From UHGV virus genome UHGV-0387474: a stretch of 44,321 nucleotides of DNA; one strand, written 5' to 3'. Each line of letters begins with the position of its first letter. Positions within the stretch are counted from its first letter, which is position 1. The notes beneath the pieces were generated by a model, which worked only from the letters and a program-made list of their open reading frames with translations, had not been told where the DNA came from and did no database searches. The position numbers were made by a program, and so were the translations under genes. This DNA is from a virus. Positions 1-44,321 of the stretch are shown here, piece after piece.

Positions 1-168
1 CCCGGCCGTTGCTGCTCCGTAGTCCCCGGCCGTTGCTGCTCCGCTGTCCCCGGCCGTTGCTGCTCCGCTGTACCCGGCCGTTGCTGCTCCGTAGTCCCCG
101 GCCGTTGCTGCTCCGCTGTCCCCGGCCGTTGCTGCTCCGTAGTCCCCGGCTGTTGCTGATTTAGATTC
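1..168. repeat. 24-bp tandem repeat array (6 full units + 1 degenerate), continuation of array at window end; coding (octapeptide repeats on minus strand)
   Basis: Units cccggccgttgctgctccg[tagtc/ctgtc/ctgta] starting at 1,25,49,73,97,121; degenerate unit ~145-168. Confidence 0.95.
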
Positions 169-501
169 TATACAAGTTTTTTCAACCTTTTCTTTGGTAT
201 ATTTAATTGCTGCATTTACAATTCCAGCAATATTCAGTTGCGCACCAATGCGCATCTTTGTTGATGCAATTTTACTATCATCATCGTGTCTGCTTATGTC
301 TCCACTCTGCTCTACCTCACAATACACAGATTTTGATGGTGGATAATATTTAAAACAATCAAGTGGGTATTCGCATGCATGCATACCGCATTCACAAGCC
401 ACGGCTTTATCTTCCTCGTAATCCTTTCCCACTTCATATTGTTTATTTTTGCAGGTCATATCCTTATTAAAACCTTTATACGATTTTATTATTTCTTCCA
501 T
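1..501 (-). CDS. N-terminal part (about 108 aa Cys-rich domain + first octapeptide repeats) of a ~375-aa repeat protein whose ORF continues at 44321..43698
   Basis: ATG at 501..499 preceded by GGAGGAAAC RBS; translation MEEIIKSYKGFNKDMTCKNKQYEVGKDYEEDKAVACECGMHACEYPLDCFKYYPPSK...IESKSATAGDYGAATAGDSGAATA...; frame open to position 1. Confidence 0.7.
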   Translation of the reverse strand, partial: MEEIIKSYKGFNKDMTCKNKQYEVGKDYEEDKAVACECGMHACEYPLDCFKYYPPSKSVYCEVEQSGDISRHDDDSKIASTKMRIGAQLNIAGIVNAAIKYTKEKVEKTCIESKSATAGDYGAATAGDSGAATAGDYGAATAGYSGAATAGDSGAATAGDYGAATAG

Positions 502-597
502 GTTTCCTCCTTTAATCTTGTCATTCCTACCCCTCTCCTTTATAATTTAAGTACAGGCGTTGCCGCGCCGAGTACATAAGAAAGGAATTAAAAACAT

Positions 598-777
598 ATG
601 GTTACAAAGTTTTGCCCGTTTATGAATGCAGACCCATCAGATTTGAAAAGCAAAACAGTTCCGTGTATGGATACATGTGCTTTATACTGGAAGGGATGTT
701 GCTCCATAAATGTTCTTGCCCAAAAAGCAACTCATGATTTTGAGCAAAAAAAGAAAGAAAAAGAGCTAGAAAAATAA
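598..777 (+). CDS. Small Cys-containing hypothetical protein (59 aa)
   Basis: ATG 598, MVTKFCPFMNADPSDLKSKTVPCMDTCALYWKGCCSINVLAQKATHDFEQKKKEKELEK; weak RBS; no competing minus-strand ORF. Confidence 0.3.
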   Translation: MVTKFCPFMNADPSDLKSKTVPCMDTCALYWKGCCSINVLAQKATHDFEQKKKEKELEK

Positions 778-1044
778 TTCATTATTCCCAGTGCAGATAT
801 GGCTTGAAAGAAAATCAAATTTATCCACACTTGATTTTTCAACTACAGTCTTTTTTGAAATTTCTTTCGCCATATCTGCTGCTAATTCAAGTTCTGCTAT
901 CGTTAATCCGTTTTTGGCTGCAACAGCAATGATTTTCGTTGCAATAAATTCTACCTTTTTTAAATTCTCCACCGCTTCACCTCCTACTAAGAATTTCCCA
1001 ACTGCTGAACAGCTTCTGAAAAAGCTTGCCTTACAAATTGTCAC
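766..1044 (-). CDS. Hypothetical early protein
   Basis: ORF in early leftward operon; start may be internal (MAKEISKK...). Confidence 0.4.
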   Translation of the reverse strand: MTICKASFFRSCSAVGKFLVGGEAVENLKKVEFIATKIIAVAAKNGLTIAELELAADMAKEISKKTVVEKSSVDKFDFLSSHICTGNNELFF

Positions 1045-1295
1045 GGAGAATATTTCTTTGTGGTTTCATCTTCTTCGTAGACGTGACTAATCAGAGTACT
1101 TGTTACCCTGTCAACCTTCCCATCTTCCAAAAATTCAAAATCATTCAAGTTAAAAGAAATGGAAATTTCTGGATTCCTACCTGCTTCATGAACATAAGAA
1201 ACGGATGAAATACCTTTCCCTATAGATTTTCCACATAATTCAAAATAGGTATGTTTTCCATCGCTCACTAACCTAAACTTTGGTCCATTCATCAT
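1041..1295 (-). CDS. Hypothetical early protein (84 aa)
   Basis: ORF immediately downstream of Cro-like gene, ATGA overlap with next gene. Confidence 0.45.
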   Translation of the reverse strand: MMNGPKFRLVSDGKHTYFELCGKSIGKGISSVSYVHEAGRNPEISISFNLNDFEFLEDGKVDRVTSTLISHVYEEDETTKKYSP

Positions 1296-1307
1296 TTTTC
1301 ACCTCCT

Positions 1308-1493
1308 TTAAGAAATAAGCTTGTCCACTTTGACTTTTAAAACATCTGCAACCGCTTTAAGGCTTTTTACTGTCGGGCTTGAATCGTTCCATTTGCTAAT
1401 AGCTCCGTTCTTTAATCCAGCCGCCACCTCTACCTGCCTAATGCTCAAGCTTTTTTCTTCGCAGATAGCCTTGATTTTGTCATAAATAAGCAA
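1308..1493 (-). CDS. Cro-like XRE-family HTH regulator (61 aa), TTG start
   Basis: MLIYDKIKAICEEKSLSIRQVEVAAGLKNGAISKWN... HTH paralogous to N-terminus of 2148..2528; AGGAGG RBS 7 nt upstream of TTG; divergent from repressor gene. Confidence 0.65.
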   Translation of the reverse strand: MLIYDKIKAICEEKSLSIRQVEVAAGLKNGAISKWNDSSPTVKSLKAVADVLKVKVDKLIS

Positions 1494-1514
1494 TGTATCA
1501 CCTCCTTAAAATAT

Positions 1515-1526
1515 AGAAAATTTTCT
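1515..1526. promoter_or_regulatory. Perfect 12-bp palindrome AGAAAATTTTCT, operator-like
   Basis: Lies between Cro-like gene start and the other palindromes in the switch region. Confidence 0.4.
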
Positions 1527-1549
1527 TTGATTTTTCCTATGAATCATGT

Positions 1550-1563
1550 TAGAATATATTCTA
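1550..1563. promoter_or_regulatory. Perfect 14-bp palindrome TAGAATATATTCTA, putative operator OR-left
   Basis: Same AGAATATATTCT core as the site inside the repressor promoter at 1984..1995. Confidence 0.55.
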
Positions 1564-1971
1564 CCCATACTTGGGCAAGGAGGTTTCTATGCTTATAAAA
1601 AAACTGTCTTGCCCTGTTCCCTTAATATAAGGTCGCAATAGTGGAATCAAAGAACTTTAAACTGGTCAAATGTAGTGTCAAATACGGCGGAGTTCCTCAG
1701 AGAAGAGGCAAAAACTCATGGTTGATATCCTATAATATCCCACCGTATTATGTACTCCTTATAACCTGTCAGCTAATGGGCGCACACTCCGCAGAACTAA
1801 AACTGCATAAGTGACAGGGTACTTAAAGAAGCGTTTGGGCTATAAAGCGCGGTGAAAACCTGCAAAGTACATAGGGTAAATAAATTTAGCATTGAACCGT
1901 CAGAAATAGCCTTCTGGCGGTTTCTTTGTTTTCCCTCCCTCCTTTCTTTTAGAAAAAATTCATTGTTCCTA

Positions 1972-2000
1972 TTGACAAAATGCAGAATATATTCTAATAT
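1972..2000 (+). promoter_or_regulatory. SigmaA-type promoter TTGACA-17-TAATAT for repressor gene with palindrome AGAATATATTCT (1984..1995) filling the spacer
   Basis: TTGACA 1972..1977, TAATAT 1995..2000, 17-nt spacer containing the operator palindrome. Confidence 0.6.
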
Positions 2001-2147
2001 AAAATTATCATTTAAACATTCTTTTGAGATATATCGCTATCTCTTGTTTTTAGAAGTATTTCTGCGTTACACCTTTTATTATACAGAATTACTTCTAAAT
2101 GTCAATACTTTTTTGCACTTTTTTAGAAATAATTCTGGGAGGTAAAT

Positions 2148-2528
2148 ATGGACTTTTATGAACGATTAAATTCACTAATAAAATCTCAAGGATTGTCCCA
2201 AAGAAAAGTTGAACTCGAACTGGGATTAAGTAACGGAGCAATAAGTAAATGGAAAAAATATACTCCTAACATAGACAAAGTTAATTCTATCGCAAAATAT
2301 TTCCATGTACCGATAGAATGGTTACTGACTGGCGAAGAAAAATCCGAATCCCAAGGATACTACCTCAATTCCGAAACCGCTGAAATGGCACAGTCCATGT
2401 TTGACGACCCTGATATGCGAACTCTTTTTGACATGAAAAGGAATATGCCTCCTGAAAGATTTGCAGCTCATGTTAATTTCATGAAAGAATTATACGAAAA
2501 TGAAAAAAAGAACCGTTATGACGACTAA
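2148..2528 (+). CDS. CI-like repressor, XRE-family HTH (126 aa)
   Basis: MDFYERLNSLIKSQGLSQRKVELELGLSNGAISKWKK...; GGGAGG RBS; first gene of plus-strand lysogeny module. Confidence 0.7.
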   Translation: MDFYERLNSLIKSQGLSQRKVELELGLSNGAISKWKKYTPNIDKVNSIAKYFHVPIEWLLTGEEKSESQGYYLNSETAEMAQSMFDDPDMRTLFDMKRNMPPERFAAHVNFMKELYENEKKNRYDD

Positions 2529-2572
2529 GCTTATTACACAATAATAAGGTATTAGTTTAGGGGGAAAGTAAA

Positions 2573-2782
2573 GTGTATATCAATGTATTGCTTTTAGACA
2601 TGGATACAATGATTCCTGAGCAGATAAGTAAGAATTGCGATGACGGATACACTATCTTTTTAAATGCGCGCCATTCGCAAGAGCAACGCTTAAAATCTTA
2701 CTATCATGCTATGGGACATATAAAACATGGTGACTTTGATAAGGAAAATGTACAAGAAATTGAAATGAGGGCGCACGAATGA
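2573..2782 (+). CDS. Truncated/degenerate ImmA/IrrE-like (COG2856) mini-protein with HAMGH instead of HELGH
   Basis: ...IFLNARHSQEQRLKSYYHAMGHIKHGD...; 69 aa only; ATGA coupling to next ORF. Confidence 0.45.
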   Translation: MYINVLLLDMDTMIPEQISKNCDDGYTIFLNARHSQEQRLKSYYHAMGHIKHGDFDKENVQEIEMRAHE

Positions 2783-3516
2783 GTATGTTTGATGAACTTT
2801 TTGATATATTCAAATTAGAAAATAGGGAAAGTCAGGAATCCCAAATTTCTCATTGGAATGATAGGCATGTCCCTAAATATATTGCTGATATGACATGGTC
2901 GCAGGATTCAAATCAAAGTTTAACAAAAAATGGAAGTTATGATTTAAAAAACTTCTCAAAACATGAAATTGATACAATAAGACACGTATTAAAAATAGTT
3001 AAGCAAAAATACCCTAAAAGCTATCGTTCTTTAGGACTGGCAAATGAAAGTTCTATTATTAAATATAAGCCTAGATATATTCTATATGAATTAATTATAC
3101 TTAAATATGGTCAATCAGATAACTTCATTGATAAATTTGCAGTTGCACTCGCTTACGAAAGTAAAGGGGCTGCTTATAGAAAAGATGCAATCAAGTATTT
3201 TGAAGAATCAGAAAAACATGTTTCTCCAAAAATAATGAATAACTTCATTTCTTACATGCCCTTATGTGTATATACGATGTTTGCAAAGTTATATGAGCAA
3301 GAACATGATTTTGACAAAGCTATTTATTATACAAAAATAGCTAAGAATTATGGAGATTCCGACAATCCTTATTTTGATACTCATATAAATGAATTATCAC
3401 AAAAGAAGAAAAAGGGAGTTTCAAAACGCACTAGAAAAATATCCGCTGAACGTATCGAATTTGAGAAAGATGTAACTAATTCAGCTAAATTATTTTTGAA
3501 ATATATTACTGATTAA
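2779..3516 (+). CDS. Hypothetical protein (245 aa) of lysogeny module
   Basis: Long ORF translationally coupled to ImmA-like ORF. Confidence 0.5.
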   Translation: MSMFDELFDIFKLENRESQESQISHWNDRHVPKYIADMTWSQDSNQSLTKNGSYDLKNFSKHEIDTIRHVLKIVKQKYPKSYRSLGLANESSIIKYKPRYILYELIILKYGQSDNFIDKFAVALAYESKGAAYRKDAIKYFEESEKHVSPKIMNNFISYMPLCVYTMFAKLYEQEHDFDKAIYYTKIAKNYGDSDNPYFDTHINELSQKKKKGVSKRTRKISAERIEFEKDVTNSAKLFLKYITD

Positions 3517-3803
3517 TTTAATCTATGTGTTTTAATAATACCACAGGAGACCATATACCTTGATAATATACTTACACGAAAAAACTTTGAAGAACGTATA
3601 ACAGGTTGTTCCGAATCATCCGGAAATCCTGTTCAGAAAATAAAAGAACAGAAAACGAAAAAAACTAATAATTTTGATTTAGAAAGGTTTATGATAGCTT
3701 GCAATGCCCAAATGGCTCATGACGATGAAATGGAACAATATAAAGATTATGATTAATTCGCAATAAGCATTTTAATATTTTCATCTACTAAAGGAGAGAT
3801 TTT

Positions 3804-4343
3804 ATGAGTATAAAAGGCAAATCTCAAGAGTTGTATATAGGAAAAACAGAGGTTAACATAAAAGATTATCAATGGGGATATAAATTAATAAAAATCCATT
3901 ATAGTGATATTTCAAAAATTGAATATTGTTTTCGTACCATGACCGAAGGTGGATATATGGATTTTCATGATACATACGGACATTTTGAAAGGTTTTGCTT
4001 CCCGCGTAAATCGAATGCAGCAATACAACGAGCAATAGATTACATCGAAGAACGGTACCCTGATTTAGTAATTGAAAAACATAATACAGATGATGACCCT
4101 ATCTATTCTAAAAATGTTTTTATTGCTGTATTATCCTTATTTTGCTGTTGGCCAATTGGGTTAATACTGAATTGGACAACCGGAAAACGTACATTGCAAG
4201 AAAGAATCATGTTTACAGTTTTGATATTATTGATACAGGTAAGTCTATATTTCTTTTGGGTGTGGTACACAAAAATGCAGATAAATAATGCTGTAGATTC
4301 TGTAAATGAGTATTTCAATCAGTTATATAATTTTGGAATATAA
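3804..4343 (+). CDS. Membrane-anchored hypothetical protein (soluble N-domain + 2 C-terminal TM helices); superinfection-exclusion/Abi candidate
   Basis: GGAGAG RBS; C-terminal hydrophobic segments IAVLSLFCCWPIGLILNW and FTVLILLIQVSLYFFWVWY. Confidence 0.5.
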   Translation: MSIKGKSQELYIGKTEVNIKDYQWGYKLIKIHYSDISKIEYCFRTMTEGGYMDFHDTYGHFERFCFPRKSNAAIQRAIDYIEERYPDLVIEKHNTDDDPIYSKNVFIAVLSLFCCWPIGLILNWTTGKRTLQERIMFTVLILLIQVSLYFFWVWYTKMQINNAVDSVNEYFNQLYNFGI

Positions 4344-4402
4344 ATATGATTAATTCGCCCCAGGCGTTTTAATAAAAATACAAGAGAAAAGAGGAATCAG
4401 GT

Positions 4403-4756
4403 ATGAAAACATGGAAATTAGTATCAGGTATTTTATCAATTATTTTATTTGTGATTGTGTCATTACAATCCTGTGCCGCGGGTATTGGAAATGCTCTTTC
4501 AGAAAACGGCGAAGTTAGTGGTAGCGCTGGTTTTATAGTAGCTGTTATGATGCTAGCTGGCGGAATTGTTTCCATAGCCACACGGAAAGGCAGTAAAGGG
4601 GGAAATATAGCCATTATCGTTTTATATGGCATTGCTTCATTGACTGGATTTACATTAGCTGGCAACTATGCAGACCTTAATATATGGGCTGCTTGGTGTC
4701 TAATCTGTACCATTTTGGCTATTATTTCACTTGTAAAGGGCAAAAAAGTAGAATAG
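4403..4756 (+). CDS. Small polytopic membrane protein (117 aa, 3-4 TM)
   Basis: Hydrophobic helices throughout; lysogeny-module position. Confidence 0.5.
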   Translation: MKTWKLVSGILSIILFVIVSLQSCAAGIGNALSENGEVSGSAGFIVAVMMLAGGIVSIATRKGSKGGNIAIIVLYGIASLTGFTLAGNYADLNIWAAWCLICTILAIISLVKGKKVE

Positions 4757-4766
4757 TTTTTTGTTA

Positions 4767-4785
4767 GCCCCTGTGCCAACAGGGG
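4767..4785. repeat. 19-bp hairpin-forming element gcccctgtgccaacagggg; left copy of a 17-bp direct repeat flanking the toxin cassette pair
   Basis: gcccctg[t/c]gccaacagg recurs at 5391..5407. Confidence 0.6.
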
Positions 4786-4874
4786 TACCACCTTGACAAT
4801 ATAATATACTTACCCTGGGAACCGATGGGGCGCTATTCTAGCCACCTACTCTTAAGAGAAAGGGGCTGGTGCTT

Positions 4875-4955
4875 ATGTACGTTACTTTTAATGACTTATT
4901 TACATTTGTTATCATGCTCGTAGCAGTCATAACTCTTGTTAAGCATAAAAAATAA
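4875..4955 (+). CDS. Type I toxin-like hydrophobic peptide (26 aa), Hol-Tox/Fst-like
   Basis: MYVTFNDLFTFVIMLVAVITLVKHKK; AAAGGGG RBS; followed by bidirectional terminator and a convergent consensus promoter. Confidence 0.6.
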   Translation: MYVTFNDLFTFVIMLVAVITLVKHKK

Positions 4956-5037
4956 CGCCCTCGCTCTGGTAAAGTAAGGCGTTATTTTTTACATATACCG
5001 GGGTGGCTAGGTTTCAGCTAGTCATCGGTTCTCTTGT
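4945..5037 (-). ncRNA. Predicted antisense antitoxin sRNA A (convergent, 3'-overlapping toxin A)
   Basis: Minus-strand promoter TTGACA(5072..5067)-17-TATAAT(5049..5044); transcript would run into the bidirectional terminator. Confidence 0.4.
4950..4990. terminator. Bidirectional rho-independent terminator (A-tract/stem/T-tract) shared by toxin A mRNA and convergent antisense RNA
   Basis: aaaaaataacgccc...gggcgttatttttt-type structure: ataacgcc(ctcgctctggtaaagtaa)ggcgttat flanked by A6 and T6. Confidence 0.6.
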
Positions 5038-5043
5038 TAAGTA

Positions 5044-5072
5044 ATTATATTGCATAACCAAACATTTGTCAA
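5044..5072 (-). promoter_or_regulatory. Perfect consensus sigmaA promoter TTGACA-17-TATAAT on minus strand
   Basis: rc of 5044..5072 = TTGACAaatgtttggttatgcaaTATAAT. Confidence 0.65.
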
Positions 5073-5164
5073 ACAGAACTGTACCATGACAATAATATAC
5101 TTAACCAGGCAGCCGATAGGGCGGCTATGCACCCGTTCCGAATCTTGCGGAAAGGGGAATGCTT

Positions 5165-5245
5165 ATGAGTACATACGAGGAATTTCAGATAATCCTGACC
5201 GTAGCGTTATTGATTGTTGCTATTCTGAATTTGAAAAATAAGTAA
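5165..5245 (+). CDS. Type I toxin-like hydrophobic peptide (26 aa), Hol-Tox/Fst-like, paralogue of 4875..4955
   Basis: MSTYEEFQIILTVALLIVAILNLKNK; AAAGGGG RBS; conserved 65-nt leader shared with cassette A. Confidence 0.6.
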   Translation: MSTYEEFQIILTVALLIVAILNLKNK

Positions 5246-5340
5246 AGCCGCTCTGTCCCTGGAAAGATAAGCGGCTCTACTTTGAGTTTGTTACATCACC
5301 GGAACGGGAAGACTTGACCTTCCTTATCGGCTGTCTTGTT
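5240..5340 (-). ncRNA. Predicted antisense antitoxin sRNA B
   Basis: Minus-strand promoter TTGAAA(5375..5370)-17-TATAAT(5352..5347) convergent on toxin B 3' end. Confidence 0.35.
5246..5285. terminator. Hairpin terminator after toxin B (agccgct...agcggct)
   Basis: 7-bp stem, U-rich on both strands. Confidence 0.45.
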
Positions 5341-5390
5341 AAGTATATTATATATCAAACATAGAAAATTTTCAATAACAAAATGAACCG

Positions 5391-5407
5391 GCCCCTGCGC
5401 CAACAGG
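5391..5407. repeat. Right copy of 17-bp repeat gcccctgcgccaacagg bounding the toxin cassette pair
   Basis: 16/17 identical to 4767..4783. Confidence 0.6.
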
Positions 5408-5528
5408 AACCGGCCTACATACCCGAAGATATGCACTATAATTCGCACCTATATTGTACCATCTTCGGGGCGGCTTTGCAAGATATTTGCGGAGCTGTAT
5501 TTTTTATACCTATTTTTAAGAAAATCAA

Positions 5529-6620
5529 TTGAAGGAGGAAAGAGAAATGACTACAAAAGCCCCGAAAAAGAAAAAAGGAGTACTGCCGTCTGGAAATGTC
5601 CGAGTGCAAGTATATCTGTATACAGATGATAAAGGCAAGCGGCATTACAAAAGCTTTGTTGCTCCATCACGCAAGGAAGCAAAGGAAATGGCTACTCGAT
5701 GGAAATTAGATATGAAAGATAAGCCCATAGAGCAATACAATGAACCGGATGAGGACGAGGATGAAGATATCACAGTCAATGATGCTATTGAACGCTATTT
5801 GAACGTCAAGAGCGGCGTTTTAAGCCCTTCTACGCTTAGGGGGTACACTGGTATGCAAAGACAGTATTTCGGCGGCGCATTTGGCCAAAAAAAGCTTTCT
5901 GAACTGACAAGTCCATCTGTGCAAATATGGGTAAGTAATTTAGCTGCAAAAAAACTATCTCCAAAGACGGTAAGAAATGCCTATGGTCTGTTATCTCCAA
6001 CACTGGAAATGTTTGCACCCGAATTAACTTTAAACGTTAAGCTGCCTCAAAAAAAACGTCCTAACTTATATTGCCCCAATGACAAGGATATTAAAAAGTT
6101 GCTGGACGCTATCAAAGGCACTGATTTAGAGATAGCCGTATTGCTGGCTGCGTTTGGTCCACTTAGAAGAGGAGAAATAAGCGCTCTAACCGATAAGGAC
6201 GTGGATGGTAAAATTATCCATGTAAGAGATAATATGGTCAAAGGGCCAGATAATCAATGGTACATCAAACAGCCTAAAACGGATGATAGTACGCGGGACG
6301 TAGAAATGCCAGCATTTGTAATTGACCGGATATCCGAAAAAAAAGGGAAGTTGGTTGACATGAACCCTGATTACATCACACACCGATTCGGACGAGTACT
6401 CAAAAAGATTGATATACCCCACTTCAGATTCCATGACCTGCGGCATTATGCTGCATCCATTATGCACGCCATAGGCATACCGGACCAATATATTTTACAA
6501 CGGGGAGGATGGGCCAGCGACAATATCATGAAAACTGTATACAGAAATGTGATTGACCTGGAATCCGTCCGGCAGAATAAAAAAATTAATAAGCACTTTG
6601 AAAAATTAAACAGCATGTAA
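5529..6620 (+). CDS. int: Tyrosine recombinase / phage integrase
   Basis: C-terminal HDLRHYAAS ... GGWAS ... VYRN (R-H-R-Y catalytic residues), N-terminal arm-binding-like domain, GGAGG RBS; attP immediately downstream. Confidence 0.9.
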   Translation: MKEEREMTTKAPKKKKGVLPSGNVRVQVYLYTDDKGKRHYKSFVAPSRKEAKEMATRWKLDMKDKPIEQYNEPDEDEDEDITVNDAIERYLNVKSGVLSPSTLRGYTGMQRQYFGGAFGQKKLSELTSPSVQIWVSNLAAKKLSPKTVRNAYGLLSPTLEMFAPELTLNVKLPQKKRPNLYCPNDKDIKKLLDAIKGTDLEIAVLLAAFGPLRRGEISALTDKDVDGKIIHVRDNMVKGPDNQWYIKQPKTDDSTRDVEMPAFVIDRISEKKGKLVDMNPDYITHRFGRVLKKIDIPHFRFHDLRHYAASIMHAIGIPDQYILQRGGWASDNIMKTVYRNVIDLESVRQNKKINKHFEKLNSM

Positions 6621-6637
6621 CAAAATGGCATATTTTT

Positions 6638-6657
6638 CGTGTTGCATCGTGTTGCAT
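6638..6657. promoter_or_regulatory. attP arm-type sites: two tandem CGTGTTGCAT decamers
   Basis: 6638..6647 and 6648..6657 identical. Confidence 0.6.
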
Positions 6658-6726
6658 ATATAATAAAAAATAGCATATCTTCCACCGTGGTAGGCGTAGG
6701 AAGTGCTGTATTAAAACATGAAAAAA

Positions 6727-6762
6727 CCTTGTAAATACGTTGTTTTTCCCGTATCTACAAGG
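6727..6762. promoter_or_regulatory. Candidate attP core: imperfect inverted repeat CCTTGTAAATACG / CGTATCTACAAGG around a 10-bp spacer TTGTTTTTCC
   Basis: 12/13 matching arms; lies midway between the two arm-site pairs; could also act as int terminator. Confidence 0.45.
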
Positions 6763-6831
6763 TTTTATGGAAAAGCTGCTGACGGGAATCGGACCCGTAA
6801 AATACAACGGTTTTATGCGGTTTGTAGGCCC

Positions 6832-6853
6832 CGTGTTGCATTTCGTGTTGCAT
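6832..6853. promoter_or_regulatory. attP arm-type sites: CGTGTTGCAT at 6832..6841 and 6844..6853
   Basis: Same decamer and orientation as 6638..6657. Confidence 0.6.
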
Positions 6854-6909
6854 ATTTCCGAAGATGGTATAATATTTTATAGAAGCGTCAGTGTAAAAAT
6901 CTGGCGCTT

Positions 6910-7695
6910 TTATATTGAATTAGAATCCTCTATGTACCAGATTTGCTGGGCGCCATTATCCTGGCTATGCCAGCAGGCTCCCTCCAGCAGTCCATTCGGT
7001 GTCGGGTCGAAATAGTACCAGTCTCCTGAGCCGTCCTCCGGGTCGCACACGGTGCCATTCCAGCGGTGCCAGCTGGTGCAGGCATAACCATCCTTATTAA
7101 ATAAGTACCAATGGTGATTTATGACACACCACTTATTAGCCGGGTAAGTTCCATCTGGTCTGCGGTACCACCAACCATTATTATCCTTAATCCACCCAGT
7201 ACGCTCCTGCTCAGTCCAGGTTTTCATGAATTGTTCTGGATTTTGGTACAATTTCTTGATACCACTGGTGGAGCTGCCCCAATCAGGAAGTTGAAAATGT
7301 GGCTTGTCCACAGGAGACTTCCAGTTTCCTCCCCATTCAAGACCGATAGATACGCCAATAGCACCTACACGGTTAAAGAAGCCGCCTATTTCGTTATAGG
7401 CTCCAGCGCCATCATTGCGGAATATATCAAAAGCCGTTCCCCATTGATGATAGGAGCTGTAGCTGCTGCCAGGAGCATTAGTTACAATGTTACCCGGTTT
7501 AGTCCTACCCTGAGCGTATAAAGCATCCTGTTCTGCCACGGTCCGCAGTGTCTCACCTATTTTAATTTTTAATCCCTGTTTATTGCATTCGTCCACCAAT
7601 TGACCTGCTAAAAGCTGTAAGCGTGGATGGCATAATGTGATATCTCTCATAATCATCCTCCAATTATGCTGTTTTTCTGCTGCTCTGTAATCCAT
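6910..7695 (-). CDS. Endolysin: peptidase M15 (VanY/L-Ala-D-Glu peptidase-like) catalytic domain + C-terminal CW_binding_1 (choline-binding-type) repeats
   Basis: SYHQWGTAFDI (SxHxxGxAxD) and DKPHFQL zinc-ligand motifs; C-terminal GWIKDNNGWWYRR.../HWYLFNKDGY.../GDWYYFDPTPNG repeats. Confidence 0.85.
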   Translation of the reverse strand: MDYRAAEKQHNWRMIMRDITLCHPRLQLLAGQLVDECNKQGLKIKIGETLRTVAEQDALYAQGRTKPGNIVTNAPGSSYSSYHQWGTAFDIFRNDGAGAYNEIGGFFNRVGAIGVSIGLEWGGNWKSPVDKPHFQLPDWGSSTSGIKKLYQNPEQFMKTWTEQERTGWIKDNNGWWYRRPDGTYPANKWCVINHHWYLFNKDGYACTSWHRWNGTVCDPEDGSGDWYYFDPTPNGLLEGACWHSQDNGAQQIWYIEDSNSI

Positions 7696-7779
7696 CCAAT
7701 TGACACGGCCCGGTTGAGTTCGGAAACCGTTAATGGACCTTTACCATTGTTATATAGCCTTTTTAATGTTGTATACATG

Positions 7780-8193
7780 TTACACCTCCAGCTGACTTAA
7801 AATTATTGCATCCACTGTATCTTGCAATGTCCGCACTGTATCCCGGATATCTGGCCTACGAAGTTTAACAACCATAATGGTATCCTTCACTTCATTGGTT
7901 TCATAATTTGGCTCTTCCTCGGTGCCGGTATTTACTGTTTCGGAAGATATGACATAATCCATTTTCTTTTTCATCTCTATCAGCTGAGTAAATCCGGTTT
8001 TTACTTCCATCGGCTGACCGTCCAGACCAAGTATGTAAATTTTTTCTGTATTTGTTTGACTAAATTCGGCTTCTACAGTTTCAAAACTGTCTAGGCCGGG
8101 AAGAAACGACAGGGTTAGGTAATCGCCGGATTCTTCCACTCCGTTTGTTATTAAGTCGTATTTTGTGTTGTTTGATAGTTTTAATTGGTTCAT
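7780..8193 (-). CDS. Hypothetical late protein (138 aa) between tail fibre genes and endolysin; start revised to internal ATG with AAAGGAG RBS
   Basis: MNQLKLSNNTKYDLITNGVEESGDY...; no TM segment (not a holin). Confidence 0.5.
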   Translation of the reverse strand: MNQLKLSNNTKYDLITNGVEESGDYLTLSFLPGLDSFETVEAEFSQTNTEKIYILGLDGQPMEVKTGFTQLIEMKKKMDYVISSETVNTGTEEEPNYETNEVKDTIMVVKLRRPDIRDTVRTLQDTVDAIILSQLEV

Positions 8194-8453
8194 TTGACTC
8201 CTTTCGTGGATATGGTTTTTATATAGCAAATAGCAATTTAGCAAAAACCAATGCAAAGGTGACTTTAAACGGTGTCAAGAACATTAATGGGTTTACAGCC
8301 GTATATTCCGACCGAACCGACCGGGCATTCCAGCTATATTATGATAACGGTGAGATTGCGTCAATCGCATTTAACAACACCGGTATCTGGTATGATTTTT
8401 ATGACGGTCAAAAATGGAAACAGGTTTGGAAGTTTAATAAGCCATCATAATAA

Positions 8454-9020
8454 TCATTTTGTGCTGAAGGCATATAGGTTCGTAAGGTTTGGAACTTGAC
8501 TGTTATAACCAATAAATCGTACGGTATCACCTTTACGCACAGAAAACCATATAGGCATTGACGAATTGACTGTGACATCATTATTGACCCAAAAAATATT
8601 TATCCCATTTATAAGTACATTACAACCATGAGATGAGCTGTTAAAACCAATGGAACCACAAACTATACAATCCTCTGTAGCTGCCCAACTTGTACCGTTA
8701 GCAAACCCATCTTTAATTTTTTTGCTGGTGTCTATGTATGGTAAATTGCTATTTGCAGTAGCAATATCATCCGTATTTTTTGTGATTGCTTGCTGCATCG
8801 AATAGACCAGCGAAGATGACGGAACTGTGGTTTGTGAATTTGTTTGAACGGTTGAAATTAATGCTTTTAGTGTATCAATTATTTCATTAGCTTTTTCAAC
8901 AGTTTCTTCCAGTTTATTTTCTGTTTTATTAAGATGTTCAGCATCAATATCCGGTTCAGAATTATTTACATAATTAGTTGGATTATAGTTGTCCATTTTT
9001 TCTAAATCATTTATTGCCAT
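8454..9020 (-). CDS. Putative tail fibre/receptor-binding protein (188 aa)
   Basis: Coiled-coil N-terminus, beta-rich C-terminus; position at distal end of tail module. Confidence 0.45.
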   Translation of the reverse strand: MAINDLEKMDNYNPTNYVNNSEPDIDAEHLNKTENKLEETVEKANEIIDTLKALISTVQTNSQTTVPSSSLVYSMQQAITKNTDDIATANSNLPYIDTSKKIKDGFANGTSWAATEDCIVCGSIGFNSSSHGCNVLINGINIFWVNNDVTVNSSMPIWFSVRKGDTVRFIGYNSQVPNLTNLYAFSTK

Positions 9021-9029
9021 GCTCTCCTC

Positions 9030-9965
9030 CTATATGCTGCATTTTAATTCCCTTAATGTCATATTGACAACTGATGTACTTGCTGTAGTGCGCATAAAAA
9101 GTGATATATATATAAATCGTGTTCCAGTAATATTGGATACATCAAAACTATTCGTTTTTAAATTGCCTGATGTATTTGGTATTTCTCTCCTCCAATAATC
9201 TCCTAGTCCATCATTATAATCCTTTCCAGAGCCACTAGAATCTCTCATATATATATAATCACTAACATATCCAGTAGCCAGCACCATTTCACAACCACCA
9301 GATGCATTGGCGAGGGAATATTTTAACGTTATTCGATTGATATTATCAAAATTGAGAGGAACATTAAATACAATTGCTGTTGTTACATAATCTGTGCTAA
9401 GGGGATTCTCAAGATGAATGTTATCCCGCCCAAATGTCACGTCCCCTTTGTAGTACGCTCCTCCTTTGCGCCCAAAGGAAGGAAACGAGCTTATTGATTG
9501 TCCTGGAGCAAACACACCATTGTAATATGGCGTATATGGGTCGTCATTTTCATATCCTTCGTAAGTTCCTACAATAGTTGTATCTCCTACCCTAATGACT
9601 ACATTCTTTTTTATATTTGATGCAATAAGATTCGGTAGTCTTTCAACAAAAACATCGCCTGACATATATTTACCAGCTGTATCTACTGTTTGCAAATCCG
9701 CGCTTGGAACAACGTACTGATTACCTAGTGTAGGTATATTTTGTGTTACTGTACTACCAGCTTCATAAAACCCTTCTCCTAAAGATAACGTCTGATTTAA
9801 TTGTAGTTCATGCTTTTCAGGTTGTATAATCGGCATTGTTCCAATTTGTTCATCATCGCTTCCACGACCTAAAAATATTTTTCCTGCCTTTACGCTCGAT
9901 TGAAGGGCAGTTAAATCACTTGTATCTGCATTAGCTCCATTCTTTTTAATTATGCAATCAGCCAT
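9030..9965 (-). CDS. Tail fibre-like protein, long paralogue (311 aa)
   Basis: N-terminal ~130 aa paralogous to 9968..10372 (MADCI.../GTMP/IPTLGNQYV.PS/KYMSGDVF). Confidence 0.5.
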   Translation of the reverse strand: MADCIIKKNGANADTSDLTALQSSVKAGKIFLGRGSDDEQIGTMPIIQPEKHELQLNQTLSLGEGFYEAGSTVTQNIPTLGNQYVVPSADLQTVDTAGKYMSGDVFVERLPNLIASNIKKNVVIRVGDTTIVGTYEGYENDDPYTPYYNGVFAPGQSISSFPSFGRKGGAYYKGDVTFGRDNIHLENPLSTDYVTTAIVFNVPLNFDNINRITLKYSLANASGGCEMVLATGYVSDYIYMRDSSGSGKDYNDGLGDYWRREIPNTSGNLKTNSFDVSNITGTRFIYISLFMRTTASTSVVNMTLRELKCSI

Positions 9966-9967
9966 TT

Positions 9968-10372
9968 TTAATCAACCAATCCCTCAAATGTCCCAATATA
10001 TGGACCTATTTTAACTCCCTTTTTTATCACAGCGCTTGAAATCCCCGATATACCACCAATAAAAACATTGCCGGTCATATATGTTCCTTTAACTCCAGCC
10101 GTTGTTCCATTGATGGAAGGGTCAACGTATTGTGCTCCCAATGTTGGAATATCTTGTTTTAATGTTATTGAAACAAAATACCCTTCTGGAATAGAAAACT
10201 TTCCGTTAATGGGAAAATCATGTTCCACATTGTAATAAGTAGGCATAGTTCCTTCTTGTGTATTTTCTGTTCCTGCACCAATAAAAGTTTGTCCATATTT
10301 GACATCTTCTGGTTTTGCAGTGAGATAATCATTATTAAACATACCGCCGTTATATAGTATACATTCTGCCAT
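9968..10372 (-). CDS. Tail fibre-like protein, short paralogue (134 aa)
   Basis: MAECILYNGG...GTMPTYY...IPTLGAQYVDPS...TYMTGNVF; tandem duplicate of N-domain of 9030..9965. Confidence 0.5.
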   Translation of the reverse strand: MAECILYNGGMFNNDYLTAKPEDVKYGQTFIGAGTENTQEGTMPTYYNVEHDFPINGKFSIPEGYFVSITLKQDIPTLGAQYVDPSINGTTAGVKGTYMTGNVFIGGISGISSAVIKKGVKIGPYIGTFEGLVD

Positions 10373-10373
10373 A

Positions 10374-10850
10374 CTAGTTTCCCGCCCCTTTTACAAGAAT
10401 TTGAAAATCAGTTGATGGCTTAGAGCCATAGCAATATAATGTGACAATTCCATTTCCGCTCTCAGCACTATCGACATATCCAAAAGCCTTTTTTCTCTCT
10501 CTGGCTACGCTTGCGCTTGGTTTATCCCCTAAATATGGACCACCAATAATAAGCCCAATGTCCTCTTTAGCTCCCGGGACACCAACTGTCTGTGAATAGG
10601 GGACAGATGTGCTCCAATTTGCCGAAGGAACCATAATTTTTTTTATACCTTTGATATCTTGGATTTCTGAGTTGTTTTGTAATACAGCCTTATTGGTTTC
10701 GTTAATGTCATCAGCCGAAAAAATGTCTCCTATTTCCTGATACTCTGTTTTATCTTCAAGCGTTGTTAGGCCGGTTGACGTATCTGTGGTCATCTTATAT
10801 TTTCGTAATCCAGAAAATTTGTCATTTTTAAAATTTGTTTTTAAATTCAT
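10374..10850 (-). CDS. Tail/baseplate structural protein (158 aa)
   Basis: Tightly packed in distal tail module. Confidence 0.4.
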   Translation of the reverse strand: MNLKTNFKNDKFSGLRKYKMTTDTSTGLTTLEDKTEYQEIGDIFSADDINETNKAVLQNNSEIQDIKGIKKIMVPSANWSTSVPYSQTVGVPGAKEDIGLIIGGPYLGDKPSASVARERKKAFGYVDSAESGNGIVTLYCYGSKPSTDFQILVKGAGN

Positions 10851-11287
10851 AGCTTAATACCTCTATTTCCTATAACTTTGGTTCCCAATTTAAACGACAA
10901 ATATTGTGGACCCGGATATGACTTTTCAATCAAATTACCTAAATCATAAATGATTTTTTCTATGGCATTGGCTTGATAAATTGATGTGTACGTTATCTTA
11001 TCTGGGGTAAGTGGAGTGCTATCGCCTGTATAGTACGCATTTCTTATTGCAACTATATTTTTTCTTAGACGTTCCATTTCTTTATCCGTCCTATGGTCCT
11101 CCGGTTTCCAATTTAGCTTGTTGTTTGTTATATTTCTATATCCATACTGGTTGAGAACGTAAGATACCCATTTAATCGCCTGTTCGATTCGGTTGAGGTC
11201 TTTATAATCAATGTAGGATTTGTCGGTCAATTCTATTATGTCTGTCTGTGTACGGTCAAAAATAAGGGATTCTAAATACTTACTCAT
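10847..11287 (-). CDS. Tail/baseplate structural protein (146 aa)
   Basis: ATGA-type overlap with neighbours in tail module. Confidence 0.4.
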   Translation of the reverse strand: MSKYLESLIFDRTQTDIIELTDKSYIDYKDLNRIEQAIKWVSYVLNQYGYRNITNNKLNWKPEDHRTDKEMERLRKNIVAIRNAYYTGDSTPLTPDKITYTSIYQANAIEKIIYDLGNLIEKSYPGPQYLSFKLGTKVIGNRGIKL

Positions 11288-13073
11288 GTATTTTTACCTC
11301 TGCCTTAATTTCGTTTGGAGAAAAGCTATAATTGTAGCTCTCAATGATACCGGTGCGGTATCCATCGTAATCTGTATCAATCTTAACTTTCTGTCCCAAT
11401 TTTTTGTTTCCAATAAGTACATCTCCCACAACATTTTCTGCTCGCTGATAATATGCATATACACGTTCAAGCACTTGCTGAGCATTACCATTGTGTACCA
11501 ACGTTGCATCTGTTACTTCGCGAATATTTTTGTTAAACACAATATCGGGATTCTCTTTAAGTATTGATGTGGTAAGATGGTTGTATTTCTTTCCGGTTAG
11601 TATTACATTTGCACCGGTTCCGGTTATGTAAGCATAGTTATCACCAAACTGACCAATGGTTCCGCCAGTTATCTCCAGACTATGATAAGGCTCACTAAAA
11701 ATAACCTCTGCTGTTCCATTCAAAGTATCATTATATAGTTCTTGTGCCTCATCCGATTTTTGATATGTATGAACTGTTAGCCGGATTCCAGTGACAATAT
11801 CAGAATGCTCCAATGTAACCCCAGAAAATACTTCATCATTCAAAAATTCACCACTCAAAGCATTTTCTTGCGGATAGATAACAATTCCATCGTAATTGCT
11901 TGTATCTGCAATAGCTCCAATAGCAAAGCATATGTATACTAATGCGTTTCTCTTTGTGGTATATGGTATGTATCCATAAAGAGGAATATCTGAAAATGAT
12001 TCATCCAACAAATAATTAAAATCTTCATTCTCAAATATTTTCTCTAATACTTCAGAAACCGGCTGGCCTGTATATATTCCTCCAGCGAATTCATTGCCAT
12101 CCAATACGCCCACTGCATCATGCGCGTCCATATGGTAATCCGTTTTGTTTTTCCTGGCACCGTTTTTAAGATAAAAATTTCCTATAAGCTCACCGTTGAA
12201 ATATAAAGTAAGTTTCTGCTTTTTCTGTAAATCAAACGGTATATTGGATGTTGTCCTTACCGTGAAATTCAATGTGTTAATACTTATGCTTTCTGATATT
12301 GCATTGATTTCTTGCAAACAGTTTCTTTCTAATAATTCGTTGTCCAGAAAATCACGGTATATTCCATAATCTATTCTGGTAACAAATACTGGCCTTATGG
12401 GGTTTGATGTCTGCAAAAACGTTATTTCCAGTTTGTTATATCCTCTCACATAATTATTACAAAAATATCTGACTGAATCCGGGGAAAACTCCATATCTGA
12501 CAAGAGGTTATTATCCGCGTACCACTTTACTCTCATTCGTGTACAATAATCTCCAGACATCATATTAAAAGTAAAGAGCAATCCTACACTGGTGAATTTT
12601 TGATTAAAGGTTACTGTAAGCATGGGGGATTCAATTATCTTTTCAGTTGTTGATTTAGGATATAAAAACATTCCTGGATGCAAACCTATTTGGGGCTTAA
12701 GTCCTTGTATTTGCTTAACATATCCGAACAATCCTTGTTCATTTGATACTTCTGGGCTTATATATCCATACGGGAGTGGATTATCTGGAAAATTGATATA
12801 CTTTCCATTCAACAGAGAAAACCGTGGAAAGCATAGAGCATATCCGGGATAAGAAATATCATCTCGCTTTAATTCTGGAAATTCCTGCTCTATTATTGTC
12901 CCATGCGGATGTAAACCAGGGCCTGGATGAAGCCCTATTCTCGGTCTTAATCCAGGTCTTGTAATGGATGCTGTACTATTTTCTTTGGCATAAGGGGCCA
13001 AGTCATCATAAACAATCTTTAATCCCTCAGTATTCTGTTCTGCATCAGATAATATGGATTGCTTTAAAAACAC
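11280..13073 (-). CDS. Large tail tip protein (Tal-like), ~598 aa; start revised to GTG with AGAGGAGG RBS one nt after upstream stop
   Basis: Follows TMP and Dit-like ORF; contains internal motif repeats GLRPRIGLHPGPGLHP / GLKPQIGLHPG. Confidence 0.55.
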   Translation of the reverse strand: MFLKQSILSDAEQNTEGLKIVYDDLAPYAKENSTASITRPGLRPRIGLHPGPGLHPHGTIIEQEFPELKRDDISYPGYALCFPRFSLLNGKYINFPDNPLPYGYISPEVSNEQGLFGYVKQIQGLKPQIGLHPGMFLYPKSTTEKIIESPMLTVTFNQKFTSVGLLFTFNMMSGDYCTRMRVKWYADNNLLSDMEFSPDSVRYFCNNYVRGYNKLEITFLQTSNPIRPVFVTRIDYGIYRDFLDNELLERNCLQEINAISESISINTLNFTVRTTSNIPFDLQKKQKLTLYFNGELIGNFYLKNGARKNKTDYHMDAHDAVGVLDGNEFAGGIYTGQPVSEVLEKIFENEDFNYLLDESFSDIPLYGYIPYTTKRNALVYICFAIGAIADTSNYDGIVIYPQENALSGEFLNDEVFSGVTLEHSDIVTGIRLTVHTYQKSDEAQELYNDTLNGTAEVIFSEPYHSLEITGGTIGQFGDNYAYITGTGANVILTGKKYNHLTTSILKENPDIVFNKNIREVTDATLVHNGNAQQVLERVYAYYQRAENVVGDVLIGNKKLGQKVKIDTDYDGYRTGIIESYNYSFSPNEIKAEVKIHE

Positions 13074-13074
13074 A

Positions 13075-13485
13075 TCACGGCCTCCTCTGCGGCTCCATAG
13101 CGGTAAAGGTAATGGATAACCCGGTCCAATGGTTACGCTCACCTTCTTTTCCGTTCTTGTTTATTTTTAAATCATCATCCCCGCTTGTTATGTATGCCTC
13201 AAACTCTTTGGTTTCCTGTCCATAAGGAAATACCATATCGTGAGACTCAACCGGAGCAGATATGATTTCATAAAACGTATCATAGTCAGCCGGATTACTT
13301 CTTTCCGCATCAATATCAAGCGTATAATTATAAAATGTACCAATGATATCCCGGTGCATCCGGTAAGACTGCAAACGTCCAGAATTTTCACTATCTGCGA
13401 CCGAAAAATTCCGTTTTAAGGATTTTACCCATAGGCGGAGATTAACTCCGTCTATGGTAAATACTCCGTTCCCATTCTGTGCCAT
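13075..13485 (-). CDS. Distal tail protein-like (136 aa)
   Basis: Immediately downstream of tape measure gene. Confidence 0.4.
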   Translation of the reverse strand: MAQNGNGVFTIDGVNLRLWVKSLKRNFSVADSENSGRLQSYRMHRDIIGTFYNYTLDIDAERSNPADYDTFYEIISAPVESHDMVFPYGQETKEFEAYITSGDDDLKINKNGKEGERNHWTGLSITFTAMEPQRRP

Positions 13486-15941
13486 TATACGCTGCCCTCC
13501 GTCACCATTCTTACACCTACACGATTCTTTTCGTTGTTTCCGAATTTGACTACAAGCTGACCAAATCTTGTACCATCAAGTATTAGCTCTGCTTTAGCAA
13601 TCTGGTTTCCGCTTGATATATTGCTTTCTGCCAGTGCTTCCTTAAGAGCTTGCTTCATAGTTGATAGCGGAGACACTACTTCCGTTTCACGGTTGTTATC
13701 TCCCAGGATAGCAGCAAACATTCCGGCCCGTGGTGGCACTACTGTACCAGTTGCAAGCATTGGCATTTTATATGGGACTGCTGCATAGGCAGACATGGGG
13801 TAGGCACTTCTTCCTCCATACCCACCAGAATATCCGGCAGATGCAGCACGCTTACCAGCATTAATTGCTATTGTAGCAGCAGCTATTCCAGCAGCTAATG
13901 AAGCAGCTACAACACCAGCGCCTACACCACCAGCCAAAGCGCCCAAAGCAACCGCCAAGATTCCTACTGCTGAAGCCGCTGCCAGTATACTTGCTATGAC
14001 TTTTTCTGTTGGGGACATGTTGTTCCAGTTTTTGGCCAATACAGCAATCAGCGATATTATGCCTGATATAGCAAGGACAAGTGGATTTATATTTGATACA
14101 GTTCTTGCTAAAAGTGAAATAACACGTTCTCCAATTGCTAAAAATCCTCCAAGATTGTTTATTAATTGTCCTATTCCCAATACAAATTCTGAAAACTTCC
14201 ACGCTGCAAAAAATGCCAGCACTGCAAGTGTAATATTTTCCACCAATGTCTGGTTTTGACTTACCCAATCTGAAAATTTAGTCAACCATTCTACGACTTT
14301 TTCTAATGCAGCTATGATAACTGCCCCGGTCCACTCTCCTAATGGCTGTAAAAATTCTTCCCATAACCATATTCCCAATGGCTTCAGTGCATCAATCACA
14401 CTATGTATTGCTTTCAGGGCTGCTGCAATTAAATCAAATACAGTTGGCAACGCTTGCTCTACTCCCCATTTTGCGATTGGAAGTAGTACATTGTTAAGAA
14501 ACCACAATATCAAGTTTCCAACATCTGATACAATAGGTTTTACAGCAATCAAAATCCTGTCAAAGCTTTCCAGCAAAGGTGAAAAATCCAAATCCGCAGA
14601 CCATTCTTTTAAACTTTCTGATGCTTGACGGAAAAATCCTGTTATTTCAAGAATAATATCCCCAAGGTGCCTTAAAATGTTTGTTCCAGTATCGCCAGAT
14701 ACCCACGCCTTATCAAAGTTTGTAACTAGATTACCAACTGTATCAACCAGATTTGCAAAAGTAATTAGTAAATCATCCGTGATTGCTTTCCCATATCCTT
14801 CTACATTCCACACCTGCATAAACGATGCGCCTACATCACTTGCAAGCTGTTTAATAGCAGAAAATGTATTTTGCAACGAACTCATTACCTGTGGGCCATT
14901 TTCAAGCCATGATTCTTTAAGCGGGTCGAACAGTTTCCCAAGCGTATTCTTTATAGCCTCTGCCTGTAGCTTAATATCATTGGATACTTCTTCCGTGGTA
15001 AACATATCCTCTGGTTTAAGCTCGTTCTTATCTTCGCTTTTTTTCTTTCCAGTTGTAATCTGTATCAGCTTATCAAATGGCGCTAATGCTTTTTCTGTTT
15101 CTTTGGCTGCATCTTTGGTTTCATCCTTCGTCTTGTCCAGGCTATCAGCATAATCTTGCTGTACCTTAACCGCTTTAACAAATGTATCCTTTCCGGTTAA
15201 TGCTGCCAGCAGTTGCGCTGTCCAGGTGACTGCCTGGGATAGCAAATTGATGAACTGTGCCAGGGCCGGGGCTGCATACTCAACCAACGGGGAAAAGGCT
15301 GTAGCAAAAGAATTTTTAAGCTGAGTCATACTGGACATGAGCATGGATAACGCTTTATTGGTATCATCCGAATACTGGGCCAGGTTATCCATACCTTCTT
15401 TTAATCCGCTTGTTACTGCGGAAATGGAGCGGAATACAGTGCTAAATAAGATAGATGTTGCAAGCATTCGGCCCAACCCCATTCGTGCACCGCGGGATGC
15501 TTTCTCAGTACCTTTTAAAGATTTATTGAGTTTACTTCCACTTTTGCTTGCTTTCTTTTGTTCATTATCAACACCGAGCAATTTTTTCTTATAATCCTGC
15601 ATTGCTTTTTTCGCCCGCTGCAATCCTGCTAATGCCTTGTCATATGGCGCATCGCCAAGTCCATAACCAGCCTTTTCAGCGTAATACAATGCATCTTTAT
15701 ATCGGTCCACCTCATCTTGCAAATTGCGTACACTTGGAGCAAGACTTTGTATGGATTTAGAAGCAGATGAAAATGTATGTTTCATAATGCCTGGAATATC
15801 CTTAAAAGCCTGAGGTAGCAATTTTATATAATCCATTGTGCCGGATAGCGTTCTTTTGATATCTTCGCTTCCTGTTTTTGCACCATCCGTTTTGATTTTA
15901 GTATCTATTAATACAGTTCCATCAGGTTGCAAAGATATCAC
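13485..15941 (-). CDS. Tail tape measure protein (818 aa)
   Basis: Length, helical/coiled-coil composition, hydrophobic Gly/Ala-rich segment near C-terminus, position after chaperone pair. Confidence 0.8.
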   Translation of the reverse strand: MISLQPDGTVLIDTKIKTDGAKTGSEDIKRTLSGTMDYIKLLPQAFKDIPGIMKHTFSSASKSIQSLAPSVRNLQDEVDRYKDALYYAEKAGYGLGDAPYDKALAGLQRAKKAMQDYKKKLLGVDNEQKKASKSGSKLNKSLKGTEKASRGARMGLGRMLATSILFSTVFRSISAVTSGLKEGMDNLAQYSDDTNKALSMLMSSMTQLKNSFATAFSPLVEYAAPALAQFINLLSQAVTWTAQLLAALTGKDTFVKAVKVQQDYADSLDKTKDETKDAAKETEKALAPFDKLIQITTGKKKSEDKNELKPEDMFTTEEVSNDIKLQAEAIKNTLGKLFDPLKESWLENGPQVMSSLQNTFSAIKQLASDVGASFMQVWNVEGYGKAITDDLLITFANLVDTVGNLVTNFDKAWVSGDTGTNILRHLGDIILEITGFFRQASESLKEWSADLDFSPLLESFDRILIAVKPIVSDVGNLILWFLNNVLLPIAKWGVEQALPTVFDLIAAALKAIHSVIDALKPLGIWLWEEFLQPLGEWTGAVIIAALEKVVEWLTKFSDWVSQNQTLVENITLAVLAFFAAWKFSEFVLGIGQLINNLGGFLAIGERVISLLARTVSNINPLVLAISGIISLIAVLAKNWNNMSPTEKVIASILAAASAVGILAVALGALAGGVGAGVVAASLAAGIAAATIAINAGKRAASAGYSGGYGGRSAYPMSAYAAVPYKMPMLATGTVVPPRAGMFAAILGDNNRETEVVSPLSTMKQALKEALAESNISSGNQIAKAELILDGTRFGQLVVKFGNNEKNRVGVRMVTEGSV

Positions 15942-15942
15942 C

Positions 15943-16500
15943 TCACTTTAGCAACTCTGCAAAATAATCAAATTCTTCTTTAGATTTGTCAGTGGATTTT
16001 TCAAGTTCACATAGCTTTTTATTGTTCTGTAAAAACTCCTGCTCCCACTTTTCTAAGCGCTTCCCTTTTGACAGTTTCTGCCGGATAGAAAGGACCTGAG
16101 AAAACAATCCGTCCCCAATTTCCATGAACCATCCGTAGAAAGTCCACCAGTGGATGATTTTGCACCCTCGTGTCTCAAATCCAGCAATCCGGTTTACTGC
16201 CGGAAAAATAATTCCTGCGTCCTGTTCCCAGTCAATTACGCGCGGTGATGGAGTATCTTCATGCACCACACCACAGTCGATAAACCATAATGCTTTTTCT
16301 GCCGCTTCTGTTAAATCCTGCGGAGGCGGGATAACGGGCCAGTAAAGAATTTCAAGCATTGCTTGTGTTTTCTCTGGGTCAGACAATTCTTCATCCGCAA
16401 AGGCTGATAAAATATCTAATATTGCCCGGAAGTCCTCACGAATTTCATAATTTACCCCATTAACAGAGAGAGAATATGGGAGGGACCACGCTGCACTCAT
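15943..16500 (-). CDS. Tail assembly chaperone (Gp15-like)
   Basis: Between major tail and TMP genes, ATGA overlap with upstream chaperone ORF. Confidence 0.5.
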   Translation of the reverse strand: MSAAWSLPYSLSVNGVNYEIREDFRAILDILSAFADEELSDPEKTQAMLEILYWPVIPPPQDLTEAAEKALWFIDCGVVHEDTPSPRVIDWEQDAGIIFPAVNRIAGFETRGCKIIHWWTFYGWFMEIGDGLFSQVLSIRQKLSKGKRLEKWEQEFLQNNKKLCELEKSTDKSKEEFDYFAELLK

Positions 16501-16967
16501 TTAACAGGAAATGGATATTTTCCAGGACCAGCATTATACTGTTGTGTATATTTCCCGGCTTTACTTTCCATTTCCGTTAAATTTTTACCCGTTTCCTGCT
16601 CTATAATTTTTTTAACGCTCTCAAGTATCACCAGCGCCCAAGGGTCGCCATTTTCCATAGGGGTAAATGGACTGGCGATTTTGAAGAAGCCAGAAGTGTC
16701 TGCGTTAAATAGATAATCAAATTTTTCCTGAAGCGACTTTGCATATTTATTAATTATCTCTAACGACATTTCTTCCTTCTTCTTGTTATCAAGAGTTGTT
16801 TTTAATTCCATCCACATATCCTCGAATGCTTTATACACATTCTGCTGCCGCTCGAATATGTCAAGGTCGGTTGGAACAAATTTGAAAGTTGCCAGCACAT
16901 CTCCATGCTGGTCCGTAAAATCGTAGTATTTAACTGGGCTTTCAATATTTATTGGAATATTAGGCAT
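16497..16967 (-). CDS. Tail assembly chaperone
   Basis: Position between major tail protein and TMP. Confidence 0.5.
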   Translation of the reverse strand: MPNIPINIESPVKYYDFTDQHGDVLATFKFVPTDLDIFERQQNVYKAFEDMWMELKTTLDNKKKEEMSLEIINKYAKSLQEKFDYLFNADTSGFFKIASPFTPMENGDPWALVILESVKKIIEQETGKNLTEMESKAGKYTQQYNAGPGKYPFPVK

Positions 16968-16980
16968 AATTTATCCTCCT

Positions 16981-17508
16981 TTACTCTGACAAAGAAGCTC
17001 CATCAGCCGTAAAAGTCATCGTTGTAGGGTTTACAGCGCCAAGAGTCCTATCACCTACATAGTGCACCGTATGCGTTGCAGAAACACCTTTCAGGCCTCC
17101 TGCAAAGTCTCCCAACTCAACAACACCCTCCTGCACCCATGCACGCATATTTCCGGTACTATCGGTTTTGTATCGCTTTACACAGAGATATTTCAATCTC
17201 AAATCTGACAGAGTTGCCCTTTCTTCCATGAGCGTATCTATCTTCTGAGCGTATTTACTTTCTCCAGATACATTGGTTGGGTCCACTGTCATGCTTTCTG
17301 CATAGCCGGTGATGTCATAGTTATTATTTCCAAGCACATCCTGGCTTTCTTCCGTCTCTGGATTCATCGAAATCGGCATATCTTCAACGCCTTTTCCAAT
17401 AATTTCAAGTTTATCTTTTGTGATATTTGTGGTGCTTCCATCAGTTATCCAAAATACCATAAAGTCTTTTCTTTTTGCCTCTCCATCGGCATAAGTCCAC
17501 GTTGCCAC
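16981..17508 (-). CDS. Major tail protein; start revised to GTG (VATWTYADGE...) with AAAGGAGA RBS
   Basis: ~175 aa beta-rich protein preceding chaperones/TMP. Confidence 0.55.
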   Translation of the reverse strand: MATWTYADGEAKRKDFMVFWITDGSTTNITKDKLEIIGKGVEDMPISMNPETEESQDVLGNNNYDITGYAESMTVDPTNVSGESKYAQKIDTLMEERATLSDLRLKYLCVKRYKTDSTGNMRAWVQEGVVELGDFAGGLKGVSATHTVHYVGDRTLGAVNPTTMTFTADGASLSE

Positions 17509-17574
17509 TGTCTTTCTCCTTTCAAATAAAAATATAGCGCCACCATACAAGGCTCTGCGTCTTAGCGTCTGGCT

Positions 17575-18090
17575 CTACCATCTTTCAAAATCATATTTAT
17601 ATTCTATCGATACTGGAAGTATCCAATCCTGCGCACCACTTTCCTGCGGTTCCAGGCCATAAGAGTTGTCACGGGTAACTTTGGTTATCTTTCTTCCTTG
17701 GGATAATGTGGGATAATTTGATAATCGTTCCTCACTCCCATCAATCACAACCGGCTCACGACACAGCCACTTTCCGAACGTATCAAGAAATTCCTGTATG
17801 CTCATTTTCTGACGCTCTTTTGTGGATGATGTACGGTATATAATATAGAAGGGATACTGGCAGGTCTGGCGCACTCCACCTAGTACATCCTCAGTCTCAG
17901 AAAAGATTAAGGCTCCATTATCTGCCGAAAATGCAATCCCACTATCCTCACCCAATTCTTCAAACTTAACGGTTTCATTTTCATACAAACCGGGAAATTG
18001 ATTAAGCAAAGCCTTTACAGCAATTGTCAACACATCATATCCGCTTGCATCTTTTCCTATTGGTTTTCGTTCATCACCCACGTTTTCCAC
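17575..18090 (-). CDS. Head-tail joining / tail completion protein
   Basis: Position in connector gene block. Confidence 0.4.
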   Translation of the reverse strand: MENVGDERKPIGKDASGYDVLTIAVKALLNQFPGLYENETVKFEELGEDSGIAFSADNGALIFSETEDVLGGVRQTCQYPFYIIYRTSSTKERQKMSIQEFLDTFGKWLCREPVVIDGSEERLSNYPTLSQGRKITKVTRDNSYGLEPQESGAQDWILPVSIEYKYDFERW

Positions 18091-18586
18091 CTCCAGCCGT
18101 TTTCTTGGCTTGCTTTATCCATGATTTACCGTCTGCCTTTTTGGCCGCATCAAACCATTTAGCCTGTGCCTTAGGATGCGCTGTTTTGGTATACTGTAAA
18201 TCCTCTTTTGCTTTGGTTTTTCCTCTATATTGGCTTACTAATACCTTTTTAGTACCCTTTGTAGCCCAGGTACTACCAGTAACAACGCTAACCATAGTTT
18301 TACCCTGATATAAAAAACGACCAGCAGGTCCATAGGCAGCATACACTTTTCCAATCCCTTGTATTGCAGCACTTGCGGCCCTGGTAACATCCACAAAATC
18401 GCCTGTAATCATAGGCATAAAAGGAACCATACTATTCATTACATTTCCGTCAAGCTCATATTGAGCATGCTGAAATTGTTTATCAAACCGGGATAATTTG
18501 AGCGTAATCTTTATCTCTCCATCAACAACGGAAAAGCCTTTAAAATGTGTTGTTTTGCTTGCCATATTATTTCCCCAATATCTCAA
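18074..18586 (-). CDS. Head-tail joining protein (HK97 gp10-like position)
   Basis: Position, size, basic C-terminus. Confidence 0.4.
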   Translation of the reverse strand: MRYWGNNMASKTTHFKGFSVVDGEIKITLKLSRFDKQFQHAQYELDGNVMNSMVPFMPMITGDFVDVTRAASAAIQGIGKVYAAYGPAGRFLYQGKTMVSVVTGSTWATKGTKKVLVSQYRGKTKAKEDLQYTKTAHPKAQAKWFDAAKKADGKSWIKQAKKTAGGGKRG

Positions 18587-19043
18587 AGTGAGGAATCACA
18601 GAGTATGGACCTCCAACAGAGGATACCAAATATACGAAGTCATACCGATTATTCATATAAGCATAAAAACCGTCACGATAATCTTCATCGTTTACCGGGC
18701 CGTTATCCCATACCCCTTCCCAGAAAAAGCAATTATCCGATGCATCAAAGGTAATGGTATCGTCCAGCAAATCATTTACCTGTCTCATCCACTCCTTCGG
18801 AGGAAGCCACGGCAATTCTTTACCGTCAGCATCGCGGATTATCTGTTTACCATCCTGTAACTCGTATACTATGTGTAACTCTGCATTATCCGTGCTGTCT
18901 GGCCCATACTTTTTTAGTATTGCGCCTTTGTCGGTATTAAGGTCAACGCCTGATAATACATGTGGATACCAGATACCAACACCAGTTGTGGATGATTCAT
19001 AGTAGTTAAATACTGTTACTGTATCATTGTACATATTAATCAC
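18567..19043 (-). CDS. Minor capsid/head-closure protein
   Basis: Position in connector block. Confidence 0.4.
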   Translation of the reverse strand: MINMYNDTVTVFNYYESSTTGVGIWYPHVLSGVDLNTDKGAILKKYGPDSTDNAELHIVYELQDGKQIIRDADGKELPWLPPKEWMRQVNDLLDDTITFDASDNCFFWEGVWDNGPVNDEDYRDGFYAYMNNRYDFVYLVSSVGGPYSVIPHFEILGK

Positions 19044-19046
19044 CTA

Positions 19047-19346
19047 TTAGCGTTTCTTTTTTCTTTGTTCGATTTTTGACGCTTCATCCAATATTCTAGA
19101 CGAGTCAAATATGTGACGCTTTTCAATAATTTGAGAAGCATTAGATACTTTTAATAATACTTCTTTCAGTTGTTTGCCTATTTCTTGCAAAGATTCAATT
19201 TCATTTTGATATTTTTTTTGAGCGCTTGGATACTTCTTTATCCTTTCATTAGCTAAATCAATATTTCTATTGATAGTATCAATAGCATTATTTCTAATTT
19301 GTTCGGCCCATTTAACTTGTTTTTCTGAACCTTTTAAAGTTGGCAA
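19047..19346 (-). CDS. Coiled-coil basic protein (99 aa), TTG start, weak RBS
   Basis: Only ORF in this gap; no in-frame ATG. Confidence 0.35.
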   Translation of the reverse strand: MPTLKGSEKQVKWAEQIRNNAIDTINRNIDLANERIKKYPSAQKKYQNEIESLQEIGKQLKEVLLKVSNASQIIEKRHIFDSSRILDEASKIEQRKKKR

Positions 19347-19398
19347 TCATTTGAAAGAAATTTTCTGGTTTTTAGCAGATAATCCACTCGCCCCACCT

Positions 19399-20040
19399 CT
19401 ACCACCCATTGCACAACACCTCATTAAACTTTTCTGTAAACGCTCGTACCCTCACGATATTCCCCATGCACTCATCTGGCACATAACCATAAAAGATAAT
19501 CGTGTCCGGGCAAATGCGCCGTACCATTTCCTTGTAGCCTATCAGAAACAACTCTTTCTTTTCTTTGCTGTTCATCACGCCTAAAGACGATACCGCCACA
19601 ACACCACCCTGTGGCTCTCCGTCAAAGCACCATTCAAAGCTGTCGGGCGTACTCCATGAAATCGTGGGAATAACTTGTATCCCTGCCTCTTGCAGATATG
19701 CGCCTACCCAATGTTTTCTATAATGATTGTATATCTGGATAGCTTTTGGAAAGTCTGTGTAGGTGGAAAAGTCTGGAGACATTACATAACGGAATTTTTG
19801 TAACATGGGTATGTATCGGTCAACATCCGTCCATAACCTATTGAATTGGTAATCATCAATGAAGAAATGTACACCTTTCTTTTCAGTCTCTTTACAAGTC
19901 TTGGCATAGTTGAAACCAATCCATTCACAGCCTTTCTCGTAGGTTACTGGTTCTATCTGCGGTATTCCGTATTTTCCCACGCCGTCAAATATCTGGCGCT
20001 CCAGATTTTCATAATTTCTGCGGTTTCGGTAGTTACTCAT
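19399..20040 (-). CDS. DUF4417-like protein (213 aa), moron within structural module
   Basis: ...FFIDDYQFNRLWTDVDRYIPMLQKF..SPDFSTYTDFPKAIQIYNHYRKHWVGAYLQEAGIQVIPTISW... recalled as DUF4417 signature; 4-nt overlap with holin gene. Confidence 0.5.
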   Translation of the reverse strand: MSNYRNRRNYENLERQIFDGVGKYGIPQIEPVTYEKGCEWIGFNYAKTCKETEKKGVHFFIDDYQFNRLWTDVDRYIPMLQKFRYVMSPDFSTYTDFPKAIQIYNHYRKHWVGAYLQEAGIQVIPTISWSTPDSFEWCFDGEPQGGVVAVSSLGVMNSKEKKELFLIGYKEMVRRICPDTIIFYGYVPDECMGNIVRVRAFTEKFNEVLCNGW

Positions 20041-20300
20041 TTCTTAGCCTGCTTATACATCTGGTTAACTCCCGTAGCCGTAAGGCCAGACATAGCTCCA
20101 ACTGCTACGGCCGTGATGTAGTCCGATGCCGGGAAGTCTGGTATAGTTCCCATACCAAGCGCGCCAAGAACACCCCCCACAACAGCCATAATAACCGGAA
20201 TCCATTCGTCCGGTATTTTCTTTGCAGCCTTGCATCCAAGACCAACCACATAGCTCAGAGCCACAATAGCTACACATGTTCCCAATGTTGTAATGTCCAT
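20037..20300 (-). CDS. Holin (Phage_holin_4_1/phiLC3-SPP1-type, 3 TM)
   Basis: MDITTLGTCVAIVALSYVVGLGCKAAKKIPDEWIPVIMAVVGGVLGALGMGTIPDFPASDYITAVAVGAMSGLTATGVNQMYKQAKK. Confidence 0.75.
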   Translation of the reverse strand: MDITTLGTCVAIVALSYVVGLGCKAAKKIPDEWIPVIMAVVGGVLGALGMGTIPDFPASDYITAVAVGAMSGLTATGVNQMYKQAKK

Positions 20301-20318
20301 TTCTTATCCTTTCTGGAA

Positions 20319-20669
20319 TCAGAGTAAATTCAATTCCTTGAATACTTTGAAAATCTTAGGAAACTGAATGGCAAACCAGTCAACCGTGGTTTCTTCAATC
20401 CCTATTGACTTATGCTCAAAATTGCCAGACAGCCCAGATTCTTCCATAAACGCATGGATAATCTCATGCCGGAGACAGATTCTTTGATATTCTTTCAGAT
20501 TTTCTTTTGCCCCAGTTCTTCCTTCGCTTTTCTTCATGTCATCCACAACTATTTCTTTTATGGATGAATCGCAATAGCCGTCAATTCCTTCTAGGTTTGG
20601 GTATTGACTTTCATCTCCGAACTTTATTTCCCATTCTGTCCCCAGAATGTTCACTTTACAATCCTGCAT
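20319..20669 (-). CDS. Small zincin-like putative metallopeptidase (HEIIHA), paralogue of 34993..35286
   Basis: ...ICLRHEIIHAFMEESGL; ~116 aa. Confidence 0.5.
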   Translation of the reverse strand: MQDCKVNILGTEWEIKFGDESQYPNLEGIDGYCDSSIKEIVVDDMKKSEGRTGAKENLKEYQRICLRHEIIHAFMEESGLSGNFEHKSIGIEETTVDWFAIQFPKIFKVFKELNLL

Positions 20670-21150
20670 ATAAAAGCGGTGTCCCTTCGTTATCTCTTAC
20701 TCCCATCAGATACACCTTTGCAGTATCATACAGGAGTTTATTGGTTGCCTGTTCATCTCCTGCCGCAGAGTATACAGTACTCCAGGCTTTAGCTCCGTTA
20801 GCTATTTCAGACGGGGATGCATAGCTGATTGATTCGGAACCGGATGACTTTGACGTGATAACACCTGTGGTTGCGCCGCCGGTCCCGCTGGTTATACTTC
20901 CAGCGGCGGCAGATAGCGCCTGTTTTTCTGCCAGCTCCAAACCATACAGCTTATCAGCTAAGGCACATACGGCTTTCTTGATTTTGGTTTGCGCTCGTGC
21001 ATTGTCTGGGAGGCCGTCAACCAACCTATCTCTAGTTACAATATCAAGAAAGTCGCTTGCCCGCTCTGCTTGCTTATTAAATAATTGGTAATCCGGTATG
21101 GCACTGCCGTAATATTTTGTTGTATAAAACTCATAGTCTGCATATGCCAT
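20656..21150 (-). CDS. Head-tail connector protein (gp6-like) with Ser/Thr/Gly-rich extension
   Basis: N-terminus YADYEFYTTKYYGSAIPDYQLFNKQAERASDFLDIVTRDRL typical of Phage_connect_1. Confidence 0.55.
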   Translation of the reverse strand: MAYADYEFYTTKYYGSAIPDYQLFNKQAERASDFLDIVTRDRLVDGLPDNARAQTKIKKAVCALADKLYGLELAEKQALSAAAGSITSGTGGATTGVITSKSSGSESISYASPSEIANGAKAWSTVYSAAGDEQATNKLLYDTAKVYLMGVRDNEGTPLLYAGL

Positions 21151-21167
21151 TCCGGATTCTCCTTTCT

Positions 21168-22340
21168 TTAAGAGTGAGACGTTATATCGTCATTTCCAGA
21201 TTTCAACGCCTTATAGGTATTGTCGCACTCAACTACTGTGATATGATTCCCGGTCGTTGCCTTGATATCAGATTTACCGTCCCACGCTGTCCACGTCTTT
21301 ACATTCTGCCCATATTTCACTTCTGGAGCGGAATCAGCTGCCACTTTGTACTTGTACATATGTCCGGTTTCGAGGGAAGGTTCAATGGTTAATTTTGTGT
21401 TTCCTGATGTGCTTCCGGCCGAAGAAGTTACCGTCAGTGTTCCAAGAACGGGATTATCAGTAATATCAACAACCGCGATTCCGTCAATATATTCTGCAAA
21501 CAAGGTAAGTCCCATTATTGCAAATGCTTCGGAAACAGCGGTATTGTAATTACCCTGGGTATGGAATCCGATAAGGTTTGTCTCTCCGTCCCCAGTAGTA
21601 TATACCAGACCAGCCCGTGAAAAATCGCTTTCATTTGGGTCAACATAGTACATTACAATGTTTTCCACTGGTGTAGCTATTACTTTTCCACTTTCGATTT
21701 CAGAATCAGATAGCAGAAAGATTGTATTGAATCCCATGAAATCCTTAAGATACTGGAAACCAAACTGATTCTGCACAGTGATTTCAGCGGCACCCAGGTA
21801 CTGATATACATCCAGAATATTCACAAATCCAACCACCCCCGTAACATTACGGTGCATCTGTTTGAATTTGTTTTCTACCATTCCTTTTGCCATAGCAAGG
21901 GCCATCTGGAATGTAGTTTCCGTTCCAGTAAGTGTGCCTGTGTTCAGATATGTATAGAATCGCCCTGTTACATTCGACTGAAGCTGAAACAAAAATTCAT
22001 CGTCTGTCATTTGCACAGCATTTTCATATCCGTGGTCTTTGATTGCCTCGATGGAAACGGCTTTCGCATATTTTTCGATAGTCATTTCTGCGTATTCCTT
22101 TTCCTTAACTACGAATTTGCTGTAAGGGATGTCCTCTCCTTCTCCTACTTTTCCGTTTTCCAGCGTTCCCTCGGCGTACTTGCTTTTCAGCGTAGCGCCG
22201 GGTTGCTTTTTAATCGGGCGCATAATGCCAAGAATATCCCGCAGGTGCTGCCAGTTTCTTTCAAACCGGGTAACAAAATCCAATTCCCGAGCCGTTACAT
22301 GAATATCTCCTGTTGTAATCAATTTAGCTTTCGCTGACAT
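21168..22340 (-). CDS. Major capsid protein (390 aa)
   Basis: Directly downstream of scaffold gene, size, strong RBS. Confidence 0.7.
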   Translation of the reverse strand: MSAKAKLITTGDIHVTARELDFVTRFERNWQHLRDILGIMRPIKKQPGATLKSKYAEGTLENGKVGEGEDIPYSKFVVKEKEYAEMTIEKYAKAVSIEAIKDHGYENAVQMTDDEFLFQLQSNVTGRFYTYLNTGTLTGTETTFQMALAMAKGMVENKFKQMHRNVTGVVGFVNILDVYQYLGAAEITVQNQFGFQYLKDFMGFNTIFLLSDSEIESGKVIATPVENIVMYYVDPNESDFSRAGLVYTTGDGETNLIGFHTQGNYNTAVSEAFAIMGLTLFAEYIDGIAVVDITDNPVLGTLTVTSSAGSTSGNTKLTIEPSLETGHMYKYKVAADSAPEVKYGQNVKTWTAWDGKSDIKATTGNHITVVECDNTYKALKSGNDDITSHS

Positions 22341-22342
22341 TT

Positions 22343-22963
22343 TTACTCTCCTTTACCAAATAAATGAATGTTCGCAGCAATAGCGGACTGCCGCTCGGAG
22401 GCATCCTTAATCCCCATAATCTGGTCTTTCGTTATTCCTCCGCTCTGATTCTGCCTCTGGAAAGGCTGTGTAAACCGCGCTGCATTCTGCTGTGCTTTTT
22501 GCTGTTTCTCATCAATAAACGCCGAAGCATCTTTCTCTTTCATCTGAGAAATAAGGTCATTTAAGCCCAATATTTTCCCATCTTTCAATTTCAATCCGGC
22601 CTCTTTCACTTCTGCCATGATTGCCCGTTTTGCTGCCTCACTGGAAAATTTAATTCCTTCAAATTCTGTTTTTAGTGCGTCCGCAAAATCACGCTCATAA
22701 ATCTGTTCCTGGGCTTTTTTTTCGGCTTCTGTAGCCTTCTGTTTCCAGTCAGACAACTCTTTCTGCATCGTCTTCAGGTCAACCCCTTCAAAGCCTTTCA
22801 GCGTTGTTTCTGCTGCTTCTGCTTTTCCTTTCCAGGTATCCCGGTCCGCGCTCAGATTGTCGTTTTCTTTCTGCAACTTTTTGAGGTCTTTCCCATTTTC
22901 AGCCATGACAAAAGATATCTGTTCCTCTGTCAATCCCTGTGCTTTTAATTCTTCGGTTTTCAT
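22343..22963 (-). CDS. Scaffolding protein (GP20-like)
   Basis: Acidic, coiled-coil, MKTEELKAQGLTEEQISFVMAENGKDLKKLQKENDNL...; precedes capsid gene. Confidence 0.7.
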   Translation of the reverse strand: MKTEELKAQGLTEEQISFVMAENGKDLKKLQKENDNLSADRDTWKGKAEAAETTLKGFEGVDLKTMQKELSDWKQKATEAEKKAQEQIYERDFADALKTEFEGIKFSSEAAKRAIMAEVKEAGLKLKDGKILGLNDLISQMKEKDASAFIDEKQQKAQQNAARFTQPFQRQNQSGGITKDQIMGIKDASERQSAIAANIHLFGKGE

Positions 22964-23272
22964 TGATGATTCTCCTTTTCCGTTATTAGGTTATTTGTAG
23001 GTGTGTAACCGTCCACCAACGGTTGCCATTTTGTAGGACTTGGCGTGTCCAAAAACGCACATGCCGGAAATTACATCCGCTTTTCAACCTCCAGGCTGTT
23101 CACGCTATGCGTTAGAACCTGTTTCTTTTAAGGACATGTGCTATAGGAGGGAGGTCAAATATAAGAAAAAGCCAAACAAACTTTTACCATGTTTTCACCT
23201 TTTCTGTGTATTCCTATTCCCATTTTACCGTATTAGCGAAAAAAAATCGTCCCCACATTTTAATATTTCCTC

Positions 23273-23301
23273 TTGACTTTCCACGCATTGCGTGGTATTA
23301 T
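23273..23301 (+). promoter_or_regulatory. SigmaA promoter TTGACT-17-TATTAT with perfect palindrome CCACGCATTGCGTGG (23281..23295) in the spacer
   Basis: Read directly; drives plus-strand islet inside the minus-strand late operon. Confidence 0.6.
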
Positions 23302-23342
23302 TTATACATAAGATAAAAAACGGAGGAATAAAGGAGGACGTT

Positions 23343-23759
23343 ATGAACAAAATTAAAGAATACCGCATAAAAGCACGTATGACACAATCTGATTTATCTG
23401 CTTATCTGGAAATACCGACCAGGACTATTGAGGACTGGGAAACCGAGAAACGGAATCCAGCTCCTTGGGCGGAAGAATTAATTATTAGGCAGTTAGAGGA
23501 GCTTATCCATCCGTGCCTCATGAAACGATTTCTGGACAAGTGTTCCCATATCGCCTATGATAGACTTCTTGGAGAAACTGAAAATATATTTACTGATTCA
23601 AGGGATTTTTCGCACGATGAATATTATAAAATCGTACATGAAGAAATGAAAAAGATGGGAGTCGAGGATAGCGATTACGATTACTGCCCAAAAAGCATCG
23701 ACCATAAATATTTGGAGAATGTACAAGCTGGGCGGGAAATACATGAAACCATATTATAG
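23343..23759 (+). CDS. XRE-family HTH regulator with ~80-aa C-terminal domain
   Basis: AAAGGAGGA RBS; MNKIKEYRIKARMTQSDLSAYLEIPTRTIEDWETEKRNP... Confidence 0.6.
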   Translation: MNKIKEYRIKARMTQSDLSAYLEIPTRTIEDWETEKRNPAPWAEELIIRQLEELIHPCLMKRFLDKCSHIAYDRLLGETENIFTDSRDFSHDEYYKIVHEEMKKMGVEDSDYDYCPKSIDHKYLENVQAGREIHETIL

Positions 23760-23772
23760 GAGGAATATCAAT

Positions 23773-24063
23773 ATGAAAACTTTTAAAGGATACATAAATT
23801 ATGGATGTTTAGCTGCTGAGAAACGCCCTTTGTTTACTGCGGGAAATCCTCACCCAACAGCAATAGTCAGCGAGGCGGTAGAGTATAAAGTACCAGGAGG
23901 ATGGGGCTGCAATGAAACAGAAACTGGCATTGTATTGACAGCTCCGTGGGGTTGGACTTATACACCGAACGAGCTGCTGCATGGGAAAGAATCCCCCTAT
24001 TTATGCGTAATCAATAATGAAGGAAAAGAAATCCATATAATGTTAGATTGGAATCATATTTAA
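23773..24063 (+). CDS. Hypothetical protein (96 aa)
   Basis: GGAGG RBS; MKTFKGYINYGCLAAEKRPLFTAGNPHPTAIVSEAVEYKVPGGWGCNE... Confidence 0.45.
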   Translation: MKTFKGYINYGCLAAEKRPLFTAGNPHPTAIVSEAVEYKVPGGWGCNETETGIVLTAPWGWTYTPNELLHGKESPYLCVINNEGKEIHIMLDWNHI

Positions 24064-24233
24064 ATGAGAGAAAAATAATGAATAAAAATACCGAACTTAG
24101 AAGGGAAGCTTTAAAAATCATCGAGGGTAGAAAAGAAAAAGATATACATGACGCTGATTTGCTCGATAGCGTCTGCCGGTATACTACCGTTTTGGTTGAT
24201 GGAGTAAATTACAGGATTTACATGGTATTTTGA
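24048..24233 (+). CDS. Hypothetical small protein; possibly frameshifted (a 40-codon ORF continues in another frame to 24353)
   Basis: ORF then out-of-frame continuation ...PEGLDDLGNVDYDHAYRVVDVTKEWEYTDLGDFLGSAE. Confidence 0.3.
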   Translation: MESYLNERKIMNKNTELRREALKIIEGRKEKDIHDADLLDSVCRYTTVLVDGVNYRIYMVF

Positions 24234-24365
24234 TTTGCCAGAAGGTTTGGACGATTTAGGAAATGTGGATTATGACCACGCATATCGTGTGGTTGATGTC
24301 ACAAAAGAATGGGAATATACTGATTTAGGAGATTTTTTAGGAAGCGCCGAATAAAAAAGAAAAAT

Positions 24366-24401
24366 ACCGCCAACTCGTAATGAGAAGGCGATATTTTTTT
24401 T
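24366..24401. terminator. Weak candidate bidirectional terminator (A-tract, short GC stem, T8)
   Basis: aaaataccgcc...ggcgatattttttttg. Confidence 0.3.
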
Positions 24402-24592
24402 GCTTTGTAGCTAAAAAGAAATAAACTAATATTTTAATCCACACCACTCCATTTGGGGAGCAGCGACCAGTATAGGTCCCATATACCGATACCTTATGGA
24501 ATGATAATATATCTTTTGTCCTTATTTGTCAAGATACTCTTCGGTTTTATACATTTTTAAAAGGCGGCAGGACTTTTCCCACCGCCAATTTA

Positions 24593-25132
24593 TTACATCA
24601 TATTACGAAGCTTTTCAATATACCTTTTCATGGTTTCTCTTTCTTCCCGGCAGTCGGCATCTTTGGACATTTCGCCTAATTCTTCTGTCAGTTCGTCCAT
24701 ATGTTCTTCCAAAGCTGCAAGCATACGCCGCTTGCAATCTTCATCTTTCCCTCCGCTTCTGTAGCTCTGCTTCTGATTCATGTAGTCGTCATAGGCCGGA
24801 CCGTTCGCACGGCTGTAGTGTCCTCTAACGTAATGTTTTCCACGTGTGCCACGATAGGAGCTGTCATTATCATAGTCCTGCGACATTCCATCAGCACGGC
24901 TATAACGTCCCATGCTGTCGCGTTTGCGGCGCGCTTCGCTGTATTCTCCGCCATCCATTTCGTCCATTACCTGATTGTAGTACTCTTTTTTGCACTTCCA
25001 GTACTCCACATTCTCCATGTCTTTCCACATGTCTATCAGTTTGTATGCGGTTTCAAGGTTGCTAGTGTTCAGGCCCTTTTCCGCAATCTTATCCAGTTCT
25101 TCATGGATATTCTGCATCATCTTATAGCTCAT
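24593..25132 (-). CDS. Highly charged helical protein with central R/Y/S/G-rich low-complexity segment (179 aa)
   Basis: ...SYRGTRGKHYVRGHYSRANGPAYDDYMNQKQSYRSGG...; accessory island. Confidence 0.5.
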   Translation of the reverse strand: MSYKMMQNIHEELDKIAEKGLNTSNLETAYKLIDMWKDMENVEYWKCKKEYYNQVMDEMDGGEYSEARRKRDSMGRYSRADGMSQDYDNDSSYRGTRGKHYVRGHYSRANGPAYDDYMNQKQSYRSGGKDEDCKRRMLAALEEHMDELTEELGEMSKDADCREERETMKRYIEKLRNMM

Positions 25133-25144
25133 AGCCTTACCCCC

Positions 25145-25543
25145 TTAACCTATTCTGCTAACAACAAGGTTAGCGTCTGATACTGTCGCTGCTGTGGCTC
25201 CAACGTTTTTTACTGATAGGGTAGCACAACATGGTTTGCACACCCTTACTTCTACAGTTGCCGCTCCATTGATTGTTGCGCCGGCGGCAACTGTGTTCTG
25301 GATTCTTGCACCGGGAATGCCTTCGCCGTCCTGCTGTACTTCAAAAATAACGTCACCTGCTGCGGCTGCGGAAAAGTTTCCGTTAAAGCCTACACGGTAC
25401 AGACCAGGAAGTAAAACCACTCTACCAGAAAGTGGATTATGCCTTATATTTGGGCAATTACAGGAATATACCCGGTTTGCTGCAAACAGTACACTTGCAT
25501 TGACTTCAACAGTCTGTGTACCAGCAGTTACAAAATCTGCCAT
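25145..25543 (-). CDS. Beta-rich protein resembling BclA C-terminal (C1q/TNF-like) domain (132 aa)
   Basis: Ala/Val/Gly-rich beta-strand pattern; resemblance by eye only. Confidence 0.4.
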   Translation of the reverse strand: MADFVTAGTQTVEVNASVLFAANRVYSCNCPNIRHNPLSGRVVLLPGLYRVGFNGNFSAAAAGDVIFEVQQDGEGIPGARIQNTVAAGATINGAATVEVRVCKPCCATLSVKNVGATAATVSDANLVVSRIG

Positions 25544-25608
25544 AATAAATCCTCCTTATATACACAGAAGGGCAAGCCTGTGCCTACCCCTCCATGTGTG
25601 TAATACTA

Positions 25609-25845
25609 CTATTCAGTAGACATGTCCTTTTCGGACAAGATACGCAATATACGGTTATTTTGGTCGATAATCTTTTCCATGTACTCCTTATTCTCCTGTT
25701 GCAATGCTTCCATAATATCATTATTTGACACATCACCAACAATCAAAAGCAAATTTATCATTTGCAATGCAGTTGCATACAGAGCAAGATTATCGTAAAA
25801 CTGTTCGTTTCTCATTAGCACCCGCATCCAGTATTGCATCCACAA
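25609..25845 (-). CDS. Hypothetical small protein (start uncertain)
   Basis: Overlaps upstream ORF by 31 nt. Confidence 0.3.
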   Translation of the reverse strand: MWMQYWMRVLMRNEQFYDNLALYATALQMINLLLIVGDVSNNDIMEALQQENKEYMEKIIDQNNRILRILSEKDMSTE

Positions 25846-26525
25846 CCACAGTTAGAGGCATATGGATATGGCGCTGGAACCGTATAAGCCGGTACAGGCT
25901 GCGGCTGACGAAGCTGTGCAACGATTGAGTTACCAACTGCATCAATAAATCCGTTCTGGGCAGTCTGGCTTGCCTGGAATCTAAGGGTTTGATTCTCCGC
26001 CTGTAAGGTAGAAATCTTATCCTGAGTTAAGAAGTCAAGAATAGCTCTTGTATTGCTGTTGTTGTTGTCCAGAATATCCCTAGTTGCGGTCTGAATGGTG
26101 TTTCTGGTATCGCATGACTGTGTAGCCAGGTTATAATTTACACCATCAATTGCGCGCTGTGTCTGGCAGCAGCAATCCTGGAGCTGATATCCCATCTGGC
26201 ATAAGCTGCGGTCAACACCGTTGAATCCGCTGGTGATAGTGTTGTTCAGCGCGTATGTGCTGTCACAGATACCCTGTTGGATACCCCTAATTCCGTTTTC
26301 TATACCGTTCAAAGCAAAACCCTCATTGATATCTGCTCTGGTAGCAAGACCCTGGAGTCCCGCGCCATTTGCACCGTTGCCGCCGAAGCCATTGCCCCAG
26401 CCTCCCCCGGCGAACAGGAAGAGAACGATAATCCAAATCCAATCTCCCCACATACCGTCACCATTTCTGTTATTTCCGTTTCCTGTAGCGGCTGCAATGT
26501 CCGCTAAAGAGTAACCACTTTCCAT
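25815..26525 (-). CDS. Membrane-anchored Gly/Asn-rich, Cys-rich protein (236 aa) ending NCGCGCNTGCGC
   Basis: TM helix WIWIIVLFLFAGGGW, GNGFGGNGANGAG, QDCCCQTQ, C-terminal Cys cluster. Confidence 0.5.
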   Translation of the reverse strand: MESGYSLADIAAATGNGNNRNGDGMWGDWIWIIVLFLFAGGGWGNGFGGNGANGAGLQGLATRADINEGFALNGIENGIRGIQQGICDSTYALNNTITSGFNGVDRSLCQMGYQLQDCCCQTQRAIDGVNYNLATQSCDTRNTIQTATRDILDNNNSNTRAILDFLTQDKISTLQAENQTLRFQASQTAQNGFIDAVGNSIVAQLRQPQPVPAYTVPAPYPYASNCGCGCNTGCGC

Positions 26526-26578
26526 AAATATTTACTCCTTTAAATTTATTTACAAAATCATGCGCATTGATTTATGTA

Positions 26579-26827
26579 CTATTTTTTCATGCCTCCAAGC
26601 ATCTGCTGAAACTGCTGGGCCATCTGCTGGGCTTGGTCTAACTGTTGCTGAGTTATCTGACCAGACTGGAGCATCTTCTGCACTTCTTCCTGAGGATTCC
26701 CTTTGAAGTTGTTCTTAAATTCCATAAACTTCTGAATCATCTGCATTGGGTTATTTCCCCCACTCATTCCAGGCATCATGCCACCCATTGGTGAACCGCC
26801 GCCCAACATGCTAAATAATGGATTCAT
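26579..26827 (-). CDS. Met/Gly/Gln-rich low-complexity protein (82 aa)
   Basis: MNPLFSMLGGGSPMGGMMPGMSGGNNPMQ...QQQLDQAQQMAQQFQQMLGGMKK. Confidence 0.5.
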   Translation of the reverse strand: MNPLFSMLGGGSPMGGMMPGMSGGNNPMQMIQKFMEFKNNFKGNPQEEVQKMLQSGQITQQQLDQAQQMAQQFQQMLGGMKK

Positions 26828-26830
26828 ATA

Positions 26831-27301
26831 TTATTTCCCCTTTCCACTTGGAGCTGTGCTGGATTCTAAAAGGCCGTACAATTCATCATATTTTGCCTTT
26901 AAATCCTGATACTCGTTTCTGGTAACATACTTTTCATCCAGATTTTCAGCCGGTACAGATTCTTTTTTCTGACCATTGACAATCTCTTTATATTCAAAAG
27001 TGCGAAGCGTTGGCATTCCTGCCGCATCGGTTGTCTTAATATAAAAATACTCATTTTCGCTATCCATCAGCAATATAGATGTGCTGGGCGCTACTAAATA
27101 TGACTTTGCCCCGGCCTCTCCCTGTACCCATAAGATACCCTGATTCGTCTGAGGAACCTGCGGAACTTGCGTCTGCTGTTGCATCTGATATGGTGCCTGT
27201 AGCTGCTGCAATCGGTCCATAGGTGGTTGCATCTGCGGCTGATATGGGTATGCATTTGGATATGTATTCAAATAGTTTGGATTGATAAATGGTTGCGGCA
27301 T
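26831..27301 (-). CDS. Protein with Q/P/Y-rich N-terminus and small beta C-domain (156 aa)
   Basis: MPQPFINPNYLNTYPNAYPYQPQMQPP...; GerQ-like architecture by eye only. Confidence 0.45.
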   Translation of the reverse strand: MPQPFINPNYLNTYPNAYPYQPQMQPPMDRLQQLQAPYQMQQQTQVPQVPQTNQGILWVQGEAGAKSYLVAPSTSILLMDSENEYFYIKTTDAAGMPTLRTFEYKEIVNGQKKESVPAENLDEKYVTRNEYQDLKAKYDELYGLLESSTAPSGKGK

Positions 27302-27393
27302 TATATCCCCTCCGTTCTTTTATAATCCAATTATCCCATAAAAAATAAGCCTCTGACAGTTCGTCAAAGACTTATAAAAGTATCATGCAAGTA

Positions 27394-27594
27394 TCAGCAT
27401 ACTCTAATTATTTTATTGTTGACTTTTCGGCTCAATCTCTTGGCTGTGGATACACTTACATTCATTAGTTCAGCGCAATATTCCAAAGTATAATTTTTAG
27501 CCCGGTACTCAAACAGCGCCCGTTCTTCATCCGTAAAGTTACAATATGTACGAAAATAATTTAGTTCTGGCACTGTAAAGTCATATACCTTCAA
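27394..27594 (-). CDS. Sigma-70 region 4-like HTH mini-protein (66 aa)
   Basis: FTDEERALFEYRAKNYTLEYCAELMNVSVSTAKRLSRKVNNKI matches sigma r4.2 pattern. Confidence 0.5.
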   Translation of the reverse strand: MKVYDFTVPELNYFRTYCNFTDEERALFEYRAKNYTLEYCAELMNVSVSTAKRLSRKVNNKIIRVC

Positions 27595-27605
27595 AGCAAC
27601 GCTCC

Positions 27606-27899
27606 TTAAATACCCTCTGACAAATGCTTTATCATAGCTTCTTTGGTTTTTTTTAAACCCTCTATGTTGTTACCGGTTATACGATTATCAATTAATGCTA
27701 TCATTCCCTGGCATAAAAGAGATTGCATATCTCTTATTTCTTGGATAGATTTATAATCCTTTTCCACATTTATTTCTAATTTATCCACTCTGTTTTTTAG
27801 CTTAAATGCCGGGTGAAACAATTTATATATTACGGTTCCTGCGCCTCCAAGAGTAATAAGCCAACCACATACAACCATAATAGAGTTTAATGTTTCCAT
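27606..27899 (-). CDS. BhlA/UviB-like holin-type protein (N-terminal TM + coiled coil, 97 aa)
   Basis: METLNSIMVVCGWLITLGGAGTVIYKLF then charged helical tail. Confidence 0.5.
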   Translation of the reverse strand: METLNSIMVVCGWLITLGGAGTVIYKLFHPAFKLKNRVDKLEINVEKDYKSIQEIRDMQSLLCQGMIALIDNRITGNNIEGLKKTKEAMIKHLSEGI

Positions 27900-27902
27900 A
27901 AG

Positions 27903-28286
27903 TTATCGCCTTTCCCAGTAGTATATTGGTATTTCTTGACCGCTGTCCCATGTGTCCCAGTAAAATCCATCCACAACCGTTACTACATGACCATCAAGCC
28001 CAAGAACAAATACTCCGTTTTGGTGGTCTGCCGAAAATTCTTCCACGGTATAATCTTCTGGATATTCGTCTGGTATAATGTTTCTCCGAAACCCGTTGCG
28101 CCTGAGATATGTCCCCCACACGCTGTTAGCTGACGGCATATCTGATTTCTCGCACGCCACCACCATAACACCAGCAAAGACGGTTTCCCAATCCTGTCCG
28201 GTTGCTTTGCAGATTGCACGTATGGCACAGTCGCCTACACGCTGATTACGGACTGGGTTAGGGTTATATGGTTTCCATCTATTCAA
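27903..28286 (-). CDS. Papain-superfamily cysteine peptidase-like protein (C39/CHAP/NlpC-P60-like), 127 aa
   Basis: NQRVGDCAIRAIC (Gln-x5-Cys) ... GLDGHVVTVVDGFYWD (His, Asp) in the canonical order and spacing. Confidence 0.45.
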   Translation of the reverse strand: MNRWKPYNPNPVRNQRVGDCAIRAICKATGQDWETVFAGVMVVACEKSDMPSANSVWGTYLRRNGFRRNIIPDEYPEDYTVEEFSADHQNGVFVLGLDGHVVTVVDGFYWDTWDSGQEIPIYYWERR

Positions 28287-29506
28287 ATTAATTCCCCTTT
28301 CGCATTTTGATACCGCCTTGCCGCCCCTCTGGCCTTTGCGGCCTGTTCACGGCTCCAGCGGGCAATCTGTAACCGTTCCTGCTGGGTGCGTAAGTCATTC
28401 GCTTTGCAAAATTCGTTGTATGCTTTATTCTTCCGCTGTAACAGATACGACTTTCGGTCAAGGTCAAGCTGCATTTCAAATTTAACTGATTCGTCCTTGC
28501 ATTTATCCACGGCCTCTTGCATCCCAATGACTTCGCGTTTGGTCTTTCTGATGCGCCGTTCAAGCGTTCTCTGTCGCTTCTCCAGCTGCTCAACCTTGTA
28601 ATTGTCTGCGGTTTGGATGTCTTTGTATGGATTGTTTACCCCATCACCGCTACCGAATGAGTGACGGCAGTTCCATCCACATAACCCTTCACCTGTTCCG
28701 TATCCAGTATGGGAAAATGGAGGAAAGCTCTTATCCTTTCCAGTCCTGCTGTAAAACTGCCCTTGCCACCATAAATGATTGCCCGGATTCTGTACCCCAT
28801 CCCCGGTTCTGGCCCCGATGTGCGCCGACACCAGTATGATATCCCAGTCCATTTCTTCCATACGCTTAATAGAGATATCGCCTGTAGCCTGGGCTACTCC
28901 AGTACGTACTGCACGCGCCGTAGCAGTTTCTATGGTGTCTTTATGGCCCGAAGGATAGTGTACTATCACTCCGCCCGATACCACATTATTAACTGCCTCT
29001 TTGACAGCCTGTGTGTACGATACAGCCCCAGAAGATACAAGGTGGTATGCATTATCACATTCGTTTATAAAAAGCCTTTGTGCAGCTTCTGCTGTGGTCC
29101 TAGTATAGTTTTCCCACTCTCCCATTGTTGCATCCATGTTTCGTTCCATCAGTCGGATAAGCTGCGGAGATTGAGTAAGAGGAATTGGAGATAAACCAGC
29201 AGCTTCATATATTTTATGGTCATATTCCAGGGCCTTGATTCCAGCTTCTTCCATTGCGGCCTTGATTTCTTTTTCCTGTCGATTAGTGATTTTGGATAAC
29301 TCTGCCGTTATGTCCTTCAGCAGATATCCTGCATCCCGCAATATCTGTATTCGCCATCGGTCAGAGGAGGTGAGCAGGTAATCATCGCCGCGGCCTATAC
29401 GTATCATCATGCGGTCTATTATCTGACGGATAATGTATGTGTGAAGCTGTGAGGCTATTTCTTCGCTTCCTTCTGCGATTCTTGCAAGGTAATCAGGGCT
29501 TAACAT
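28283..29506 (-). CDS. Minor head protein, MuF/SPP1 gp7 family
   Basis: 407 aa directly after portal; GWNCRHS motif region; basic coiled-coil C-terminus. Confidence 0.7.
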   Translation of the reverse strand: MLSPDYLARIAEGSEEIASQLHTYIIRQIIDRMMIRIGRGDDYLLTSSDRWRIQILRDAGYLLKDITAELSKITNRQEKEIKAAMEEAGIKALEYDHKIYEAAGLSPIPLTQSPQLIRLMERNMDATMGEWENYTRTTAEAAQRLFINECDNAYHLVSSGAVSYTQAVKEAVNNVVSGGVIVHYPSGHKDTIETATARAVRTGVAQATGDISIKRMEEMDWDIILVSAHIGARTGDGVQNPGNHLWWQGQFYSRTGKDKSFPPFSHTGYGTGEGLCGWNCRHSFGSGDGVNNPYKDIQTADNYKVEQLEKRQRTLERRIRKTKREVIGMQEAVDKCKDESVKFEMQLDLDRKSYLLQRKNKAYNEFCKANDLRTQQERLQIARWSREQAAKARGAARRYQNAKGELI

Positions 29507-29612
29507 TTACTCTTCCTTCTTTCCCTTATGTCTAATCGACCATTCAAATACTTTCGGGGCAAATGGACCAAGTGGTATATTGAATACTATCCAAATTAAT
29601 AAGTTTCTCAAT

Positions 29613-31040
29613 TTATTCCTCCTCAAACATCCTCGGCCCATCCTTCGGTTGTGCTTCCTGTACCATAGCCTTTGCATCTTCCTCGGATAACCCTTCAAAC
29701 TTCTGGAAATACATCCAGGGTGGTACCTTCCCCTGCACAACATACTGCCACCATCTTGCTCTGTCCTCTTCACGATTGTATGTAATGTCCCCAAAATCAT
29801 ATGTGATTTCGTAGTTGCCGGCGGGTGCCAGTCCGTACAGGTCAGCATATACATTGAGCGCATATATTGCGCCATCAAGGCAACTTTCCAGTTTGTCGCG
29901 CACATCCTTAATTAACTGGATAGTGCGGCGGTCATCAGCTTCTACCTGTGTTGCTGTGACCATACCTGTTTTTTCGTCAAGTACAAAGTACCCGTTGGAG
30001 TATCCGCACTTGAATCCAATAAATGAAAGAAGATTATTAATTCCAGTAAGTCTTATATCAGTATTTAACGATGGATTAATCTCATGGTAAAATTCTCCAT
30101 TACTATTTCCAAATACATTTCTTACATAATGGGGTAATTTAACTTTATTTACTCCTGGGCGTTTTAAATTTCTTCCATCACCAAGCATTAATTGGTCATC
30201 AATTAATATAATTTTCTCACTGTCAAATATTTCACCCACATTCCGACTATATGCCACATCAAGGTCCTTTAATTCTTCTATGGCCTCGGCAAACATTGGC
30301 AATCCCAAAGGTGATGAGATATCCAAATTGTTAGCCTGTGGAGTGCGGAGTACACCAAACATGGGGCCGTCTATTTTATCATTGTTAGCCTTGAGTATAG
30401 GCGGTGTATCTGGAAGTAAGTCAGACCACTTAGTCCTGTTTAATGCTATCGGGTCCCCCACACTTTTTGCAGACTGAGACACATAAGCTCTATTGGATAT
30501 GTAATATGGGTAATAGGTGTTTTCCCCCTCCTTGACCTCGACAAACCGATGATACTCAAACCGGGTATAATACTTATCATTTTCGCTGTAGCTATCCTTG
30601 AATACAATCCCATAGATACCTTCATTGTCACAATCCGTAATAATAAAGTCCATCGGTGTGAATATGTCCAGTCCCTTTCCATTGGGCTTAAGGATGATTG
30701 TGCCGTAGGCCATACCATACTCTACCCAGTGGCGAATCTGGAAATATATCTTGTCAATCTGCTCCTGGATCCACGCCGCCCGCGCACTCCCATCAATCTG
30801 TATTCCGATTGCCAGGGTAGCAAGTCGGGCCGTCTCTGAGCATATGGCCTTTGCAAAATTGATTGTCTTAACGTTATCGTCAGCATTCACCCAATAGGGA
30901 GTACCCCGGTAGATATTGGCGCACTCTGTAATCTTGCTTTCCATCTCCGGGGATACCACCGATTCAACATTGAAATCTTCTTCTGCCTGTCGCTTGAATA
31001 TCATTCCTATCACCTTTTTAGCCCATGTTATTAGTCCCAT
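29613..31040 (-). CDS. Portal protein
   Basis: 475 aa immediately after terminase large subunit. Confidence 0.8.
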   Translation of the reverse strand: MGLITWAKKVIGMIFKRQAEEDFNVESVVSPEMESKITECANIYRGTPYWVNADDNVKTINFAKAICSETARLATLAIGIQIDGSARAAWIQEQIDKIYFQIRHWVEYGMAYGTIILKPNGKGLDIFTPMDFIITDCDNEGIYGIVFKDSYSENDKYYTRFEYHRFVEVKEGENTYYPYYISNRAYVSQSAKSVGDPIALNRTKWSDLLPDTPPILKANNDKIDGPMFGVLRTPQANNLDISSPLGLPMFAEAIEELKDLDVAYSRNVGEIFDSEKIILIDDQLMLGDGRNLKRPGVNKVKLPHYVRNVFGNSNGEFYHEINPSLNTDIRLTGINNLLSFIGFKCGYSNGYFVLDEKTGMVTATQVEADDRRTIQLIKDVRDKLESCLDGAIYALNVYADLYGLAPAGNYEITYDFGDITYNREEDRARWWQYVVQGKVPPWMYFQKFEGLSEEDAKAMVQEAQPKDGPRMFEEE

Positions 31041-31049
31041 TTAGTCACC

Positions 31050-31259
31050 TTATGCCAAGAAATACCCATTTTCCTTTGCCGTATTCCATTCTGTTTCCCT
31101 AAATACCAATTCCGTTCTGTCTTTCTGTCCATAACAATCATACTCCAGAAAAACTTTCAGTAGTTTTTCCTTAGATGGTTTTCCGAACTTTTTTTCATAT
31201 TCATCTGTGATATCTTCAATTTTATAGACAGACAAAATAAAATGTTCTAATACATTCAT
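31050..31259 (-). CDS. Hypothetical protein (69 aa) between terminase and portal
   Basis: ORF with tight spacing. Confidence 0.4.
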   Translation of the reverse strand: MNVLEHFILSVYKIEDITDEYEKKFGKPSKEKLLKVFLEYDCYGQKDRTELVFRETEWNTAKENGYFLA

Positions 31260-32518
31260 TATGCGCTGTTCCCCCTTCTCATGGATAATGGGCTTGTGGC
31301 ATAGCGGAGTGCATCTATCCAGTGGTCATTTCCATCTGGGTAATCCGATATCACCTCACCGTTGCTGTCAACCTCATGCTCATATTCTATGATTTCTTTG
31401 TATGCCTGCGGTGTGCGTGCCGGGTCTATAACGATTGTACGGCACTGCAACCACTCAAAGGTGTATTTCCTGCTTCCTGGTGTTACAATGGCTCTGCGTG
31501 CCGGTAAACCAGCGTCACGGAAGTCTATAATGCTTTCTTCTTCATCCACACCACAATAGATTGTATAATCATCGTACCCAGCCGCCCGTATATCCTCTGC
31601 CATCTTACTATTACGGATTTTACAGCCGCCCATTTCATCAAGCAACACAACCAATTCTTTGTTTGGTATGTAAGCGGCCCGGATAAATGCTTTGGGGTCC
31701 GGGAACCAGCCCCAGTCTTGCCCCTGATATATGCTTTGGTATTTCTGGATTTCCTCGTCTGTGATTGTCCGTACATCCAGCATATCAAATATATTTGTAC
31801 CAAGTCCAACCGGCAAGCCTAAATACTCATGATTATATGCCCGCTCATTGGTGGCTTTAAGATGTTCTGCGCGTTCAATAAACATTTCTCCCATCCATTC
31901 AACCGGTACAGAACGGTAATCGCTTTTATGCCTATACGCGCTATCGTCTGGAGTATTTACATACTGATTAGCCCAGTTGCTTTGGCTGATGGGTGGGTTG
32001 AAGGATTTAAATACAACAAACTTGCTTCCACCACGCAACACTGACTGTTCAACAGTCCGTATTTCCTCCGGTCCTGCAAATTCATCCAATTCCTCAAACC
32101 ACAAATATTTGAAGTATCCCTTACTAGCTTTAATTGACTTTGTTTTCTTGGCTTTATCAAGTCCACGGAATATTATCTTTTGCCCTGTCGACTTATAAAC
32201 GAATCTGTATGGGCTTGTACGGGATTCCCACAAATCCGTAACGCCTAGCGCGTCTATGGCCCACTGTATCTGTTCAAATACTGATTCTCCGATTGTCACC
32301 GCATATTTACGAAACACTACCGCATTGGCCTCTGGGTCATCCATCATACCCAGTACAATCTCCACAGATATGAAAGAGGACTTCGTGGAACCTCGTCCGC
32401 CGTACAGGTCATAATATGTATGTTTACCTTCTAGGATATCCCAGTGAACATCGTAGAAAGAAGGGGCGATTACATCAGTCAGATTTATTGTTGTCTGGTC
32501 TTGGTATGTTGTTGACAA
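31259..32518 (-). CDS. terL: Terminase large subunit (PBSX/Terminase_3 type)
   Basis: Walker A YGGRGSTKS, 419 aa, overlaps TerS. Confidence 0.85.
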   Translation of the reverse strand: MSTTYQDQTTINLTDVIAPSFYDVHWDILEGKHTYYDLYGGRGSTKSSFISVEIVLGMMDDPEANAVVFRKYAVTIGESVFEQIQWAIDALGVTDLWESRTSPYRFVYKSTGQKIIFRGLDKAKKTKSIKASKGYFKYLWFEELDEFAGPEEIRTVEQSVLRGGSKFVVFKSFNPPISQSNWANQYVNTPDDSAYRHKSDYRSVPVEWMGEMFIERAEHLKATNERAYNHEYLGLPVGLGTNIFDMLDVRTITDEEIQKYQSIYQGQDWGWFPDPKAFIRAAYIPNKELVVLLDEMGGCKIRNSKMAEDIRAAGYDDYTIYCGVDEEESIIDFRDAGLPARRAIVTPGSRKYTFEWLQCRTIVIDPARTPQAYKEIIEYEHEVDSNGEVISDYPDGNDHWIDALRYATSPLSMRRGNSA

Positions 32519-32873
32519 TAGTAATCCCGCCTCCCTCCTGCTTCTTATCTGTATCTATCTTGCGCTTTGCCAGCTCCACCGCCGCTTTGGTCCTCTCTGC
32601 CAAAGGAGCGTCAAGACCGAATTGGTCTTTTACTTCTCCGCGCATAACCGATGTAAGATATTGCAGTATTTCAGCGGCATCAGCTATGCGGCAATCATCA
32701 ATCTGTTTCTGTCGCTCGGAGATATATGCAGAAACCGTAGGCTTCCGTAAGTTTTCACGCCCTATTGCGTCTGCTGTCCGTAAGCTATAACCAGCCTTTC
32801 TCGCAGCTTCTGCCGCATTTCCGCATTCTATGTAATAATCCGCAAACGCTTTCTGTTTCGGTGTAAGTTCCAC
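32475..32873 (-). CDS. terS: Terminase small subunit (Terminase_2)
   Basis: MELTPKQKAFADYYIECGNAAEAARKAGYS... Confidence 0.8.
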   Translation of the reverse strand: MELTPKQKAFADYYIECGNAAEAARKAGYSLRTADAIGRENLRKPTVSAYISERQKQIDDCRIADAAEILQYLTSVMRGEVKDQFGLDAPLAERTKAAVELAKRKIDTDKKQEGGGITIVNNIPRPDNNKSD

Positions 32874-33095
32874 TTAACCACCATCCTTATCATACCTTCT
32901 GTTCCATGCATGTATAGCTTTTTTCCAACGGCAATAAAACGCTTGTATATTAAATGCTATACATCCCGGATTGCTACAGTGTATGCCTTTCAATTCGCCA
33001 TTTCTTATTTTTTCTGGACTCTCGCCGCAAAACGGACAAGGTAACAATTTTATCTTTTCCATCCCTTCACCGCCTCCCATATCTCCTGCAAGCAC
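32874..33095 (-). CDS. lar: Lar-family restriction alleviation zinc-ribbon protein (true start probably at MEKIKLL, 33062)
   Basis: KLLPCPFCGESPE...HCSNPGC...AIHAWNRR. Confidence 0.6.
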   Translation of the reverse strand: MLAGDMGGGEGMEKIKLLPCPFCGESPEKIRNGELKGIHCSNPGCIAFNIQAFYCRWKKAIHAWNRRYDKDGG

Positions 33096-33361
33096 TTCAC
33101 AATCTCAATCCCCGATGCACTCCGCAGTATCTCATAATCCCTGGTTTTCCACTCTCCATGCTTATCCTGCTGTAGCACAGGGGTGCTTAATATCCATATG
33201 GTTATCATGCGCCCCTGTTCCTCGCTATAGAATTGGCTGGTGGATATCTTGATTACAAGTCTGGTCTGCAATATGGCGCGCTGGAGTTTTTTCATAATTG
33301 AACTAAGATTCATCTTTGCTTTCTGCCTCACGGTATTCTTTGCATACTTCCATGTGCGCAA
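33050..33361 (-). CDS. Hypothetical protein (103 aa)
   Basis: ORF. Confidence 0.4.
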   Translation of the reverse strand: MRTWKYAKNTVRQKAKMNLSSIMKKLQRAILQTRLVIKISTSQFYSEEQGRMITIWILSTPVLQQDKHGEWKTRDYEILRSASGIEIVKCLQEIWEAVKGWKR

Positions 33362-33567
33362 ACCAGATAGTTGCAGCCGTAGATTCTACCGCATTATATT
33401 CCAGCATACTTCTGTATGATGTGACTATATTTTCTGCTTTTGCGTCAATGTTAATACAGTTTTCACATCATTCCTTTAATAGATTAATAATCATATTTTT
33501 ACCCCATGTGGTATAATAGTCCTATACTAATTTTACCATGCATAGGGTAATCAAACCGTCCCCACAT

Positions 33568-33873
33568 TTATGCATATCCATTCATCGTTCCTACTTGCAT
33601 CCACTCTTTATCAGAATAATTTCCGTATCGATAAATATATCCACTTAATGGATACTCAGCTATTACTAAAATTAATGATTCTCCATATTTTTCTTTAATT
33701 TGTTCATAAATATCTTGAAGATTCAGTATTTCATCTTCCTCAGTCTTTCTCCATTCCGGAATAAATAAAATATCTTCTGGCATCTCATTTTTGTATGGAG
33801 ATACAATAATTCTTAAACTCGCCCCTCCCATCCTATAGAATTTTATTTCATCTGGATTATCAATTGATTTCAT
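33568..33873 (-). CDS. Hypothetical protein (101 aa)
   Basis: ORF with GGAG RBS. Confidence 0.45.
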   Translation of the reverse strand: MKSIDNPDEIKFYRMGGASLRIIVSPYKNEMPEDILFIPEWRKTEEDEILNLQDIYEQIKEKYGESLILVIAEYPLSGYIYRYGNYSDKEWMQVGTMNGYA

Positions 33874-34008
33874 TTTATCTCCTCCATCTTATCTACTATT
33901 TTTTCAAGCATTGCCATATCTTCATCGGTTAATTTCTCACTGGCTTGTATAACCAATCTTAAGGCATATAAAAATTCTGTTACCCGTATAGTGCTTTTTT
34001 AGTATCAA

Positions 34009-34311
34009 TCATCCTTTCCACCTCCCAAACAATGTCATTAATCTCCTATATTCATCCAGCGTCTTTCTTTGGTACCCATAAAAATCATCCCGTTTAATTG
34101 GTATGTTCTTCCTCTTACTCAGCTTGTCATATCCGATGTTACCTACAAGGCTCTCATATATTTCTACTTCCAGGCCAGGAGCTGAGGATATGGCACACTG
34201 GAACAATGTAAGCTTATCTTCTACGCTGGCTGTTTTACAGTATTCTTTTATACGTTTTGCTTCATCTTTTGTAATTCCATAGTCACTATAATTTTTGTCC
34301 CTGGTTCTCAT
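34009..34311 (-). CDS. Hypothetical protein (100 aa)
   Basis: ORF. Confidence 0.45.
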   Translation of the reverse strand: MRTRDKNYSDYGITKDEAKRIKEYCKTASVEDKLTLFQCAISSAPGLEVEIYESLVGNIGYDKLSKRKNIPIKRDDFYGYQRKTLDEYRRLMTLFGRWKG

Positions 34312-34332
34312 GGCCCTCCTTTCTACTTATTC

Positions 34333-34527
34333 TCATTTTAATTCTTTCAAAGTCGCATCTTTAATATCCTCCGGTTCTGCATACTCACAACAGGTTAATA
34401 TCTTTTCACGGCTAAAATTCAAGTCCTCTGCCGTATCACAGCAAATCGCTCCTCCGATAAGCTCATCACAGTTCATATCAATTACGCATTTACAACCATA
34501 TGCGTATTTGCTTTTACACTTAATCAT
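34333..34527 (-). CDS. Cys-rich small protein (64 aa)
   Basis: Multiple CxC/CC pairs. Confidence 0.4.
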   Translation of the reverse strand: MIKCKSKYAYGCKCVIDMNCDELIGGAICCDTAEDLNFSREKILTCCEYAEPEDIKDATLKELK

Positions 34528-34572
34528 TTTTTTACACCTCCATTAAATGTCTAATATGTCAGTTTTGATGAA

Positions 34573-34773
34573 CTACCGTTCTCCTATTTTTATAGTGATA
34601 TGTAGTGCTTTAAAAATTTTATCCGCACTTTCTACGCTCATACTTTTAGTCCCTTTTTCCCAATAAGCTATAGCTCTCTTAGTTACTCCAGCCATGTCTG
34701 CTAAATTTTGTTGTGACAATCCCTGCTTTTTTCTTTCTTCCTGTAAAATCTTACCTAAATTCATAATTGACAC
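34573..34773 (-). CDS. XRE-family HTH protein (66 aa)
   Basis: LGKILQEERKKQGLSQQNLADMAGVTKRAIAYWEKG. Confidence 0.6.
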   Translation of the reverse strand: MSIMNLGKILQEERKKQGLSQQNLADMAGVTKRAIAYWEKGTKSMSVESADKIFKALHITIKIGER

Positions 34774-34992
34774 CTCTCCTCCCCTCTGTTATACTAGATA
34801 TAGTTGATGAACTAACGTTCTGCGCAACATGAGGAACTATAAAAAATCTAATTTGAAAGGAGTTAAATATGCCTAACAAAAAACAAACATCAAAAAGCGT
34901 CGCTTCTACGGCCTCTAAAATTTTAAAGGATAACAGATATAGTAGTAATTCAAAATCTGTTGCCGGAAGCGCATTATCTCAAACCAAATCAT

Positions 34993-35286
34993 CTAAGAAA
35001 TAGTAAGGTTGAGATGCTTGAATGTGTGGTACAGAGCAACCGCAAGGCTCTGTACCGCATTTTCATCATCACATATACTATCAAATCCAAGCGCTTCCAT
35101 TTCTGCGTGTATAATTTCATGCAAAAGAACAATTTTCTTTCTATCGTCCGATAATCCCTTATCAATTGTTATAATCTGCCTTTGAAAATCAATTTCCCCA
35201 TTTCTTGGTATGATTTTATTTACAACATCCACTTCCTGCACTTGATAAATAAGACCAACTACATCTACTTCCATTGGTAATTTCAT
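34993..35286 (-). CDS. Small zincin-like putative metallopeptidase (HEIIHA), paralogue of 20319..20669
   Basis: ...KIVLLHEIIHAEMEALGFD... Confidence 0.5.
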   Translation of the reverse strand: MKLPMEVDVVGLIYQVQEVDVVNKIIPRNGEIDFQRQIITIDKGLSDDRKKIVLLHEIIHAEMEALGFDSICDDENAVQSLAVALYHTFKHLNLTIS

Positions 35287-35331
35287 TTATGATGCTCCTT
35301 TATAACTACTCTGTTACAAATATCAGTTTGT

Positions 35332-35514
35332 CTAACAACCTTCAATCGCCTTGCCTTCGCACTGTACTTTTACTTTTGCAAATGCAGCAAAGTATCTATC
35401 GCATCCGCCTTTATCACAATCACAAAGAGTAATCTGTTTTTCTGTTATGTTCTCTGGATTGATTATGATATTATTTTCAAACCCACAATATGGGCATTTT
35501 ACTTTTATTTTCAT
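35332..35514 (-). CDS. Zinc-ribbon small protein
   Basis: CPYCG...CDCDKGGC. Confidence 0.4.
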   Translation of the reverse strand: MKIKVKCPYCGFENNIIINPENITEKQITLCDCDKGGCDRYFAAFAKVKVQCEGKAIEGC

Positions 35515-35643
35515 GAATAAACCTCCTCAAATGTTAATAATAGCAACCGCACTGTTTGCAATCCTCTTTCCGGCACCTGTCCATGCGCCCAGGCCAGGCT
35601 ATCAGTCTACCCTTTGCATGGCAGCGCTTTTTCCGTTTTTTCT

Positions 35644-35823
35644 TCATGTTCCATCCTCCTTAACCTCAATTTTTGCCTGTTTCGCCGTTGCAACCATCCG
35701 AATTAATGTATCCGTTGCTTCAGCCACTCCATCATAATCATCTCCGAGTCCGTTACTTAAAGCTGTGCTCATTATATGGATAGCTGTGTTAATGGCTGCT
35801 ACCTGCTTCTTGTTTAAGTACAT
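35644..35823 (-). CDS. Hypothetical small protein (59 aa, below ORF-track cutoff)
   Basis: MYLNKKQVAAINTAIHIMSTALSNGLGDDYDGVAEATDTLIRMVATAKQAKIEVKEDGT. Confidence 0.3.
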   Translation of the reverse strand: MYLNKKQVAAINTAIHIMSTALSNGLGDDYDGVAEATDTLIRMVATAKQAKIEVKEDGT

Positions 35824-35842
35824 AATTTTCCTCGTTTAAATA

Positions 35843-36022
35843 TTAATTTTGGTGTTCTGATGCGTACCCATAATACAAGCGGCAGTCTTTACACTTTCCA
35901 ATCGGTTCACCTTCTCCATTCATAGTCCGCAGTCCAGCACACATTTTTTCCTCGTATCCTGGGTGCTCATAGTGATGCACCATATAACAGTTATTAATGC
36001 CCTGCTTAATAATTGCGTCCAT
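35843..36022 (-). CDS. Hypothetical small Cys/His-containing protein (59 aa)
   Basis: GGAGG RBS; MDAIIKQGINNCYMVHHYEHPGYEEKMCAGLRTMNGEGEPIGKCKDCRLYYGYASEHQN. Confidence 0.35.
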   Translation of the reverse strand: MDAIIKQGINNCYMVHHYEHPGYEEKMCAGLRTMNGEGEPIGKCKDCRLYYGYASEHQN

Positions 36023-36048
36023 CTATAGCCTCCTTAAATCTTCAAATG

Positions 36049-36273
36049 TTAATATTCGCTGACTCTATAGCAATTCAGTTTTCTCTCTGTAATGTTATAT
36101 TCATAATTCACGGCAACCCCATCATTATGCCATGCTCCAACCAGAAACGGTACTCCCGCCCATATCCCTATGGTTTCGCATTTAACAATGCCGTATGCCT
36201 CTATTTCTGGACAGTATACAGGTTTTCCCGCCAGTTCCTGCAACTCCTCCAGAGTGAGTGACTCTTTATTCAT
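36049..36273 (-). CDS. Hypothetical small protein (74 aa)
   Basis: ORF in early operon. Confidence 0.4.
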   Translation of the reverse strand: MNKESLTLEELQELAGKPVYCPEIEAYGIVKCETIGIWAGVPFLVGAWHNDGVAVNYEYNITERKLNCYRVSEY

Positions 36274-36658
36274 TTTGGCCTCCTTCTAAAATATTAATTT
36301 ACTGGTTCCCAATACCAGTCAACCCGTTGCATGACAATTTCTTTTATATCATCTTCGATTTCTTCATCTGTCATCTCGTCCGGATATTCCAGCTCATCCT
36401 CTACATCAGTACCAGCGTATCCATAATTAGCTTTATATTTTATTTTTTTCATTTTCCATCTCCGTCAAATGCTAATTTTTCTGTTTTTGAATCAACTGTT
36501 CACACTCTTCTGGTGTCAATTTACACTGGCAACATTGACAATACTTCCCTGTTACCTCACATCTGTAATCCTCATCATACTCATTTCTATTGCGAAACGG
36601 AATAACTACAACATAAGGACAGTTATAAAAATCCATCTTATACCTTCTTCCTTAAATT

Positions 36659-36856
36659 TTAATTCTCACACACTGCTACGTCCTCATACGTAGTTACACT
36701 CTCAACGATTTTACACCACACGCAACTAAAGTTTGATTTCAAATCATCATAGAATGCATATGCATCTCTATATTCCGAAAACCAACCTGCAATTCTCCAT
36801 TCTTCAGGATTATCTTTGCTCTTCAAAAAAACTCCATATTTTATTTCTAATTCCAT
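36659..36856 (-). CDS. Hypothetical small protein (65 aa)
   Basis: ORF. Confidence 0.35.
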   Translation of the reverse strand: MELEIKYGVFLKSKDNPEEWRIAGWFSEYRDAYAFYDDLKSNFSCVWCKIVESVTTYEDVAVCEN

Positions 36857-36902
36857 ATGCCTTCCTAAACCTCCTTAAATCCTAATTTCCTTGAATTACA
36901 GG

Positions 36903-37127
36903 TTAATAAACCCTTTGTCCGCAGCCACAGTATCCCGGATATTTCATCAAATTCTTACATTTTGGGCAAAAATATTTTCCTTCGATAATTACCCGCGATA
37001 CAGGTTGCTGCTTTTCAAGAGCATCATACGCCATATCAAGTGCAACAAGTTGTTCTTCCGTAGGTGCTCCCTTAAACATACGTTTTATAATATCTATTGC
37101 CTCTTTCGGTTCCATATTTTCCTCCAA
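36903..37127 (-). CDS. Zinc-ribbon small protein (74 aa)
   Basis: CPKCKN...CGCGQ. Confidence 0.4.
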   Translation of the reverse strand: MEENMEPKEAIDIIKRMFKGAPTEEQLVALDMAYDALEKQQPVSRVIIEGKYFCPKCKNLMKYPGYCGCGQRVY

Positions 37128-37185
37128 ATGTCATGCATGTCCATCGTGATAAAACAGCCACAGCATCTTACACCTCCATAAAATA

Positions 37186-37368
37186 TCAGTTCGGTTGATT
37201 AGATACTATCCTGTGCGTTGCAACATCCATATCCTTAATCATATCTAATATCGGCCGCTCTGTCTCACTTTTCGCTATCGCTTTCCAGCGATATGTATAT
37301 ACCGGTTGTGAGCAATTTCCTAAAATATTTGGCATTGCATAGCTTTCTTTTCTCTCCAAGAAAAACAT
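37186..37368 (-). CDS. Hypothetical small protein (60 aa)
   Basis: ORF. Confidence 0.3.
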   Translation of the reverse strand: MFFLERKESYAMPNILGNCSQPVYTYRWKAIAKSETERPILDMIKDMDVATHRIVSNQPN

Positions 37369-37682
37369 CTCTTACCTCCGCTAAATAACGATTTTGAATA
37401 ATTGCCGGTACTGGCTCCCAGCTTTGGCTTTGGCCCAATTAACGGCCCCGGCTGCCGTCCAACTTTGGCATGGCGCTCCCGTTGCTTTCTCGGCGCGTTA
37501 TCAGCTCACCCTCTTTTTTATTGTCTATCTGGTTTTTGCTCCAGAGATTTTTTTACAAGGTCCCTCGTTCGTCCTTGCACCGTATAGCCGATATGCCAGC
37601 TTAACGATTTGGTTGACAAAAACATGTAAAATCTGTAAAACACGCTCATGTTAAGCAAATTATTAATTACTTAATGATAAAT

Positions 37683-37910
37683 CTATCTAATATCTTCTGT
37701 GAAACTGGTTGATAATTCTTCCAGCTCCTTATTGTTGCAATAAAACCGGCAACTGTCACCCGGTCTTTTATATGCACCTTTATGGGTGCAGATGAGAATA
37801 TATATACCTTTTGGTGGATTTCTTCTAACTGAAAATGCACAGTCAGCACACTTATTTTTCATATCTCCTGCTCCCTGTCTATCTATCATTCCTCTGTCTC
37901 CATGCTCCAC
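37683..37910 (-). CDS. Cys-rich small protein (75 aa)
   Basis: CADCA...CTHKG...CRFYC. Confidence 0.4.
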   Translation of the reverse strand: MEHGDRGMIDRQGAGDMKNKCADCAFSVRRNPPKGIYILICTHKGAYKRPGDSCRFYCNNKELEELSTSFTEDIR

Positions 37911-38188
37911 TCAATATCCCATTTGATTCTCTGCCCACAGTGTCCACAATATGGATAATTTGAATTAACCCCTTCACCGCAAGATGGGCACAATCCGATA
38001 TTCTCTTTGTCTTTAATAAAACACCTTTCATCCTCTGGTTTTTTTGTTATCTGTTTCTGTAGAGCTGATATGACAGCCTCAACATTTTTCAATGGTATAT
38101 GTCTAAATGACTTAACCTCTTGGCATCCCATCAATTTTGCATTTTCAACTACCATTGATAGGTCTTTCGCGATTCCTTCTTCAATCAT
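37886..38188 (-). CDS. Zinc-ribbon protein (100 aa)
   Basis: CPSCGEG...CGHCGQ. Confidence 0.45.
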   Translation of the reverse strand: MIEEGIAKDLSMVVENAKLMGCQEVKSFRHIPLKNVEAVISALQKQITKKPEDERCFIKDKENIGLCPSCGEGVNSNYPYCGHCGQRIKWDIEWSMETEE

Positions 38189-38296
38189 CCCTCTGCCTCC
38201 TTACAATAGCCGCTTTGTTCACACGTTTCTGCATCCTCGCAATAATCGCATTCCCCAGAACAGCCCCTTACCGTTTCCTGTTCTTCTTTACATCTG

Positions 38297-38584
38297 TTAT
38301 TCATGGCTTTTCTCCTCTAAATGCATGCCAAATGAGTCAATTGCCTTCATGGCCTCTCCCAAATCATCAAACACCCTTCCATCGTACGAGATATCATCAA
38401 TCCGGTACCCCAGTTCATCTCCATCGGATGGGGTTGCTACCCTCAAGGTGCAGATATCCATGCCTTTGTATTCCGTTACCTTTGCATATCTATTGCTTAA
38501 GTGCTTCATTTTCCCTCCTCCATAAATGTGTGTTTTGATTACTTGGACGCCTAGAAAAATCAGGACATATTTCAGTCCTATCAT
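38297..38584 (-). CDS. Hypothetical protein (start probably internal MKHLSNRY)
   Basis: ORF. Confidence 0.35.
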   Translation of the reverse strand: MIGLKYVLIFLGVQVIKTHIYGGGKMKHLSNRYAKVTEYKGMDICTLRVATPSDGDELGYRIDDISYDGRVFDDLGEAMKAIDSFGMHLEEKSHE

Positions 38585-38705
38585 ATGCCGGTCGGAGAAA
38601 TGCTGTAGTCATGGGTGATGGATATTTCTCCATGTCCTTTATTGCTGCCATTCTTTGGCGTTCTGAATTGTCACTATATTGATTTTTCATTTTGTTATCT
38701 GGCAA
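38490..38705 (-). CDS. Hypothetical small protein (71 aa)
   Basis: ORF. Confidence 0.3.
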   Translation of the reverse strand: MPDNKMKNQYSDNSERQRMAAIKDMEKYPSPMTTAFLRPAYDRTEICPDFSRRPSNQNTHLWRRENEALKQ

Positions 38706-38706
38706 T

Positions 38707-38958
38707 TCAATTCCACCTTGCCTGAATGTTATCCTTGGTATCCCATGTGTAATGCATTCCGGGTATTGTTATAGTTCTAGGGCATTCATCCACATAATCA
38801 ATCAACCCTATCTCTTTCATATCCCGCAGATATCCCCAGATAGTAGAGCTTGACGTATAACCAACCCCATCCCCTATTTCCCTGGTTGTGGGAGGATAAT
38901 CATGCTCTAACATGTATTGCTTTACAAACACCAAGATTTTTTTATGTATTTCTTTCAT
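38707..38958 (-). CDS. LexA-N-terminal-like winged-helix DNA-binding protein (83 aa, no peptidase domain)
   Basis: KKILVFVKQYMLEHDYPPTTREIGDGVGYTSSSTIWGYLRDMKEIGLIDY. Confidence 0.5.
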   Translation of the reverse strand: MKEIHKKILVFVKQYMLEHDYPPTTREIGDGVGYTSSSTIWGYLRDMKEIGLIDYVDECPRTITIPGMHYTWDTKDNIQARWN

Positions 38959-39601
38959 TTGCTTCCTCCGACACCCAGTCTTTTACCTGTTTTAACATCA
39001 ATGCATCATAATCGGTATCTCGTTGTTCAAAATTGTGAAACTGATTTTTACTGCCTTTGGCGGTCGATTCCTGCCGCTGGCTTCGTACCCAGGTCCTTAC
39101 CGAGGCTTTCCAGTCCTTCATCTTGTTTTTCCCAACCATCCATCCCTTTGATGCATAAAAATCAACAAAACTCTCTGGGTCAATGCCATATCCATTCAAA
39201 GTGCAGTAATCGGACACATCCGACACCGAAGGTGGAGTAAATGTTTTTTTATTATTATCATTTACATTATCCTTTTCCTTTACATTATCCTTTTCCTTAG
39301 GTTTTGCTTTGGTTATGGTTTGGTTATCACTTGGTTTATTATAATTGGATTCTAGGTTATTGTTTGGTTCTGGTTTGATTACTGGCCTACCACCCTTGGT
39401 TCCGTTTTGGTATCTACGATTATTCGCATCAATTTGTGGTTTTGCCATTAAAAACATTGCCGATGCAACACCTGCCGATTTAGGCTCTATTTCATCGAGT
39501 CCATATTCTAATATTGCTGTAAGAGATTCCAATCTTTCTTTTTCCGGCAGCTGCTTAATAGCTTCCCAGAAACTGCGATAAAATACAACACTATCTCTCA
39601 T
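38942..39601 (-). CDS. Phage replisome organiser / DnaD-like replication protein (Phg_2220_C-type C-terminus)
   Basis: N-term FYRSFWEAIKQLPEKERLE; C-term FVDFYASKGWMVGKNKMKDWKASVRTWV. Confidence 0.55.
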   Translation of the reverse strand: MRDSVVFYRSFWEAIKQLPEKERLESLTAILEYGLDEIEPKSAGVASAMFLMAKPQIDANNRRYQNGTKGGRPVIKPEPNNNLESNYNKPSDNQTITKAKPKEKDNVKEKDNVNDNNKKTFTPPSVSDVSDYCTLNGYGIDPESFVDFYASKGWMVGKNKMKDWKASVRTWVRSQRQESTAKGSKNQFHNFEQRDTDYDALMLKQVKDWVSEEANERNT

Positions 39602-39972
39602 AACCCAGCTCCAAACATACTAATCTGACCGGGAATACCTTTATCTTTTTTCTTATTCCGGCTTATAAACAGCTGTGCGCCACGTTCTGCTGCCTTTATG
39701 CTCTTAGTCCTATTATTCTGGCTGACAAGCCATTTCTCTGTTTCTTGCCGTCCCTGTGCATCGTCACGGGGTATATAGTAACCTTTCCCTGTTGGCAATG
39801 TAAGAATCACTTTATCGTGCCTTAATATCTCAATGGCGGTTCGTATATCTCTATCCGATTCCCCTATCTTGGATACCAGTTCATCTCTGTTCAATGCATT
39901 CTCTTTACCTACAAGGAGCGCATTATATACCCTTGCTTGAACATCTTCACTAACAGTTCGCTTATTCTTCAA
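39598..39972 (-). CDS. Hypothetical protein (124 aa)
   Basis: ORF, ATGA-type overlap. Confidence 0.4.
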   Translation of the reverse strand: MKNKRTVSEDVQARVYNALLVGKENALNRDELVSKIGESDRDIRTAIEILRHDKVILTLPTGKGYYIPRDDAQGRQETEKWLVSQNNRTKSIKAAERGAQLFISRNKKKDKGIPGQISMFGAGL

Positions 39973-40115
39973 ATAATCCCTCCTTTCGGGCCGGGTAAAG
40001 GAGGTTTGATAGGTCCCGGCCCAGGGTCAGAAAGTATATCGTGACATATTAGCAATCTGACCAGTACTAATTTCTGTTGTATGTATCAGCCTATTGGCAT
40101 TGATACTGATTCAGT

Positions 40116-40601
40116 TTACTTTTTCAAAGATTCTTCGTATTCCTCGATGACCTTAAAAAATTCGCTTGCCTTTAACTCTTTAAATCCTGCTAGGTTGTCA
40201 AAATCACAATCTGCTTTAAAACTTGCATACAATACATTGTTTATCATAAACAGTCTGCTGCTTGTCCGACCAAATACCCTAAATTCAAATGATAAAATAG
40301 GTTTGTGCGGTGATTTCAACCCTAGCGCCTTGCATTTATTAACCCATGCTTTTGCAGGTAAAGAATTTTTCTTAAACAAGCCCGGTGTATCCTTCTTAAA
40401 ATACTTTCCAAACTTATCAATATCACCATCCGTTGGACAAATGTACAACCTCTCTGCCGATTGATAATATTTATGAGTTTCAAAACCTTGCTCCTTTGCG
40501 AACTCCACAAACGCAGTATTTACCTTTTCTGACATGGCCTTATAATCTATGTACTCTTTATAAATTGGACTGTCAGTCGTTACTATGTAATACTTTTCCA
40601 T
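40116..40601 (-). CDS. Hypothetical protein (161 aa)
   Basis: ORF. Confidence 0.45.
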   Translation of the reverse strand: MEKYYIVTTDSPIYKEYIDYKAMSEKVNTAFVEFAKEQGFETHKYYQSAERLYICPTDGDIDKFGKYFKKDTPGLFKKNSLPAKAWVNKCKALGLKSPHKPILSFEFRVFGRTSSRLFMINNVLYASFKADCDFDNLAGFKELKASEFFKVIEEYEESLKK

Positions 40602-41231
40602 CTAATTCTCCTCAAACTTGATACCATATACCTTATATTTGCTCTCAAACTCTGTCATCCCTATGTTATGTGCTTCTGTATGGTGCTGCCGGCATAGACA
40701 TATTTTGCGATAACCCGAATCATCAACTTTTCTTCGGTCATTCCCCATTCCGATTGTGTCTACATGGTGTATTTCGCCCTCTCGACCGCATATAGCACAC
40801 TTCCTAAGCTTTAAACATGCATACAGGTAATGTCCTATATCATCGGTACGATTAAGGGCAAAATCCAGCAGCTGTATTCCCTGTTCCAGCGCATAATCCA
40901 GCATGGTATTAATAAATTCCCTGGCAGTATCCATGGAACAATCGGACAGGGAAAAATATCCGCATCCGGTCCGGTTGATATGTAAATACTTAAGCCATTC
41001 TTTCTCAACCTCCGGCACATTCCCGGAATAAGCCGATATGTCATTGACTGTGGCATAAATCTTTCGGCGCTGGTCTGAACTGATGTGTCTGCCATCGTCA
41101 AACCATATGCTGCAACTATTCATGTGCTTCTCAATAATCGGTTCCATGAGATTCTTCCCAGGAATAAATATCTGCAAATATGTTCCCTCAGGAACCAGCT
41201 TGTATGCTGTTATATCCGCTGACTCATGCAT
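40602..41231 (-). CDS. Protein with C-terminal HNH-endonuclease-like motif (DUF968-like?)
   Basis: CAICGREGEIHHVDTIGMGNDRRK...RKICLCRQHHTEAH. Confidence 0.5.
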   Translation of the reverse strand: MHESADITAYKLVPEGTYLQIFIPGKNLMEPIIEKHMNSCSIWFDDGRHISSDQRRKIYATVNDISAYSGNVPEVEKEWLKYLHINRTGCGYFSLSDCSMDTAREFINTMLDYALEQGIQLLDFALNRTDDIGHYLYACLKLRKCAICGREGEIHHVDTIGMGNDRRKVDDSGYRKICLCRQHHTEAHNIGMTEFESKYKVYGIKFEEN

Positions 41232-41243
41232 TTAATCACCTCT

Positions 41244-41942
41244 TTAATTCCAGGGAAGTCCACTGTCCTGCATATTATCTGGAGGGGCAGGATTCTCGTT
41301 AGAGGGTTTGTCCGGAGTGGACTTGAACCTTTTAATACAATCTCTATACTGAGATTCAACCATATCACTAAATTTTTCTACAGCATACAGAGAGCAGATG
41401 GCCCTCCAATGTTTACCAGTCCTCTCACACTCTGCTATCAAATCATTTACCTGCTCCTCGGTTAGCTTCTTTTCTTTTGAAGCACTCTTTTCATTTGATT
41501 CTGGAATTTGTTCGTTGTTGTATTTAGTCCGGTCTGAATCCCAATAAACATCAGCACCAATCCCAAGCTCCTTACATGCTACCGATATAGCATCTGTGGT
41601 TGCCATCTTGTAACATTCGTCAGAAACGTATATGCCGGATTTCTCTTTTGATGCAAACATGCTACCGCCGTTTCCGGGAATTGGTTTAGACCACTCTCCA
41701 TCAACCTTTATGTATAATTCGATATCTACAAAAGCTGCTATCTCATTGCCCGATGTTTCTAACCACTTTCGTGTAGGTATGTAGTACCACCCTATCCCAC
41801 ATGGACCGAACTGCTCAGTAAGGATTTTTATGCGCCACATAGGGTTGATATCGGTCATACCGCTGGTACGGCCTCCCTTAATGGTTTTCTTGGCGCTATC
41901 TGGGACAGAACGAACCTTTTCGTATAAATCAAGATTCTCCAT
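41244..41942 (-). CDS. ssDNA annealing protein, Rad52/Sak family
   Basis: ...FGPCGIGWYYIPTRKW...SMFASKEKSGIYVSDECYKMATTDAISVACKELGIGADVYWDSD pattern. Confidence 0.55.
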   Translation of the reverse strand: MENLDLYEKVRSVPDSAKKTIKGGRTSGMTDINPMWRIKILTEQFGPCGIGWYYIPTRKWLETSGNEIAAFVDIELYIKVDGEWSKPIPGNGGSMFASKEKSGIYVSDECYKMATTDAISVACKELGIGADVYWDSDRTKYNNEQIPESNEKSASKEKKLTEEQVNDLIAECERTGKHWRAICSLYAVEKFSDMVESQYRDCIKRFKSTPDKPSNENPAPPDNMQDSGLPWN

Positions 41943-42206
41943 CTTTGTTCTCCTTCATCAGCGTACCAATAATATAGTTAATAGCCATTTCCAGTTCCAC
42001 CCTAACATTTTTTATTGTACAAAGGCTTTTTCTGTAGTTGAGATAAGATACCATTGCAGTACCATCAATCATCTTGTTTTCCAGATTCATGTTTTATAAT
42101 CTCCTTATAATGCTGTTTATGATGTTCTCTGTCCTTCTCCCTACATTTGTCACATTCTTTCCATTGTTCAGGGTCAAGGAAACATCCGCAAGAATCACAA
42201 CAGTAA

Positions 42207-42401
42207 CTATACATCCTTTTCGTTCTCTATATTGTCATATGTTCTTCCCTCTAAAATTGACCTCATTACAACTTTTGATGCATACTGGTCTGAATCCATA
42301 AAAATTAATGCTGAATTTACGCGACCTTTAAGCTCTACAAGATTTTTATACTCGCTAATACTTATTTCAACTGTTCTTTCTTCCATCTTGCAAACCTCCA
42401 T
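42207..42401 (-). CDS. Hypothetical small protein (64 aa)
   Basis: ORF. Confidence 0.3.
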   Translation of the reverse strand: MEVCKMEERTVEISISEYKNLVELKGRVNSALIFMDSDQYASKVVMRSILEGRTYDNIENEKDV

Positions 42402-42573
42402 AATCTCTGATATAATCAGACTGAGTTATTTTTTGTATCCGGTCGTTTAGCTCTGTCAAGCTGACGACCTTTTTTATTGGCTTACCATAACCGGTGTACC
42501 GGCTTGCATTCACCATTGCTCCGGCCCGGTTGGTGCCATTCCGGCGGCGGCTCATAATATCACCGCCATGCAT
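42367..42573 (-). CDS. Hypothetical basic small protein (68 aa)
   Basis: ORF. Confidence 0.3.
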   Translation of the reverse strand: MHGGDIMSRRRNGTNRAGAMVNASRYTGYGKPIKKVVSLTELNDRIQKITQSDYIRDYGGLQDGRKNS

Positions 42574-42678
42574 ATCACCAGCAATCCGCTTAAGACCATC
42601 ACCGCAGCGGTTAAACCGCGAATAATCATACGGTCTTTCTGCCGCGGGCTTAAGTGTGTTTTACCAACAGGTATGTAT

Positions 42679-42906
42679 TCAAGCTGTTTCAACAAATTTC
42701 ATCTCCTTTCCGGTCAATTGCAGAAGTATCTGTAATTTTTCTATTGTCAGTTTTTCAGGGTTGGCTTTACGCTCTCTAAACGAGCTTGTACAAAAACCCA
42801 AATACAAGGCCAGCTCATTATCATCAAAGTTATTTCTTATTTTGGCTTCTTCTATCAGCAACCGGATGCTGTCCTTTTGCCATTCTGAAGGTTTCTTAGA
42901 TTTCAC
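42679..42906 (-). CDS. HTH DNA-binding protein (75 aa)
   Basis: ORF with helix-turn-helix-like segment. Confidence 0.45.
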   Translation of the reverse strand: MKSKKPSEWQKDSIRLLIEEAKIRNNFDDNELALYLGFCTSSFRERKANPEKLTIEKLQILLQLTGKEMKFVETA

Positions 42907-42933
42907 GACTTCACTTCCTTTCGTTTATACATT

Positions 42934-43137
42934 CTAGGATAAACTATCTTCTACTATCTCTTTTACATCCACACCAAGAGCATTTGCCATGCGTCCGGCA
43001 CACACAGGTGTAACTTCCCGCATATTTAAAATAACATTCATACGCGCTCGACTCACGCCATACCGTTTGGAAAGATTTGTTATAGTCAAAGAATTTCTAG
43101 CCAAAGCAATATCAATTTTATCTCTACTAAGTTTCAT
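42934..43137 (-). CDS. HTH DNA-binding protein (67 aa)
   Basis: AGGAGG RBS; LSKRYGVSRARMNVILN HTH-like. Confidence 0.5.
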   Translation of the reverse strand: MKLSRDKIDIALARNSLTITNLSKRYGVSRARMNVILNMREVTPVCAGRMANALGVDVKEIVEDSLS

Positions 43138-43153
43138 CTCTTACTACCTCCTA

Positions 43154-43252
43154 TCAAATTTTAAAATACTGGTAAAGCGCTATTGCTATAATTATTAGTA
43201 TCTCTGTAAAAACAGTGCAAACAACTCCTGCTAAAAATGGATTGATGTACAT
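43154..43252 (-). CDS. 32-aa hydrophobic peptide with strong RBS
   Basis: AAGGAGA 6 nt before ATG; MYINPFLAGVVCTVFTEILIIIAIALYQYFKI. Confidence 0.35.
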   Translation of the reverse strand: MYINPFLAGVVCTVFTEILIIIAIALYQYFKI

Positions 43253-43301
43253 CGTTTATCTCCTTCTCTTTCTCTTAATTCCCCGGCTCTTGCCGTTCTT
43301 C

Positions 43302-43568
43302 TTAATCCTGGCTTTCTGTCCCATTCTCTAAGTCTCCTTGTGTTCCTGTGTTGATGTTGTTCAGTCCGGTGCCATCCTGGGAAACATAGTCATATGTACC
43401 CGCGGTATAAAGCCATGCAGCATTGGTGCCTATCAACGCCGCCAGCGTTACCAGGAACGCTATAAACCAATATTTTGCATTCCTCTTGCTCTGCTCTATT
43501 ACCTCTACAGCAAAATACTGCTCCAGCCCTTCCCGTGTTGGCTTGTCCTTCTGGTTTTCAATGTTCAT
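43302..43568 (-). CDS. Single-pass membrane protein (88 aa)
   Basis: TM YWFIAFLVTLAALIGTNAAWLY. Confidence 0.45.
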   Translation of the reverse strand: MNIENQKDKPTREGLEQYFAVEVIEQSKRNAKYWFIAFLVTLAALIGTNAAWLYTAGTYDYVSQDGTGLNNINTGTQGDLENGTESQD

Positions 43569-43697
43569 AATTTTTTTCCTCCTGTGCTTGCGTAATACAG
43601 GAGAAAATGGTAAAATATTCCTGTATCCGCATTAGTTTGGGTAATGTGGTTACGGCTCCGGTTGGTGTTTGTGGCACCGCCGGGGCATTTTATAAAT

Positions 43698-44321
43698 CTA
43701 ATCTTCCGCTTCTATGAGTTCTCCATCTTTAAGCATGTACCATGTATCTGCTTTGATGTTTACTCCATCAACAACTACTGCTTTCCAGTCGGAAATTTTA
43801 CAGCTATTTTGTTCTTCTTCTGCAATAACCAAAATCGAACCTAGCCCTCCTTTTGCCTTTACCCCTTTTCCTCTTGCAACAGATAATCCGTTTTCGCCTG
43901 TTGATGATTTTCCACGACTTGTTGCTGCTCCTCTGTCCCCGGCCGTTGCTGCTCCGTAGTCCCCGGCCGTTGCTGCTCCGCTGTCCCCGGCCGTTGCTGC
44001 TCCGCTGTACCCGGCTGTTGCTGCTCCGCTGTACCCGGCCGTTGCTGCTCCGCTGTACCCGGCTGTTGCTGCTCCTCTGTTCCCGGCTGTTGCTGCTCCG
44101 TAGTCCCCGGCTGTTGCTGCTCCGTAGTCCCCGGCCGTTGCTGCTCCTCTGTCCCCGGCTGTTGCTGCTCCGCTGTACCCGGCTGTTGCTGCTCCTCTGT
44201 CCCCGGCCGTTGCTGCTCCGCTGTCCCCGGCCGTTGCTGCTCCGCTGTACCCGGCCGTTGCTGCTCCGTAGTCCCCGGCCGTTGCTGCTCCGCTGTCCCC
44301 GGCCGTTGCTGCTCCGCTGTA
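43698..44321 (-). CDS. C-terminal part of the wrap-around repeat protein: ~17 more G-[D/Y/N]-[Y/S/R]-G-A-A-T-A octapeptides then a 78-aa C-terminal domain
   Basis: Same frame as 1..501 across the junction; ends ...SRGKSSTGENGLSVARGKGVKAKGGLGSILVIAEEEQNSCKISDWKAVVVDGVNIKADTWYMLKDGELIEAED, stop TAG at 43698..43700. Confidence 0.7.
   Translation of the reverse strand, partial: YSGAATAGDSGAATAGDYGAATAGYSGAATAGDSGAATAGDRGAATAGYSGAATAGDRGAATAGDYGAATAGDYGAATAGNRGAATAGYSGAATAGYSGAATAGYSGAATAGDSGAATAGDYGAATAGDRGAATSRGKSSTGENGLSVARGKGVKAKGGLGSILVIAEEEQNSCKISDWKAVVVDGVNIKADTWYMLKDGELIEAED
43914..44321. repeat. 24-bp tandem repeat array (16 full units + degenerate leading unit), in phase with array at 1..168
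   Basis: Units start 43938 and every 24 bp to 44298; last unit ends exactly at 44321 and unit 1 starts at position 1. Confidence 0.95.

Follow-up and report, generated by a model that had tools for sequence, protein, structure and literature searches.

Twin integrase-adjacent cassettes in a gut phage genome as predicted type I toxin-antitoxin modules of the TxpA/BsrG family

The window analysed here is the whole of UHGV virus genome UHGV-0387474, a stretch of 44,321 nucleotides, and positions 4767-5407 hold two paralogous cassettes that adjoin the phage integrase gene (Table 1). Twin units beside the integrase had been described at this place in an earlier note made from the letters alone, and every element listed there was found where it had been put or within a few bases of it, including the two 26-codon hydrophobic open reading frames (ORFs) that end in Lys-Lys or Asn-Lys. 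The cassettes lie in the lysogeny and accessory-gene region of a temperate Lachnospiraceae phage, among membrane-protein accessory genes, and the integrase separates them from the endolysin (6910-7695). Rfam returned no family over the locus at E ≤ 10 and none at gathering scores over the whole window. When the locus was compared with phage records by blastn, the one part with a match was the right-hand hairpin, found again in Blautia phage Montmirail, and tblastn of both peptides against deposited phage records gave no match, for which the low-complexity filter is possibly to blame.

Table 1. Coordinates of the predicted features of the twin cassettes and their surroundings (window positions)
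Feature	Position	Strand	Description
Third promoter-element copy	3557-3575	+	direct repeat; 5′ of membrane-protein genes 3804-4343 and 4403-4756
Left flanking hairpin	4767..4785	+	GCCCCTGTGCCAACAGGGG; just 3′ of the stop codon of gene 4403-4756
Toxin-1 promoter element	4793..4812	+	within the motif copy at 4790-4812; TTGACA abutting TATAAT (4800-4805); predicted start near 4812
Fold-back helix, cassette 1, 5′ strand	4807..4827	+	21 nt, 81% inverted repeat with 5023-5043
Toxin-1 leader	4812..4874	+	anti-SD CTAGCCACC (4838-4846) pairs with SD region AAAGGGGCTGG (4859-4869)
Toxin-1 ORF	4875..4955	+	ATG start, 26 aa: MYVTFNDLFTFVIMLVAVITLVKHKK
Two-way terminator hairpin 1	4946..4991	both	overlaps last codons; 4946-4959 / 4978-4991, 14-nt perfect inverted repeat
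Predicted antisense RNA 1	4948..5037	-	~90 nt, 5′ stem-loop and terminator; -24.1 kcal/mol, z -4.08
Fold-back helix, cassette 1, 3′ strand	5023..5043	+	complement is the 5′ end of antisense RNA 1
Antisense promoter 1	5072..5044	-	TTGACA-17-TATAAT, 12/12
Toxin-2 promoter element	5086..5103	+	ATGACAATAATATACTTA; within the motif copy (direct repeat) at 5083-5103; predicted start near 5103
Fold-back helix, cassette 2, 5′ strand	5092..5121	+	30 nt, 90% inverted repeat with 5322-5351
Toxin-2 leader	5103..5164	+	anti-SD CCCGTTCCG pairs with SD region CGGAAAGGGG; SD 5151-5157
Toxin-2 ORF	5165..5245	+	ATG start, 26 aa: MSTYEEFQIILTVALLIVAILNLKNK
Terminator hairpin 2	5240..5282	both	good U-tract on minus strand, poor on plus strand
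Predicted antisense RNA 2	5240..5340	-	~100 nt; -33.0 kcal/mol, z -3.85
Fold-back helix, cassette 2, 3′ strand	5322..5351	+	inverted repeat with 5092-5121
Antisense promoter 2	5375..5347	-	TTGAAA-17-TATAAT, 11/12
Right flanking hairpin	5386..5415	-	CCGGCCCCTGCGCCAACAGGAACCGG; terminator-like on minus strand; integrase upstream region

More than 240 related cassettes were compared among the matches listed from Lachnospiraceae genomes and gut viral contigs, as a genome-scan set of at least 94 non-identical complete units and an ORF-anchored set of at least 151 units from viral contigs; unrelated promoters that matched the 18-mer search pattern (loci L023, L028, L029, L053, L056, L059 and others) were left out. 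Each of three scans for further copies gave at least 120 matches. The genome matches listed belong to Dorea, Blautia, Anaerostipes, Mediterraneibacter, Enterocloster, Roseburia and others and, judged by these matches, the cassette family is very common and widespread. Complete cassettes are carried, for example, by Blautia schinkii DSM 10518 (L055), Faecalicatena orotica DSM 1287 (L050), [Clostridium] clostridioforme AGR2157 (L026), Enterocloster hominis CLA-SR-H021 (L073), Mediterraneibacter glycyrrhizinilyticus An427 (L025), Dorea acetigenes Sanger_03 (L009) and Zhenpiania hominis BX12 (L039). The cassette often lies directly 5′ of a tyrosine integrase gene, with the integrase adjacent in at least 18 loci.

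Among the matches listed, the toxin-1 peptide is identical in loci L006 and L007 and has relatives in L079, L025 and L128, the toxin-2 peptide has many close relatives, and the family peptides as a whole are 25-31 aa long, of membrane type, with a K/R-K ending. A type I toxin gene is expected to encode a hydrophobic peptide of fewer than 60 aa that has a charged C-terminus and a single predicted membrane helix and is conserved as coding sequence, and such a peptide was found here. Differences at codon positions 3, 1 and 2 stand at 58855:32777:15561 in the genome-scan set and 13505:5984:2814 in the ORF-anchored set, and synonymous single changes outnumber non-synonymous ones by 32880:10243 and 8746:1580 in the two sets of units (matches listed). 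By these substitution patterns the peptide is under purifying selection. The earlier note had let its reading hang on conservation of the ORFs in homologous loci, and they are conserved, with an excess of third-position and synonymous changes; the same coding signature rules out a MITE-like DNA element with an incidental ORF.

Assignment of the peptide to Hol_Tox (PF16935), suggested earlier, holds for its relatives but not formally for the window's own two peptides. Peptide 2 scored 18.3 bits (E 0.0021) against a gathering cut-off of 23.3 bits and peptide 1 had no match in the Hol_Tox search, whereas close relatives of the window peptides exceed the cut-off with 35.6 and 24.3 bits, the latter being a close relative of the toxin-1 peptide. 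Among the matches listed, 46 of 89 family peptides matched Hol_Tox at E ≤ 0.01 (best 3.1e-9), and TxpA, BsrG and BsrE scored 31-51 bits, above the threshold. Hol_Tox was the only Pfam or NCBIfam match at E ≤ 0.01, which argues against the Fst-like label that the peptides had also been given; in NCBIfam neither window peptide had a match. The Pfam/NCBIfam search of the peptides also returned one weak PilX_N match (E 0.14).

Convergent with each toxin gene, and about 90 nt downstream, is a predicted antisense promoter. Sigma-A promoters facing the toxin 3′ ends had been proposed, and no other promoter match in 3400-5700 is as good as these two sequences, at 12/12 and 11/12. Among the matches listed, 143 of 150 ORF-anchored units have an antisense promoter of at least 10/12; 96 score 12/12 and 41 score 11/12, as against 0.8% and 0.6% of random windows. 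Of 85 units, 57 have a perfect -35 box, a feature that the search pattern did not contain. The predicted antisense RNA has a conserved 5′ stem-loop, and in the family (matches listed) its P2 stem and terminator covary, with double changes at 15 of 16 pairs. The predicted genes thus supply, through promoter, terminator and covariation, the cis-encoded antisense RNA overlapping the toxin transcript that characterizes type I systems. The terminator hairpin expected after each ORF is present too; it overlaps the stop codon and in the family has U-tracts on both strands, with a mean of 5.1 T of 9 on the plus strand (matches listed). A shared two-way terminator, a feature of Fst/par systems, is therefore predicted by the hairpin, its U-tracts and covariation. 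A candidate closing stem P1′ within the antisense RNA (GCCGA:CCGGC) was rejected as too weak, being fully paired in 35 of 70 cases against 26.9 expected with shuffled partners.

Decayed copies of the cassette bear on what the peptide does. Rather than an addiction toxin, it could be a membrane effector of the phage under regulation, for instance a lysis timer of holin/antiholin type or a peptide for superinfection exclusion, that the antisense RNA keeps silent in the lysogen; the family name 'holin-like' and the position among membrane-protein accessory genes of a temperate phage would fit. The cassette is, however, far from the lysis genes, and among the matches listed there are decayed copies in which the toxin ORF is gone but the antisense gene is kept, the pattern expected of a harmful gene. 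Since, in addition, the relatives TxpA, BsrG, BsrE and EF3263 are toxic when overexpressed and are controlled by antisense RNAs (PMC2887945, PMC3834814), we regard such an effector role as very improbable.

The ~18-bp promoter-like element noticed earlier is present in both units, and the pattern TATAATNTACTTANCNNG occurs 5 times in the window, where 0.64 occurrences would be expected. The third copy reported upstream of the membrane-protein gene at 3804 was confirmed; for that copy no convincing inverted partner was found among the repeats listed. As a stand-alone promoter the element is incomplete: across the family the -10 box is conserved, but the best -35 match, at 2-3 of 6, is at chance level (among the matches listed). 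The toxin promoter is accordingly predicted to be weak and to lack a -35 box, and we read the element as a -35-less promoter that is also the 5′ strand of the 5′-3′ helix discussed below. The leader that follows is ~62 nt long and, in predicted folds, hides the ribosome-binding site. Its proposed ending, AAAGGGG(N7)ATG, applies to unit 2 (5151-5157), while the spacing in unit 1 (4859-4865) is N9. The predicted masking recurs in the family: the Shine-Dalgarno (SD) sequence is mostly paired in the MFE structures of 80 of 85 family leaders (among the matches listed).

The plus-strand promoter motif forms the outer part of a 21-30-nt inverted repeat, the partner of which is the antisense -10/start region. 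The resulting helix appears in both the MFE and the centroid structures of cassette 1, and full-length toxin RNAs of the two cassettes fold with z-scores of -4.73 and -3.73. Across the family (matches listed), pairing extends to 84.3% of helix cells, compared with 77.4% after shuffling, and covariation scores 0.340, compared with 0.197 after shuffling (0 of 500 shuffles) and at most 0.145 in slid controls, in shuffle tests that are inflated by the relatedness of the sequences. At positions 10-22, standard pairs occupy 94% of cells when the repeat is read as plus-strand RNA and 80% when it is read as minus-strand RNA. G·U cells outnumber A·C cells there by 316 to 55 (matches listed), an excess that is partly due to fixed differences at positions 10, 12, 20 and 21; the polymorphic core gives 78:25, and the ORF-anchored set 28:21 (matches listed). 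A distant subfamily with an unrelated leader keeps the complementarity between the 5′ leader and the 3′ downstream region, at -40 to -60 kcal/mol. Covariation and G·U asymmetry, as comparative signals, indicate that through the inverted repeat the toxin transcript pairs its 5′ end with its 3′ end, the asymmetry in particular placing the pairing within plus-strand RNA. A 5′-3′ closing helix with a double-stranded SD, a bsrG-type feature, is thus predicted from covariation, and its formation needs read-through of the central hairpin; because that hairpin has a plus-strand U-tract, much toxin mRNA may stop before the fold-back partner.

The similarity of leader and antisense RNA could instead serve pairing in trans. 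The same toxin-antitoxin pair would then work in the manner of par/Fst, with an mRNA that ends at the shared terminator and an antisense 5′ domain that blocks the SD and start region, and the U-tracts on both strands of the central hairpin suit this arrangement. Moreover, the antisense 5′ domain copies the leader anti-SD (CTAGCCACC in unit 1, CCCGTTCCGG in unit 2), cognate pairs show more local similarity in the anti-SD region than non-cognate ones (7.94 versus 5.69, matches listed), and in unit 2 the domain can form 10 of 11 pairs with CGGAAAGGGGA, as read from the sequence. Nevertheless, the predicted duplex between antisense 5′ domain and start region, at -18.65, differs little from non-cognate (-16.96) and shuffled (-15.9 ± 3.9) combinations, the segment shared in the distant subfamily excludes the anti-SD, positions 13 and 20, which covary, take no part in any SD pairing, and the G·U asymmetry favours pairing inside the plus-strand RNA. 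We therefore consider trans blocking of the start region unlikely. Of the layouts to which the locus had been likened, those of txpA/ratA and bsrG/SR4 stand, while the fst/RNAII comparison falters on the weak complementarity to the start region. Two further candidates were set aside. Remote tightening of the SD by the antisense RNA, as with SR4, left modelled accessibility alike (full-length 0.297, 3′-masked 0.299, short 0.287), and gene conversion is an unlikely source of the leader/antisense identity, as fixed differences (C versus A at positions 7 and 9) and a non-homologous hairpin border the 9-nt core of identity.

We propose that the two cassettes are type I toxin-antitoxin modules, members of the TxpA/BsrG/BsrE (Hol_Tox) family, and that they act through a closed toxin mRNA, a reading of the comparative data that we hold to be probable. 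The type I assignment follows from the conserved coding ORF, the near-universal antisense promoter, the Hol_Tox matches and the decayed copies that keep the antisense gene, and comparative evidence likewise supports the convergent antisense RNA and shared terminator that had been suggested with it. Some or all toxin transcripts would read through the central hairpin, and the first ~20 nt of the mRNA would pair with the region opposite the antisense start, closing a 5′-3′ helix like P1 of bsrG. The closed, SD-masked mRNA would be stable and poorly translated. An abundant ~95-nt antisense RNA, fully complementary to the terminator, the 3′UTR and the 3′ strand of the helix, would pair with it, probably beginning at the complementary terminator loops, and would open the closing helix to give a long duplex for RNase III and exonucleases, so that no toxin would be made while the prophage is transcribed. 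Should antisense supply stop, through prophage loss or transcription shut-off, the longer-lived toxin mRNA would be translated and the peptide would damage the membrane. In all likelihood the cassettes serve to maintain the prophage or to abort infection.

The surroundings invite a further, more speculative step. The 17-mer GCCCCTG[T/C]GCCAACAGG occurs in the window only at 4767 and 5391 (2 matches against 0.10 expected), and hairpins like the left one precede the toxin promoter in L007, L040 and L048. The right hairpin lies ~50 nt beyond the antisense arm in the 18 placements counted (among the matches listed). The two 17-mers had been taken to bracket an inserted module. They do stand at both borders, but the right copy belongs to the integrase upstream region, and hairpin and integrase leader are conserved in the cassette-free Blautia phage Montmirail, so that the idea of an inserted module is only partly supported. 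It is possible, although we would not rely on it, that the cassette is a compact RNA design of a distinct kind, with an antitoxin whose initial ~20 nt repeat the toxin mRNA 5′ end, that the antitoxin acts by strand exchange and that the unit is a mobile module that enters the integrase-upstream hairpin. By strand exchange the antitoxin would displace the mRNA 5′ end from the closing helix, which alone would switch the mRNA from a stable, silent to a degradable form. With the promoters included in the repeat, mobility or duplication may involve the complete unit; such movement would account for the bracketing 17-mers and for variants with one or two cassettes.

Apart from C. difficile, the Clostridia have few described type I systems, and PMC6563280 notes only TxpA-like and Fst-like peptide matches, in C. 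bolteae and C. asparagiforme. On the present comparisons the cassettes are a widespread, previously undescribed branch of the TxpA/BsrG family and not a new type of system, and they leave the view of how type I systems work unchanged. They are candidates for modules that maintain prophages or abort infection in commensals dominant in the human gut, and they offer an independent, sequence-diverse data set for the 5′-3′ closing helix, so far mapped only in bsrG. Short toxin/antitoxin pairs of this kind might also serve for counter-selection in hard-to-manipulate gut Clostridia, as in C. difficile.

Among known systems, hok mRNA has a 5′-3′ closing helix in a stable, translationally masked toxin mRNA, and this is the likeness predicted for the cassettes; hok/sok differs in toxin family and phylum, in that Sok acts at the 5′ leader, and in that activation is by 3′ trimming. 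The par system of pAD1 (fst RNA I/RNA II), known from Weaver's work, has convergent RNAs that end at a common two-way terminator, and its antitoxin RNA is short (~65-100 nt); the cassettes, as predicted, resemble it in all three respects. Their peptide, in contrast, has no Fst-type match in Pfam or NCBIfam. The direct repeats of par give complementary 5′ ends, whereas the repeat here is inverted, which makes the toxin and antisense 5′ ends alike, and trans pairing with the start region is weak. The par-family layout has been described (PMC8594479), and so has the convergent antisense layout of TxpA/BsrG-type systems (PMC8594479, PMC3834814).

The txpA/ratA systems of the B. subtilis skin element and of E. 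faecalis (EF3263) have a toxin of the same family. TxpA itself, at 59 aa, has a long C-terminal tail and RatA is a 222-nt RNA with its own terminator, while EF3263 has, as predicted for the cassettes, an antisense RNA (~110 nt) over the 3′UTR. The count of TxpA-family members by Fozo et al. (2010) came to 118; some are in Clostridiales (C. bolteae, PMC6563280), and a few are annotated as 'holin-like toxin'.

The bsrG/SR4 system of the SPbeta prophage of B. subtilis, together with bsrE/SR5 and bsrH/as-bsrH, has, in common with the cassette family, a peptide of Hol_Tox type that begins M-[ST]-[TV]-Y-E and is rich in Lys at the C-terminus. Its mRNA has an experimentally mapped 5′-3′ helix, P1, and SR4 binds the 3′ part (PMC3834814). 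The cassettes resemble it in their prophage location, in an antitoxin promoter much stronger than the toxin promoter, in an antisense RNA that converges on the toxin gene and can pair with the 3′ part of its mRNA (here as predicted genes), and in a double-stranded SD with a long helix joining the mRNA ends (P1 in bsrG; PMC3834814). There is no nucleotide similarity and no Rfam family to link the two, and the cassettes have shorter peptides (25-31 aa versus 38) and a shorter antisense RNA (~95 nt versus ~180 nt). Their antisense terminator is the hairpin on the stop codon, common to the toxin gene; beyond the closing helix the toxin gene shows no terminator of its own, and the -10/start regions of both promoters belong to the inverted repeat.

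The window carries two paralogous toxin-antitoxin cassettes, U1 and U2, within 4767-5407, and all of the elements described for them in the earlier note were found there (see table). The convergent sigma-A promoters that it had placed on the minus (antisense) strand score higher than any other promoter match in 3400-5700. The 7-nt interval between SD and ATG that it gave for both units holds for U2 but not for U1, and the plus-strand (toxin-strand) motif that it called promoter-like has a conserved -10 but lacks a -35 box and serves as an arm of an inverted repeat whose second arm is the antisense promoter's -10/start region. Since the arms are inverted, the sense and antisense transcripts would be nearly identical over their first ~25 nt.

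Elements of the twin cassettes and the adjoining integrase gene in the window
Feature	Position	Strand	Remarks
U1	about 4793-5072		
U2	about 5086-5375		
Plus-strand motif		+	first element of each unit; U1 TTGACAATATAATATACTTA, U2 ATGACAATAATATACTTA
Leader, ~62 nt	between motif and SD	+	each unit
SD, AAAGGGG	end of leader	+	each unit; ATG 9 nt away in U1, 7 nt in U2
Toxin ORF of U1, 26 codons	4875-4955	+	MYVTFNDLFTFVIMLVAVITLVKHKK
Toxin ORF of U2, 26 codons	5165-5245	+	MSTYEEFQIILTVALLIVAILNLKNK
GC-rich hairpin	begins on stop codon	+	both units; last plus-strand element
Sigma-A promoter of U1	5072..5044	-	TTGACA-17-TATAAT, 12/12
Sigma-A promoter of U2	5375..5347	-	TTGAAA-17-TATAAT, 11/12
Inverted repeat arms of U1	4807-4827 / 5023-5043		21 nt, 81%
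Inverted repeat arms of U2	5092-5121 / 5322-5351		30 nt, 90%
Tyrosine integrase	5547-6620		

The cassettes belong to a known kind of system, of which they are new and very widespread representatives. A sense-arm pattern search turned up this layout in 8 viral contigs, and an antisense-arm 18-mer search of species-representative genomes returned at least 120 stretches, almost all from Lachnospiraceae (Dorea, Blautia, Anaerostipes, Mediterraneibacter, Enterocloster, Roseburia, Faecalicatena and others), from which 94 complete, non-identical units were taken among the matches listed. Two scans of viral contigs with back-translated peptide N-termini, which avoid search-pattern bias, added an ORF-anchored set of at least 151 unique units. 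Our literature search on type I toxin-antitoxin systems and Lachnospiraceae found no paper on these cassettes. As in the window, side-by-side arrays occur on single contigs elsewhere, with 2-4 cassettes of differing peptide subfamilies (L096, L062, L105, L340, L357, L101, L151), which suggests that non-identical cassettes often multiply.

The peptides fall into two main subfamilies, MSTYEEFMIILT.ALLIVAILN.KNKK and MVTYSDLFTFVIMLCAVITLV...KK, and a third, more distant one, MVTYSDLIQTGILVVGIIGLF..ANKKK. Substitution patterns argue that the toxin ORF is genuinely coding: the differences counted at codon positions 3, 1 and 2 are 58855, 32777 and 15561 in the MSTYEE subfamily (single changes 32880 synonymous to 10243 non-synonymous) and 13505, 5984 and 2814 in the MVTY subfamily (8746 to 1580). 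The PF16935 search proposed in the earlier note found matches above the cut-off for relatives of the window peptides and a match below it for one of those peptides. Hol_Tox (PF16935) was the sole Pfam family matched at E <= 0.01, by 46 of 89 family peptides (best 3.1e-9), and an NCBIfam search gave no match. Peptide 2, the product of U2, scores 18.3 bits, under the 23.3-bit cut-off, and peptide 1 has no Hol_Tox match, whereas close relatives reach 35.6 and 24.3 bits. Because TxpA, BsrG and BsrE of B. subtilis match this same model with 31.3, 34.5 and 50.9 bits, the family's peptides classify by profile as TxpA/BsrG-type; the Hol-Tox half of the original "Hol-Tox/Fst-like" label is supported and the Fst half is not. 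The TxpA family has 118 members, some in Clostridiales and some annotated 'holin-like toxin' (Fozo et al. 2010, PMC2887945), and a review of Clostridia names C. bolteae for such members (PMC6563280). The cassettes are probably type I toxin-antitoxin modules of the TxpA/BsrG family.

The promoters are asymmetric. Downstream of the ORF in 150 ORF-anchored units, the best antisense-strand promoter scores 12/12 in 96, 11/12 in 41 and 10/12 in 6, as against 0.8% and 0.6% for 12/12 and 11/12 in 140-nt windows drawn at random from these loci; on the sense strand of that region no promoter match is better than 10/12. The toxin promoter keeps its -10 box across the family and has no -35 box, the best match being 2-3 of 6, the chance level; in the distant subfamily it reads as an extended -10 type, TGnTA...T. 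The predicted antisense RNA, of ~90-100 nt, comprises a 5' stem-loop and, as terminator, the stop-codon hairpin. Its consensus has double compensatory changes in 15 of 16 pairs, and the two window copies have folding z-scores of -4.08 and -3.85; a closing stem within it was not clearly above control. The hairpin core begins 2 nt into the stop codon, and the minus-strand U-tract, derived from the Lys-Lys-stop codons, is consistent (mean 6.3 T of 9), the plus-strand one being more variable (mean 5.1). Several loci without the toxin still hold the promoter, 5' domain and terminator of the antisense gene: the ORF is deleted in L042, L043, L047, L081 and L084, truncated in L109 and without a start codon in L067. 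Such retention would be a sign of a harmful peptide. Orphan antitoxins also occur at L017 and L030, the latter in Anaerobutyricum hallii DSM 3353.

Covariance analysis of the leaders, suggested in the earlier note, showed that polymorphic positions of the sense and antisense arms co-vary. Over positions 13-21 the arms agree at 7.5 of 9 within a unit and at 5.5 of 9 between units; at position 13, 53 units of the ORF-anchored set have C/C, 48 G/G and 12 A/A, and at position 19, 46 have A/A, 45 G/G and 20 T/T. Evaluated as a plus-strand RNA hairpin between the leader 5' end and the region opposite the antisense start, the fold-back helix has 84.3% of its cells paired (77.4% in shuffles) and a covariation score of 0.340 (0.197 in shuffles, 0/500; slid controls <=0.145). 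Standard pairs fill 94% of cells at positions 10-22 as plus-strand RNA and 80% as minus-strand RNA, and G·U cells outnumber A·C cells by 316 to 55 overall and 78 to 25 in the polymorphic core, a pattern indicating a strand-specific, plus-strand RNA helix. In the distant subfamily the leader sequence is unrelated, and a leader/downstream complement is nevertheless kept, with -40 to -60 kcal/mol and z-scores as low as -5.3; it faces a TTGACA-17-TATACT promoter. The full-length transcripts predicted for the window have folding energies of -75.8 and -78.3 kcal/mol (z-scores -4.73 and -3.73), and in both the helix is part of the MFE and centroid structures. In 80 of 85 predicted leader structures most of the SD is paired, and in modelling its accessibility was unchanged when the 3'UTR was masked. 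Some of the G·U excess comes from a small number of positions that are fixed, and we give only somewhat better than even chances to the inferred fold-back step, in which a toxin mRNA extending far enough would pair its 5' end with the region opposite the antisense start.

The window is a temperate phage with XRE-type regulators, an ImmA-like fragment, membrane-protein accessory genes and an endolysin; at least 18 other loci also have a tyrosine integrase directly downstream of the cassette. The 17-mer GCCCCTG[T/C]GCCAACAGG, read earlier as the borders of an inserted module, indeed occurs in the 44-kb window at 4767 and 5391 only (0.10 expected), but its right copy belongs to the integrase upstream region. 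The hairpin at this right copy, which in 18 placements lies ~50 nt past the antisense arm, is conserved with the next ~110 nt to the integrase start in the cassette-free Blautia phage Montmirail, and so belongs to that region; it looks like a minus-strand terminator. The left copy occurs in few loci (L007, L040, L048), and cassette insertion with duplication of the target hairpin is possible. L006 and L007, with neighbouring genes as in the window, have a single cassette that is U1 up to CTTGTTAAGTA and then the U2 promoter and flank; twin and single forms would therefore differ by recombination between the repeated arms.

The integrase upstream region (5386-5528) is conserved at 2490-2665 of Montmirail (ON453898, L364), an isolated Blautia coccoides phage, and may be a regulatory leader of int; it holds the hairpin CCGGCCCCTGCGCCAACAGGAACCGG, a second inverted repeat CCGAAGAT...ATCTTCGG and, at 5470-5498, a terminator-like hairpin followed by a T-run. 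The third promoter-like copy (3557-3575) has no inverted partner and probably merely drives the genes at 3804-4756. An intergenic element (TATGATTAATTCGC, short hairpin, TTTTAATA) is repeated upstream of the RBS of the membrane-protein genes 3804-4343 and 4403-4756 (3491-3550 / 4328-4387, 72% identical; 3748-3777 / 4345-4374, 83%). Elsewhere, Rfam FuFi-1 RNA (RF02986) matches strongly at 1765-1926 (+), scoring 135.7 bits where the gathering score is 59.6, between divergent XRE-type regulators at 1308-1493 (-) and 2148-2528 (+), the presumed lysogeny switch, and GP20-b (RF03003, 42.9 bits) and RAGATH-21 (RF03097, 81.7 bits) adjoin at 22987-23142 (-). A 24-nt tandem array (unit GTTGCTGCTCCGCTGTCCCCGGCC) occupies both ends (1-158, 6.6 copies; 43921-44320, 16.7 copies), and this phage contig is probably circular or circularly permuted, with its cut inside a gene that contains repeats.

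The cassettes resemble par in their predicted two-way shared terminator and short antisense RNA. Trans pairing of the antisense 5' domain with the start region, as a par-like model would have it, finds little support in the duplex energies (cognate -18.65, non-cognate -16.96, shuffled -15.9 +/- 3.9). The TxpA/BsrG-type systems are matched in toxin family, gene layout, promoter asymmetry and, as predicted, masked SD and 5'-3' helix. Experimental mapping of bsrG mRNA places its first ~35 nt opposite nt 232-262 in the long helix P1 and the SD in a double-stranded stretch, with SR4 binding to the 3' part (PMC3834814); the predicted 5'-3' helix of the cassettes corresponds to P1, and their SD is likewise mostly paired.

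Follow-up and report, generated by a model that had tools for sequence, protein, structure and literature searches.

What is a run of compositionally unusual genes doing between the MuF and scaffold genes of a phage? In the virus genome UHGV-0387474, of which we analyzed a stretch of 44,321 nucleotides (hereafter the window), nine co-directional open reading frames on the minus strand occupy this gap at positions 24593-28286. From the MuF side they encode proteins of 127, 97, 66, 156, 82, 236, about 68-78, 132 and 179 amino acids, designated below o127, o97, and so on. The preliminary description counted ten reading frames; those it named all lie where it placed them on the minus strand, independent gene callers predict identical genes on public contigs, and their residue percentages and Cys motifs agree with the compositional classes it described. 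The interval towards the scaffold gene also holds three opposite-strand reading frames (23292-24233) and two Rfam RNA motifs, outside 24593-28286. Base composition of the island is ordinary for the window (GC 0.39-0.44, against 0.36-0.49 in neighbouring stretches). Since five of the reading frames match PHROG families (E 3.7e-12 to 2.5e-71) and about 80 genomes preserve the gene order, these are not chance reading frames. Pfam and NCBIfam searches returned an accepted family match for none of the island proteins, and no signal peptide was seen at their N-termini.

What fills the gap is one instance of an apparently self-regulated cassette of seven to nine genes that gut Clostridia phages carry at varying genome positions. 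Its core encodes, in order, a Q/P/Y protein, an M/Q protein of about 80 amino acids, a protein with a hydrophobic anchor, coiled coil and Cys-rich tail, a beta-rich knob and an R/G/S/Y-rich helical protein. Together with a Cys-His-Asp hydrolase-like protein and a putative sigma-region-4-type helix-turn-helix (HTH) protein, this core recurs in about 80 species-level genomes. Taking o236 as the signature protein, we found 82 loci, in which its partners are o156 (74 loci), o179 (55), o127 (52), o132 (49), o66 (44) and o82 (41); MuF is present in only 12. The cassette uses two main sites, the MuF-scaffold gap and a position 3' of the endolysin beside the integrase. Its three upstream genes include MuF (seven proteins) or endolysin domains (Amidase_2 in six, GH25 in two, CHAP in two, M23 in one and M15_3 in one), and its three downstream genes the scaffold (10) or an integrase (10). 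In both contexts it is co-oriented with the late genes and lies at the operon end. The MuF-scaffold placement is that of the window and about a dozen relatives; one locus, L056, carries the cassette 3' of the major capsid protein, and many, locus L002 and Butyrivibrio virus Ceridwen among them, carry it directly 3' of the endolysin. Related phages do hold the island between MuF and scaffold, yet the cassette is not confined to the head module, and the idea of an insertion peculiar to that gap is not supported: the endolysin/integrase site is used by at least as many phages.

The clostridial host proposed earlier agrees with the closest loci, which come from a Dorea sp. metagenome-assembled genome (MAG) and Enterocloster hominis. 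Binning has also placed the cassette in MAGs of Faecalibacterium, Subdoligranulum, Agathobacter, Christensenellaceae and 'Bacilli', and many of the hosts are spore-forming Clostridia. The complete cassette is present in Ceridwen, for which the lytic cycle is the sole growth mode observed (PMC7372960).

A conserved control region separates the core from the genes before it. Upstream lies o66 (27394..27594, minus strand), a putative sigma-70 region-4-type HTH protein. Over profile positions 110-155 it matches phrog_1190 'RNA polymerase sigma factor' (E 6.6e-7); its score against Pfam Sigma70_r4_2, 16 bits at E 0.009, stays under the family cut-off of 25.7 bits. It adjoins the cassette in 44 of the 82 loci. 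Its stop codon overlaps the first of two tandem direct repeats, TGATACTT, spaced 11 bp apart (27376..27396, minus strand), a candidate operator that is kept in related loci and has no further tandem copies elsewhere in the window. Ceridwen has a different 11-bp-phased repeat at the equivalent site, TTGCACGTAAA/TTGCACATAAT; between Ceridwen and the other loci, the repeat sequence downstream of o66 varies together with the HTH variant. There follows a 14-pair hairpin with a T-run (27345..27375, minus strand), detected by a terminator scan as intrinsic-terminator-like. Across nine loci, 6 of 10 pairs are preserved through two-sided changes, and the depositors of Ceridwen annotated a terminator at the equivalent place. 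A promoter scan then identified an extended -10 element, TATGgGATAAT (27330..27340, minus strand), whose weak -35, CTGTCA, falls within the hairpin; 10 loci share its consensus TRTGnGAWAAT (TRTGn plus GAWAAT). The 3' boundary of the cassette is marked, immediately past the stop codon of o179, by a terminator-like hairpin read from the sequence, GGCGG...CCGCC followed by TTTT (24559..24586, minus strand), which falls under the scan threshold of five T residues.

These elements suggest how the cassette may be controlled. Genes from MuF through o66 overlap or are spaced by 3-11 nt, so that joint transcription of o66 and the late genes is probable; its position suggests late lytic rather than repressed-prophage expression. 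We propose that o66, expressed from the late transcript that precedes the core, is an activator dedicated to the cassette promoter; it would probably bind the two phased repeats and thereby switch on an activator-dependent extended -10 promoter. As this promoter lies just behind an intrinsic terminator, o156, o82, o236, o132 and o179 would form a separate, very late unit, ending at its own terminator-like hairpin.

The signature protein o236 (25815..26525, minus strand; phrog_16490, E 5e-62) belongs to a family of at least 7986 clusters at 90% identity, or 2656 clusters at 50% identity (E <= 1e-3). It is rich in Gly (14%) and Asn (11%) and contains 11 Cys, including the QDCCCQ motif and the C-terminal NCGCGCNTGCGC noted previously. 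In the homologue alignment, a short N-terminal tail is accompanied by a hydrophobic segment of 12-14 residues with G/W/F-rich flanks (here WIWIIVLFLFAG; maximum KD19 1.46 at residue 30). A long helical stalk of heptad type, in which a CCC is invariant, leads to a 'PVPAYxVP' motif rich in P and Y and to a CGC cluster at the C-terminus. An AF2 model places helices at 73-98 and 105-205, and its oligomeric state is a guess given a low-confidence pLDDT of only 50.7. The number of GFNGVQQ heptad repeats differs among homologues; such variation and the long predicted helices would fit a fibrous stalk.

The knob candidate o132 (25145..25543, minus strand; A 15%, V 14%, 5 Cys) folds in a monomer model as a compact 10-strand jelly-roll beta-sandwich of the C1q/TNF superfamily. 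The resemblance to a BclA C-terminal or C1q-type domain, first seen by eye, is thus borne out at the level of fold: the closest structural matches are F-BclA, BclA and ExsFA, C1q/TNF-like proteins of the spore surface in the Bacillus cereus group, as is ExsF/BxpB. Unlike these, o132 is phage-encoded, has a conserved PCGCC motif specific to its family, and is a jelly-roll domain alone: its 132 residues, like those of homologues of 130-157 amino acids, include no collagen-like GXX stalk, and there is no exosporium leader. It matches no Pfam family at E <= 0.1, hence not BclA_C (PF18573), and a profile of 39 homologues found no BclA chain in the PDB. The slot is swappable. The window and L004, a close relative, share 85% DNA identity as far as 25654, none across o132, and are again similar from o179 onwards; the knob gene is exchanged as a discrete unit, a mosaic pattern typical for binding modules. 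Changes in knob gene type are not matched by covariation in the invariant P/Y motif of o236, and a pairing of stalk and head is therefore without support from coevolution.

The other core proteins are largely of low complexity. In o156 (26831..27301, minus strand; phrog_21718, E 2.9e-48; Q 12%, P 10%, Y 8%), a Y/Q/P-rich N-terminal region precedes a small conserved beta-rich domain (WVQGEAGAKSYLVAP...FYIKT...LRTFEY) and a 'YVTREEF' helix; it is found nearly always two genes upstream of o236. The slot between them holds o82 (26579..26827, minus strand; phrog_22984, E 3.6e-22), an M/G/Q-rich protein of about 70-82 amino acids with a helical C-terminal half (Q 20%, M 16%, G 15%), in 38 loci, and a second family of about 77 amino acids in 22. 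The last gene, o179 (24593..25132, minus strand; phrog_28802, E 2.5e-71), encodes helical terminal segments around an R/G/S/Y-rich low-complexity core (RRDSMGRYSRDG, GYS) and carries SSYRGTRGKHYVRGHYSR and KQSYRSGG; eight loci hold instead a low-complexity N-terminus joined to DUF7841. Two genes occupy lineage-variable positions. o97 (27606..27899, minus strand), with an N-terminal transmembrane segment (maximum KD19 1.85 at residue 6) and a coiled coil, has homologues in only four loci, and small transmembrane proteins stand at the equivalent position in 12 others (fam9), in L002 and in Ceridwen. o78 (25609..25845, minus strand; 68-69 amino acids according to public gene callers) is an insert restricted to the window, L003 and L004, with a weak match to DAM-like-phage2.

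The gene for o127 (27903..28286, minus strand; phrog_3754, E 2.3e-33), whose start overlaps the MuF stop codon, encodes a predicted Cys-His-Asp hydrolase of the papain/NlpC-P60-like type. Residues D19-C20, R23, H100 and D111 are invariant in 35-41 diverse homologues, which include proteins of Bacillus phage Tsamsa, Geobacillus phage GBK2, a Lak phage and Ceridwen, and the catalytic-type residues are conserved in papain-like/NlpC-P60 order. Homologues in Bacillus phages were annotated 'putative peptidase' by depositors; searches of Pfam, NCBIfam and PDB sequences gave no match. Since unrelated phages also carry o127 on its own, it may be no part of the machine encoded by the rest of the cassette.

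Which function could unite these genes? The preliminary description raised the possibility of a module, expressed in lysogens, that would remodel the spore coat, exosporium or cell surface. The structural matches of o132, the Cys-, Q- and Y-rich compositions, the lack of signal peptides, the many spore-forming hosts and a moron-like unit with its own promoter and terminator all accord with it. Coat and exosporium assembly, with a SpoVM-type anchor, Q-rich GerQ cross-linked by Tgl and Cys-rich CotY/ExsY/CdeC, follows a similar logic, in that cytoplasmic Cys/Q/Y-rich proteins without signal peptides are combined with a membrane anchor and a Cys-His-Asp enzyme. In Pfam and NCBIfam, however, the cassette showed no sequence-profile relation to any coat family. 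o156 matches nothing in NCBIfam at E <= 1 and nothing in Pfam at E <= 0.1, hence not the GerQ profiles (NCBIfam TIGR02728 and a Pfam Spore_GerQ model); o179 and o236 match no CotG, CdeC, ExsY-CotY, CsxA or other coat or exosporium family in either database, the likeness being compositional only. Butyrivibrio fibrisolvens, the host of Ceridwen, is not known to form spores. A full cassette in a phage of such a host, observed only in lytic growth, disfavours a role in sporulation or lysogenic conversion, as do the bins from Faecalibacterium, Subdoligranulum, Agathobacter, Christensenellaceae and 'Bacilli' MAGs and an activator gene apparently transcribed with late lytic genes. The cassette is probably not tied to sporulation, and we regard the proposed remodelling of spore or cell surface as highly improbable. 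Scarcely more credible, and if anything less so, are stoichiometric head parts (decoration, cement or extra scaffold) of the SPP1-like head module. The MuF-scaffold placement and the L056 cassette following the capsid gene would suit such parts, and trimeric beta-sandwich proteins are common capsid decorations, but the many cassettes 3' of an endolysin accompany unrelated structural genes, the cassette has its own regulator and terminators, and a close relative swaps the knob gene while its capsid gene region stays similar. Of the earlier suggestion of unusual head decorations, only a weaker form survives, a virion accessory independent of capsid type.

Two further readings place the products at the membrane. 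The Q/P/Y-, M/Q- and RG/SY-rich proteins might phase-separate late in infection on the o236 anchor, concentrating or organizing virion assembly or host factors in a condensate. In three of the five core proteins, low-complexity sequence of a prion-like or RGG/SY-like kind predominates, a feature conserved across families; a hydrophobic anchor is available, a C1q-like trimer could act as a multivalent hub, and all products appear cytoplasmic. This argument is purely compositional, however, and explains neither the Cys clusters nor the swappable knob; the cassette has no NTPase or client-binding domain, and it moves among unrelated virion modules where coevolution with virion genes would be expected. 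We consider a condensate quite unlikely. An accessory to egress, aiding or timing release at the host envelope, has better claims but is still unlikely. Here, o236 would act as a membrane-anchored coiled coil in the manner of i-spanins or fusion proteins, o127 would be a small endopeptidase of peptidoglycan, and the small transmembrane protein would resemble a holin or antiholin. The frequent position directly after the endolysin fits, very late expression is compatible, and Rz/Rz1 come to mind from the combination of a transmembrane segment with a coiled coil, conserved Cys and a Pro-rich tail. In o127, C20, H100 and D111 are presumably spaced like the Cys, His and Asp of Tae4-type NlpC/P60 amidases, and the o236 profile weakly and non-significantly resembles an HA2 fusion peptide plus helix (E 0.3-0.9). 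Nevertheless, the hydrophobic core of o236 is short for a transmembrane helix, the window encodes its holin (20037-20300) and endolysin (6910-7695) away from the island, and the C1q-like protein and three low-complexity proteins are left unexplained. We rejected a spanin identity for o236 in spite of its hydrophobic segment and long helices: the cassette has no lipobox partner, and its single-membrane Clostridia hosts would need no spanin.

Our preferred explanation, which we hold tentatively and at somewhat less than an even chance, is that a very late accessory operon makes a stalk-and-knob structure that is assembled in the cytoplasm and released with the virions. A dedicated regulator and independence of capsid and tail type are unusual for virion parts, and the hydrophobic segment and frequent adjacency to lysis genes suit membrane-directed egress equally well. 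The sole candidate fusion to a capsid-adjacent gene, in L056, is repeated in none of 80 relatives. Related architectures exist in phages: TNF-like distal knobs are found on the Sf6 needle, PRD1 P5 and the tail fibres of cyanophages A4 and A-1(L). In the cassette, by contrast, the knob would be a polypeptide distinct from the stalk, which has Cys clusters and an N-terminus that is hydrophobic and rich in Gly, and the genes lie outside the tail module under their own regulator. The cassette also resembles phage morons, autonomous insertions of promoter, gene and terminator at the ends of operons: it closes late operons on their 3' side, is flanked by a promoter (the extended -10) and terminator-like hairpins (the covarying one and that after o179), and moves between insertion sites in unrelated phages. 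It departs from morons in comprising seven to nine genes and a dedicated activator, in its apparent coupling to late lytic transcription instead of expression from the prophage, and in its retention by a phage for which lytic growth alone has been observed.

In the stalk-and-knob structure that we envisage, o236 would oligomerize into a coiled-coil stalk, anchored through its hydrophobic N-terminus rich in Gly and aromatic residues and bearing a tail rich in Pro, Tyr and Cys. On it, the swappable beta-rich protein, here the C1q-like and presumably trimeric o132, would form a binding head. The Q/P/Y-, M/Q- and R/G/S/Y-rich proteins may serve as linker or matrix partners, and o127 may process or cross-link its partners, or cut the cell wall. 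As signal peptides are absent and several products are Cys-rich, assembly is probably cytoplasmic; Cys is reportedly avoided, in general, in exported proteins of Firmicutes. Lysis would then release the structure, either bound to progeny virions or together with them, and disulfide cross-links could form once it is outside the cell.

The late genes of the window's temperate siphophage-type element lie on the minus strand, among them those for the large terminase (31259-32518), the portal (29613-31040), MuF/minor capsid protein 2 (28283-29506; PF06152, E 2.8e-74), the scaffold (22343-22963) and the major capsid protein (21168-22340). From MuF to position 24593 we count nine co-directional ORFs, labelled here by their length in amino acids: o127 (27903-28286), o97 (27606-27899), o66 (27394-27594), o156 (26831-27301), o82 (26579-26827), o236 (25815-26525), o78 (25609-25845), o132 (25145-25543) and o179 (24593-25132), all on the minus strand. 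The compositions and Cys motifs ascribed to their products in the preliminary description proved correct. Public gene callers predict the same island genes on contigs with an identical o236 protein, and the searched collection has 56 blocks in which that very sequence is indexed.

The cassette is mobile and is not a feature of the head module. A locus scan using one genome per species returned 80 loci, nearly all from gut Clostridia (Lachnospiraceae, Oscillospiraceae, Acutalibacteraceae and Christensenellaceae), with some from 'Bacilli' MAGs; cultured carriers are Enterocloster hominis, Anaerotruncus colihominis and Muriventricola aceti. The arrangement of MuF, island and scaffold seen in the window was found in related phages, as the preliminary description had proposed to check, but the island is not confined to it. 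The flanks are of two main types. The first, shared by the window, Dulem virus 35 and some ten further loci, has MuF upstream and scaffold/capsid genes downstream; in the second, the cassette follows an endolysin and is itself followed by an integrase on the opposite strand. With either type, the cassette occupies the 3' end of a late operon and has the orientation of that operon.

Gene order was established by iterative HMMs on the ORFs of these loci. The core follows a fixed order: o156, an approximately 80-aa protein, o236, an approximately 140-aa beta-rich protein and a low-complexity/helical protein of about 170-240 aa. Optional members precede o156 (a small TM protein, the o66 HTH protein, o127) or close the cassette (o127 in one subgroup, then a helical protein of about 106 aa). 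Among 82 loci with o236, o156 is present in 74, o179 in 55, o127 in 52, o132 in 49, o66 in 44 and o82 in 41; MuF is present in just 12. Three slots have alternative occupants: o82 or a second family of about 77 aa ahead of o236, o132 or a Cys-rich family of about 136 aa as the knob, and o179 or a low-complexity N-terminus joined to DUF7841 in the last position.

Several loci carry additional genes. AgrB-like membrane peptidase genes (PF04647) adjoin the cassette in six loci; several cassette copies have one directly upstream of the o156 homologue (L066 8442-9005; L073 8430-9002; L074 8403-8975; L049 8446-9021; E 2.9e-7 to 8e-5). Since they co-occur with o127, we set them aside as an alternative processing enzyme and consider them probably separate insertions. 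A 274-aa ORF inserted within the cassette of L016 (10879-11703) has an SGGKDS motif and no Pfam match. In L056, one 444-aa ORF (8361-9695) has an o156 homologue fused to a homologue of a post-capsid gene that resembles one in Flavonifractor phage Chenonceau. We discarded this fusion as a Rosetta-stone link to the capsid because it is absent from all 80 IMG/VR relatives, the closest of which match the o156 part alone (residues 317-444).

The core proteins have no match in Pfam, NCBIfam or PADLOC, against which all island proteins were scanned; five island proteins match PHROG families whose function is unassigned. The o236 family comprises at least 7986 clusters at 90% identity and 2656 at 50% identity (E <= 1e-3; 1417 at E <= 1e-10), the latter all stand-alone proteins of about 200-300 aa. 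Among 8000 scored candidates, the o132 profile retrieved 4079 proteins and the o127 profile 6216; a profile search for o127 homologues returned close relatives alone, none annotated. One o236 homologue, P0464 (399 aa), is cut off past the CCC motif, where a region bearing a GDSYSSGG motif takes over. We read that region as SGNH/GDSL-hydrolase-like and the protein as a probable accidental chimera. Megablast of the island region against phage genomes gave no match, and sequence profiles against PDB chains gave nothing significant for o132, o127 (two alignments), o156, o236 or o179; weak matches to VP5 (E 0.02) and HA2 (E 0.3-0.9) were treated as coiled-coil or composition noise. Our literature search found no paper describing the cassette. 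Its parts have relatives at the level of fold or by composition only.

The clearest structural prediction concerns o132. A confident AF2 model built from 50 sequences (pLDDT 85.7, pTM 0.80) is all-beta and scores highest against the F-BclA C-terminal domain (17.3, with 23% identity), followed by BclA (16.7), Ectodysplasin (16.0), Collagen VIII NC1 and ExsFA (14.9 each), C1q and TNF family members (11-15), cyanophage tail-fibre knobs (13), PRD1 P5 (11.3) and the Sf6 needle knob (9.1). Foldseek against viral models places at the top 130-145-aa proteins of uncultured human-gut phages, two of them already auto-named 'BclA protein'. The BclA/C1q likeness first noticed by eye is thus borne out at the level of fold in the AF2 model, but membership of the BclA family is not demonstrable: sequence profiles of o132 (Pfam, PDB chains) do not reach BclA, and the protein has neither a collagen-like stalk nor an exosporium leader. 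For these reasons we describe o132 as a protein with a predicted C1q/TNF fold, most similar in shape to BclA-C and ExsF. Elsewhere this type of fold serves adhesion and receptor binding. Kinship with F-ENA was rejected, the cassette having no DUF4183 subunit and no collagen-like anchor; likewise, four representatives of the alternative Cys-rich knobs, considered as Ena pilins, matched no Pfam family. Between the window and its close Enterocloster hominis relative, the knob gene is exchanged as a discrete unit: DNA identity is 85% up to 25654, disappears across o132 and returns at o179.

The signature protein, o236, is strongly conserved, its alignment showing ATRADINEGFALN, GICDSTYALNN, an invariant CCC, TRAILDFLTQDKI, PVPAYxVP and a terminal CGC. 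Its AF2 model is of low confidence (pLDDT 50.7), with helices predicted at 73-98 and 105-205, and the number of GFNGVQQ heptads varies among homologues; we read it as a putative oligomeric coiled-coil stalk. A hydrophobic core of 12-14 residues with G/W/F-rich flanks is a plausible, not a certain, membrane anchor. The P/Y tail of o236 showed no covariation with the type of knob gene. In o156, a Y/Q/P-rich N-terminus accompanies a small conserved beta-rich domain and a 'YVTREEF' helix, and in o179 a RRDSMGRYSRDG/GYS-type core lies between helical ends. In o127 the D-C, H and D residues never vary, not even among the distant homologues of Bacillus Tsamsa-like phages, Geobacillus GBK2 and Lak phages, and 'putative peptidase' is the name some depositors give the protein; o127 is the only enzyme-like member of the cassette.

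Where o66 directly precedes o156, a regulatory layout is conserved. In the window it consists, on the minus strand, of two direct repeats TGATACTT 11 bp apart (27396-27376), found in tandem nowhere else in the window, a hairpin of 14 pairs with a T-run (27375-27345) and an extended -10 element, TATGgGATAAT (27340-27330), with only a weak -35. Six of ten hairpin pairs retain pairing through two-sided changes, and the depositors of Butyrivibrio virus Ceridwen independently predicted a terminator at the equivalent site. Ceridwen shares the layout with a different repeat, TTGCACGTAAA/TTGCACATAAT, as expected if the neighbouring HTH protein binds the repeats. Because the genes from MuF through o66 overlap or lie 3-11 nt apart, the putative activator o66 is probably expressed from the late transcript. 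We infer that o66 binds the repeats and that expression of the core genes would be delayed, making them a very late unit, which would end at GGCGG...CCGCC-TTTT past o179.

The gap between o179 and the scaffold gene holds a terminator-like hairpin, a strong promoter-like site, three opposite-strand ORFs and two Rfam motifs. A candidate small RNA (24360-24532, minus strand) lies between the cassette and these ORFs: its promoter is near-consensus (TTGACA-17-TATTAT, 24532-24504), a stretch of about 140 nt folds stably (-43.2 kcal/mol, z -4.16), and the hairpin at its end is accompanied by a T-run. Its sole Rfam match is a sub-threshold one to SR6 antitoxin (E 0.05). The three ORFs (23292-24233, plus strand), one encoding a 155-aa XRE-type HTH protein, break up the head module, have their own promoter-like site (TTGACT-17-TATTAT with TG, 23273-23301) and are absent from the close relative L004. 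The Rfam motifs, GP20-b (22987-23050, 42.9 bits) and RAGATH-21 (23056-23142, 81.7 bits), both on the minus strand and above the gathering threshold, lie immediately upstream of the scaffold gene. Elsewhere in the window, a FuFi-1 RNA (RF02986; 1765-1926, plus strand, 135.7 bits) lies a few kb from the integrase gene (5529-6620), and a Hol44-family holin (20037-20300) with a DUF4417 protein (19399-20040), both on the minus strand, sits within the head-tail joining region, some 12 kb from the M15/VanY endolysin (6910-7695). On public cassette-bearing contigs, a capsid protein of the same length as that of the window matches PF18316, the S-layer SbsC C-terminal domain, which suggests that the capsid protein may display an Ig-like domain, placed by eye in its C-terminal extension.

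Could the cassette act on spore or cell-surface assembly in lysogens, as the spore-coat-like compositions had suggested? Ceridwen (MN882553.2) is a cultured phage for which a lytic cycle alone was observed (PMC7372960). It carries the entire cassette immediately after its endolysin: a 64-aa TM protein, a 73-aa HTH protein, homologues of o127, o156, o82, o236, o132 and o179, and, after the last, the helical protein of about 106 aa. A 287-aa ORF ahead of the o179 homologue (L083 7382-8245) matches HTH_17 weakly and by eye resembles an insert of the homing-endonuclease type. The host of Ceridwen, B. fibrisolvens DSM 3071, is not known to form spores. Cassette copies also fall into the bins of Faecalibacterium, Subdoligranulum, Agathobacter and Christensenellaceae MAGs, a weaker point since phage contigs can be mis-binned. 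A function requiring lysogeny or sporulation is therefore unlikely, though conceivable in spore-forming hosts.

Signal peptides are absent from all cassette products, several of which are Cys-rich. As exported proteins of Firmicutes generally avoid Cys, assembly probably takes place in the cytoplasm, with release at lysis. Knobs of the C1q/TNF type commonly form distal binding heads. Together with the discrete exchange of the knob gene and o127 as sole enzyme-like member, this points away from an enzyme system and towards an accessory structure of stalk and knob, in which the low-complexity proteins would be linker or matrix partners. Such a structure may sit on virions, remain at membranes or go free. 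The closest competing explanation is an egress device. This reading would account for the proximity to endolysins and for the joint presence of a small hydrolase with a TM segment and a coiled coil, but leaves the knob and low-complexity proteins unexplained and would have to operate in single-membrane hosts.

It is improbable, in our estimate, that the products form, as the cell dies, a shell or matrix akin to a spore coat, or a condensate tethered to the membrane, by which virions are coated or embedded. Such material would be synthesized in the reducing cytoplasm, released by lysis and then cross-linked by oxygen, so that progeny virions would be protected or made adherent in transit outside the anaerobic gut; if true, the phage would have a kind of 'occlusion' strategy in which the C1q-like binding heads can be exchanged. 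A bacteriocin-like reading, combining the Gly-rich hydrophobic segment, the coiled coil, a swappable receptor head and a small TM 'immunity' protein, was set aside because it has no specific support and ill suits a phage seen only in lytic growth. We place the cassette among accessory operons of the moron type, as one that would encode a fibrous structure bearing a knob, with a real chance that it is something without precedent.

The o236 family, with about 2,650 clusters at 50% identity, is unannotated and present in prophages of many dominant gut Clostridia; given this size and range, the cassette product is probably common in gut phage infection. The cassette brings together a C1q/TNF-type head, an unusual set of low-complexity proteins and a private regulatory switch. 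The cultured pair of Ceridwen and Butyrivibrio fibrisolvens DSM 3071, which has the whole cassette, makes the question directly testable. If the product is a virion accessory, it may affect host range, adhesion to mucus or particles, or how well virions survive away from the host; as an egress device, it would add a new component to lysis in single-membrane bacteria.

Follow-up and report, generated by a model that had tools for sequence, protein, structure and literature searches.

A hypervariable coding repeat in an early DUF7666-family gene joins the two ends of a temperate gut phage genome

The two ends of the window, the whole 44,321-nucleotide stretch of virus genome UHGV-0387474 analyzed here, each carry one half of a single early gene, whose hypervariable 24-bp coding repeat caused the assembly to break at this point. 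The gene is not new, belonging to the family of Bbp36 of Bordetella phage BPP-1 (the “VR2” type), and its product is probably not of the surface or ice-nucleation type. The complete explanation that we prefer, to which we give somewhat better than an even chance, is that a circularly closing phage genome encodes a three-part DUF7666 protein that would act as an early effector with a tunable rod.

The window represents the whole genome of a temperate phage of the siphovirus type, with Cro-like, CI-like, integrase, endolysin, major capsid protein, portal, large terminase, and exonuclease genes; no tRNA genes were found in it, and an attP-like region (6620-6910) lies at a distance from the junction. 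Its host is probably Enterocloster; no near-identical annotated phage was found, and only about 370 bp matched Enterocloster phages. On the minus strand, an ORF begins with an ATG at 501..499, 5 nt downstream of the ribosome-binding site AGGAGG (511..506, read from the sequence), stays open to base 1, and resumes in the same frame at 44321, and ends with a TAG at 43700..43698, as the initial annotation had described. The 5′ part of the gene (1..501) comprises the start codon, the N-terminal domain, and the first array units and runs off base 1; the 3′ part (43698..44321) comprises further array units, the C-terminal domain, and the stop codon. End-to-end comparison shows that bases 1..72, three units reading YS-DS-DY, match 44250..44321 exactly, and because the two copies are identical, three array units are probably counted twice at the contig ends. 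The gene also exists unbroken: a related contig, L007, encodes an uninterrupted version (246 aa, 7 units) with the same neighbors on both sides and aligns to the window across the junction (586 to 1, then 44321 to 44233) and again from 44095 to 43257, at about 97% identity (96.9% for 44095..43257), from which it follows that the window is a temperate phage genome, closed or circularly permuted. The direct terminal repeat by which a complete phage genome is recognized is present here as a 72-bp overlap, accompanied by ORF continuity and by synteny with L007 over the join, and full-length homologs span both halves and cover 100% of the joined protein. That the contig closes on itself and that its two ends are one gene, with both terminal repeats forming a single internal coding array as first proposed, is all but certain; a circle and a circularly permuted or concatemeric linear genome are alike compatible with the sequence. 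A chimeric assembly, in which each end would stem from the array of a different phage or locus and the circle would be false, is scarcely credible: a terminal repeat that is also tandem inside the contig is weak evidence of circularity by itself, but the same flanks are joined in L007 at 97% identity, the N and C halves have their full-length homologs in common, and the gene complement of the window is complete and without redundancy.

The length of the product is less secure than its continuity. Simple joining of the ends yields 374 aa with 23 full A-G-x-x-G-A-A-T units, and collapsing the overlap yields 350 aa with 20 units; the 375 aa and about 24 units initially reported are thus slightly off and count the 72-bp overlap twice. 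The accompanying warning that the copy number could not be trusted was well placed. Array units 2-11 form a perfect 240-bp run with a period of 72 bp (DS-DY-YS), and because the overlapping ends fall inside this run, the true unit number is not resolvable from this sequence.

We assign the gene to the DUF7666 family with great confidence. Residues 5-96 (214..489, minus strand) match Pfam DUF7666 (PF24703) over profile positions 1-94 of 95, scoring 123.2 bits where the curated gathering cutoff is 27 (E 6e-36), and the match to phrog_4433 (PHROG 4433) has an E value of 1.4e-66. Bbp36 is itself a DUF7666 protein (41.7 bits against the same cutoff of 27), and in BLASTP its array is 67% identical to that of the window. 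The searches gave 6985 homologs and 5151 clusters at 50% identity; the phages that encode such proteins infect Firmicutes, Bacteroidota, and Proteobacteria, and giant viruses have the domain as well. A literature search for ‘DUF7666’ found nothing. The initial annotation had missed both the DUF7666/Bbp36 VR2 membership and the predicted ADP-ribosyltransferase (ART) fold of the N-terminal domain.

The array occupies 1..150 (units 1-6 and the start of unit 7) and 43920..44321 (the remainder of unit 7 to unit 23) on the minus strand, its units following the pattern GCC GGG NAC NNN GGA GCA GCA ACR, or A-G-x-x-G-A-A-T; TRF places it at 43921..44320 (16.7 copies) and 1..158 (6.6 copies). In the whole window, the unit was found 17 times at up to 3 mismatches, at the two contig ends only, versus 0 times in shuffles, and the array has a GC content of 70% versus 40% for the genome. 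Variation is restricted to unit columns 7, 10-12, and 24, that is, to the first position of codon 3 (G/T/A, encoding D/Y/N), to codon 4 (TAC/AGC/AGA, encoding Y/S/R), and to a synonymous ACG/ACA change, the resulting dipeptides being DY, DS, YS, DR, and NR. The unit alignment upholds the earlier statement that variation is limited to two codons, with the Thr change silent, and its companion, that the variation is not neutral, is borne out by the same two of eight residues varying over 1457 units in the 120 best homologs: the entropy is 1.7 bits at position 3 and 2.5 bits at position 4 versus at most 0.28 bits elsewhere. Unit number ranges from 5 to 22 among these 120 homologs, and a comparison of repeat number among related phages, which the initial annotation had suggested, revealed 5-17 units, in differing order, behind N-terminal domains that are 96-100% identical. 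The DNA of the unit differs between lineages, and the peptide pattern is retained. DGR-type diversification was considered and rejected: no template copy was found elsewhere in the window at up to 3 mismatches, and the pattern is not adenine-specific, since codon 3 varies at its first base only and its position-2 A is invariant.

AlphaFold, a check also suggested at the outset, modeled the protein as a β-solenoid rod joined to an ART-like N-terminal domain. The solenoid is flat, with the variable dipeptide in every turn and a pLDDT of 90, and we consider it likely that the array folds in this manner, bearing in mind that AlphaFold tends to draw solenoids for any short repeat; of the original suggestion of a β-solenoid or ice-nucleation-like repeat, the model favors the former, and the latter found no ice-nucleation, RTX, or adhesin family match. 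The 73-aa C-terminal domain (SRGKSS...VDGVNIKADTWY...AED; 43701..43919, minus strand), delimited from phrog_27197, the family alignment, the model, and the Bbp36 sequence, is predicted to consist of degenerate last coils and a small β domain; its motif VDGxxIKxDTWY is kept across the family, Bbp36 included, and its matches in Pfam were all insignificant. For the predicted N-terminal domain, the top PDB matches are all ART folds, and we think it reasonably probable, on the strength of this model, that the domain has such a fold; the homologs in Acinetobacter phages have been annotated independently as ADP-ribosyltransferases. Curated ART families gave no sequence-profile match (Pfam and NCBIfam returned DUF7666 only or nothing), and a profile search of PDB sequences, with full-length and N-domain profiles, matched no solved structure and no ART. 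The conserved residues of the domain are K9, C17, C36, G39, H41, C43, P46, Y53, V63, and K77. H41 and Y53 (95% each), together with a mostly conserved Glu, could correspond to the H-Y-E motif. That the domain is an active ART is nonetheless doubtful: the putative catalytic Glu is not kept in all members (conservation of 73% at E62 and 80% at E64), and the three near-invariant cysteines and H41 (C17, C36, H41, and C43, 87-95%) could instead form a structural metal site.

The surroundings of the gene place it in the early region, downstream of a Cro-like HTH gene (1308..1493, minus strand; phrog_8/phrog_18248, E about 2e-8) that is the first gene of its strand. To this extent the initial placement, as fourth gene of an early leftward operon headed by the Cro-like gene, still stands; a simple four-gene operon is not supported because a small Cys-rich ORF on the opposite strand (598..777, plus strand) and its promoter-like, near-consensus site TTGTCA-17-TATAAT (518..546, same strand as the ORF) sit between gene 3 and the repeat gene. 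The ORF lies directly upstream of the repeat gene, an arrangement shared with L007; no intrinsic terminator was detected between the repeat gene and the next gene. Beyond the window, six unrelated phages or prophages have the family gene beside CI/Cro in their early region, some phages have it among replication genes, and no partner gene was seen to be kept across the genomic contexts compared. PADLOC, whose library holds defence systems and not anti-defence proteins, gave no match.

We propose that the protein is cytoplasmic and would consist of an ART-like head (the N-terminal domain of about 110 aa), a rod of at least 20 octapeptide units, and a small conserved C-terminal β domain. Each unit would contribute a four-residue strand (A-A-T-A) and a four-residue turn (G-x-x-G), and two units would build one coil of the flat β-solenoid, with the variable residues aligned along its two narrow edges. 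The 24-bp units could be gained, lost, and reshuffled by slippage or unequal recombination, in frame throughout, so that near-identical phages would carry rods differing in length and edge residues. The head would modify or bind a host or defence target, and the recombination-tunable rod would set reach and/or recognition, by analogy with gp54 of mycobacteriophage Tweety, for which PMC9262239 documents a counter-defence function tuned by repeat number. The role in early host takeover or counter-defence is a tentative suggestion. It is a larger and less likely step to suppose that DUF7666 proteins constitute an unrecognized major class of early ART-fold effectors, in which the gain, loss, and shuffling of solenoid coils bearing a two-residue code (D/N/Y and Y/S/R/C/H) re-tunes the target range, as a recombination-based counterpart of DGR diversification that serves counter-defence or takeover.

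Other functional readings can be arranged by how well they withstand these observations. The N-terminal domain could be a catalytically dead pseudo-ART or a metal-binding adaptor, so that the protein would act by binding only, as a stiff spacer of adjustable length that holds a host or defence complex locked or sequestered, with the repeat number setting how far apart the N- and C-terminal domains lie, as has been proposed for Tweety gp54. The conservation of E62 and E64 below that of the Cys/His set and the domain-juxtaposition model for Tweety point in this direction, but we hold the spacer to be unlikely: H41 and Y53 show the conservation seen in H-Y-E ARTs, the Glu at position 64 is kept in most members, and the limited alphabets at the turn suggest a recognition surface and not a mere ruler. 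A prophage toxin or exclusion (defence) factor, harming the cell or a superinfecting phage and checked by a small neighboring protein in a toxin-antitoxin or abortive-infection arrangement, is a weaker candidate and in our judgment improbable. The authors of the Acinetobacter phage paper proposed a toxin-antitoxin pair formed by the homolog and a 78-aa upstream gene, and the family gene is on the CI side in several phages; the gene of the window, however, lies on the side of Cro and points in the early lytic direction, and neither the shifting gene neighborhoods, which lack a constant partner and in other phages include replication genes, nor the PADLOC result favors such a system. We regard it as very improbable that the solenoid imitates nucleic acid or acts as a decoy, in the manner of pentapeptide-repeat proteins or Ocr, with its acidic rod titrating a DNA-binding host enzyme or restriction system. 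The array does have a pI of 4.05, a net charge of about -10, and a regular Asp ladder at the turns, and a phage pentapeptide-repeat protein is among the structural neighbors in BFVD, but Asp makes up only about one residue in 8, the position next to it is often Arg, many homologs have N, Y, C, or H instead, and the conserved N- and C-terminal domains would be left without explanation.

A surface-exposed or virion repeat protein, ice-nucleation- or adhesin-like, is even harder to defend, and the surface location considered in the initial annotation found no support. Ice-nucleation proteins carry the octapeptide AGYGSTxT, which the A-G-Y-x-G-x-x-T composition resembles; against this, the protein has no signal peptide or membrane anchor and an acidic N terminus (MEEIIKSYKGFNKD), its gene sits in the early regulatory region outside the structural module, its host is a gut anaerobe, and searches for ice-nucleation, RTX, YadA, pentapeptide, and adhesin families gave no match (Pfam at E up to 1; NCBIfam). 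An ice-nucleation protein proper was rejected on the unit, which has 8 residues and a motif other than the 16-residue AGYGSTxTAxxxSxLx, and on the N-terminal domain, which is DUF7666 and not a membrane anchor. Finally, a role of the repeat as DNA (replication-origin iterons, a pac site, or a recombination hot spot), with coding incidental, has next to nothing to commend it: the adjoining replication genes in some phages, the GC-rich array in a GC-poorer genome, and the repeated landing of contig ends in the array could be so read, but the peptide pattern is kept across phyla on completely different unit DNA, units are 24 or 27 bp and in frame without exception, six of the eight residues hardly vary and tolerate synonymous change, and assemblers end contigs at any long perfect repeat.

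The breakpoint itself is recurrent. Among the 25 best phage-database matches, 10 are found no more than about 650 bp from the end of a record, where the gene is unannotated, and such records include cultured phages deposited as complete genomes, e.g., Ralstonia phage Firinga. Unit counts of the DUF7666 repeat gene in short-read assemblies are not to be trusted, and a terminal repeat inside a tandem array proves little about circularity if synteny does not back it, as it does here. The family is very large and occupies the early region of many temperate phages, and in the time since the discovery of VR2 in BPP-1 it has not been given a function. Its predicted ART-fold head, its varying rod, and the Tweety gp54 precedent make it a concrete candidate, open to test, for an effector of counter-defence or takeover that can be tuned; if this proposal is true, it would add a new phage ART family and a new mode of rapid specificity change.

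Among known systems, Bbp36 is the closest. PMC2884959 describes VR2 as a 24-bp element with 9-20 repeats in different isolates, unrelated to tropism and noticed in 2002-2004 (Liu et al. 2002/2004, as cited there); on that account, copy number varies between isolates as it does among the relatives of the window gene. Both genes lie in the early region beside cI/cro, both have a unit of 24 bp in which a constant block is joined to a short variable one and which encodes the octapeptide A-G-x-x-G-x-A-T, and the C-terminal ...DGIKADT.Y... of Bbp36 is the motif of the window protein (family form DG-x-x-IK-x-DT-W/K-Y). They differ in the units, which in Bbp36 are AGYRGTAT and nearly all YR and in the window mix DY, DS, YS, DR, and NR, in the N-terminal domains, which are only distantly similar, and in the hosts, a Gram-negative respiratory pathogen and a gut Firmicute; the match names the family of the window protein without explaining its function.

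Comparison with small ART-fold proteins, namely BC2332 (2aua), Arr, Tpt1/KptA, PARP catalytic domains, AcrIF11, and the Rhs toxins TreX/TreTu, sets the N-terminal domain apart in size, its ~100 residues being fewer than those of known active ARTs, and in its three conserved cysteines, which are not an ART feature. The phage ARTs Alt, ModA, and ModB of T4 and AcrIF11 serve takeover or anti-defence. The rod recalls the two-sheet β-solenoids of ice-nucleation and antifreeze proteins, curli CsgA, YadA-type heads, and RTX β-rolls, which have regular strand-turn-strand-turn coils and Gly/Ala/Thr-rich short repeats, as predicted here. It differs from them in repeat length and motif, in being phage-encoded and cytoplasmic, in having neither the RTX-type Ca2+-binding GGxGxD motif nor a secretion signal, and in carrying its variable residues in the turns and not on a flat ice-binding face.

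Homology to Tweety gp54 was considered and rejected, as neither DUF7666 nor any other Pfam family matched gp54 and the termini of the two proteins are unrelated; the likeness is therefore an analogy of design only and not family membership. The units of gp54 have 4 residues (A-A-x-x), and its terminal domains differ from those of the window protein and look helical. The shared design consists of an early-region gene with conserved N and C termini around a high-GC, Ala-rich coding repeat, two varying residues per unit, and a repeat number that differs between close relatives. In Tweety, escape mutants that beat a prophage (p)ppGpp-synthetase defence differ in the repeat number of gp54 (PMC2884959; PMC9262239), which is modeled to tune the juxtaposition of its domains (PMC9262239).

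The repeat gene lies on the minus strand across the 44321|1 junction, starting at an ATG (501..499) five bases after an AGGAGG ribosome-binding site (511..506), remaining open to base 1, and carrying on in the same frame from 44321 to a TAG stop (43700..43698); joined end to end, the two halves of the ORF encode 374 aa with 23 full units. Tandem Repeats Finder places the 24-bp array, whose GC content is 70% vs 40% for the genome, at 43921..44320 (16.7 copies, 91% matches) and 1..158 (6.6 copies), and a search of the whole window finds the unit 17 times at ≤3 mismatches, compared with 0 in shuffles, and no such copy outside the array. The unit, GCC GGG NAC NNN GGA GCA GCA ACR, encodes A-G-x-x-G-A-A-T and varies in only 5 of its 24 columns: the first base of codon 3 (D, Y or N), all three bases of codon 4 (TAC/AGC/AGA for Y, S or R), and a synonymous ACG/ACA change. 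The initial annotation described the array, the ORF and the unit variation accurately, and its observation is confirmed with one correction. Window positions 1..72 are identical to 44250..44321, and units 2-11 of the joined array form a perfect 240-bp run of period 72 (DS-DY-YS repeated), so the contig ends overlap by three units; collapsing this 72-bp overlap leaves 20 units and 350 aa instead of 23 and 374. The perfect periodic run in which the ends fall exceeds the k-mer lengths commonly used in assembly, so the real unit number could be 17 + 3n (n ≥ 1). The copy number is thus unreliable, as had been warned, and the proposed figure of about 24 units and 375 aa probably double-counts the three overlap units.

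When the terminal repeat is part of a tandem array, it alone argues only weakly for closure, and independent support was sought. Thousands of homologues cover 100% of the joined protein (N-domain, array and C-domain). A close relative, P0045 (246 aa, 7 units), is encoded by an uninterrupted gene on a 21.6-kb metagenomic contig, L007, among the neighbors seen in the window: integrase, CI-like, Cro-like, small ORFs, repeat gene, 88-aa ORF and HNH protein. In blastn, window 586->1|44321->44233 and 44095->43257 align with L007 3850-5116 at 97%, with flanks at 96-99%. PHROG scans reveal the full set of temperate tailed-phage modules: Cro-like (1493..1308, minus), CI-like (2148..2528, plus), integrase (5529..6620, plus), endolysin (7695..6910, minus), major capsid protein (22340..21168, minus), portal (31040..29613, minus), large terminase (32518..31259, minus) and exonuclease (41942..41244, minus). 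An attP-like intergenic region (6620-6910) between the convergent integrase and endolysin genes, far from the junction, contains TTTCGTGTTGCAT three times (6635, 6645, 6841) and a 17-nt inverted repeat (6723-6766); the entire window has no tRNA genes. The full-length homologues, the L007 synteny, the complete modules and the position of the attP-like region together show that the window is a complete phage genome opened inside the repeat gene, bearing out the proposed closure and single internal array; an assembly chimera is poorly supported. The molecule may have been a circle or a permuted or concatemeric linear DNA. Enterocloster is the probable host, since E. bolteae is the source of one NCBI homologue and short stretches of the DNA match Enterocloster phages. 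The sole megablast similarity to cultured phages (90-92%, ~36287-36656, to hypothetical proteins of Enterocloster phages CB473P3 and CB457P1) is a small mosaic block that supports this host.

Similar breaks recur in public phage records, where 10 of the 25 best N-domain matches in tblastn are no more than ~650 bp from a record end, several without an annotated feature there. These near-end matches include Firinga (MT740737/NC_054961, 308-613), Albius (MT740726, 223-528), Raharianne (MT740745/NC_054955, 161-466), PAShipCat1 (PP067092, 301-645), MK511048/50/39 (~61143-61544 of 61772) and MT835477 (84341-84667 of 84755). In Firinga, we verified that the gene leaves base 1 and resumes at the last base without a change of frame, and that the other end holds the repeats and C-domain; the array thus interrupts many genomes published as "complete" and conceals the gene.

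Residues 5-96 of the repeat protein match Pfam DUF7666 (123 bits; cutoff, 27), for which we found no literature mention; the protein falls in PHROGs family 4433, where its function is unassigned, and has no match in NCBIfam or PADLOC. The family is very large: among 8000 candidates scored, 6985 are matches, and 5151 clusters were counted at 50% identity. Across 1457 units from the 120 best homologues, which carry 5 to 22 units each, positions 1, 2, 5, 6, 7 and 8 are almost invariant (entropy ≤0.28 bits), vs 1.7 bits at position 3 (D, N or Y) and 2.5 bits at position 4 (Y, S, R, C or H), in keeping with the earlier view that the variation is not neutral. Relatives with N-domains 96-100% identical have 5-17 units in quite different orders and tend to have the last unit or units in common, a pattern characteristic of slippage or unequal recombination within the array. 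A DGR mechanism is excluded: the window has no template copy, and the middle A of codon 3 is invariant. Other lineages use wholly different codons for this peptide pattern, and some have 9-residue units; examples of such lineages are Blautia phage Montmirail, Ralstonia phage Firinga and Acinetobacter phages. The constraint is thus on protein rather than DNA, and a DNA-level element is a poorly supported explanation.

An AlphaFold2 model built with a 40-sequence alignment (mean pLDDT 90.4, pTM 0.72) predicts regular 4-residue strands (A-A-T-A) alternating with 4-residue turns (G-x-x-G), which would make each coil of a thin two-sheet β-solenoid two units long, with the variable dipeptide displayed at the two narrow edges; the β-solenoid envisaged from the repeats is thus supported, as a prediction. 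The N-domain model matches ADP-ribosyltransferase (ART) folds, namely PARP13, Arr, PARP4, SRO1, PARP10, RCD1, the Rhs toxins TreX and TreTu, and diphtheria toxin. Among 147 representatives, its most conserved residues are K9, C17, C36, G39, H41, C43, P46, Y53, V63 and K77, with E62 in 73% and E64 in 80%; these residues could include an H-Y-E motif (H41, Y53, E64) or, alternatively, a metal site (C17, C36, H41, C43). In three near-identical Acinetobacter phages, among them fLi-Aba02 (L011, 2959-3996), the homologue (195, 345 and 291 aa) has 9-residue units (T-G-D-N-S-A-S-S-A) and was independently annotated as an ADP-ribosyltransferase (PMC7354433). A BFVD fold search with the full-length model also returned DUF7666 domains in giant-virus proteins (Hyperionvirus, Sylvanvirus), and the N-domain model matches the first ~110 residues of many mimivirus, megavirus and moumouvirus ankyrin-repeat proteins. 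These matches suggest that the N-domain is a reusable head fixed to different repeat scaffolds.

The repeat gene lies beside CI/Cro, in the early regulatory/accessory region, in six unrelated phages or prophages (the window and L007; Montmirail; a Phocaeicola dorei prophage; Pseudomonas phage YA3; BPP-1; fLi-Aba02). In the window, the Cro-like gene and two small ORFs precede it on the same strand, consistent with the early position first proposed; its place as fourth gene of an operon remains plausible only, because a short, Cys-rich opposite-strand ORF (598..777, plus, 59 aa, MVTKFCPFMNADPSD...CMDTCALYWKGCCS...) intervenes directly upstream behind a near-consensus promoter-like site (TTGTCA-17-TATAAT, 518..546). 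This ORF, likewise arranged in L007, overlaps the end of a 92-aa ORF, is wedged between early genes, and has no PHROG match. Between the Cro-like and CI-like genes, the switch region (1500-2140) holds a palindrome, AGAATATATTCT (1551-1563 and 1984-1996), an inverted repeat, TTTAGAAGTATTTCTG / CAGAATTACTTCTAAA (2049-2099), and a perfect minus-strand TTGACA-16-TATAAT (2105..2078), likely operators and promoters. Elsewhere, a perfect 18-bp tandem repeat, TTTACATTATCCTTTTCC (39261-39298, 2.1 copies), lies inside a 219-aa minus-strand ORF (phrog_15768, function unassigned).

From all of this, we infer that the repeat protein is a cytoplasmic early effector: a target in the host or its defenses would be modified or bound by the ART-like head, and the rod, re-tuned by gain, loss and shuffling of units, would set reach or recognition. 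The head could instead belong to a catalytically dead adaptor or spacer, or the protein could be a prophage toxin or exclusion factor; the Acinetobacter phage authors speculate about a toxin-antitoxin pair with an upstream 78-aa gene (PMC7354433). A DNA-mimic decoy is a further rival. The reading as a surface or virion protein is poorly supported: the gene product, which is acidic (pI 4.75), lacks a signal peptide, and the surface or ice-nucleation-like role once suggested found no support.

Closure itself is ordinary; what is new here is the recognition of the array as a repeated breakpoint of phage assemblies, the predicted ART-fold head with a two-edged variable solenoid, and the link to variable region 2 (VR2) of Bordetella phage BPP-1. 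The family, large, old and unexplained, is now testable. VR2 lies in bbp36, just downstream of cI; the Tweety genome paper describes it as an element of 24 bp, of which 19 bp are constant and 5 bp form a variable spacer, present in 9-20 copies depending on the isolate, with no assigned role and apparently unlinked to tropism (PMC2884959). Bbp36 has ~14 AGYRGTAT units and shares with the window's protein the C-terminal ...DGIKADT.Y... motif and a match to DUF7666 (41.7 bits for Bbp36), making the window's gene a new member of a known and still uncharacterized family whose repeat was first noticed >20 years ago. The nearest functional precedent, by analogy and not homology, is Tweety gp54, an early protein without a DUF7666 domain, whose conserved ends flank a variable Ala-rich repeat; gp54 mutants altered in repeat number overcome a (p)ppGpp-synthetase defense encoded by a prophage (PMC9262239).
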